A stretch of 51,483 nucleotides of DNA, counting the filler, from Catajapyx aquilonaris (Eukaryota): the NCBI GenBank assembly GCA_000934665.2. It is 2 parts of 2 records of this genome, joined end to end, with 100 filler letters (N's around TTAATTAATTAA, not from the genome) between each part and the next. Parts side by side here need not be neighbours in the genome. Positions count along the whole stretch, not along the records: positions 1 to 25,678 come from KZ539330.1; 1 more part is not named here. One strand, given 5' to 3'. The stretch's first letter is position 1; every line of letters begins with the position of its first letter. The notes under the pieces are model-generated. The model was not told the origin of the DNA. It ran no database searches and was given only the letters and a program-made list of their open reading frames with translations. The position numbers and the translations under genes were made by a program. Of the stretch, positions 1 to 51,483 are shown in pieces.

Positions 1-1743
1 TTAGAGTAGACCTACACACCTTATCTTTAACAGTCTCCTTAACATTACACCTCTCCAAAATCTCCTCATTCCTAATCCTATCGAACTTGGTAACCCCCCA
101 CAAACAGCCCGGAGATAACGCATCTCTGTAGCCAACACCCTACTCTTATGCCTATCTGACCAGACCCACGCTTCACTACCATACATAAGTGAAGGAACAA
201 TAACGTGAGAATAGACAGACAACCTACAAAGATAAGTCCTTATTTCTAGAAAACTTACTTGTGGCATCTATTACTTTCAACGCAGAACTAACTCTCCTGT
301 CTATTTCCCCATCAATTCTACCATTACTCTCAAGGACACTACCCAGGTATACAAACTGGCTGACCTGCTCAACCAGTTTTCCTCGTACCTGCAACGTACA
401 AGGAGAAACCTGCTGTCCCCTCTCAAATACCAATACCTTAGTCTTATCTACGTTAATCCTCATACCTCTCTTTTCACAAACATTATCTAACTTGCATAGG
501 ATCAACTGTAAATCAGCCTCACTCTCCGCCAGAAGGGCAGAATCATCTGCATACACAAGTGACTAACTAACTCATCACCAAACTGCACTCCTACACCTTC
601 AACCATAGCTTCCCTTACACATGCATCTAAGTACAAGTTAAATAACCAGGGAGACATGACACAACCCTGCTTAACCCCAACACTAATGTTAAACCAGTCA
701 GAGAAACCCCCACTAGTTCTAACACAAGCTCTACTCTCTTCATACAATGACTTTACAGCCTCCAACAGGCGGCCCTTCCGTGGGCCCTTCACTCCATAGA
801 GACTCAGAACTTCCCACAAACCTCCCCTACTTACTGTGTCATATGCTTTCTCTAAGTCTACAAAGGCAACAAAAACCTTCTTGTTTACAGCTAAATACTT
901 TTCTATCACGAGTCTCATACAGAATATCTGATCTACACAACTCTTACCCGACATAAACCCACTCTAAATATTCAGTATTCTCAGACTTGTGACCCTCTTA
1001 ACTCTTTCTATCAAAACCTTAGCATACACTTTCCCTGGTACACTTAACAAACTAATGCCACGATAATTCTTGCAGTCACACACATCTCCCTTACCCTTAT
1101 ACAGAGGTACTATAATAGTGTGACAGAAGCAGTCCCTATCACGCATGTCATCCCATCACTTTCACTTTCTTTTTTTGGATTTTTTGGATAGCATAAAATG
1201 GGGGGATCTCCGGATACTCATGGCCGGTCGTTGGGTAGTTCACTGTGCCGATTCCCTCTTGCCTGTCCTCACCTATGTTATCCGGTACTTCCCTTTTTTT
1301 CCCGTATATCTCTCTACACTCGTACGAAATAAAGATCTGTATTGAGCGATGAACCCACTAGCGTTTTTGTAACGAATACGGTTACAATAGCATCCCTCCA
1401 ATCCCTAGGAGCTACACCATTATCAAACGAAACCCTACATAAATTAGTCAAAAAAGTAACTACATCACCCCCGCCACACCTCACCATTTCCGAAGAAATA
1501 ACATCAACCCCAGGGGATTTACCTAGTTTAAGTCCTAAAGCAGCAGCTGCAACTTCCTTCTTAACAATATCCCCACAACCATCATTACTTGGTACAACAT
1601 CCCCAATTAAACTTACAGATACATCAACACTGGCCTTATCACTTGCTGACAGCAAGTCTTTAAAATACTCTCCCCAGCAGCGCCCTTTCGCCTCTCCTCC
1701 ATCCCACAGCATGTCACCCTTCTTATCCTTCACACCCACTACG
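1..1743 (-). mobile_element. Decayed non-LTR retrotransposon (RTE-like LINE) reverse transcriptase region, 5'-truncated, frameshifted
   Basis: Consecutive minus-strand fragments give RT motifs: LKLGKSPGVD, IVPLYKGKGDVCDCKNYRGISLLSVPGKVY, FVDLEKAYD, GVKQGCVMSPWLFNLY, MYADD, FVYLGS, LMYGSEAW. They lie in several frames with stops. Interrupted at 1119-1386. Confidence 0.93.
1119..1386 (+). mobile_element. Solo LTR (268 bp) inserted in the LINE
   Basis: Begins TGTGAC and ends GTTACA; 4-bp direct repeat ATAG at 1115-1118 and 1387-1390; AATAAA at 1328-1333. Removing it restores the LINE reading RDWRDAI-IVPLYKG. Confidence 0.8.
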
Positions 1744-2876
1744 CTAACCCCATGGCCAGTTTATGACAATTTAATGAATAACAAAAGTAACCCGGCTCTT
1801 TATCGGCCAGACATTTTCCGGGAGCCGGTTATTGCGCAACCGGCTCTAAATAAAATTATAATGTGCAAATGTATTTGGAGAAAATATTTTTCGTGTATGT
1901 GTACTGCATATGGCTCACAATCCTTCTGTGTTGGGCTTGGTATTCCAAATTGCAGCTATAATAAGAGGTTCAATGACGACAATACAATACGCATGAGATA
2001 CATTCAACATGTTTCAAAGTTACTGAAGAGGTTATTTCCTTGTTCATCATGGGCATACCAAAACCTCTCACATACCAGGATTTCTAGAAACAATAGGATC
2101 ATATAATTATTGTAAAACCTATCTCACCACTTCATTTTTGCTTGTATCTCTTACACGTCAGCGTTGACGATGCCTCAGGTAGCTCATATCTTTGAAGCCA
2201 CAGGAGCTTTTTGCTAGGTGCGGGTGATGAAATCTGTATTCTAAATCTGAAGATGGAATGTTCTGCCTTGTTTGATGCGTTGACCACTACGGCTTGTTGG
2301 TGCCCTGCAGTACCAACAGAGGCGTGAATTACCGGTTTTTTATACTTCAAAGGCTAATTATAATAATAATATAAATGAATGAATAGGTATGTATAAATAT
2401 TAATTAATTAATAAACAATGAAGATCTATGCGTTCCCTCGTGTAAAGTCGTATTCCAGTTCGTTTTTATTTCACTTCAGCCAACACTCGTTTTAGTCATC
2501 TCCTGTCATCATCAGTTCATCACGATGGTCGATGTGATCACGATCATCATAGTGACAGTACATATAGGTGCATGTACTAGCTGTAAAACCGATGTAGGTT
2601 TCCTCGATAATCACATTTAAACTTTACGGGCTGCCTGAAAATAATGTCGTGACATTCAAAATAATGCTCTCTTTGCTAGATAGTTTGCGCTACCCGCCGC
2701 CGGATGTCGCCATCTACCTGTTTCGAACCACACTGTCTACCACAGGTTGCATGGCGCAGGTCTACCGCAGTACAGTACCTGTCTGCTTTTTCATTGTAAT
2801 CGTGCCACGTGCTTGTGTGTGCTTGTGAAGTTGTCTCAGTTATCCAACACAGGCACCCAACACAACAAGGACAGCC

Positions 2877-5800
2877 ATGACTAGTTCAGATCACGTCCTA
2901 TGCACACTTGTTGGCCAGGTGAGTAACATATGATCATGATTTGGGGAGACCAAAAGTGTATGCAGTTTGCGCATGTAAAAAAAAAAAAAGAAAGAAAGAA
3001 AAAAAGAGGTTAGGTGCTGTATGTAGTCTTTTACACAACACCAAGTAAACTAGACCCAATCTAAACCTGGGACTTTATGCTGCATCACAGCGACAATTCT
3101 CACAGTATGAGTTTGATCCCACCTTTTATTCAGCTCCAGGCCATGATGTAGTGGTGGGAATTTATGGTGCTGGGCGGGGAATTCCATGTACTATTATAAT
3201 GTAGAGATGTCCCTGTGCTAGCACTATGCTTCTTCCATTTGGTCACCACCTGGAGCACATCACTTGCCTGCCAATTGTTGGCAACGACCATTCTTACCGT
3301 CAACACAGGTTTTTGTATTCAGGGTCAGGAACAGGCACGAGTAGCATAAACATCATAAAGAAATTAAATGTGTCACTGATACAACATTACGAGAGTAATC
3401 CTACTACTACATGCCCCCGCTGGAAGTTATTACAGGTCCATCTTAGCATGCCTCTCGCCTGGTCCTGAACGAGTCCAGTGCATTCCCTCGGCTGCTCGCG
3501 CAGTCCTTTGTCTGGGATCCTCTGCCCTTCCATACATCTTGCAGATAGCTTCTGATCAGTGGAAGCTGCTGCATCTCTGGAATCAGGTCACTCACCTCTG
3601 GTCTCACCTCACTGTTCTACTTCGGTCTCGTCCTGTATAACTGTACTGTATAACTGTGCTGCATAAGATGAATCCTCAGGCGCTGCAAGGACTGACAAGG
3701 AAATGGTAGGCCCCTACTTGCTGTAAGTTGAGTAGTCCAGTGAAACTCGACATGCAGAAAGCATGCATATAGTTGATTAGAAGCTTACAAGATATTGGCT
3801 TCTAAAGTTGCAGCTGACCTGAACATTGCCTTTGTGGTGGTTTTTCCCATATTAAATAATTATAGTAGTTTTGAATATCTAAGGAAGGTGTATGGCATGA
3901 AAGTTGCTTCATCCAATGGCATATGGTTGCAATGAGATCTTACCTGAAGACATGGCATATATGCAGTAAGTTTTGGCTGACATTCATTGTTTCAGTAGTA
4001 ATGAAGATTCAAAAGTCATAAAGAAATACACGAAAGCAACACAGATGTTTAATGCTTTTTGCATATTTGTTTATGGACAGATTTACAATAAGCAATTGTG
4101 AACAGCAATGACAACATGGTGAAATCATTAATAATAAATTTGTACAGGGTTGGGCAAAATGTATCTAGCATGATTTGGTTAACATGATATGGTGTTTGTG
4201 CATGCACAGGATATGCCAATTGACCATTCCAAGCACCCAAGAAAGTCCTTGGTAAGGGTTCTTCGAACTACTTTGTCCTGTACGTTCAATTGTTGCACGA
4301 CCTGCGTCTTTCAAGGATGAAAGTGCAGGTCATCATTGATGACTTGGCACAGGGAGCGAGCTGACATTGGTGCCAAAGCGATCGCCGAGGACTTCAGAGC
4401 AGTGCATTGTGTACCTCTTGTATCGATTGAGGGGTCCACTGTGTCCGTGGACGTCCAGTGCTTTCTGGTCCTGGCTTAATGCTGTGTCCTGGAACTGCTT
4501 CACCCACCTTAGATCATCCGGTGGTTGGGGACTTTGTCCTGACGTCCCACCTCAAAATGGCTATGAAAGATTCTTTTTACAGTTATGGGGGAATAATTAT
4601 TTTTAAAATAAATCTCTACAACTAATGCACAATTTTCTGCTGACCATGATGCTATTTTTTATAATGGCCAGAATAATGGCATACAGTATCTTCCCTACTC
4701 CAGCACATGCCCATATTCCGTGCATGCACAAACACCGTACAACTTGAATGAAATCATGCTATACATTTTTCCCAACTGTACAGTGCTGGCCATATATCGA
4801 GGCAACCGCCAGCGACATATTTCCGAAGCGGCAGAAGAAGGAATCTTGCTCGCCCGGCTTGTAGCATGCTTATCTTCGATTCCTTCTTCTGCTGCTTCGG
4901 GAAAATGTCGCTGGCGGTTGCCTCGATATATGGCCAGCACTGTACAATGGTGACATTATTGCATTGTGTATGTTTCTTAACAGGACTAATATTTTATTGG
5001 ATGTAATGTGAATCAGAAATGAATATCTCCTGGAGGCCTGATGCTGATAGGACCGCCACAATAGAAAAGCAATAGAAAAACCAGGTGAAAGATGTTAAGT
5101 TTGCTCACTGGGTGCCTGGATGGGTAATCCACCACAAAAGCAATATTTATGTCAGCTGCAGGCGGAAACTTTAGAAGCCAATATATTCGTAAGCATATGT
5201 ATCTCAGCCTCAACAGACTTCACTTATCAAATCAGCCATGTGCATTTCTGCACACCAAGTTTCACTTTGGGCTACTCAACTTACAGCAGGTACCATTTCC
5301 TTGTGAGGTCTGCCAGAGTCTTGACTGTGAGCAATGTGCGAAGGGGGTTGTAGTCAGTTTCAAGGGTGATATGACTGCCCACAAGGAAGTCACAAAATTT
5401 GTCACATGCCCATGCTAGTGCCAATGCATCTGGGCATAAGACCTCTCACTTGCAGAAAAGTTCTGGAGGCATAAGTTGCTACACTGTACTTCCTGACTGG
5501 ATCAGTTTGGAACACCGTTACCTCCAATCCATAAGATAAGGAATTAGCTGCCAGTATTGTCTTCTTAGATGGGTCAAAAAGTAACAGAACTGGACTCGAG
5601 GACAGTCTTGACGTTACAGCATCGAAAGCAATCTGTTGAGAGCTGTCTCATGACCATCTTACTGTTTTCTTCAAAAGGTCTGTCAAAGCTTAGTCATATA
5701 GGTATAAATCTACTCAGGTAATTAGCGATACCGAGAAGGTAGTGCAAACTTTCAATGTACTTTGGAGGAGACATCTGCATTGAGGACTTTATTTATTTAT

Positions 5801-8800
5801 TTAGTTGGTGCTGTCACATACTTTCATTTGGAGCCAACATAATTCACCCTTGCTGATGTGAAAGAAGGTGATCAACAATCTGGGTTGTCAATACTGTGCC
5901 TATAATGACCAATAGTACTGCTGGCTCCAGAATGGAGGTCCAGTTTCCCTGTGGCAGGGTAAAGGCCTGCTCTCACAAATGTGGTTCTTATCCCTTCATT
6001 GTAGCTGGCTTTTTTTTCATCCCAGAGCAAATGAAACAGTTAGCATTTTTAACTTGCTATTCTCCTGTCTGAAGTTGTAAACCATTTAATCTTTTGATAT
6101 TCGCAATAAACCTGATTATTACACCTGGAAACAAATGTTGCAGGTGCAATAATAATTCATCTTTTTTGGTCATTGGACTTGCACTAAACAACCCAAATGA
6201 CAACAGTAATTTTCAAAATATAAGAGCAATATTGACATTTGGGTGGAGCTTCAATGCAAAACAGCTTGAACATTTGGAAAGCCAAAGTGTTTGACATCTC
6301 CAGATTGAAGTGTACAGTAGGATTCCTTTCCACATGACGCGAAAAAATTAGCCTCCCCCTCATGCAATGACTCACACCCCCCTAGCTAGCACCTCTGTTG
6401 GAGGCTAGTTTTTTCACCTGTGGAAAGGAAATCTTTTAAGCAACTGGACACCTGCTTACAATTGAGTAGCCTAGAATGCAATAGGCCTAAGTGCACTTTT
6501 TTGCGAAAGTGAGATTCAGGCGTGGAAGAGTTCTGATATCATCCGCCCTCATGCTCATAGAATGGTATCAACCCAAGTTCATTCCTGGTGCACTAAAATG
6601 GGATTGGCATCCAGAACGTACATAACCCAAGTCAGGGATTTGGGTTGTATGCATTCTGAGCGAGATCATGGTGTCATGCTTTACTGGTCAGACAGATTGA
6701 TTGATTTGCTCCTTACAGCACAAAAAGTCTATGCTGGGCCAAAATTGAGGTTAGAGATGAAACAGTTCATGTTTACACTAGAAAGTAATATTTCACAGGT
6801 CGTTGAGAATGCATAAAGCCCAAGTCCGGCATTCTCAAAAAAAATTCTTATTTACCTGCATAAGTGACAGCATCGTATGACGTGCACAGAGCTGCCTTCT
6901 CCCATCCTGCATGGAGGAGGGAAAGTTCAATTTCATAATGTTGACAGTTTCTTTTGTACAGTGTTTTGTGTCTCCTGAAAAGTTATGCTCTCTGGACTTA
7001 GGCCAGTTGCATTCTAGGCTATTCATATTCAATTACTAGTGATTGCATGTAATCATTATTCGGGAGGAAGCATTGCTGTGTACTCAAATTATGTGACTAT
7101 ATGACAAAGTGTACACCTGAATATGGTCAATGTTGCCAACTCCTTGGGAAAGTCAGTACGCAGAGTCAGTACAACAAGTTGTTGGAACAAAGATATAAAA
7201 ATAGTCTACAGGAGGACAAGTCAGAAGACAAGTGTCTGCCTTGAACGAAGTTACAACTTGCTCTACTTTGCTTCATGGAGTAACACTTACTTGCCATGCC
7301 AAAAAAATGCCTGATGATTGCTACTCTGTGTAACTGCTGGTAGGTGAATAATACTGCAGCATATTGCCGTGTCACACAAATGATCAGACACCATTAGGAC
7401 TGGAGAAAGCCAACTTGGACCACTGGACAGACCGCTGCGCTGGTTGGGCCCCCATCCTCCATTTAAAATGGGTTTATTCCCTATTTTATTCCTCACAAGT
7501 TGTGTGTCCTCCTCATGCATTATGTACATTCAAGTGTAGTGCAGTGTACAGTGGTGGAAATTAATGGAGAAGCACAAATACTGCCTCCTGGAAGAGCTTT
7601 TCCTTTACATGAAGCTGCTTCATGTAAAAGAAAAACCTGGAAAAACTTTGCCAGGAGGTGATACTTGTGCTTCTCCATTAATTTCCACCACTGTACAAGA
7701 TACTGATGTGTTGTTCCAACAAAAATGAGTCCACTGCTAGAACTTTTCCCACTAACATAGAACTCTTATACTATGGTCGCTTTTTCAAAAATACATGTAT
7801 GCTGAATTGTAATCAGTGATTTGCAAATTCTCCCAAATAATTCTTTTTAAGTTACTGAAGAAAATGTACCAGTATGCATTGGTAGTATGCGGTCATATTG
7901 AATTAGCAAGACTGCATTGCCAAATGTCAAATTTGAACAACTCCAAAATTAGCACAATGTCATAGATTATGTTAATGCAGCTGGGAAAAATAAGTTCCCA
8001 TTGTATGGCTATGCTGGCATGTTTTATGTATTGGACAAAGCACAATAATTTTAACTTTGAAACCATGCCTCGTATGTCATTCACGTAATTTGGCCCCTAT
8101 GACTTCATATTACAAAATGCCCGACCCATACATGTGCTTCTCTATTAATTTCCACCACTGAACATGTACAGGACTAACACTCCATGCATGGGTCGACCAT
8201 TTTGAAATATGACGTCGTATGGGCCAATTTATGTGAATGACATACGAGGCATGGTCACCATTCGACTTAGCAGGGTCGAATTACGCGGAAATGACACTTA
8301 ACCGAAAGAATCCGTCAGTTGACGCACTTTCAATTAGCACATTAGCATGATTTTAATTGACAGCCCCCTCCCCCTCCTCATGGATGGAATTTCGTGTGCT
8401 GTGGACAAAAACCTTTCATTGAGTCCAGCTGGGAAACATTTCCCCAAAGTGACTTGCTTCTAACATAATTGTTTTCCCATTTTTAGTGTGTATCATTGCT
8501 ATGATTCAAGCAGGCAGGCCCTTTTCTGGGTCGTGGACGTCACTCACTCCCGGTAAACAGTGGCAACAATCGAAAGAACACTGTAAGCGACTTCCTTGCG
8601 ATGATGTCTGAACGGCGCAAGGAGGCGGAGTGGTGCTGCGGTAACGCACGCTCCCACGGATGGTCCCAGGTTCGATCCCAGCCCGGGGTTCCCCCCTTCT
8701 TCTCGTGCAGAGTTGGGCCATCTCTGACTTCGTCTCTGGTGGGAATTTCCGCTAGACTAATCCACCTGTGGGAGTTCACAAAATGACCAAGCAACGACAT

Positions 8801-11800
8801 TGCACTTGTACTTTGCACATCCCCTCCTACCTACCCTAATTGTGGACCAACTAAATAATTGTAAATTATACACATGGTTCCAACTATGGTGGTATTCCCA
8901 CCCCCTAAGAGGGCCTCGCGGCCCTAGCACGGGGTATCTGGAAAAAAAAATTGTCTGAACGGCGCTGTTGCAGGTAACGCCAGCGCCGTTGTTTACAATT
9001 AGGGAATGCAATTTTGTCAGGTACTGTACATGTTACATGGTGTTACAGTAAACCAAACCAAAGTTGCAACCAGAAGTATATGTGACTTAACACAGAAATT
9101 TGAGTGAATGTGAATCAATATTTTGCAATTGCCTTATGCAGTATGAGGGGCTGAGAAAAAGAATGGCATATGCCACAGTAGAGACAAAAGTAAATAAACA
9201 CATTTGAAAGTTTTAATTGCCAATATCTTCAGTGTTAAATTGGAAAGTTTGGGTGGTGTTTTCACTCAGAGAGCACATGCCAACATAAGCATTTAGTCTG
9301 TGACACTGGTAGAATATGGTGTGAAGTGTTGATAACTCAGTATACCATGTTGAGTGGCATATGCCATTCTTGCTCTCAGACCCCCAGTTGCAAGGGGAAA
9401 CTATAATTGCAGTTGCCAATGTTACCACAAAAATCACATGGCAGCATCCCTCATATCAAGAAGCACACAAGTGCACCTCACATCATATGCTCCATGAATG
9501 GTAGTCGTATTATATTTTTGTTGGCTCATTTGCTTTTCATTCATAACTGAACGTAATCTATGGCACATTACATCGACTGATATTTTTTCCCCATTCTATC
9601 TACAGGGTTTCATCAAGGAAATACTTGCAGAAAATGTTTTGTGGTGTGTCAATGGATGCGATGGCATGCTTTCAATGTACAGGATTAGGAGGCATGCCGA
9701 TCTGAAGTGGATGGTGTCACTTTATTGCCAAAAAGAGGTCAGTATTGCCATTTCACTGTAATATGATGATGTTCCATTGACATCCAAACTCAAGAGACTA
9801 GAAATTTGAGTCTGGTAGGATTGACTGGAAGTTATTGCTTACATTAGAAGGAATAGACTTTTGTTCTTTGAAACTATAGGGTGATTCATAAAATAATGAC
9901 TTCACCTTTTACATTATGCATAAATCTGGAATGGAATTAAGAAAACTCATCCACTCACATTTGAACTCTGCGGGAATTCTGAGAAATGCTGACTAATCTC
10001 CTTCCACATTACAGTATATGTTTGAAGTGTCTGCCATCATTCTCCATCCAAACTATCGTTGTCATATCTTTATATACCTTGTAAGTTGTGGAACAACTTG
10101 ATGACATCAAGTTGACAGATGTTACTACTGCTGATTTTTTTCTTTAGGGATAGCTAAAGGAAAGAGTGCCTGTGAAATCTCCCAAAGACACTTGCGCAAC
10201 TCCAGAAGACCAGCAGAAATTAAGTCACCGACATTGATTGTCATATGCTTCACCAAACGTCACATAATAAAATGGTGTGACGGGTGCAATATTGTCTTTG
10301 GATGGAGATGGAGGACACTTTCAACATTTGAGTCGTGGCGTTTCAAACATGGCTATCTTCAAAATGAGAATTTTGAGATGTCCACCCCATCTGCTGGCTA
10401 GAGTGGAACTACATTAGTTCCTGAAGCAGCAGTAACAAAAAAATGACCATCTTCACATCATTCTGCTTCGGCGAAAATCGTGTTAATTTCAGAAGGTAGA
10501 GTTCTATCTTCGGGAGCATGGTAGGATCAAAAGTGACTACTGAAACGTTGAGCCTGATTGAAGATAGCCATTTTTGAAACGCCACGACTCATTTACTGTA
10601 ACATGGCAGGTGGTTTGTCTGATACTCCTACAATGGGGAACTAGCCTTGGTCTGGGATTTGGGATTTTTGTTCATAACTAGCTAGCCCATGCCTGTAAAC
10701 ATACATTCCGTCATTCTGTTGCATCAAAATGACATTACAGGATAAATTAAGGCACATTTAAAAGTGCCTTCAAAATTGGCGGGAAAAATGGGGCAGCCGG
10801 GTGGTGCCAATCGAAAGGGTACACTGAAATGCCAGGTTGACTGCGAGATATGAGGAATTTGACTTTGAATTAACCGCGGGCACGACGGAAAGCATTCGCA
10901 AGGCGGCTGTAGGACATCGAGGTGGAGAAAGGGGGCCTTTATGTGCCTAATTCGGGAGACAGATATTTCCGACCTGGTGACATCACTGCCACGTACAAAG
11001 CGGTTTGAGCGGCTTAGAGTAAAAACTCGCCCGTTACCTGGCAACTAAGTAAACACTTGGACTGCTAAAATGTCCAGCCGGGTCCAGCACAGTACAACGA
11101 ATTGATCATTTTACGACCCTGCCGGAGCGCGTTCTATAACATCATTTTTGCGTTCATTTCACTTCGCGTGACGTCAACATTTTCGAGGGAAACAGTGACG
11201 TCACCATTTCCCTACGAAAAAACCCCAATTACTCCGGAACTGAAACTGATTTCTTAAAACGGAATATGCCAAAAAAATCCAAAAAATATGGGCGAATTGA
11301 TTATGTAGTTTCCAAAATGAAGGCTAGTTCTCCATTCCCATATATTTCAGTTATATGTAAAATGTATTGGTTTTTTCAATTTCATTCTAGTTAAAAAATT
11401 TTTTTACATGCACCACACCCTGTGTTTGGACGGAAGTGATAGGTTGCCAAAATTAGTGTGGTTTCTGTGCTGGGCATGCATGGTGGGCCTATGGAATGGC
11501 CAGAAAAGGAGGTGACGTGTGGATACACGTGAATTTTCATTGTTAAGTATACACACAATGACATGGGGCGCCACCAGACATAGAAGTTGGTGTAGGCGCC
11601 ATGGATTTTTAACTTGGATTTAAAATTGTAAATGCTGAAGACAACCTTTCTTTTACTGCACCCAGTATGTAGCACCTCAAAATCATCCTCCAGTAATCAT
11701 AGGATTTCTCCAATTAGGGCATCCCAAACTGCCATAACCATTTGAACCAGAAAGAGCCCAACCCCTTCCGAAAATGACCTAGTGACCTATCTGAATACTG

Positions 11801-12088
11801 TTAAAGTGAGATCAATATAACCAAATGAATTTTTACCAAGATATTTTGAAATTGGTGGAATTCATTGTATGCATGTGGATGTTGTGGTAGCATTTAGCTT
11901 GTTGAACAATGCATGGAAGGTGAACAAGTTCTCTCTGATTATCTCATTACATGATCAATTTTCAGAAACTATCAGCAGTGGATGTTATACTTCTGCTCAA
12001 TGGCACCAAGATTTCCGGCACTGATTCTGCTGCATCCTTGGACATGAAAATAGGAGATCATATTGACATTTATCTGCCAGAACATTGA
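2877..12088 (+). CDS. Divergent SUMO-like protein (98 aa) lacking the C-terminal Gly-Gly; exons 2877-2918, 9606-9737, 11966-12088
   Basis: Spliced product: MTSSDHVLCTLVGQ|GFIKEILAENVLWCVNGCDGMLSMYRIRRHADLKWMVSLYCQKE|KLSAVDVILLLNGTKISGTDSAASLDMKIGDHIDIYLPEH*. Exons 2-3 align without gaps to SUMO2/3 (V.G.DG....I.RH..L......YC; LS.........G..I..TD...L.M...D.ID). All junctions are phase 0 with good GT/AG sites. Exon 1 is inferred from gccATGA and CAG|GTGAGT and is less certain. Confidence 0.75.
4145..4778 (-). mobile_element. Internally deleted Tc1/mariner-type element with transposase HTH remnant
   Basis: About 75-bp imperfect TIRs (CAG.GTTGGG.AAAATGTAT..CATGATTT...GGTGTTTGTGCATGCAC) with TA flanks. 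Minus translation fragments WVKQFQDT, TGRPRT..TPQSIQEV, SPRRS, DLHFHP*KTQVVQQLNVQD. Confidence 0.75.
4781..4942. mobile_element. Tc1/mariner-type MITE (near-perfect hairpin)
   Basis: TIR CAGTGCTGGCCATATATCGAGGCAACCGCCAGCGACAT..., arms about 65 bp; TA at 4779-4780 and 4943-4944. Confidence 0.85.
6320..6434. repeat. Degenerate inverted repeat (probable MITE)
   Basis: GATTCCTTTCCACA...AAAAAATTAGCCTCC versus GGAGGCTAGTTTTTT...TGTGGAAAGGAAATC. Confidence 0.45.
7549..7693. mobile_element. Tc1/mariner-type MITE
   Basis: TIR CAGTGGTGGAAATTAATGGAGAAGCACAA with TA on both sides; a further single TIR copy lies at about 8133-8160. Confidence 0.85.
8062..8255. repeat. Imperfect palindrome (about 70-bp arms) enclosing a fragment of the 7549 MITE TIR
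   Basis: ACCATGCCTCGTATGTCATTCAC... versus ...GTGAATGACATACGAGGCATGGT. Confidence 0.6.
8627..8775 (+). mobile_element. tRNA-derived SINE, family A copy 1
   Basis: A-box-like TGGTGCTGCGG and B-box GGTTCGATCCC; homologous to the minus-strand copy at 14460-14631. 3' end approximate. Confidence 0.6.
9126..9410. repeat. Degenerate inverted repeat element (MITE-like)
   Basis: GGGGCTGAGA.AAAGAATGGCATATGCCAC versus GTGGCATATGCCATTCTTGCTCTCAGACCCC. Confidence 0.45.
10330..10590. mobile_element. Non-autonomous TIR element, possibly Sola-type
   Basis: 33-bp TIR GAGTCGTGGCGTTTCAAA.ATGGCTATCTTCAA; 4-bp duplication ATTT at 10326-10329 and 10591-10594. Confidence 0.7.
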
Positions 12089-12314
12089 TTTAAACCAGAG
12101 ACAAAGGAATTCAAAATGAATCAATAGGACTGCTCACCCACACTAAGCATGATTTGATCTGGCATCATTCATATCTTTACTGTGACCTGCCCAGTTAGTA
12201 GGGAAGCTAGGGATGACTAGGATGTCCAAGAGAAGATAGTGTCACCCACTTCAGTGTATAGGATGCCAGTTTTTGTATGCTTAGTGCTTATACACCAGTT
12301 AATACGTAAAATAT

Positions 12315-12456
12315 GTGTTCTCAAACTCGCAAGAAACAGCCTTAGTGAAAGCATGGGTGAGTAGGCAATTGTCAAACCCAATTGGTTCATGGATTTTACC
12401 AATGGGGTTCATTCACTCTTTCTCTAAGGCTGTTTCTTAATGAGCTTGGGAACACA
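12315..12456. repeat. Inverted-repeat element (MITE-like)
   Basis: GTGTTCTCAAACTC..AAGAAACAGCCTTAG versus CTAAGGCTGTTTCTT..TGAGCTTGGGAACAC. Confidence 0.5.
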
Positions 12457-12463
12457 CCTTAAC

Positions 12464-12543
12464 CAAGGGGGTAACAACTCCCCCGGTTCCAGGCCTGTTC
12501 CAAGCTGGTTCCAACGGTGTTCCACGAAGTTGTTACCCCCTTG
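12464..12543. mobile_element. 80-bp micro-MITE with 8-bp TSD (hAT/P-type)
   Basis: Perfect 16-bp TIR CAAGGGGGTAACAACT; TSD ACCTTAAC at 12456-12463 and 12544-12551; four internal GTTCCA motifs. Confidence 0.85.
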
Positions 12544-14459
12544 ACCTTAACTCATTTCCATACATGATGAAAAATTATACACTTGGCGCTAATGCCAACA
12601 AGTTGTGGCAATAGCACACCTGCCTTTTAATACAAAAGAAGAGAACACTTTTACATAATGTAGGATGACATCTTGCAAAAGACAGAATCTTTACAGAAGC
12701 AATAGCTATCTTTTCTCCTATTTTAATGTTGAATCTTAAAATATATACGAATGGCATATTTTAACTGTATAGTGAGGAATTAATGTGATGGAAAATTTAT
12801 CACAAAAAATTACAACAGGCAATTCAAATTACTTTATCATGCAATGGAAATGTTGATTTTCTCAGGGTCTTTTCATGTGGATTTAAGTTATAAAGTAATA
12901 AAAATGCTGAATGTTTATACATAATGTAGAACAGACAGATCTTTTATTTTCATATAGGCTACAGTTCAGTAAAACTTCAATATGACCCTCTTCAAGGAAC
13001 CAATCCAAAGTAGCGTTATTGACCAGAATTCGTCATATACTGTATGCAGGAAATGCCATTTAATTCACCGTTACTCGGGAAATGAATACCTTCACTGTTC
13101 TATGTGGATGGATTCCTATAAACCACATTGTCCTGACCTAACCTGTCCATGTATATACCACATAGACCCTGAAAATATCCCCTGGATTACCCAAGTCCCA
13201 AAACAATGGCGATTGACCCGGGTCATAGTTCACATAAGCTGCCTCTCCACAATGCTCGCATGTGCAACTCTTGCCAACAAGGCCCACCGCCTTACACTAT
13301 CCCACAATGGCCCTCATACCTCCAAAGGCACAAAAGTGTATGGAAAAAATGCCTCATTATTCATGGCTTGTTGTCAGTTGCTCATGGCTCCTATTCTGTC
13401 AGCCTGCTTTTGAGTCCCCCCTCTCCTCCCCTGTGGGTCTCAGGCCACACCATGCCAGGATGCAGCAAGCCTATCACCTTAGCAGTGCCTCCCTGCCATT
13501 GCCATATTTCTTGCCAGTCCACCAGTCCACCCTGGACAGCTTCCCTCTTCCCAAACCAAACCTCACTTGTCATGTGACCTTCAAGCGCCTTACACATGAT
13601 GTGCCTTTTGATGTTATATGTGTTTTATGGGTACCAGCGAAACCAAGCAGTATATATGCAGGAAAATGTACCATTGGCCCTTATGGAGCTGATCAAGGGA
13701 CTGGAAAAATGGGTGTTAAAAGCGGGATAGCATTATATGCGAGAGCATTATATCGAGGTTTTGCTAAGTTATATTAATATTTAAGGTCTATAATGGTGAA
13801 AACACTGTTAATATAGACTCCTACCATGGGGGTTCTTGTAGGTGTGGCCATGTTAATACCAGTCCCACAACTCCATTGCAGTATGTACAACATTAGCTTT
13901 CGTTACAACCAGCGCCAGATTAGTCCCCCCGGCCGTCTTAGGGAGTTGAGATCTGCTGCCCCCCTCCCCCCATAAATCACTTAAAAATGCCATTTTCTCC
14001 TGTGTTCTCACTTTTGTTTTATTGTATTGTATTTTATAAATCTAAGTTGAGTGTTTTTTTGAGTGTCCATTTTCAACGAAGTGCCTGGATCTACTGGCAT
14101 GGGTGGGAACGTAATGCCCGGGTCCATGGGCAGGGTGACTTGGAAGGGAGATGCAAGGTGCAATTGTAATGTCATTGTTGAGGTCATTTTGTGAGTTCCC
14201 CTGGATGGTTAGCCTAAGGCCCGCCGCAAATGAGGAAATGTGGGAGGGAGGCAACTTGCATGCACATAATTATCCAAGTATTCATGTTGCCTGCTAGAGG
14301 GTACAAGTGTCGTGGCCCAACTCAGCCCATGCCAGCACGCCCAGATTGGCTCCAAATTTCTTGGCAGCAATAAATCTGCATGCGCTCACTGCCACAGGAG
14401 AGCGCATGTGCTGTGCCGTCCTGGGTGGATGGGCAGGCAATAAGTTGCTCCCAAATTTC

Positions 14460-14631
14460 CTCATTTGCGCCGGCCCTAATGGAAATCCCACATGAGACAA
14501 AGCCGCAGATGATCCAGAACTTCGCATGAGATGAAGGGGGGAATGCCTGGACTCTCGGGATCGAACCTGGGACTCCTTCCATCTGTGGGAACATACTACG
14601 TTACCCGGGACGTTACCACAGCACCACTCCA
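14460..14631 (-). mobile_element. tRNA-derived SINE, family A copy 2
   Basis: Minus strand reads GGAGTGGTGCTGTGGTAACG...CCCAGGTTCGATCCC...TTCCCCCTTC, matching 8627-8775. May extend to about 14300. Confidence 0.6.
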
Positions 14632-15367
14632 GATGCACGTCATGTAAAATAATGCAAAATAATAGGTATGACTTTCAAATTTATTAGTTATCATGGAACA
14701 TTTTATGTACATTTTTGTTGTAGCAAGTTGAGTCCAATGAAAGTACACCAGCCATAAGTACAGTCTTGTGCAAGGACATAATAGCATCCCCCCTCCCTTG
14801 GGGGTGGGAAGTACACATTTTTGGTCATGATTGAAATGGGGTTGCTAATATCCCAGGCTATTTGCCTAGGTCCCTTATGCACTGAAAAATAGTTTGGTTG
14901 AGATCAGAGGAAAAATTGGCACCAGAACAGGCAAAGGTAGTTTAATCCCCGTATCCAGAGTAAAAGTGGGCTGGCTATGGAAACAATGTAGCAGTGTATA
15001 GAGCAACAAGCACTGCTCTGGTTCTTGGAATTGAGGCGCTCAGAGGAAGAACGGCATATCCCAACTGGAGTTTGTTTTGAGAAAAGTGGCTTTTTGTGTT
15101 TTGCTTTATCATGCAGCTAAAGCTACGGACAAATTTTACAAGTGGAATATGTGAGCTTTGACATGTCCCAATTCATTTGGTGCTTCAGCACATGAAAGGT
15201 AGATGGAAGGAGAGTACAACAGCACTACAAACTCAAAATTGGAGGTCGGTTGAGATATGTCGTTCTTCCTCGGGGTACCTCAATTGGATAGCACAGAGAT
15301 GCATGCCTTGCTGGGGCAGTTGGGGCAGAAGAGAGCTGGTGCAGTCCCCTTTTGGAATAACTTACAG

Positions 15368-16065
15368 CGGAGGTCTCAAACATGCGGCCAGCGGACAACT
15401 CAATTGTGGCCCCACGGTCCTATCTCATGTTTTTGGCCATTATCAACATGTTTAACAATTTGACGATGGACAATGAATACCTTTACGTCATGTCTATATT
15501 TATGGCTCTGCCATGGGTTCAGTGGGGAAGTCTGGGAAAATATTTCTTCTGAAAATGTCAATTGTCAGTTACATTCAGCTAGGATTGTGTGACCTTGAAC
15601 ACAAACAAATTTTCACCTGCGGCGGGCTCTTGTTCTCTTCCCAGTTATTGTTTACTTATTAGTACTAGTTTCCGGCTTGCATATGGCACTTCTACCGAAG
15701 CAGGTTGGCATAGTGGATAAGGCGTCCGACTGCTAATCGGGAGGTCCTGGGTTCGAATCCCGGGGCCGGAAACTCTGACTGTGGTTTTCTGTGGTTTCCC
15801 ACGGTCCTTCCAGGGAAATTCCGGAGTTGCTTCAGTAATTAATAGGCCACAGCCGCTTCCTTCCGTCCCTATCCTATCCCAAAGAGCGCAGTAAAATGAA
15901 AGCAAAGAGTTCCAGCCGAAACAAACTTCCCCCCTAAAGAGCCGATGGCTCATAACGGGGTATGAATTATTATTATTATTATATGGCACTTCTGGTTAGT
16001 GCGGCCCGCACTAAAGTTCCCCCAAGCTTATGTGGCCCTCTATCTAAATGAGTTTGAGACCCCTG
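15368..16065. mobile_element. hAT-type non-autonomous element hosting a SINE
   Basis: TIRs CGGAGGTCTCAAAC / GTTTGAGACCCCTG; 8-bp TSD ACTTACAG at 15360-15367 and 16066-16073; internal TGCGGCC motifs. Confidence 0.8.
15694..15980 (+). mobile_element. Full-length tRNA-derived SINE (Lm1-like core, (ATT)n tail)
   Basis: A-box TGGCATAGTGG; anticodon-like stem CCGA-CTGCTAA-TCGG; B-box GGTTCGAATCCC; core GGTTTTCTGTGGTTTCCC...GGCCACAGCCGCTTCCTTCC; ATT tail; 13-bp TSD ATATGGCACTTCT at 15681-15693 and 15981-15993. Confidence 0.92.
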
Positions 16066-17208
16066 ACTTACAGTGCTGTTGCCCTTATGTCAACCATTTG
16101 GTCTAGATAGAACCATATGAAAAGTTTTGCATTTTTGTTTATGGACTTAATTATACCCACATATGTGTGGTTCTCTGGTCCACCTTGACTGTGTATGTGC
16201 TGACATGAAAAGTGGGTTTACTCACATAGTGCTACTGAAAGGAGTGCACAACATTACTTCAGGCCTGTCTGTTTCTGCTTCTGGAGGAGCTAGGCATGTG
16301 AAGCCAGCAATTATGACCAATCACTCTAGTTACCTCGACAAACACTGATTCAACCCTCTAATATCTCCTCCAAGGACAGGTCTGAATGAAACATATTATT
16401 TCCAGAGGCTCACTCCTTAGTAGTGGTATAGTAATAAATTTTTATACTGTATACTGGTATACTTGTACAAGTACATGGTGTTCCAAGTGCCTTGGTTGTT
16501 TTTTATTATTGCTAATATCCCCTGAAGTGGTTATTTTAGTGTAGCTTTTTTCTCCCCAATCCAGGTGCCCAATTATTCCCAGGTTGAACATAGCACATAA
16601 TAGGGCACCTCTCAATTGAGGAGCAAGAAGTTGTGAAAAAATAACAGCATCAAGCAAAATTTCCTATGAATAAAGCCATCCACATACTTGGAACACCATG
16701 TATATTTCATTTCCTCAATATTTATGAAGAGAAATGAAGATAATATGAAGAGAATGAGATAATATCCACCCATTGTGAAAATATGACATTGCAACTTTTG
16801 CTTCACATTACATTGGGCATTTCACAATATCTGGTCAAAGTAGGTTGAAAGGTCTGACCTCTCCATTGCAAGTGAATGTCAAGGTTATGCCACACACCAC
16901 ACATATACAGTATCAGTACCTTCCAGCCATATTAGTAAAGCACATTTTCAAAACTAGTCAAACACTAGTACTGACAATAAGAAAAAGGGCTCTTCTTGTC
17001 TTACTGCCATTCTCACACACATTGTAAGGCATTATACTGCAGAAGAGGCTGTTAAAGGTAATAGTTATGAGTTCTATGTGATGTGGCATCCTTTCCTGAC
17101 ATTCAGCAATAACTTGCATAATGAAGCACATTCAGAGGTAAAATATCTATGTTTTGTTTAGGCTTGCTGATAAGACACTGATTTGGAATGGCATGAAAAT
17201 GAGAACAC

Positions 17209-20200
17209 TTATGGAAATGATGGACATTTTTCCTGAGGGTTCATTACAGAGCTTGTTTTGCACTGAAATGCTGTTGAAAACTGTGCTGAGTTCTTCATTA
17301 GAGAATTCATCCTGAAAAGGGAAAAAAATGATATCAGATGGTTGAAAAACATTGTTCACACCCATGCATTATCCAGGGTGTTTCACTAGGTAGTCCTCCC
17401 AAAGAATGAACTAACTTATATTTTTCTTCCTACTCTACCTATAAACGTGATGTTTGATTTAAAAGTAACCTCAGTTCATGGGAATGTAGCACCATTCACA
17501 ATAAATGCTGGAATTGAACTTCAACTACCTCCATACACCCTCTAACACGACTCGACTCGACGCTCCTTATTATCAAAGATACTTCGCAGTATATCCTCAT
17601 AAATGGTCTGGATTGCTGCATTGATGTTGCTTTCCAAGTCTTGTAACGTCGAGGCTCACTGTTGTAAGCACAACTCTTCAAATATCCCCATTAGCGGCTC
17701 TTTTGATAGGTAGATACAGAATACTCGGTTTCTTGAGACAAAATCGAGGTGACTTTTTCGTTCATTCCAGCAGCCTGCGCTTCACTTTTTCGGTTTTTTT
17801 TCTTCCTCTAAAGGTCATCTACCACTGTATTGGTCCAAAACACTTCGTGTAACAATCCTGACTATTATGTCGATATGATGCTGAGGGCCTTCAATAATAA
17901 GGAGCGGCACGTGAAGTCGCGTTAGTGTGTGTATGGAGGTCGTTGAAGATCATATACAGCATTTATTGTGCATTGTGCTACATTCTCATGAACTAAGGTA
18001 ATTTTTAAACCATACATCATGTTTCTAGATAGAGTAGGAAGAAAAATATAGTCAATTCTTTGGGGGGACTACCTAGTGCAACACCAGCATGTATTTCATG
18101 CGCAAAAAAAAACAACTATTGCTCAATTGCTGGCAGTAGGCTAATGTTTAGCCCGTCTCTCTGCAACTAATAATATTTCCTCTTGAGGCACAAAATTGGT
18201 TTACAACCTCCAGAGGAATAACATTGATGCAGTAGTGATTTTCCCATCCATTTTGGGTACATTGCATTACTGTGAAAATGCCTTGAAACAGTAGACCTGT
18301 ACTTTGGGAGTCCAGATTATGAAGATTTGCAAGGGCATATGATGACGTGAATCATACAGTTTCAATGCTTTTCATCACAACATATGCATATTATTATACC
18401 ATCAAAGCAGCTGTACAGATATCTCATTTGTATTTCCAACATATTATTTTGTATTTTAAAAACTTCACAGATTCATTAGTTCAAATATGTCTGAGGTGAA
18501 GCATAATAAATTCTACTTACTTCAGTAACGGAGGCAACTGTTCACTTTCTTGCACATTAATCACGTAGTCAAGAACCACATCTTTGGTGCAGTAGAACTG
18601 GGGGAGAGAATGTAAGGAAGTGAGACAAAATTAATATGAAAGTTTTAACAGTATTGTATTGCAGGTTTGGGAGAGGAAGAGAAAATTAAAGATGGTGTAC
18701 AATTAATTAAGCAATGATTGGTGCAGTATATTTTTGAAAGTTTCTACCCTTCCTTACTTCACGGGGATTCAGTGGGGGAGTTTTCCTATGCAGTAATTTT
18801 TTATCACAGATTGCTGGTACGGTATTTAAATTACATGAAGTTAATTTGGCGTCATTTTACATATGTCATGCTGAATAAGTAAGTGTTGGTCTTGAAGTTG
18901 TTCAAATGAAGGATGCATGCATAAGGTGGATTTTACACATAGGAAGGCATATGTTTATGTCTTATGTAGTTGAGTCATAAATTTTTAGTTGGTTCAGACT
19001 CATTAGTTGAACTGAGAAATGAAGAAAAGATTGGTGCAATTAAGCGAACATTATGAACAATAGTGGGATGAGTGCATTACTTTGAATTATTATGTAAGAA
19101 GTAAGTTGGATACAATGTGAAGATGGGGTAGGGTGTCACCTGGTGACAGAGGATCACAAGTGAGAGCATTCTGTGTTGGACTATCTGGTGGATTGGTTGC
19201 CCTATGAAGGGAGCGCTGCATACTGTTCCTTGACTGCTGAAGCCTACGTAGTTGTCAGTAATTCATTGAGAGCTTCAGTTTGCTGTCATTGTTGACTCAG
19301 TCCATGATCCTACATATCAGATTGTGTCCTTACTTCAAAATATTTAAAAGAAGGCAATTGTGTCTGAAGCGTACTGCAGAAACTGTTCATGTGTTACCAT
19401 CTGTATACAGTTCATCACAACATTCTTCTTGTGTGAATGGTCCAGTACATTTTAAAAATATGCTTGGATTTATCATATTAATCTTGTCCATTTATGAAGA
19501 CCTACCTAGAGGCCTACTGACATTTCAAAAGTGCAGAGTTGAGCAAATACAAACAGTGACTGTTTTAAAGCTGTACGATTTTGATACTGAAAGCTACTAA
19601 AATGTGACCTTGACTATGCCCTATCCACTGCTATTGGTACAGTACTCATGCATGTACGAACCGGCAAATGTTATGCTCAAGGTCATATGGAAATTGACAT
19701 TTCTGTGATGTGAGAGCAAGGATCTGCCCAAGTTCTTTTTGTATTTATTGCGCTCTAAAGTGTCTTACCTGAGCTGCTGCCAAGTAGTAGAGTTGTTCAT
19801 TGTTTAGGTCCATCAATGGCAAGATACTTTCATTTTGGCCTTGGTATGATTCCCATGCCAACTTCATAGCTGATGAGTCTGCAAATCTCTCATCCAAAGA
19901 AAGCTTGGATTCCAACTGTGGAAATAGTACAATACAAGTTATTATTTACTGTGAGATATTTGCATGCTTTTTGGTGTCTTGCCATAAAAGATGCTGATTT
20001 CCCATCAAGATGCACAGACATAGTGTAGGCAAACATGTCATCATAACACTTAAATGTGCTTTCATGATCCCCATCTGGGTCTTCAGGCTGGAGTTGACCT
20101 TTTTGGTTATAACGTATCCCTGAAACACGATTAATATGTTTTAGTACTGATTTATTGAGTTGAATTTGCATAGCATTAAGTGTACCTTACCAACACTGTC

Positions 20201-23200
20201 AAATAAATGGAATATCTCATGGGCAATAATGAAGTCCAGCCCAGCCTTTTGGATATGTTCAGGATATCTTGAGTTGTAAAAATTGTCCAAGGCAGCAAAA
20301 GGAATTGCTACAAATTCGTATCATTAGATTATATTTTGTGGTGGGGTGCACACAAATTCTGCATAACTGAAAAACCCATGCAACAAAATTTCTGGAGAGA
20401 ATCTCAGATCATGTGCGAAACAGACAACAAGTATATGGAACTTATAGTGATATAGATTGAAGACAGAAATACTGAGGTGTCACATGAGTTTACTTGCAAG
20501 CATCTGCAACCAATTCATTGTTCTGCCCCAAGGTTTAGTATCAAGATGCAGTAGGCCTAAAATCCTTACAATTCACAACCTGCATAATTGCATGCAGGGC
20601 TATGCTTGGAAGTGTATCTGATGGGAAGTGGTATAGGTAAGGTGCAAAAAAGAAAGTGTTATCTCTTATTGCTTTTTTTTCACACTATCAGGACTGGATG
20701 TGGTTTAGATTGTTTAACGGGGCTAGATACTGCTCTTAAGATGCTGCAATAGCAGTTTCAACACATAGCCACATCCTCATTCATTGCCTTACTGCAACCA
20801 TAACTACTCGTACCACTCGTACTAACATCTGTGTTAAATAAATGTGCCCAATTACTGCAGGGGACCCATTAGTGAATTAGAATAGCAAGAAGGGTTTCAC
20901 ACAGCATGAAGTGTGACAATAACTCACCAATTGCATTCAATCCTCTAATGGTGACACCCTTAGTGTCACTTGGGAGTGCAAAATGTGTCCAACTGCAACA
21001 AAATATAATTATAATTAACATGGAGGATATCTGTAAATAATGTGCTGCATATGGTATATCAATTACTATATTGACTTACATAGACACAGGATCATCTGGC
21101 CTAGCATCATACAAGCCATACATCAGACTTCTAGAATTTCTAATGAGTGCCAGAGTGTTTTCCAGATTGTCATTAGTCATAGTAAACTGTGGGTGAAACC
21201 AAAATGTGCACATCGGTACCTAAGTGTTTCACACTTTTAGTGGATCCTTACTTGATATCGTTCCTCTAAGAAATTGTCGCTGAGGTACAAATGGCGGCCA
21301 CCATCAGAAAAGACACGAGTTTCATTTATTCTGTGTATCATATTGTCACTATCTGAATTTGTCAGATTTGAACTATTCAAAAATTTTCCAATGAGGATTG
21401 TTTTTAAGACATCAAAGCTGTTGTTAATCTGTAATAAGCAATCAGAACTTAATTGTATAGTCCCCAATTATGCCCACATGGGAGTTATAATCCATCAAGA
21501 AGGAAGTAGGGTTTTGCTGTCCAATAACAGAAGATGATGCGGGAGAGAAAGGTTGAAAAAATTGTACATGACATTACTTACTTTTTTTTCAGGGTAGGAA
21601 CTAACATTGATGTGCTATCAGCACAGTATTATTATAGACATTTTCCCACCAGAAAAGCATGTGAAGGTGTCTGGAATAATCATGGGATGAATTTTTCAAC
21701 TTACATCTTGCTGATAACTGAGGGACTGAGAATCTGTAAAGCTGTGTAGATAAATGGAACTGAGCGAGTCACTCATGAACTGATTCATGATTTGTAGGCA
21801 TTTATCTTCAAGAAGACAGGTACTGGGTGATGCTACCAGATGATAATGCAATTCCACAGCAAATATAGCCAAAATAGCATTGTTCAATTGCCTGCATTAT
21901 AGGAGTTCATTAGAAAAGATATTAATATGAAACCATCAAAATAACGGTGCTGTAATTTCATACCTTTTGTCCACTCTTTTCTCCAGAGAGTCCAAGGTTG
22001 ATTTGAGTTTTTTCTCAAAGTACACTTGAACAGTTACATTGGGAGAAATTGGTTTGTCAAGTAGCTCAGACAGAAGCAGCTCCCAGTCAATCTGTTGAAG
22101 AGAATAAGGATATAGGAACTGTGTGTATAAAACCATGGGAAGAAAATACAGCAGGATAACACTTGCTTGATGAAAGATGTATCGTGCAGTATTTACATAA
22201 GATTTATAAGGATTTTAATTAACTTTTTTTGTTGCCTAGAGGAGCCTATAAGGGGTGAGGTAATAATTGTGTAGTTGCATGTAGATATGAATCTTTCGCA
22301 GCAATACTTCAGTATGCCTCTCTTATCTGTATGCTTTATTGACACAAATTGGAAGTCCACATCTCAAATATTGTTTTATCATACACATATCCAGATTACA
22401 TCATTTCAAAGGAAAGGATTCCAAATATTTTTCTCTACATTATTGTTTCAGGGAATTTTAAAGTACAGCACCTAGAATCCTGAAAAAATAAACAAGTAAT
22501 ATTCAGTCAGTCAGCATGTTTTGCATAAATTAGGGTATAATGTATCTACAGAGTCCATTTTTGGGGTATAGGTGAAGATCATTTCTGATCTTAACCTGGT
22601 AGGCAATGTTGCTATGGCTAGGCAATGTTGCAATGACCCCACAGGAAAACATCCATTGGGGTTAAGTCTGGTGACTAGGAGACCCTGAGAAGGTCGTGCA
22701 ATTGTACCATTTCTGCAATCCATCTCCCAAGCAACTTGTGATTCAGCTGATGCCTCACCATATATTAGAGTGGTGCAAATGTGAGATAGCCTGTTCCACT
22801 AGACTCCATAGAGGTGGAACAATTGCGTGGCCTCCTTCAGATTGCCAAACTGAACTACAATGGTTTTTTTTTGTTTTTTTTTTTTGCTGTGGGATCATGT
22901 GGACAGCATTGCCTGCAAGATCAAGGTCTGAAATGACCTTTAATGATTAGAAATCCCCATAAGTTATAGCTGCTCCAAACATGATACAAAACCTGTGGAC
23001 TGTGACTGAATATGGGCTGTTTATTGCTTTTCAGGAGGTAGGATGGTATTACTCAAGCTATTCGAACTTCGTAATCATCTTTTATATGGTGGTGGTGGTA
23101 GTAGTAGTAATGTCTACTGCAGTAAATCAACTCATGTCACGATGAATTAGTAGCACTTACCAAGGAATAGTTGCTCTGTAGATCTTGCACAGATTGAATA

Positions 23201-25018
23201 ACGTAGTCCTTTGTAAGAAATCTTTTCTTTAGTTCTGCACGAGTTGGCAACTGAAATGTATGGAAATGATGTGATAGTATGTACAAAACCAAGGTATTGT
23301 TTTTTTCAAAATAAGTAAGATGTAATTCTCAAGAGTGGGCCCTATGTATAACTAAACATGCTTCAAAATCTAAATATTCCACCACAACATTGCAGAAAAA
23401 CTAGAAACCACTCAAATGTGATGCAGTCTTTTAGATCACAGAAGAAAGTTTTCTTCTCTTTCTTTGTAACCCTATCTGAAATACATTTTTATCACATTTG
23501 TCCAAAGATGGCTGAGGCACCATAGATTTTTATTTATTTTTCACTTAAAATAAATTCGTTCCTGATCGAGCAAAGTGCACATTAAACGAACTGGGAACAG
23601 CTGTATTATGCTTTGCTTTACATTCGACCAACCCTGACTTTTGACCACATGCTCCACTGTGAAATATTATTCAGCAGGACATTTGTGTGTTTTATGCCCC
23701 GTGTATGCTGCCATACTGCATAACTGCGCATAAATTTGATTAAATTTTAAATTTATATTTTGGCATTGTTGGGAATGTTCATATACTTTGCATAATTTTG
23801 AATATGTAGATAATTTCTAGCTTTTGAGTGTTTTAAAAATAAGGACAAATTAACAGCTAAAAATATAATTGGGATCGAATAGTCTAAATATAAAAGTTTT
23901 GCACCCCTCATGGAATTCCAACATTATTTCAGGAGGCTGTGTGGGTTTAGCATTTTATTTTCAATCCAATGTAACATGTCTATAGTGTAAAAAAGTATTG
24001 ACACTAAACGTTCTGACTAAGACTTCCGTTAGTTGTGGCTGTGCTACTATTTCAAATGCCTGAATTTGAAAACAAATTTTTCACACCTGTCACAAACCTG
24101 GTTACATGATCTTTGGCCTGTAGGAACATCCTGGAGTAGGCCTATATAAATTCAAGTTTCTCATGCAAGTAATATCAACCAATGTTTTCCGTCTTTTTAA
24201 GGCGCACCTAAATAATAGATACAGTTAGGACCTGTTGTGTGGTCGATGGCAAATCTAGAACAAATGGATGATCAATACATTAGTCATGTAGGATTAATGA
24301 CTTGTTCTAGTTTGACTATCAGCCATACAACCAGACCTTAGTGACACACCGATCCTGAGAAGCAATGCTAAAGAAACTGCTGGCACACAAATACACGTCT
24401 AATATTATTTTTTGTTCACATAGTCTTACACTCAGAATAGGAACTTCATTTTCTATGGTACGAGTGATTAGTAGAATTAGCTGACTTCTGTTGAACTCAT
24501 GTAAGTGGCTAAAGATGCCTAGATCATGCAGCGTCTCATTCACCCGTGTCAATCGGTGATTTGTTCTGCTATTAGCCTGCCGGAGAAAACTAAATTACTG
24601 ACATGGGCAAGGTGAATTACTTGATGTTATATAAATGCAAAGTAAATTGAAAAAACCACCTGGCATTCGACATAGTCATCATACACCTTTGCCAAGTTTA
24701 TCGGACTAGAACGCATTTGGTGCTCATCGATGCATTCAGAATAAAAATTGTCGTTTAAAAACGACGGCATATAAGGTGGAGTTAGACGAAGTATAAACTT
24801 GCTAGGGTCATCATCGTCGATATCCAGACTCACGTCAAAAAAGTGAACACTGTGTATAGAAAGGCGGCAGTTATTGATAACTTGAGTTATTGAGTAATGG
24901 TTGCAATCCTACCTGTTAAACTTAAGCAACTTGGCAATGAGAAGAGTCAAGTCAGTTTTATTTGGCGATGGTTGTAATTTGTCCAGGAAAGTTCCAATAC
25001 TGGACAAAAACTCTTGGA
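17209..25018 (-). CDS. Neprilysin/ECE-like M13 metallopeptidase, 5'-partial; exons 25018-24913, 24849-24660, 24576-24430, 23250-23161, 22091-21964, 21891-21705, 21428-21252, 21186-21080, 20992-20928, 20307-20191, 20119-19983, 19915-19769, 18597-18521, 17311-17209
   Basis: Fourteen phase-consistent exons give one open frame with M13 motifs: FFDVSLDIDDDDPSKFIL, IDWELLL, IIAHEIFHLFDSVG (HExxH at 20207-20221), SLDERFADSSAMKLAWESY, EQLYYLAAAQFYC, KMNSLMKNSAQFSTAFQCKTSSVMNPQEKC, then stop. The N-terminal exons are not in this contig. Confidence 0.9.
17374..18087 (-). mobile_element. Degenerate Tc1/mariner element in the last intron of the M13 gene
   Basis: TIRs CAGGGTGTTTCACTAGGTAGTCC.CCCAAAGAAT...ATATTTTTCTTCCTACTCTA and their inverse at about 18030-18087; transposase C-terminal remnant WGYLKSCAYNSEP. 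Confidence 0.75.
22571..22945. repeat. Degenerate palindromic element (MITE-like) in an M13 intron
   Basis: Arms GATCATTTCTGATCTT...GGCAATG versus CATTGCC...AAGGTCTGAAATGACC; opposite-strand ORFs share LP.R.RSEM.F. Confidence 0.5.
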
Positions 25019-25147
25019 CTGAAATGATAAACAACCAGAAGTAAGTTTTTTTTTTTAATTTTATATTTTGGTGATACCCCTTGCCAGTTGCCACCCCTTA
25101 CGGGTATTCAGGGGGGACTAATTGCTTCAAGCGATATTGATGTAGTT

Positions 25148-25352
25148 CAGTGGTTTCCAACCTTTTACCAATGCGACCCCCTAAACATGTTTCCATAAAT
25201 GTGCGACCCNNNNNNNNNNNNNNNNNNNNNNNNNNNNNNNNNNNNNNNNNNNNNNNNNNNNNNNNNNNNNNNNNNNNNNNNNNNAAAAAAAAAAAAAAAA
25301 GGGCTGAACAAAGGCTCGCGACCCCCCGCAACCCCCCGGTTGGAAACGACTG
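25148..25352. mobile_element. hAT-type MITE spanning a 75-N gap (25210-25284)
   Basis: TIRs CAGTGGTTTCCAACC / GGTTGGAAACGACTG; 8-bp TSD ATGTAGTT at 25140-25147 and 25353-25360. Confidence 0.85.
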
Positions 25353-25678
25353 ATGTAGTTCAATATTAACTGGTGCCTTGTACGAAGCGCCCTGGCCCCC
25401 GGGCAGGGTAACTAGGAGGGGATGTGCAAAGTGCAGTGCGAATGACTAATCCCACCAAAAACCTTTCTGTAAAAAATGGCCAAGTTCTCCTGACTGCTTG
25501 GCCGTCAAAAGTCGTGAGATCTGAAATACGGCCAAGTTCAACGTCGTACTCATTACTGGCATTCTCAACTTCTTCAACCTAAACCACTAACTTTGTTTTT
25601 CCAGGTCGACCTTAAGTTTAATCATCAAAACATTTTAATGGAGTTTCTCCTGATGTCACTTGGCCATTGCTCAGGTCC

Positions 25679-25778
25679 NNNNNNNNNNNNNNNNNNNNNN
25701 NNNNNNNNNNNNNNNNNNNNNNTTAATTAATTAANNNNNNNNNNNNNNNNNNNNNNNNNNNNNNNNNNNNNNNNNNNN
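25679..25778. other. Artificial contig-concatenation linker N44-TTAATTAATTAA-N44
   Basis: Exactly 44 N + 12-mer + 44 N = 100 bp; the palindromic 12-mer has stop codons in all six frames. Confidence 0.95.
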
Positions 25779-25880
25779 ACTCCCGATATGCTAATTTAAG
25801 GCGGTGTAGGGGCTTTCCCCTGGATTTCTATAAGGGACAAACAAACAAACTCTCCTCATTTATAGATTAAGAAGAAGAAG

Positions 25881-25955
<75 letters not shown>
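25881..25955 (+). repeat. (ATT)25 microsatellite preceded by short (AAG)n
   Basis: Read directly from the sequence. Confidence 0.97.
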
Positions 25956-25957
<2 letters not shown>

Positions 25958-26000
25958 GTTGCAGATATTCAGAAGAGATGACTTGATCAGGCATAACAGT

Positions 26001-29000
26001 ATGAGGGGGCTGGCGGTGCTGCTTCTGGTGCTGTTTCTACTGGCGCCGGATGGCTCCCAGGGCTATGTGGTGGTGGTACGGGAGGATCTTCCTGAGGGGT
26101 CGGTCCTCTTCTTCGGTGGTGTTGGCGCCTTCAAGAGCCACCTCCGGATCGACAAGGTCCGAAGTGGCTCTGGTGCGCACCATATCCTGACAATGAGACC
26201 TGATGGCGCTCTGGTTCTTCGTCGACGTCTGGACTGCTCTGGCGCGTCTCACCCCAACCCGCTTGGAGTGTACCTAGAAGCGTCTCTGCCGTCCATCAGC
26301 GACCAGAACCATGATGGTGCAGATGCAGTCTTCCTTCCTCTGAGGCTTCTGGTGCTTCCGTCCAAGTCTGGCGCCAACGTCACATGCCGTCCACATGTAA
26401 CGGGGCATCCAACCAACCCTCACATGGCTGCCCTTGCAGCGGAGAGGTCAGCACCACCGTGGGCGGCAGCCACTCTGGTCAGCTTGCCTCTGGTCAGCTG
26501 GCGCCAGCAGGAGGACCATGGATGGCCATGTCTGCGGCAGAGCCAGTTCTTGGCTGACTTGCTGGCTCTTCTGCCTGATTCGGTGCGTCGCAAGTGCAGG
26601 CCAACCTTCATGGCCCCAGAGCCTTCCAAGTGGGTCCGGATTCAACAGCACCACCATGGTGATGGTGAACCCTACGTTGCTCATCTGGTGTCAGCTAAAG
26701 ATCAGGTCACTAACCATTGCAAGCGATTATATGTTTATGTCACTAATGTTTTAATTGATCGAACAGTGTATGGAAGCTGCAACGTGGCGCATTAATGTGA
26801 CAGTGGATCTCCATTGCGTTGAGGACAACGATGCGGCCTGGGTGGCGTCACGTCGGCATCTTCTCCGTGTTCTTCTTCATGGGCGAGGAGTCTCCGGTGA
26901 CTACTGGCCACCTGACGATGCGCTCAGAGGATCCCGCTTAAGTGTGGGCAACAGGCTTCGGAGGGAGATGTCCCGTAACCAAGCACCGTTCTTCCCAACA
27001 CCACTTGTCACCGCAACTGTAACAGAAGAGAAGGCATCAGGATTATCAGTCACGACTATGGCTGCACGGGATCCGGAAGGTGGTCCGCTGACATATTCAA
27101 TGGTGTCCCTTCTGGACGCACGCTCCCAATCACAGTTTGCAATTGATGAACGGACCGGCGCAGTGAGGACGTCAACCCGGCTCGACCGTGAGACCATGGA
27201 CGCACACTTCTTTCGTATCACAGCCGTCGATTCCGGTTTGCCACCAAGATCCGCCACTGCAACTTTGCAAGTACGTGTCAGCGATGTTAACGACAACCCG
27301 CCGCTGTTTGAGCAGCAGCAGTATGAAGCGCATGTACGCGAAGGTGCCAATGCAGTCGGTGCAACATTGCTGACATTACGCGCGTCGGACCAGGACAGCG
27401 GTGCAAATGCGCAGGTCAGATACTCCCTCCAGGCCACGGATGGTGACGCAGATGCATTCCGTGTCGATGCTAGGAGCGGGGTGCTCACAACTCGGCTTCC
27501 TCTTGACCGCGAGACAAGGAGCAGCTACGTACTGACAGTACTTGCGGAGGATCAGGCCCCAGTGCAGCAGCGGCTGACAGCAAGTACCACCGTTAACGTC
27601 AACGTCATCGACGACAACGACAACTACCCGCAGTTTTCCAGAAGAAGTTATTCCGTCAAATTGCGGGAAGACTTGGATGCTTCACGTGCACCAATAGTTG
27701 CTACAGTCAGGTAATTACAAATGTTATGATTATTGTAAAGCTCTGACAACAATTGGCTGTATTTTAATGTTTTAATGCGTACATTTCAGTGCCGTGGATG
27801 CGGATGATGGTGCTAATGCTGCTGTTCGATATGCAATAATTGGTGGGAATCCTCAGGGTCAATTTGCAATTGACCCCATGACTGGCGACGTAACACTTCT
27901 GCAATCACTGGATTACGAGGCGGCACGTTCATATCGACTTGTAATCCGAGCCCAAGACGGTGGTACCCCAGCTCGTTCTAACAATACGCAGCTGGTAGTA
28001 GAAGTGGAGGATGTGAACGACAATGCCCCTCGATTCTACTCTGAGCGAATGCAAGAATCTATCGCTGAGGATTCACCAGTCGGAACTAGCGTGTTGCGAC
28101 TCCAGGCGTACGACGCTGATGACGGGCCCAATGGACGTGTGTCCTACTGGCTGACTGGTCCTGGCAGCACTGACGACACATTGCCTTTTGCTGTGGATGC
28201 ACAAACCGGTTGGATTACAACAAAGAAGGAGCTGGACAGAGAGGGAACACCAAGGTACCGGTTGGATGTCCTGGCTCGTGACGATGGCTCACCAACACCT
28301 CTGAGCGCAACTGCAAGAGTCACCATCACGGTTCAGGACGTCAACGACAACGACCCTGAGTTTGACCACCCACTGTATGAGGGCTCGGTAGCGGAAGACG
28401 CAGCTCCTGGTACCACGGTACTTACGCTTGTGGCACACGATGCCGATATTGATCTCACCAGCGATGTTGCTAGTGTTGCTAACCGATTGCACTTTGCTAT
28501 CGTCGATGGAAATTCACGGGCCAGGTTCGCCATTGCTACCCAAGGCACTGGCGTAGCCGTCGTGAGTGTGGCACAACCATTGGACTTCAGACGTGAGCAG
28601 CGGTTTGTCATGACGGTGACAGCGACAGACGCTGGAGGAAGGTCAGGTCGCACCAGTGTTGTGGTGACGGTGCTTGACGCGAATTCATTTGCACCCGCAT
28701 TTGAAGGGGCGCCGTATTCAGCGTCAGTGTTTGAGGATGCCGTTATTGGTTCGACTGTGCTGGTTCTCAGCGCCAGCGATGGCGATGCTGGTGCCAATGC
28801 TGAAGTCACATTCTCATTTGCTGGCGATGCACCACCGGAATTTTCACTAGAACGAAACACCGGGGCACTCGTACTTGCAAAACCATTAGATCGGGAGGCC
28901 GTCCTGTCCTATCTGCTGACAGTCATTGCCAGCGATGCAGGTCAGCCGCCACTGTCAGACACGACGGACGTGGAGGTCCTTGTGGCTGATGTCAATGACA

Positions 29001-32000
29001 ATGCGCCTGTGTTTCTACGATCTTCATATGACGCATCGGTGCGTGAAGATGCACCTGTCGGCACCAGTGTTTTAAGGGTTAGCGCCAGTGATGCTGACGC
29101 CGGGTTAAATGCACGTGTACGGTACGCCCTCTCGGCTGAAGACTCCCCGTCATTCAGCGTTGACCCGACCTCAGGCGTAATACGTACATGGAAATCTCTG
29201 GATCGCGAGACCATACCAAGGTACGACCTGGTTGTACTTGCTGTCGATCGTGGCTCACCGGAGATGACAGGAAGCGCAAGCGTCATCATTACCATTGAAG
29301 ATGTGAATGACTCTCCGCCTGAGTTTGAATCAGAACGGATGGTGCTCTACGTGGCGGAAAATTCACCACCGGGAGCGACTGTTGGGAAAATACAAGCGCA
29401 TGACCCAGACGAAGGTGACAATGCACATGTTACGTACGCAATTGTTGGCGGTGATGATGCGGATGCTTTCACGTTGGTGACACGTCCGGAGCGTCAACTG
29501 GCAGAGCTGTTGACACGTGCGGCTCTTGATTACGAGTCGCCTAGAAAGCGATTCGAGTTGGTCGTCCGGGCTTCATCACCTCCGCTACGCTCAGATGTGC
29601 ATGTCGAAGTGCATGTACTTGACGTTAATGATAATGCGCCGGTTCTACGTGACTTCCATGTTGTGTTCAACAATTACCGTGATTGCTTCCCAATCGGTTC
29701 TGTTGGACGTGTTCCAGCGACTGATGCCGACGTTTCGGATAAGCTGACATACCGGGTGATATCCGGTAACAATGCTGGTTTGGTGTCACTTAACAGCTCC
29801 ACAGGTGAAATCACGCTCAGCAGTCGCCTCGATAGCAACGTGCCGTTGAGGGCACGGATGCGTGTGGCTGTCACCGATGGTGTCAACACGGCTGAAGCTG
29901 ACATGACTTTAGTGTCCCGCATGGTTACTCCAGATATGCTGTTCAACTCTGTGACTCTTCGACTTGGTGACGTGACATTGGATTCGTTCCTCTCGCCAAC
30001 GTACTTCCGACTTCAAGATGCACTTGCAGCATTGATACCAGCTGCGCCGCAGGATGTGCTCATATTGAGCTTACGCCAAGACGACGACGGATTATCAGCC
30101 GATGACACTCCGGTGCTGAACGTTAGCGTGTCCGTCCGCAGTCAGCGTGGCAGCTGGCGACATCGTGCCGCTTGGGAGGACGACGACGATGCCAACACTG
30201 GCGACGAATCGTTCATGACACCGCAGTTCCTTCAGGAGAGAATATACCTGCATCGATCGGCCCTGGCGAAATTGGCCCAAGTGCGGCTGCTTCCCTTTGA
30301 GGACAACCTGTGCGTCCGAGAGCCTTGCCTTAACTACGAGACATGCACAACGGTGCTCAAGTTTGCCAACGCTTCATCATTCGTATCCGGAGATTCTCTC
30401 CTATTCCGTCCGATTCATCCAGTGACAACATTTGCATGCACCTGTCCGCCTGGATTTACCGGTAAGCCTTTGATGATGTTAGTCTAATCGCTGCTGTTCT
30501 AATTATTGCGTAATTATAGGCATGAGAGAACATTACCTTTGCGACACCGAGGTCGACCTGTGCTACTCGTCGCCTTGTGCCAATGGCGGGACATGCTGGC
30601 GACGGGAAGGCGGCTACACGTGCGAGTGTGCCGATGGGTTCGCAGGACGCCACTGCGATGTTGACCTTTCCACGGCCACATGCTCGGTATCGCCAGGACT
30701 GTGCGCAGGAGGCTCCCGATGTGCACCGTTGATTCAGGGCGGATTCCTCTGCGAAAACTGCTCCCTGATAACCGGCCCAGGGGCAGCCCCTGGGTCAACA
30801 ACACCTCTGTGCCGCTTGCGAGCCAGATCCTTCTCTGGTGCCGGCTCTTTCCTGACGTTCCCTGCTCTTCGTCAGAGGCACCGTCTTCATCTGAAGCTGT
30901 CGTTTGCGACAACAAGTCCAGATGCGCTGTTGCTGTACGACGGCCGATATAATCATCGGCACGACTTTGTGAGGCTGCAGGTTGTCAATTCCACGCTTCA
31001 GTTTGTTTTCTCGTTGGGTGCTGGTGTGGCGACCACGCTTAGAGCCAGCGTACCTGGCGGGGTGTCCGACGGAAGATGGCACACGGCAACAGTGCAGTAC
31101 TTCAACAGGGTGAGTGTATGATTTAATGAATGGTTTTTTTGTAATAATGATATGAACATTGCAGTCGGCTGTGATGAGCATCGACGAGTGCGACACGGAG
31201 CTTGTCCTACGCTCCGGTACGTCTCTCCCGGCGGAATGGCGCTGTGCAGCTACAGCCGCACAGCAGCTTGAGAGTCGTTGTTCCCATCTGACGGAGACAT
31301 GCCAGCGATTCCTCGACCTCACTGGCCCATTGCAACTTGGCGGAATCCCACCCGGAGTGGTCATCACCCCAACTGCAGACGAAGGAGGGGCGTCACCTTC
31401 CCTGCAGGGGTGTCTGCGGGACGTTGAAGTGGATCATACGCATTTAGACCTACAAGATTTTGTGGGGGAAGGCGGGACTGAAGCGGGCTGCGGGGAAAAG
31501 GCGCCGCATTGTCAGTCTGCGCCTTGCAGGAATGGCGGAACATGCAGGGATGATCTCAGATGGGGATCATTTCACTGCACATGTGCCGACGGCTGGGGCG
31601 GACGAGACTGCACTCTAGGTAAGACAAGTTCATGTAATTGCGGATGCACATATTGAAACGATTAATCCGCAGAGACTGGACCATCGTGGCAACTAAACGG
31701 CAACAAGAGCGCAATAGTGTTCATCCCGCCTCTCCGCCCTTTGCAACTTCCGTGGGTCAACTCGCTGTCCTTCCGCACCTTGCAACAGGATTCCGTCCTC
31801 ATGACTGTCCACTTCGGGCAGAACCACACTGCCGTCCTGCACCTGAAAAATGGCCATCCGTCGTACACCCTTGATGGGCACCAGCTCAGCCAGGCTACGC
31901 TCCCTAGTCGCCTCGACGATGGCGCCTGGCATCATCTGGAGGCCAAGTGGATGGCAGGAGAAGTCTGGCTGTCCTCGGACTATGGCCTTCATGAAAGGAC

Positions 32001-35000
32001 GGCCGTGCTGAGCGAGGATCCAATTCGGGAGCAGCCCCAGGGCATGTATGTCGACCGGGTGGTGATGGGCCGACCTGGGCAGGGACCAGGGGCCGCCCCT
32101 GGGCCTCCGTTGATTGGGTGTATGCGGCATGTGAGAGTCGGAAGCGTCGGAGCTGTGCAGCACGCACATCTTCTGGCGCGGCCGTCGGTTGAAGAAGGAG
32201 TTGGAAAAGGATGCAGAAAAATTGAAGGGACGCCTCAGTGTTCTGCTTTCAGCGGACAGCAATGCAAATGCGACGTTGGATTTGTCGGACCGGAGTGTAC
32301 GCCAGCCTGCGCTTTTAAGGTACCGCTGTCGTAACCCATGTGTAATTAATTAATAACATTCACGGTTTTCCCAGCCGTGCGATGCAAATGCTTCGTGCAC
32401 ACAAGCTCCAGGAAAGAAGTTGGGCTACTCCTGCGACTGTAGCAACACCGATCATACCGGCACCCACTGCGAGATCCCTCCGTTGCCGTCTGCTCCTGCA
32501 CCGTGCCCTGCCAACTGGTGGGGTGCGCCGTCGTGTGGTCCATGCCGATGCGATGCTTCAAAAGGGCTGGCGTCCGACTGCGATAAGAAGACTGGCGAAT
32601 GCAGGTGCTTGAGCCATCACTACAGGCAGGGCGAACCATCCGGTGCGGGTCAAGGAGAAGGTCCTTGCTTGCCTTGCATGTGCGATGCCGTTGGCGCATT
32701 CGCTCAGGATTGCGCGGAGGGCACTGGTCAGTGCCGATGCCGGTCCGGGGTTGTTGGACGAAGGTGCGACAGATGCCCATCGCCATTTGCGGAGGTTACC
32801 CTGCGTGGTTGCGAAGGTACGTTGCTTAGTAGCCGTTTAGTAAATGAGATGACAATACCTTGCGTCATTAGTGGTGTACGACGCGTGTCCTCGGAGCCAC
32901 ACTGCATCTATCTGGTGGGAACGGACTAGATTTGGCACGACGGCTGTTGCTGCCTGCCCCGAAGGCTCTGAGGGTAAGGCTACCCGTCTCTGCGATCAAG
33001 ACAACGGGTGGGAGGCGCCAGATCTGTTCAACTGTACCTCAGCACCGTTTGTACCATTGCGGCGCCTGCTGCACCAGATTGAAGTTGGGGATGTTGAAGA
33101 GGACTCCTCCGTGATGGTGCATGCGATGGGTGATATCCGCGGAGCCTGCAATGCGACGTCCGGTAACCTTTACGGTGCTGAGCTGTTAGTCGCCTGGCAG
33201 CTGGTGCAGCGGGTTCTGGATTGGGAACGGCGCCAGACTGGTATGGCGCTGGCTCACAAGCAGGAGCGCCAGTTCCTTCCTAACTTGTGCTGGAGCTCAA
33301 GCTGCCTTCTGGAGCCGGAACTGGCGCCGTTGTGGCCCAGACTGGCTTCCCTCACCGGACAGCGCCAACCACTGCAACGGCTGCTGGCTTCTATCAACTG
33401 GTACCTGGCGCTGTTGGCGGACAACCAGAGAGACACTTACACAGCACCGTTTGAAGTGGCCGCACCCAATCTCGGTAAGGATCTGTTTATTGCGAACTAT
33501 GCAAGGAATCTAATTAAAATTTCCGCAGTTTTGGCGCTTGACCTGGTCCGCAGTGGTACGCAGCTTCGGCTCGACAGTGCTGTAGGCGGTGGTGTCCGCA
33601 GACAGCAGATCCTGCAGACGGACACTGGTGCTACGCTGCTGTATAACAACGATGTCGCCAGTGATGACACTTCCGCAGCTATGGTTGTCCTTCCGAAGTA
33701 TGACAACTTTGTGCAGGATCCCAACCGATTTGAGTCGTCTGCTCGTGTGCTAGTGCCTCGGATTCTCCTGGGCTTGCCCCTGGGTCTGCAAACCCAGAGC
33801 GATGGTGGAGAAGCGGTGGTGTCATACGCACAGTTTCGCACACTGGGAAAGCTGCTGACTGCAATGAAGTTGGGGCCTGGTGTTAACCAACGTCGTGGAG
33901 CCAACACGAGGCCAGACGGCCCTCTAATGTCACTAGTGATCAGGCCTTCTTTAGGGCCCGTCACTGGACCTGTTCCCGGACCATCCGCTCTCAGCTCGGA
34001 TGACGACGACGACGACATCGACGATAGCGGGCACCGAATTCGGTTTGTGTTCCAGGTGTCACAAGCGTCATCGACTCCAGAGCCGCAGTGTGTTTACTGG
34101 GATCCTCAAGCGAGGTACATGTTGCGTTTATTGGAAGTGCGTACCGGTACTTTATGAAACGTGTTTGCAGGTCGTTAACTGAGGAGGAACTTGGCGCCTG
34201 GTCAGCTACTGGCTGCTGGACTGAGACCTGGGAGGAGCTGTCTGAAGCGGTGATGCGTGTCAATTGCTCGTGCCATGCGTCGCTCGTGGCACCGTATCCT
34301 GTCGCACTTGCCTTTGGCGTGTTGGTAGCCGAGAAAGAAGCGTGGCCGCCGCTACCGGAACCTTCGCCAGTTGAGGAAGCCGCAACGTACCTAGGATTCG
34401 TGCTGGCGCTTCTCCTCCTGAGCGCCACCTTGCTGGCTCTCTGCCTTCTGCGGAGACCTTCATCCAACTCGGGAGCCATCCATCGCCAGCTGGTTCTTTG
34501 CCTCCTTCTGGCTCAGCTCCTCTACCTTCTGGCGCTCAAGACTCGTGCCACTTTGGGCCAGCGGGAGTTCCCATGTCGTCTGGTCGCAATGGCACTGCAC
34601 TACCTCTGGCTCTGCACATTTTGCTGGCTGCTGTTGGATGCGGTACATCTGTATCGGATGCTGACCGAGATGAGAGACGTTAACCACGGACGGATGCGGT
34701 TCTACCTAGGGGTCGGCTACGGTGCTCCGGCGCTGGTTCTGGCCTTGGCTGTTGGGGTTCGCGCATCGCAGTACGGATCATACATGTTGTGAGTGTTACA
34801 TGAAGTTGAATGTTTTCAATTGATGCTTCAACGACCTGCTCTTTTTCAGCTGTTGGCTGTCTCTGTATGACCCTGCAGTGTGGGCTCTCGTAGGCCCAGT
34901 GTGTGTGCTGGTGTTTGCAAATGCGGTGGCTCTCTCGATGGCCCTCAGAGCCGCCTTCACTTTGAAGGACCATGTGGCTCACTATGGCAACTTACGGACA

Positions 35001-36797
35001 TTACTCTGGCTTAATGTTGCTTTGGTGCCGATGGCCGGTGCCACGTGGGCTCTGGCGTTGTTGGCTGCTACTGAGCCGCCGCCTCTTTTGCGCTTCCTGC
35101 TGGCACTTTCCGAGCTGCTTCTAGCTGTCTTGGTGTTAGCTGGCCACTGTGTCGCCAACTCCAGAGTGAGACGCTCGCTGGTGTTCCTCTGGCGCCATCG
35201 ACGGTGTTGGCAAGATGACAACATTAAGGGCACCAGCACAGTGAGGCACTCCAGACGTCCTCAGCATGTCGGCGCAAGTTCAGCCACCGTCACCACATCA
35301 TCATCATCATATCGTCGTGGTGTCGCCGTCGCAGGAGCACCATCGCAGCAGGGCAGCACGGCACAGCCACACCCAAGGCGGGTCATTGTCGGCGTGTCAA
35401 CATCAAGCACCACTTCGCATTCGACATGTAAAACTAACTCAAGTCCGCACCGGCCCATGTCGTCTGCTAGTGACGGGCTCATGGCACTTGGAAGCCAACA
35501 TCGCCATCTCCACAGGTACGTATTTGCATTACACGCTAACCTGTCGCATTCATACATTAACACCCTTGCAGCAGTCGGAGGAGGTCAAACCGAGCGGAAA
35601 TCCCGTCATCGTCGGCTGGTCCTACAGGCGAGTCTGACTCCGAGTCGGATGGATCTCTGGACAGGCTGGAGAGGCGCGGCCTGGAGCTCGCTTCGAGTCA
35701 CTCCAGCGACGAGGAAGATCCTGTTCATCCAGCAAACGCTGGGCGAGGAATATGTGAGTTAAACAACATCCTCTCGAGTAAAAGTACCTCTTACACTGTG
35801 GGAATCTTTTCTTCTGCTGCTAACTCTTTAGCTGCGGGCTTGAGCGCATCGTCTCGCCCACTTCTTTTCCGCCCCAACATAGTCTCCCTTCGAGGAGGCG
35901 GCGGCGGCTCTACTGGTGGTGGATATGGGTACTCGGGAGGGGTCCCTCGTCCTGTGGGTCAGACCTTCACGCAGACCCTGGGTGGGAGGTGGGGGGCCAA
36001 CGGTCATCCAGCCGGGGTCGGGTCAAGCCTGCCCTGCCGTCTGGATGCCCTACCGTCTCCACCGTCTTCCACCCACCATCCGCATCACCCAACTTTCTTC
36101 GCTCCTTCCCCAACCACCAGCGCCCTCTACGCCGAGCTCTGGGCACATCTGCCCTCCAATGGTACATCATGTTACTCGCACCTGCAAAGAATGTGTTTTA
36201 TTCGTCAGCATGAAATTTTGGCCTCGTACTAATTTGCACATTTTAATTTTCTCTAGCAGAACATGACCTGTTTTCAGTTTTGCCTGGCATGTGTTTCCGT
36301 GAATATGCGGTTATGCCTTGCGCTTGAATAATAATTGTCTACTACTTTTGTTAGCAGGTGATCCCTCCGGTGGCGGATCCTCTCCGCCGACAGCCTCGGA
36401 CAACGAGCAAGACCTGGGGCCTTCAACGATGAGTCCGAGCAATAAGCTGCTGGCCGCTAGGGAGAACCTCAATGCTTCGGATTGGTCGCCGAAGCACCAG
36501 CGAGGCCCGCCGGATAAATTTCCGTCGAGACATCAGTACGGCCAAACCCCAACCCCGACCTCCCCGTCTCCGTCCCTCCCACCTCCTTCCCCGTCCCTTC
36601 CGCCGCCTCTCCCGCCACTTCCGCATCATTTCCCTTCCTTACATCCGCTCCCGCCTCTCCTTCACCCTTCCAGCCTCCAGCTGAGGTCGCTCGACGACAT
36701 CAACAACCTCAATTCCGGTTCGTCGAGTCAGGCTGCCATCAGGTCGCTCCACAGGGCGCACAACATGGCAGCGCAGAACATCTCGGACGCAGAGTGA
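26001..36797 (+). CDS. stan: Flamingo/Starry night (CELSR) cadherin-EGF-LamG seven-pass adhesion GPCR; exons 26001-26705, 26767-27710, 27790-30461, 30520-31109, 31165-31618, 31673-32319, 32375-32816, 32872-33474, 33529-34114, 34171-34788, 34850-35515, 35572-35753, 35832-36161, 36358-36797 (alternative: splice at 36793 to 36992-37103)
   Basis: Signal peptide MRGLAVLLLVLFLLAPDGSQG; furin-like RLRR; cadherin repeats (LDRE, DxNDNxP); Flamingo-type LPFEDNLCVREPCLNYE..C; EGF, two LamG, laminin-EGF, HormR, GAIN/GPS and seven TM helices; cytoplasmic SDSESDGS...LELASSHSSDEED. All junctions are GT-AG and phase-consistent. Confidence 0.96.
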
Positions 36798-36991
36798 GGC
36801 TCTGGATCCAATCTTCTCATACTAACAATACTCTCTCTTAGTAAGTCTATCTGGAAAATACAAATGCATGTCACTGTCGCTAACAACGTCGGAATAAAAT
36901 CAAACCGCTTCCGCTTCTAGCTGTCCTTTACACTTTTTGGGTGGTGGTCTGTAGCCGTAATGTTCAAGCGTGTAACAACCGCTTTCTGTAG

Positions 36992-37103
36992 GATGTCCGA
37001 AAGACGAGGTGGCGACGAGGAAAGGGCGGAACTCAGTCAGGATGATGGGGATGACGATGCCGAAGACACGACGATCGTAACAGGACCAGGGATCCTCGTA
37101 TGA
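36992..37103 (+). CDS. stan: Probable alternative terminal coding exon of stan
   Basis: TTTCTGTAG|G acceptor is phase-compatible with the GA|GTGAGG donor at 36793; encodes (E)MSERRGGDEERAELSQDDGDDDAEDTTIVTGPGILV*. Confidence 0.6.
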
Positions 37104-38535
37104 CATCCGACATCGCTTTGAAAGCGTATCATCGAGTTTAAGAGCGACATTTTGTGTGCGGATTATCATTTTTTCTCTCGGAAAGGACAGGAGTGAAACA
37201 TTCCATGTTTCCAAAGCCATAATACTCATGCTTGAATGTAATGCGTGTAAGTGTACAGTGTATGTGTGTGTGCGTGTGTATAATATTCCATCCAGTGTTT
37301 GTAGCATAGTTGTCATTCGATCAAATTTTTTTATTCCTCGACTTTCTACCATTGTCAGCGTGCGAATTTATGTGACGGCTCAGGTATTGTGCTTTGCAAG
37401 TATGGGGCGGGGGAAAAAAAATGGCCTTATAAATTGAGCAAACTCGCAGTTATTTTTTGTCCAGCGATGCCTTTTTGATATTGTGTGAAAAAAAATGAAG
37501 CGAGGGAAAAAACGGGAACGTAAAACACTCGGATCACAAAAGCCAACAGAAATGTCTTCATTTTACTCGTAATAATTAATATAATAAAGTTCATGACAAG
37601 AACCACTATAATAATTGGGGGGAGTTTTTTTTTTTGACACAACAAATTTTTTTTTGTCCATTTTTTTTTTCTCGGTGAAACATGATCCACAAGCACACTT
37701 ATTTGATCTCCATTATTTCATGGGAAGGGGGATAAATTTCACATTCATTTTTTTTTATATATATATTTTTTTATACACCAGGGGGTGACACTCTTGTCCC
37801 GTAAGAAAAAGTTGTGTCCTCGAGATCTTGACTCGTTCACTTCAAGCCTCTTTTGTTATTAAAAATTAATTGAAGAGGGGAAGGGGGGGGGGCAACATTA
37901 GTAAGCCTTTCCATTTGGTACAAATTTCTGCGAGTGCAATGTTTTTTTTTAAATATGTATAACTATTACGCAGGTGCCCATTTTTTTTTTTAATGTCCTC
38001 TCGTCGCTCTTTTTTTTTTAAGAATAATAAAAAAAGGAACTGAAACCTCGCTCTCATTATTATTCCCCCGAGCACATTGCAACCGATCATGTTGCCATGG
38101 TTAAGCGCGCACATACACTAACTGTGTGTATTAATTAAAGTCATTTACAGCCCCAAAAATTGCTCTTCTCATGAAGGTTTGGGGCGAAACAAAAAATTCA
38201 CTATTTATGTACAGTACAATAGTAGTGGTAACTACATATGAATTACAGGGGCTGTGGGGGGGTCTGCAATTATTATTTTTTAAACAGGGGGGGAAACCCT
38301 AATAAATTGCAAATAATATGCAACTGTCCACATAAGCCGTGAAAAATTGGGGAGGTATTTTTTTTTCCGGATGTGCACGTTAATGAGGCTGGAATAATAT
38401 ATATATTTTTTTCGGTTATTTTTTCTCCTGGTAGTTTTTTTTTTCTTTTTTTCTCTTTCAAGTCCTGTTAATTATTATTTAAACTTCTCTGTTAACATTA
38501 CGTCTGGTCCTTCCCCCTCCCCCCCAACCCCCATC

Positions 38536-39788
38536 TCAGTGCGATCCTGACTTGGAGTGTGCGATGAGCCACTGAAGGGTGATGTCTATGTTGTCCTTTT
38601 CTTTGCATGAGATTGAGTAGCAGCAGATCTCTCTGTCCTGAATGGCCGACAGGTTCCTGCCGAAGAAAACGACACAATGAGAAGCCATAAAGTCACATGA
38701 ACATAAATGACGCAAAGTAATTTCCGTGTGATTACACGACTGTGGAAATTTCCCCGACAAAATGTCACGAATAAAGAGTAGTACGTACATGCGTTCAATG
38801 AGTCCATTCTCATCAAGTGCATTTGGCAAGTCCCGCTTGTTTCCCAGCACAAGCACAGGTATCCCTGCCAGCTGAGGCTTGTCCAGAAGGTTGTGAAGCT
38901 CGTTGCGACTCGCCTCCAGTTTTTCGTGGTCAGCAGCATCAACCATGTACCTAACAAAAGTGCAACACGATATAAATGATTACGAGCATTTATCCTTGCG
39001 ATCATACGTGTACTTACACAATGGCGTTGACACCTCTGCAGTATCTTTCCCACATTGACCTAAAGCGAGGCTGACCACCAATGTCCCACACCTTTATGGT
39101 CACGTTTCCCTTTGTGATCTTGCGCATATTGAATCCTACCGTTGGAATCATATCTTCACTGAATTGCCCAGACTGCGAACGAAAATAATTAATTAGTTCG
39201 CAATCTGTAAACGCTGCACTTCAATTTGTTCAATTGCGGTTATCATATGAGTTGACAAATTAAGCAAATCAGCAGCCGATAATTTTTAAGGACCTTCTAC
39301 GTTTATTCATGCGCGACTCTTTACCTTGGCTTTCTAAGATTAGATTAGTATGAGTCATGCAGTCTGCAGATGACTCTTATGCAAATGGGGTTTGTCCAGC
39401 ACCGCTTTTCTGGAAACATTTCGATGTAATTTTCACACGCTGAAATAATTAGGCTAGTGCGGACTGTGTGGACTAATAGCATGTTTTCTACCCTACAACT
39501 CTCCTGAAACTGAAGTTAACATTTAAAAGGTGATAACAAGTAAAACAGGCAACACTGTGTAAATCACGAGGTTCAGTAGGGGGGAGGGAGGGGGGTAGGA
39601 GGATGGCGGGGGGGGCAAGAAACAAACAAACAAACGTTATGATTAATATTATAATTAATACTGACGGCGATGACGTTGACGAACGTGGTCTTCCCGGAGT
39701 ATTGCAGCCCGACGAGGGTGAGCTCCATCTCCTCCTTCCAGAAGAGGGACTTGAACCAGTCCAAGATTCGGTTGATCAGGGCCAGCAT
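38536..39788 (-). CDS. Arl8: ADP-ribosylation factor-like GTPase 8 (186 aa); exons 39788-39666, 39172-39018, 38950-38789, 38656-38536
   Basis: [101 protein letters not shown]. Exon sum 561 nt. Confidence 0.98.
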
Positions 39789-42700
39789 CTTTAGAACTCT
39801 TTTTTTTTTGTTTTTTTTTTTGAGGAGGTTCTCTCTATACGGAAGCGGGGGTTCTTCTTCTGACAATGGCTGCCGGCTCTGATGAGAGTGCAAGGAAGAT
39901 GGGACCCCCGTCGATTTTATCCTGCAGGGTTAGAGAGACGGGCCAGAGGAACGGGTATCGCGGCCATACCCTTGCGAAACGACAAAGTACAAGGTGCTCC
40001 ACAAAGTCAGCCGGACTCTTCAACAAGCATGTCGCTGCTACTTTGCAATCCAAGTCGCTGCTATTTAACACAGAGGGTGTACCGACCATGCAGTACGCAC
40101 CATACCGATTCGGGGACATACACTATGCTGAACAGCCCAGTACTGGTCATAATACTCATAACCATGATACAATCAGGCCAGTACTTGCCCCGGGGCAGCC
40201 TAAATACTGCAAAACAGCTATCGCTACAGACTGAAACACTTAATACCGTCCTACACTCGGGCATGTTCGGAATCACGTCACGAACACTCCCTCGGGCGTT
40301 GCCAACATATGGCGCGATTGGCAACACTGCCGGTGTAGCCACGCCATCTGTTATCAGCAGCATGTACTTTAAAATTTTGAACCGCGTGATTTGAATCGAG
40401 ATTAATTATTTTGTACCCGAGCTCGATTATCTTAAATAATTATTATTTTGTCGTTAGCGCGTTTTGTGAGCGCGTCTCGAGCGCGTTTAACTGACATATT
40501 GTGGAGTTGTGGAACTTGTCAAGCGCTGTTTAAAATCGGGCAGTAAAAAGCAGTTGTTCTGGACAAAATGCAAACTAGAACATTTTTTTTGTTGTTGTTC
40601 CAAGGCGATTAATTATAAAGTAATAAATGTAATGATAGTTGTACTCTATTTTTGTGATTTTCATTTTGTGCTCAAAAATATTATTCAGGTGGAAACAAAG
40701 GTGCTGGAAACAAGTACAAAAATTGATGCAACTTGAATAATTAAACTTATTTAGACAAATTTCGGTATTTAATTTTGATTGAGTTTAACTGCAGTAGGTA
40801 GAATAAGTTTAATTTAGAAAGTTGTTGGGGCTTGCGGGTAGATGTCGCGCGGATTATATACGTGCCTCTCTCATCAATTTATGCTGCAATTGTGTTTCGG
40901 TGCACGTTTTTTGGAGGATGACCTTTTGACCCTACGAGACCTTTGGCGACCTCGTGGGAAACAAAATATATGAGAAGGAGAAAAAACTGGTGTGTGAAAT
41001 GTCCCTTTCGCGGATTTTTGCACACAATTTTCCCCCGAACCGATTTCTCTCTCTTTCGCGACTTTAAAATTGGTTGAGAGTCGAATCTGATCTGATCTAT
41101 TTTCGGATGCCAATTTTCGCTTTTTTCGAAAGTAGTGTCGTTGTTGGATGACCTCCAGGGGTCACACAGATTTCTACTTTGAAGGAAATTTATATAAAAA
41201 AAGCACGTCCTGCTGATGGTCATCCACCTGCAGTGATAAGAGGTTTTTTTTAAGCAGGAAGAAATGTGTTGGCATCATTATAATGATTCTTTTTAAATAT
41301 AAATTTGCGAACGGACGCTATTTTAGTTAATTTAAAACTGAATCACCAAATTACTGGTATGTCACTTCCAACATTTTTTGGGGGGTGTTTTAAAGGGCTG
41401 GTTGCAGAACACAAATTATATTTTAAAACTTATTATGTGTGCAGGTAATTCACACTGAACATGTCATGTAATAGAAATTTTTATCAATAATTTTATAGTC
41501 ACACATCCGGGGCATTAATTGTAATAAAACCTTGGCCACAATGTAACAATAGGTAGCATAATTAGGTACGGTAACTCTTACACATATCTTTTTTAGAATG
41601 TGGACCACTGGTGAATATTATAATGAACAGTATTGTTTAAAAAGAATCGGATTGTTACTGCTACTTAGCCAATAATTGGAAAATTCTCCTAGTCGACCAG
41701 CTAATTAAAACTTGTCTGTTGAGGAACTTCCGCGGCGTATATTTTTACAACAATTACGCAACAATCAAACACGGAATTGTTGAGTGACAAAGTTTCATTG
41801 TGATAATTTCTCTGTAAATTTGCACTTTTGTATTGTCCAATAATTTTTGCCGATAATTTTAGGTGGCAAAACTGGGTCGTTTTAAAGACAATGTGACGTC
41901 TATGCTAATAATGTGTATGAGCATATTATCGCAACAGATATTGGAGCAGTTTACGCCCCACAGAGATTAAAAGCAGCGTGACCTTTCTCTCTCTCTCTTC
42001 CAGATCAGCATCCCCCATATAGATAAGACTAATAGTGACACATGACCCACTGTTCATATAGTTCGTGTCTATTTGCTCATCCGCGGATAATAATCGCCCC
42101 GTTATAATAAACACTTAGGGTGAGTGAGTCAATCTCTTCTTCTTTTTTCTTCTCAGTTCCCATCACTTTTTTTTGTGTTAGTTCCCACACGAAATCAGAC
42201 GTGTTATTACGACTTTCCCTCCCCCGCAAACGCAATTTTTTAAATAATCGGTCAGTGCATGAACATATGTGTGTGTGTGTCCTCATTATCATCAAAGCTA
42301 AGGAATCCGTTCGCTTTCTCAGCTCTCACACCCCCCCCCCCCCACCCTTCAAAAAAACATTACGGATTTTTAAAAAACCAAACCCGTCCAACTGGACTGG
42401 AAATATTGAAAGAATTGTGTGTGTGTTTTTTTGTATGTCACAAGATGGGAATCGGGTCTGGTGATCGACTCCACACCCAACTGATGGTGACGACATCGAA
42501 TGGTTAACACCCTGTCGCCAAAATGTTTGCCAATCTTTGAGTGGCGAATGTGTCCTACTTGAAACGTGGGGTTGGATTTGTGCAAATAAAAGTCTGCCAT
42601 CATTCGGGATCGTGAGCTAAATTCCGAAGTCTTATACAATGAGATGGTGTGCAACATAATAATCGAAGGCATTACTTGAGAGGTACTAATATTGTTGACT

Positions 42701-45290
42701 CGAACAAATAAAGTTCAGAATTTTTGATCATAACTATTCGCTCCAAGGGCTAAAGAGCAGCCGAAAAAGAAAAAGAAATGTAACTCTTCCACACACACAA
42801 AAAACAGTATTGGCAATTTTTCAACACTAATTAGAAACACCCTCGACCGCAGGCCTAGAAAAACCACTCACTCCGCTCGTCATTTCTAGTAATATCACCA
42901 TGTTTTTTTTCTCCATCTGATAGCACTTTCTTGTATACAAGTAAACAGCTTATTTTCACATTACTATCTGTGATGTGTACTTAGCACTCGCGAAAAGGTG
43001 ACGGGGAAAGTATAGCTAAATTGCCAGAGAAATTACGTGGCAAGTAGTTTCCTTATTATGCGTAATTAGTCGTTGTACCTAGTGGGGTAAAAGTGCCTTG
43101 ACCAATATTAAAAAAGGGTTGAAAAACTTGACATTTTGCCACTTCACGGCATTGACCGCACATCAGTGATTGACTTGTAAATCACTGCTTGTCACTTCAG
43201 ATTCACCTTGGTACTTGCTGGTGTGTTAAATGCAATTTCAGCTAAATAACGGGCAACCTCTGCCGTCAAATTGTGCCAAAAAAATGGCGGCGGATCAAGT
43301 CAATCAGAAGCCATTGTTCCATTATTTTTTCCCCACAAAAAATAACTAGTAGCTCCTGTAATAATAGTGAAGTAGCAATTACACACCAACGGATTCTCAC
43401 CAATTTTTTTATTATTTTTATTATTTCAAACCGCGCTTCCTTTTTTTGATTCCTATTCGATTTTTGCCATCTTTAACCTTCCATTATGATGCCCATTGTC
43501 TTTTTTTCCCCCCTCTCCCTTTCAAGTTTTCTTATCCCATATAATGAGAGAGGCTCGAAAACGACCGGAGAGATCAGATGATGAGATAATACCACTGGCA
43601 GAGGAAGAAGGAGACAAGGATGAGATCCTGCGCCAACCGAATCTTGACACTGACCCACTTTTAAGAGGCTTTGCTTCAATCCGGATCACCTTGCGCAGTC
43701 TTTTCAGCCGTTGCCAATGAGCTGGCATTCACCAGAGGGTTCCAGTCAGGATATGTGTGTGTACATACAATATACAGACAGGTGTAACAACTCGGCATTG
43801 AAAGACATAGAAAGGAGTTATATCATAAGCGATGAGAGAAAACGCGGAAAACCACTTTAAGCTGCTTGGATTCTTGCACCGCATTTGGAAAACTAAAAAA
43901 AACTGATTGTTAACAGCGATTGTTATGAATGACGGTGGTTTATCAGTGGGGAGAAAATTGCGCTGATGAATAGTAAGCAAAATGCTGCGATTTCTATACT
44001 TGTATGCAAACAATAAGATATTGCTGTACACTATAGAAAAATATGAGCAAAGCGATGGTTTTTTTCTAGTAAAGATATTAAATCACAGTTTAATTCCGGA
44101 TTCTCTGATGATAAAAACCCCGTTTTTAGTCCGATTATGGCACAGTTCAGAATTGCTATTGATGTCAATTATTATGATAACCGATCAAGTGCTTCCTTGA
44201 ATTTTTGAAGTGCACTTACATTGTGGCAAAACATTGTCCATTTAAAAAAAAACTGCATTTTACTGAATCATCATGACGAAAATAATATTTCCATTATTTA
44301 CTCTCAAATAAAGTGTTTCCTTATGTTCATAACGTTATGAATATTATTATGAATCATAAATGATATGTACTACAATCTGTTATACAAAAAAACAATGCTT
44401 TTTACACCAAAAGCAAAAGTAATTGAGGAAATGAATTTTGTGAGCTTCCTTTTACAAATGAAGGTAAATGACAAAAAGTGTTTCCTATACACATGGGCTA
44501 CTTTTGAAAAAAAACCCTCTGTAAAGATTAATGACACCTGCATTACTTATATGAAACCAAGCTTGAAACAGAACCACGTAATTATCAGCAGTGAATCAAC
44601 CACACTATTCCATAAATATATATGGCTGACTCAAAATGAATTTTTTTTACGTGTCATTACAGTGTATTAGACGGAAAGTTTCATTGAATTATGAATTGAC
44701 CAATTGTAAGATCGACAATATGTAGCAGTGTGGAATTCTATGTACTGATCCTATACATGATGATGACACTGTTGGCCTTCGTGCTATCCACTGAAGCGTG
44801 AAGGATAAACCGTGTGTTTCACGTAATGGATAATTCGGTGGGGGCATCTAATAAGAGGCGCACGTTGAATAACAAACCGACATATGATTACTATTTGTAG
44901 AAACGTTAGTAATGATGCAAACTCTACAAAAGCAGCAGGTGTCGTCCTCGAATGTAATAAACTATTACTCCATACACAAGTAAACAGAAAGTGACATCCG
45001 GAATGAAGCAAAAAGGAATGCTCCTTACGTTAGACAAAGAAAATAAAGAGGCTATTATCAGCACCGCAAATAGACGACCGTATATGGCTTTAAGAAAAAA
45101 AAACCGTGCATAATCCAGTGGAGCCAAATTCGGCTCAAACTCATGCCTACGGAATGAGAATCCTTGGGAACAACACAGGGGGCTGCTGTAAACAGGTTAA
45201 AAAAATGAGTGAAAGTGAAAAAATGGACGGTACCGTATCCTCATCGCATGTGGCGGCACGTGGCGGCCCGTTTTCTAACTAACCCAATCA

Positions 45291-45301
45291 AAGATGGCGG
45301 C
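45291..45301 (+). promoter_or_regulatory. YY1/Pho-like motif AAGATGGCGGC at the probable 5' end of the oxidoreductase gene
   Basis: Motif in a GC-richer island, followed by the donor AAG|GTAGGA at about 45399. The coding exon at 46147 is directly preceded by an acceptor (TTTTCAG). A similar motif is at 43282-43291. Confidence 0.35.
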
Positions 45302-46146
45302 GTCCATGTGACTTATTTTGATCGTTGAGAGGATCGATTTTGAGAGTGGTTTTGCCCCCCGTGCTCGCCCCTGGGCCTACCCGGGCTTGGTTAGGAAAGG
45401 TAGGAGACTCCGCCGGACATGGTGGTAGTGACGGAACGGGCCTAGGAGCAATGGTGTTTGCGGGAATGTGTTTTACCATTGTTTTACATGTGTTGTGATG
45501 CAATGTAGCTTGTTAATTGCCTCTTAATTAATTTTGAAGGGTTGTACATCCCAGTGGGTTAATTAGTCTACAGTGTCAGCACAGGTTGGATCAGTGTCAC
45601 TTGAAAATACAGTGACTTGTATAAAGCAGTATAGACTGTGCAATGTGCAAAATTTGGGCATTACAAAGCAATTACATGACTGCATTATTGTTATTTTCCC
45701 TAAAATTACCGTTGCATAAATATTGCAGATTTTTGTGTGTGTGTCTATTTACTGCTGGGTGATTGTGGGTAATTTTTTGTGTATTCATTTAAGGAAATAG
45801 CACGTTAAACTTTCTCATAGCAACAAAGCTGTACCAGTGTACAATTTCCGATGCTAAACTGTTGTGTCGTAATGTGTATGCACAGTGAGAAAGAGAAATT
45901 GTCACTTTTTTTTCTTCCTCGTCAGCTAAGCTTTCATACTGCATCCGCTGACAAGGATCAATATTGGATTGTTGCACGTGATGTCCCCTTAATTATGCGA
46001 CGTACACCACAGTAGGCCAACTAAGAGTAACTGCATACCGGTAGTAATTTTTTACACACCTTGTTGACACACATTACCTTCATTATGCGATGGTGTTGAC
46101 ATACTTTGTCTTAATTATGCGGTCACATGCAATATGTTCTTTTCAG

Positions 46147-47348
46147 ATGTTGAAGCGTGTTGGGGCAGCTGTGATGACCCCCTGCTCCAGAGGTCATCCT
46201 TGGGGCGACATCATCCGTCGAGGGTGGTCATCCGAGTCGTCGGTCAAGTCAATGTCAGTGGTGGTGAAGAAGGTTGGGGATGAGCCTGAACTGACCGTCA
46301 AAGAGGTCAAGGTTCGCAGCCCTGGTAAAGGAGAGGTGCTGGTCAAAGTAGAGGCAGCTGCCATCAATTGGCTGGACAGAATGGGGGTCAAAGGTCGCCT
46401 GCAGATGCCCGACACCCCGTTCCCTCAGCCCAAGACGCCGTATGTGATGGGCTTTGAGTTCTGCGGGGAGGTGGCCCAGATTGGGTCAGAGGTCACTGGG
46501 CTGCATGAAGGCGACCGCGTTCTGGCCATGTCACTCGGAGGTCAATGGGGTGCATGTAGTGAGTACTGCTGCGTATCTGCCACCGACGTTTGGCGTCTGT
46601 CAACGTCGATGAGGCCAGACATCGGTGCCAGCTTGGCCTACTCGTATGGGTCAGCGCTTCTGGGCCTTGGTCGACTGTCACATGGGAAGGTCAAGGAAGG
46701 CGCCAACATACTTGTCTCTGGTGCTGCTGGCTCCTTAGGTATGGCTGCGCTGGACATCAGCGCCCATGTGTACCGAGCTAAAGTTCTGGCGCTGACCAGG
46801 ACAGAAGAGCGTGCCTCGTATGCCAGGGACAGAGGAGCCTGGGCAGCTCTGACCTATGACCCGGAGCATATGCGCAAGAAGGTCAAGGAGATCACCGAGG
46901 ATAAAGGGGTGGACGTGGCCTTTGACACTGTCGGTGGCGACTTCTTCAAATCTGCTATACCTTGGTAGGTACTGTACTGTACACAGGCTTGCTATACTTA
47001 CTAATTTTTTATGATTTCAGCATGGGCCAGGAAGGAGTTATGATATGCGCAGGATGGGCGTCGGGAGAGGCGCCGAAGCTGACGGCGTCGTCGTTGATGG
47101 CCAGGTCGTTGTCGGTGGTTGGCTCGTCATTGGAACACATGCGACATAGCAGCCCAGAAGAGTACAGGAGCCTGGTGCAAGATGCGATCCAGCTGTGCGA
47201 GGACGGCCTGATCAAACCGGGCGTCTGGAGACAGATGGCCTTCGCCGACGCCTCCGATGCCCTCCGTCTGTCAGACCAGCGGAAGCAGATGGGAAAAATC
47301 CTCCTGTTGCCACACCTTCAATCCAAAAAGAGTACAGATAATAAATAA
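46147..47348 (+). CDS. MDR-family NADPH quinone oxidoreductase-like protein (zeta-crystallin/QOR-like); exons 46147-46964, 47021-47348
   Basis: PGKGEVLVKVEAAAINWLD, PYVMGFEFCGEV, GDRV, ILVSGAAGSLGMAALD, GVDVAFDTVGG, GKILL. 56-nt phase-2 intron. Basic N-terminus may be a mitochondrial targeting peptide (inference). Confidence 0.92.
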
Positions 47349-49801
47349 AAAAAATTAGCCAATTTACTCCTTTTGTCACCTTCAAACACAGTTCATCCAT
47401 CTTTTGAAATTGCTGACCGTGAAATATGTCTCTTCACTGAGCCGTGACGTCACTTCCCATTGTTGCATGGCCGAGTGCTTTGCTTTTTCCTGAGCTCGTC
47501 TTCCGCGATTCATTCGGCGAGAAAGGGAACGTGGAAAAGGAGCAAGGATTTTTTTTAAACGTTGTTTTCCACATCACATTTCGACATGTTGCTCTACTGT
47601 GCTCAACAAACCATGCTTCCTGGCTGATGCCCAACAATGCAACACTGCTTGCACATAATATAACCGGGTTTTTGGGTATGACCGAAATGCCAAAAAACCG
47701 AAGGACTCGACATTTTGATGGCACAGGAACCTTGGCATCACACAGCACGCCAACAAAAGGACGGGGGGGTAATAAATGGTCGGTAGAAAGAGAATGTGCA
47801 ACAAAAATTTTACAACCCCCTAGGCTGATGTAGAGAGAGGCAACAATGAGACCAAAAGTTGGGCCGAAATGGACAGGCACCCAACCAACAAGGTTACAGC
47901 AGAAACACACCTTTATTCAGACCCGGAGGATTCGCACAATGAGATCGTAAATCACTGGAAGGAAAATAAGAAGAAAAAAAAACATGTACTTTTTTTTTGG
48001 CATTGTTAGCCAGGCTGTTGCAATCGCAATTGTACAGTATACGTACGGAAAAATAATTGAAATGCGCATTTTGACATAGTGGAAAAATCCCATGATCTTC
48101 AAACTCTGATCGTGTATATATCTTCCGATGGAATCATATTTCGCAATAATTGGGGGTGTTGGCCTGGCCTGCTGAAGGGGGAAATCTCTGTGAAAACTTA
48201 TAGTGTTCATTATATATGGTTGGTGGAAATCTCGGAAAGAAATTAATTAGGAAGATTTTTGTGAGTGGGTTTTGGTGGGGGGGATGTGCGGAAACCACTT
48301 TCTCTTGAGCGATCCGCGGTTGGTTTTTCTTGGAATAAGGATGAGTTTATATGTGTGTGTGTGGGTGGGTGATGGCCTTGACCCGCAGCATGAGGCATAT
48401 CTCGAAAGGGGTCGAGGAGAGTGCACGTACCATGTTAAAAGAAGCGTGTGCTGGAGATGGTTTTCCTTAGACCCCCACCTGCTATTATCGTGCGCACACA
48501 TCACGACCGATTTCTACCATCATCCAAAAGCATAAGGACCAACCACTCTTTTCCCCCCCCCTTTCTTCTCACGTCCTTCCTGATGCTGCTAATTCCTATT
48601 ATCTAACTGTTATGCAGCAGCATCTCACCTCGAACATGTCTGTATACATTTAAAAAAATGGTGTCATGACCTGTCGTACCGTCTTGCCCTTTTCGGAGCT
48701 TCCAGTTTTAGAAAGAAGTTTTCAACAAGGTTCCAGGCCGAATTATCATAGGTATGCAATCGTGTTGCACAGGCTGCACCTTCGTTATATGCAAAAGGTC
48801 TTTTTAATTGGGCAGATGTGAGAGGTTCATCACGCACTCTTTTCGGTTTCATTCTATGAACTAGAAAAACCCTCGCTTCGGGCTAGCATTTGTCCAATCC
48901 GCAGGCCTAGAAATAAGCCACTCCTTTTTTCTAGGCCTGCGGTCTGTGAATCACTTCGGACTTATGATAATTATTCTCATAAAATAGATGCTGTACACTG
49001 CAATAATAGTAGAGGAGGCTGCATTGTTAGGAGAATGAATGGGACAGTAGCGAATGTCCAGTAGCTGCGAGTCGTACGAATCCTTGACCCCCAGCGTGCA
49101 TGGTCGTGATGATTGTGTTCAGACCCGCCATTATACAGGCGGTTCTAACAAGCGTTCTTCTTACACAAGGAGGCGAAGGTGTGAAAAAGAGCAAGGAAGG
49201 CCACTGCTCCCCTAAGCAATAATAAAGACATGGACATGTGTTTGGGCTTCTTTCTTTCTTCTCTTTTTTTCTTCTTCGTTCTGTCTCTTTCCCCATTGGA
49301 TGAACGACGCCAGGCTCCTCTTTTTTTATACATATTATTTGAATGAGATTGCATCTTCTTCTCCCAAGCACTAGAAGTGAAGGCTGGGAATTTTTTTAAA
49401 AAAGGGCCACCCACCACCACCACCCTGCACCTACATCCTCGCAACTGGTGTTTCCGCTTCGACTCTTTTCTCTGTTTTCACTCTTGTGAATACGTAATCC
49501 CTGCACCGTGCACTGTGGGTTATTGTGCATTGCTGTATGTACAGAAGGTCTTTTCCTCGAGTAAACAAAATGTGAAGGACGATTTGACGAGTCTCCTGCC
49601 ATTCAATCTAAAGTTCTACACCTGGCCAGTTGGCTTTTCGTGTATAGTGTGACAATAATGTCCGGTTGGAATAATCCGGAAATAATGTATACACAAAGCC
49701 ATATCGCCCGCACAAGTTAGTAGGCCCTAAGGAATTATCCCGAATAACATGAAAATAATCCTTCAATTATACAGGGCGGCTCTAAAGTCTGTATACAAGT
49801 C

Positions 49802-49926
49802 TTATCCTCCTGAGACCCCTGGTACAGTATACTGTACCTTTGTTTTTTCCAGCACCTTCTGACTAACTCAAACGCGTAAAAAAACCAACGGTACAGTATA
49901 CTGTACTCCGGGTCTCAGGAGGATAA
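49802..49926. repeat. Small inverted-repeat element (MITE-like)
   Basis: Perfect 17-bp arms TTATCCTCCTGAGACCC / GGGTCTCAGGAGGATAA, with the palindrome GTACAGTATACTGTAC just inside each arm. Confidence 0.7.
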
Positions 49927-50709
49927 TGAATTTCATGGTTGGTTTCCAGTTGTGCCAAGTAGTAGATCCTCCATGCATTTTTCCAGTAGAATTCGGCGTC
50001 TATAGGAGTGGGTCGTTTTATTGGATGGCAAGAAGTCTCCCTGTCACTTGCCCCTGGCTCCGTTACACACAAAGTCGCCATGGCCTTTCCTTGTCTTCAA
50101 AAACAAGTTGTGCGACCGATCCAGTTGTGCTTCTGTGTCCGCCTCTCTCATTTCCATTATGCAACAATCAGCAGTTGCACATACCGAAGCAGTTTTCCCA
50201 CGACCACTTTTGCTGCCATGCATTTTTTTTAAATAAAAAACAATCGCTGTTATTCGGCTATAGTAACCGACCTTCTGAGCCATCATTATAGGCACCCGGA
50301 TCTATCTTTATACGGCCAGCACCCTGTCCAAAAAAAGAGAAAGGGTTTGAATGAAGATGCTCCCTTCTTGGAAGGTTGCGTGACACGTGTTAGCATTGGC
50401 AGGCAAGTAGTCAAATGAGGAAAGGAAGCTGCTTCGGGCTTTGAGACTTTCCCTCTCGAAAGAGGAAGAAGAGAGCCTCCTCCTCCTCCTTTAGAGGGGG
50501 GGTTGTGTGTGATTCACTGCTTTTCTTCCGGATGGGAAGGGGTGAGAAGGTGAAGCATGCAGGGAGCGAGCATCCACCCTTGGAGAGGAACCCTCTCTTT
50601 GGTGTATAGAGAGAGAGGATGACCCCGATGAATCCACGGTGTGCTTCGTGTGAGTGAAGCAACACTTTGAGGAGAAAGTGGGCGCCCTTCCTCTCTCGTC
50701 TATAACACT

Positions 50710-50883
50710 ATGCGATACAAAACCCTCCTTCTGAAAGAGCTGCGACCAATCCCAGGCGACTTCCGACGCTCATCCTGCAGTGACGTCGACCTGGCCAATT
50801 CTCTTGTCTCTCTGGCGGTTTATACCCGAGGAACGAGTGTTGGGACAACCGCGGACGGATCATGGGCGCCCATCAGCTCCTTG
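50710..50883 (+). CDS. Possible first coding exon of an unidentified gene continuing beyond the window
   Basis: ATG-initiated GC-rich frame MRYKTLLLKELRPIPGDFRRSSCSDVDLANSLVSLAVYTRGTSVGTTADGSWAPISSL ending at TTG|GTGAGT (phase 0). No family recognised. Confidence 0.3.
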
Positions 50884-51293
50884 GTGAGTACTGCAACAGC
50901 ACTAGTGCTTGTTACCATCAGAAGGATGTGACCAAAAAAAATAGTGGAGTGGCCCCCAAATGGATCTTAGACCCCCCGCCTAATATACTCAACTGGAAGC
51001 TGATGGATTCATCCCGCAGTGGTTCTTAAAAGTGGTTCGCAAAAATTAATTTTTTTTTTGAAGAAAATCCCGCATTGGAATTATTCGTGGATGACAATTT
51101 GCATATTTGACTAACTTCAGTCTCTAAAATAGTGGACGAAAACAAAAGTGGCAAGTATTGTACTGTAGATCTGGATTAATTTTAATTTACATTAAAAAAT
51201 TGGGGCTCTAGGCGGATAATATTCACACGTATGATCTGCCCAAATACTATAAAAGGAAATGAAAAGAAGTTACTAATTATTTGTTTTAAAAAA

Positions 51294-51396
51294 TGCTTCT
51301 CATAAGTTTCTGGAGTGAACAACAATTATTGTTCACTCCAGAAACTTATGAGAAGCAATTTTATGAGAAGATCATGAATTATTCACGATCTTCTCA
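51294..51396. repeat. Two adjacent hairpins (perfect 29-bp stem with 6-nt loop; 16-bp near-perfect palindrome)
   Basis: TGCTTCTCATAAGTTTCTGGAGTGAACAA-CAATTA-TTGTTCACTCCAGAAACTTATGAGAAGCA (51294-51357); TGAGAAGATCATGAAT-T-ATTCACGATCTTCTCA (51364-51396). Confidence 0.9.
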
Positions 51397-51483
51397 CCTT
51401 CTTAGTTGTTAATATGGACCATTCATCGGATATTGCCGAAAAAATATTGTGCTGATTGCTATTACAAAAGAATTCATTTCTAT

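Follow-up and report, generated by a model that had tools for sequence, protein, structure and literature searches.

A 51,483-nucleotide stretch of DNA from Catajapyx aquilonaris (the whole stretch analysed, hereafter 'the window') contains a small gene that is transcribed and spliced with a complete open reading frame, and that on sequence comparison descends from a SUMO2/3-type (Smt3-type) sequence, each single-exon match being weak. Its predicted 98-residue product ends where SUMO would carry its C-terminal Gly-Gly. The reading that we favor, to which we give roughly even weight, is that this duplicated, spliced gene specifies a stand-alone SUMO-like protein that lacks Gly-Gly and would act as a non-covalent binder.

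Gene structure and splicing

The layout of the gene is as follows (positions are those of the window).

2819..2876, + strand: 5′ untranslated part of exon 1, up to the reach of the contig described below (from the contig and the frame)
2877..2918, + strand: coding exon 1, 14 codons, MTSSDHVLCTLVGQ; donor CAG/GTGAGT
2919..9605, + strand: intron 1, 6687 nt, skipped by the contig
4770-4953, 6463-7025, 7545-7697, 8062-8255, 9144-9386: MITE-like inverted repeats in intron 1
9606..9737, + strand: coding exon 2, 44 codons (from translation and contig piece 9603-9735)
9738..11965, + strand: intron 2, 2228 nt; donor GAG/GTCAGT, acceptor TTTTCAG/A
10329-10591, 10632-11336: repeats in intron 2
11966..12088, + strand: coding exon 3, 40 codons plus TGA at 12086-12088 (contig piece 11964-12298)
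12089..12920 (putative end), + strand: 3′ untranslated region (from a poly(A) signal and contig pieces)

Coordinates and translations agree with the three small, phase 0 exons and 98-residue protein proposed in an earlier note on this DNA: every exon consists of whole codons, both introns are of the GT..AG type, and both acceptors show a pyrimidine tract followed by CAG. The start ATG of exon 1 has a G at −3. An in-frame TGA lies upstream at 2826-2828, with no ATG from there to 2877, and the terminal TGA closes the spliced frame on the other side. Because the frame is stopped at both ends, the product would be a stand-alone protein, as had been suggested; it contains a single SUMO-like domain, and no further SUMO-like exon was found in the 51 kb window. 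Exon 2 encodes a short N-terminal stretch followed by beta1, beta2 (MYRIRRH) and helix 1 (ending LYCQKE) of that domain, and exon 3 encodes its C-terminal half, ending IDIYLPEH. The sole AATAAA/ATTAAA within 1.4 kb past the stop is found at 12897-12902.

A 565-letter contig assembled from a public run (X1; depth 8.6) connects all three exons. Its joints, 2915 to 9603 and 9735 to 11964, skip 6687 and 2228 nucleotides and, with the cuts moved by 3 and 2 letters, respectively, slide exactly onto the predicted GT..AG junctions at 2918/9606 and 9737/11966. The two tabulated pieces of the contig (9603-9735 and 11964-12298) contain no letter that differs from the window, and contig pieces 11964-12298 and 12565-12821 match the 3′ untranslated region exactly. 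Since the contig extends 97 letters before its first joint and continues to 12298, it contains the upstream TGA, the ATG and the terminal TGA. The type of run X1 is unrecorded, its contigs are silent on strand and expression level, and the joined form could in principle come from a retrocopy in DNA.

The copy in the window itself is not a processed retrocopy, since it has real introns: where an intronless structure and a poly(A) remnant would mark a processed pseudogene, two GT..AG introns are present and both are bridged by the contig, as expected for the DNA-level duplicate previously proposed. The description of these introns as filled with transposons was borne out in part. They contain 12 inverted-repeat pairs, about eight of them MITE-like, and stretches of them are matched by many high-depth contigs at 90-95% likeness; transposon proteins were not found, none of the 10 intron open reading frames scanned matching a Pfam domain.

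Relationship to SUMO2/3

Exons 2 and 3 were each used as independent queries. In phmmer searches of the PDB, the first 28 of 33 matches to exon 2 were SUMO2/3 chains, the best ordinary chain having an E-value of 0.056 (query residues 13-43 against residues 20-50 of the 93-residue chain 2d07_B), and all 25 matches to exon 3 were to SUMO2/3, fly SUMO or the SUMO-like domains of NIP45 (E 0.26-1.8; query residues 9-37 against residues 60-88 of 2d07_B). Exon 3 also matched the Pfam profile Rad60-SLD (PF11976) over positions 38-72 of 72, with an E-value of 0.0097 and a score of 16.1 bits that falls under the 23.8-bit cut-off; exon 2 alone gave no Pfam match at E ≤ 10. Among the named clusters of the ESM atlas, Rad60-SLD/SUMO came first for exon 3 (score 0.90, 176 shared features, 20 of 30 matches, recognition 2926), while the top score for exon 2 was only 0.76 and was uninformative.

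The two exons align with SUMO2/3 free of gaps, as first noted, and meet exactly: residue 44 of exon 2 corresponds to SUMO2 residue 51 and residue 1 of exon 3 to residue 52. Counted on the printed alignments, identity to SUMO2 is 10 of 31 aligned residues for exon 2 and 10 of 28 for exon 3, and overall it is about 34% over some 75 gap-free residues. Exon 1 has no detectable homology. The idea that it duplicates the start of exon 2 was rejected: in shuffling tests the observed score was reached 1452 times in 2000 for protein and 25 times in 300 for DNA. It may resemble what we take to be DHINLKVAGQ in SUMO2.

Searches of large protein collections and of metagenome contigs returned no relatives. 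Exon 2 found none among longer and near-length proteins, nor did exon 3 among longer proteins, and of 203 pattern matches in metagenome contigs, none was confirmed. When exon 2 was run with HMMER against 1.84 billion representative proteins, the single match was a bacterial SprB/CHU_C repeat protein, which is spurious because the alignment rests on repeated 'VxGCD' stretches. The gene thus keeps the label of a 'hidden' paralog given to it earlier, with no matching protein in three large collections. The failure to find a relative would also fit a lineage-restricted, decaying copy.

The C-terminus, the conserved surfaces and alternative readings

In the SUMO pathway, a SENP/Ulp protease exposes the C-terminal Gly-Gly, which is then used by the E1 and E2 enzymes. 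Here the tail IDIYLPEH stands opposite IDVFQQQTGG of SUMO2, such that residue 40 of exon 3 corresponds to SUMO2 residue 91 and the TGA to residue 92 of the 93-residue mature chain; the stop does indeed fall at the position of SUMO's first glycine. Gly-Gly is absent from the protein and from every frame downstream of the stop, and the X1 contig, in which a transcript end bearing Gly-Gly would have told against the earlier note, has the same TGA. With neither a Gly-Gly nor a tail that SENP/Ulp proteases could trim, the protein would be unable to go through the canonical steps of maturation, adenylation by E1 and transfer by Ubc9, and its attachment to other proteins is probably impossible.

The domain surfaces differ in what they have kept. 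The strand lining the SIM-binding groove reads M-Y-R-I-R-R-H opposite Q-F-K-I-K-R-H of SUMO2, and the acidic EMEDED patch is replaced by DMKIGD; the claim that the basic beta2 strand was retained and the acidic patch lost therefore holds. According to excerpts of PMC12077520, SIM binding is abolished by mutating QFI and IKR in beta2. The F-D-G turn of SUMO2 is LNG here (Asp to Asn), and beta3 is VILLL rather than IRFRF, with two exposed arginines gone. Turn residues G24, D26, G27, G64, T70, D71 and D82-x-I-D are identical to those of SUMO2, and every position of the SUMO2 core, which we take to comprise I18, L20, V22, V29, F32, I34, L40, L43, M44, Y47, I58, F60, F62, I67, L76, I84 and V86, is hydrophobic in the 98-residue protein. 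The 24 residues that precede beta1 form a hydrophobic stretch, not a charged and disordered one. Solubility could be poor, given the two exposed hydrophobic residues of beta3 and the presence of four cysteines.

The open frame, the good splice sites and the retained core and beta2 groove residues lead us to favor a working, non-conjugatable SUMO-like binding protein. A SUMO2/3-type gene would have been duplicated at the DNA level and would then have diverged to about one-third identity. Its product, as predicted, would consist of a 24-residue hydrophobic N-terminal piece and one SUMO-like beta-grasp domain, the latter stopping four residues past its final strand, where SUMO has the first of its two C-terminal glycines. 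With the groove between beta2 and helix 1 kept in sequence, such a protein would be a free, non-covalent SUMO look-alike, and we would guess that it binds SIM-bearing proteins without tagging them, either competing with SUMO conjugates or bridging them. Action through binding has been proposed, according to excerpts of the respective reports, for the non-conjugatable SUMO-like RENi proteins (PMC549199), SUMO-v (PMC6629649) and SUMO1-alpha/SUMO2-alpha (PMC9911741).

A serious rival, to which we assign a substantial minority of the probability, is that the gene is an expressed relic: a SUMO paralogue that has lost its Gly-Gly, for example when the codon for its first glycine mutated to a stop, and that is still transcribed and spliced yet has no function as a protein, perhaps coming from a lineage-specific set of divergent, once conjugatable SUMO-like genes. 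The TGA lies one substitution from GGA, relatives were found neither in protein collections nor in metagenome contigs, and decay would also account for the missing Gly-Gly and for the changes to the acidic patch, the FDG aspartate and the beta3 arginines. Against this, a gene whose product shares about 34% identity with SUMO2 still has its ATG, an unbroken 98-codon frame and four intact splice sites, and the core (as we list it) and turn residues have been retained, with the changes lying on the surface. When the coding sequence was evolved neutrally to 35% amino-acid identity, in only 30 of 1000 runs did the frame remain without a stop; the simulation made substitutions only, took no account of indels, of the start ATG or of the four splice dinucleotides, and started from the present sequence under a uniform model, so the resulting 0.03 is rough. 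Finally, the sequence past the stop preserves no vestige of a codon for the second glycine, which argues that the Gly-Gly loss is not very recent.

It is less likely again that the gene encodes a working protein whose role does not involve SIMs, whether as a ubiquitin-like hydrophobic-patch module, as an inhibitor of E1, Ubc9 or SENP, or as a domain whose groove is covered by its own N-terminal piece. The change from IRFRF to VILLL adds two hydrophobic residues to one face of beta3, which we take to be the class II or 'backside' surface, and the hydrophobic nature of the N-terminal residues points in the same direction. Excerpts of the literature describe SUMO binding modes other than SIM binding (PMC12077520) and suggest that non-conjugatable SUMO forms sequester E1 and E2 (PMC9911741). 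No result, however, favors one particular partner, and an asparagine replaces the aspartate needed for binding at the Ubc9 backside, an interaction that D62R/D63R in SUMO3 disrupts (PMC6391914, in excerpt). It is very improbable that there is no separate gene at all, the three exons being open frames that arose by chance, parts of a larger gene or a product of misassembly: the single-exon E-values are weak and exon 1 lacks detectable homology, but two independent exon queries find the same family, collinear and gap-free, a contig assembled from independent data connects the three exons exactly and contains stops that bound the frame on both sides, and the 51 kb hold no other SUMO-like exon.

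Comparison with known SUMO-like proteins

SUMO2/3, the top match of both exons, is highly conserved among animals. In common with the protein described here it has the turn residues, the Y-C found in helix 1 and a basic beta2 strand, and the gene here likewise contains introns. The 98-residue protein differs in being only about 34% identical, in having neither Gly-Gly nor a pro-peptide, in its substitutions of EMEDED by DMKIGD and of FDG by LNG, and in its hydrophobic N-terminal piece; its IKEI stands at what we take to be VKTE in SUMO2. Excerpts of PMC9911741 describe human SUMO2 messages that skip exon 3, joining exon 2 to exon 4, which indicates that the human gene has one intron more than the three-exon gene found here.

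Other SUMO family products and ubiquitin-like proteins offer partial parallels. SUMO4 and SUMO5 are non-conjugatable or poorly matured products that may still bind SIM proteins, and are intronless retrocopies that retain Gly-Gly, whereas the gene in the window has introns and no Gly-Gly. Hub1/UBL5, small and stand-alone, is a ubiquitin-like protein that lacks Gly-Gly at its C-terminus and works through non-covalent binding. It belongs to an ancient, separate family conserved across eukaryotes; we saw no sequence match between it and the 98-residue protein.

SUMO-like proteins lacking Gly-Gly are themselves already known, in the form of the RENi family, plant SUMO-v and the human SUMO alpha isoforms. 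The RENi proteins (Rad60, Esc2 and NIP45) have SUMO-like domains that lack Gly-Gly, as does the protein here, and act non-covalently; SLD2 of NIP45 is the best single-domain PDB match of exon 3 (E 0.26), whereas exon 2 matches only SUMO2/3 and not NIP45. Outside plants, the RENi architecture is a long, polar, low-complexity N-terminus ahead of two successive SUMO-like domains, as described in excerpts of PMC549199. The contrast with this tandem arrangement that had been drawn earlier is upheld by the single domain, the length of 98 residues with only 24 before beta1, and the upstream TGA at 2826-2828. Plant SUMO-v is described in excerpts of PMC6629649 (citing Augustine et al.) as a conserved, non-canonical variant that keeps the beta-grasp fold and the SIM-binding surface, and is proposed there to be a recruiting partner or scaffold; it belongs to the plant lineage and is reportedly closest to RENi (PMC6629649), and we liken it to the 98-residue protein by description only. 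Human SUMO1-alpha and SUMO2-alpha, according to excerpts of PMC9911741, are non-conjugatable or poorly matured and may still bind SIM proteins, and arise through exon skipping in canonical genes, with the fold disturbed; the case here, in contrast, is a separate, intron-bearing gene in which the domain is kept and Gly-Gly is absent.

Most work on SUMO treats it as a covalent modifier, and animals are believed to carry between one and a few SUMO genes of high conservation; in insects the number is one or two (PMC4866545). A broader proposal, which we advance tentatively and regard as doubtful, is that a fast-evolving gene for a free, non-conjugatable SUMO look-alike tunes the SUMO system through SIM readers or pathway enzymes, maybe as part of a lineage-specific SUMO-like radiation, and that it is the first stand-alone, single-domain SUMO paralogue gene without Gly-Gly in animals. 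A relic would, for its part, be an example of a core modifier gene decaying while still spliced and transcribed. If the favored reading of a working non-covalent binder is true, the gene would provide an animal counterpart to plant SUMO-v and a natural 'SUMO delta-GG', with which the roles of free SUMO-like surfaces in SIM competition and enzyme sequestration may be probed.

Exon structure and its trace in a sequencing run

Retranslation of the SUMO-like gene reproduced the three exons, the phase and the 98-residue spliced product reported in the earlier note. Each exon comprises a whole number of codons, and both introns are therefore phase 0:

2877–2918, + strand: exon 1, translating to MTSSDHVLCTLVGQ
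9606–9737, + strand: exon 2, a 44-residue peptide
11966–12088, + strand: exon 3, 40 residues followed by TGA

The donors read CAG/GTGAGT and GAG/GTCAGT, and both acceptors consist of a pyrimidine tract and CAG. A TGA at 2826–2828 closes the reading frame 5' of the ATG, with no further ATG between that stop and the start codon, and the AATAAA/ATTAAA signal at 12897 is the only one within 1.4 kb 3' of the stop.

Only one public run (run X1, of unrecorded kind and stored as contigs) contains the 3' part of the gene; its contigs were compared over positions 2500–13300 of the window. One contig (565 letters, depth 8.6) connects 2915 to 9603 and 9735 to 11964. The cuts can be shifted by 3 and 2 places, giving exactly the predicted junctions 2918/9606 and 9737/11966, and both skipped parts are GT..AG. 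Its two tabulated pieces show no mismatch or gap, and it extends from 97 letters 5' of the first joint to 12298, thus holding the upstream stop, the ATG, the complete frame and the terminal TGA. Another contig, an exact match, spans 12565–12821. These data are silent on strand, ends and level, and with the kind of run unrecorded the joined exons could in principle instead come from a retrocopy in DNA; for the gene in the window itself, a processed retrocopy was rejected. We consider it very probable that the locus is a real, spliced gene encoding a single SUMO-like domain without the C-terminal Gly-Gly (GG).

Likeness to SUMO, and residues kept and lost

Exons 2 and 3 were queried one by one, as two independent tests of SUMO likeness. 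Against all PDB chains, SUMO2/3 accounted for the top 28 of 33 exon 2 matches; the best ordinary chain gave E 0.056, and 4bkg_A gave E 2.5e-06, a low value because this tandem di-SUMO2 chain is counted twice. All 25 PDB matches of exon 3 were SUMO2/3, fly SUMO or the NIP45 SUMO-like domain (E 0.26 to 1.8; 0.0015 for the di-SUMO2 chain). Exon 3 also matched the final 35 of 72 positions of Pfam Rad60-SLD (E 0.0097, under the curated cut-off), and Rad60-SLD/SUMO clusters headed its ESM atlas results (score 0.90, 176 shared features, 20 of 30 matches); exon 2 had no useful match in either the ESM atlas or Pfam.

Residues 13–43 of exon 2 align to 20–50 of the 93-residue chain 2d07_B, and residues 9–37 of exon 3 to 60–88. 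These registers agree: the exon junction lies between residues 51 and 52 of SUMO2, and the alignment crosses it with no gap, in line with the gap-free match that had been claimed for the two exons. The TGA likewise falls where the earlier note put it, at the first Gly of GG, which is position 92 and the penultimate residue of mature SUMO2. Identity, counted from the printed alignments, is 10/31 (exon 2) and 10/28 (exon 3) aligned residues, or ∼34%. Each match is weak by itself, but that both fall on the same small family, in order and in register, is not plausibly chance.

The same PDB alignments were used to judge which residues are kept and lost. Retained are the G-x-D-G hairpin that links beta1 to beta2, the basic strand beta2 itself (MYRIRRH versus QFKIKRH), L40, Y47-C48 of helix 1, G64, I67, T70-D71, L76, M78 and D82-x-I-D, and the positions that we take to form the SUMO hydrophobic core are all still hydrophobic. 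The GG end is absent, and no GG occurs in any frame 3' of the stop. The acidic patch is gone (EMEDED to DMKIGD), which along with the kept beta2 strand agrees with the first reading of this gene; in addition, the Asp of the F-D-G turn is replaced by Asn, beta3 has lost its exposed arginines (IRFRF to VILLL), and the 24 residues N-terminal of beta1 are hydrophobic rather than charged and disordered. The available text of PMC12077520 describes mutation of the Q-F-I and I-K-R residues of SUMO beta2 to abolish SIM binding, and that of PMC6391914 reports that D62R/D63R in SUMO3 disrupts Ubc9 backside binding.

The first strand appears as if present twice, at the end of exon 1 and in exon 2, with no significant similarity between the two exons. 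The exon 1 end (2880–2918, ...DHVLCTLVGQ) presumably resembles the first strand of SUMO2 (DHINLKVAGQ) at least as well as does the aligned part of exon 2.

Introns, 3' UTR and neighbouring features

The introns contain 12 inverted-repeat pairs, ∼8 of them MITE-like. Many diverged, high-depth run X1 contigs match 4770–4953, 8.3–9.0 kb and 10.4–11.5 kb; that is, these stretches are multi-copy and present in the run. The earlier description of the introns as transposon-filled fits these repeats and multi-copy segments but not the 10 intron ORFs scanned, none of which has a Pfam domain. Within the 3' UTR, 12320–12560 lacks exact contig cover and holds an internal palindrome (...GGGGGTAACAACT ... 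AGTTGTTACCCCC...), probably a further small inverted-repeat element.

Features around the exons of the SUMO-like gene
502–963, − strand: reverse-transcriptase (RVT_1) fragment of a retroelement, ∼2 kb 5' of the gene
1333–2106, + strand: ORF of 257 aa without Pfam match
4770–4953, 7545–7697, 8062–8255, 10329–10591: MITE-like palindromic or terminal-inverted-repeat elements, in introns
15706–15763, + strand: Rfam tRNA match, 36 bits, model positions 8–63 of 71
17417–18050: inverted repeat, 186-nt arms, 81% complementary, 262 nt apart
25209–25778: three N runs (assembly gaps), directly 5' of the CELSR-like gene
25866–26795: open frame without Pfam match, near these N runs
26755–36232, + strand: large CELSR/flamingo-type gene, downstream on the same strand
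46048–46968, + strand: ADH_N and ADH_zinc_N open frame, 306 residues, at a local GC peak, downstream on the same strand

The CELSR-type gene encodes many cadherin repeats and CELSR ninth-cadherin, EGF, laminin G, HRM, GAIN and secretin-type 7TM domains, and 25866–26795 may be its N-terminal exon. Its exons are GC-rich (0.54–0.58, against ∼0.40 in the surroundings) and are separated by AT-rich introns of only ∼60–70 nt (e.g. 27711–27779, 30463–30520), whereas those of the SUMO-like gene measure 6.7 kb and 2.2 kb. The frame at 46048–46968 is predicted to be zinc-type alcohol or sorbitol dehydrogenase-like. These two downstream neighbours identify the host as an animal. ARAGORN found no tRNA in the window. 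The match at 15706–15763 probably represents a degraded tRNA or a repeat derived from one (SINE head).

Working gene or relic

This protein differs from conjugatable SUMO in lacking the defining GG. The Rad60-Esc2-NIP45 (RENi) family, as characterized in the available text of PMC549199, has a long polar N-terminus and, outside plants, two SUMO-like domains; this protein lacks the former and has a single domain, so that two of three tests of membership came out negative. Literature searches of open-access full text turned up no stand-alone GG-less SUMO paralogue in animals.

Homologue searches (exons 2 and 3 against protein collections; metagenome contigs) returned no relatives. Neutral drift of the coding sequence was simulated as a rough substitute for a conservation measurement, with substitutions only. 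The frame stayed stop-free in 30 of 1000 runs at 35% amino-acid identity, 84 at 50% and 202 at 70%; these fractions would be lower still if insertions and deletions were counted and the start codon and four splice sites also had to survive. The small number of runs that remained open, together with the kept core and changed surface, favours the view that a folded protein has been, or still is, under selection. Function may nevertheless have been lost recently, and that the gene is now an expressed relic is a possibility to which we give real but minor weight.

The three closest systems in working principle are GG-less SUMO-like domains, plant SUMO-v, for which the accessible portion of PMC6629649 proposes a scaffold role, and the human SUMO alpha isoforms that cannot be conjugated; the accessible portion of PMC9911741 suggests that these isoforms bind SIM proteins and sequester E1 and E2. 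Judged from its sequence, and taking all modes together, we lean slightly towards a SUMO-like protein that would still work as a non-covalent binder; SIM binding would be the most likely mode.
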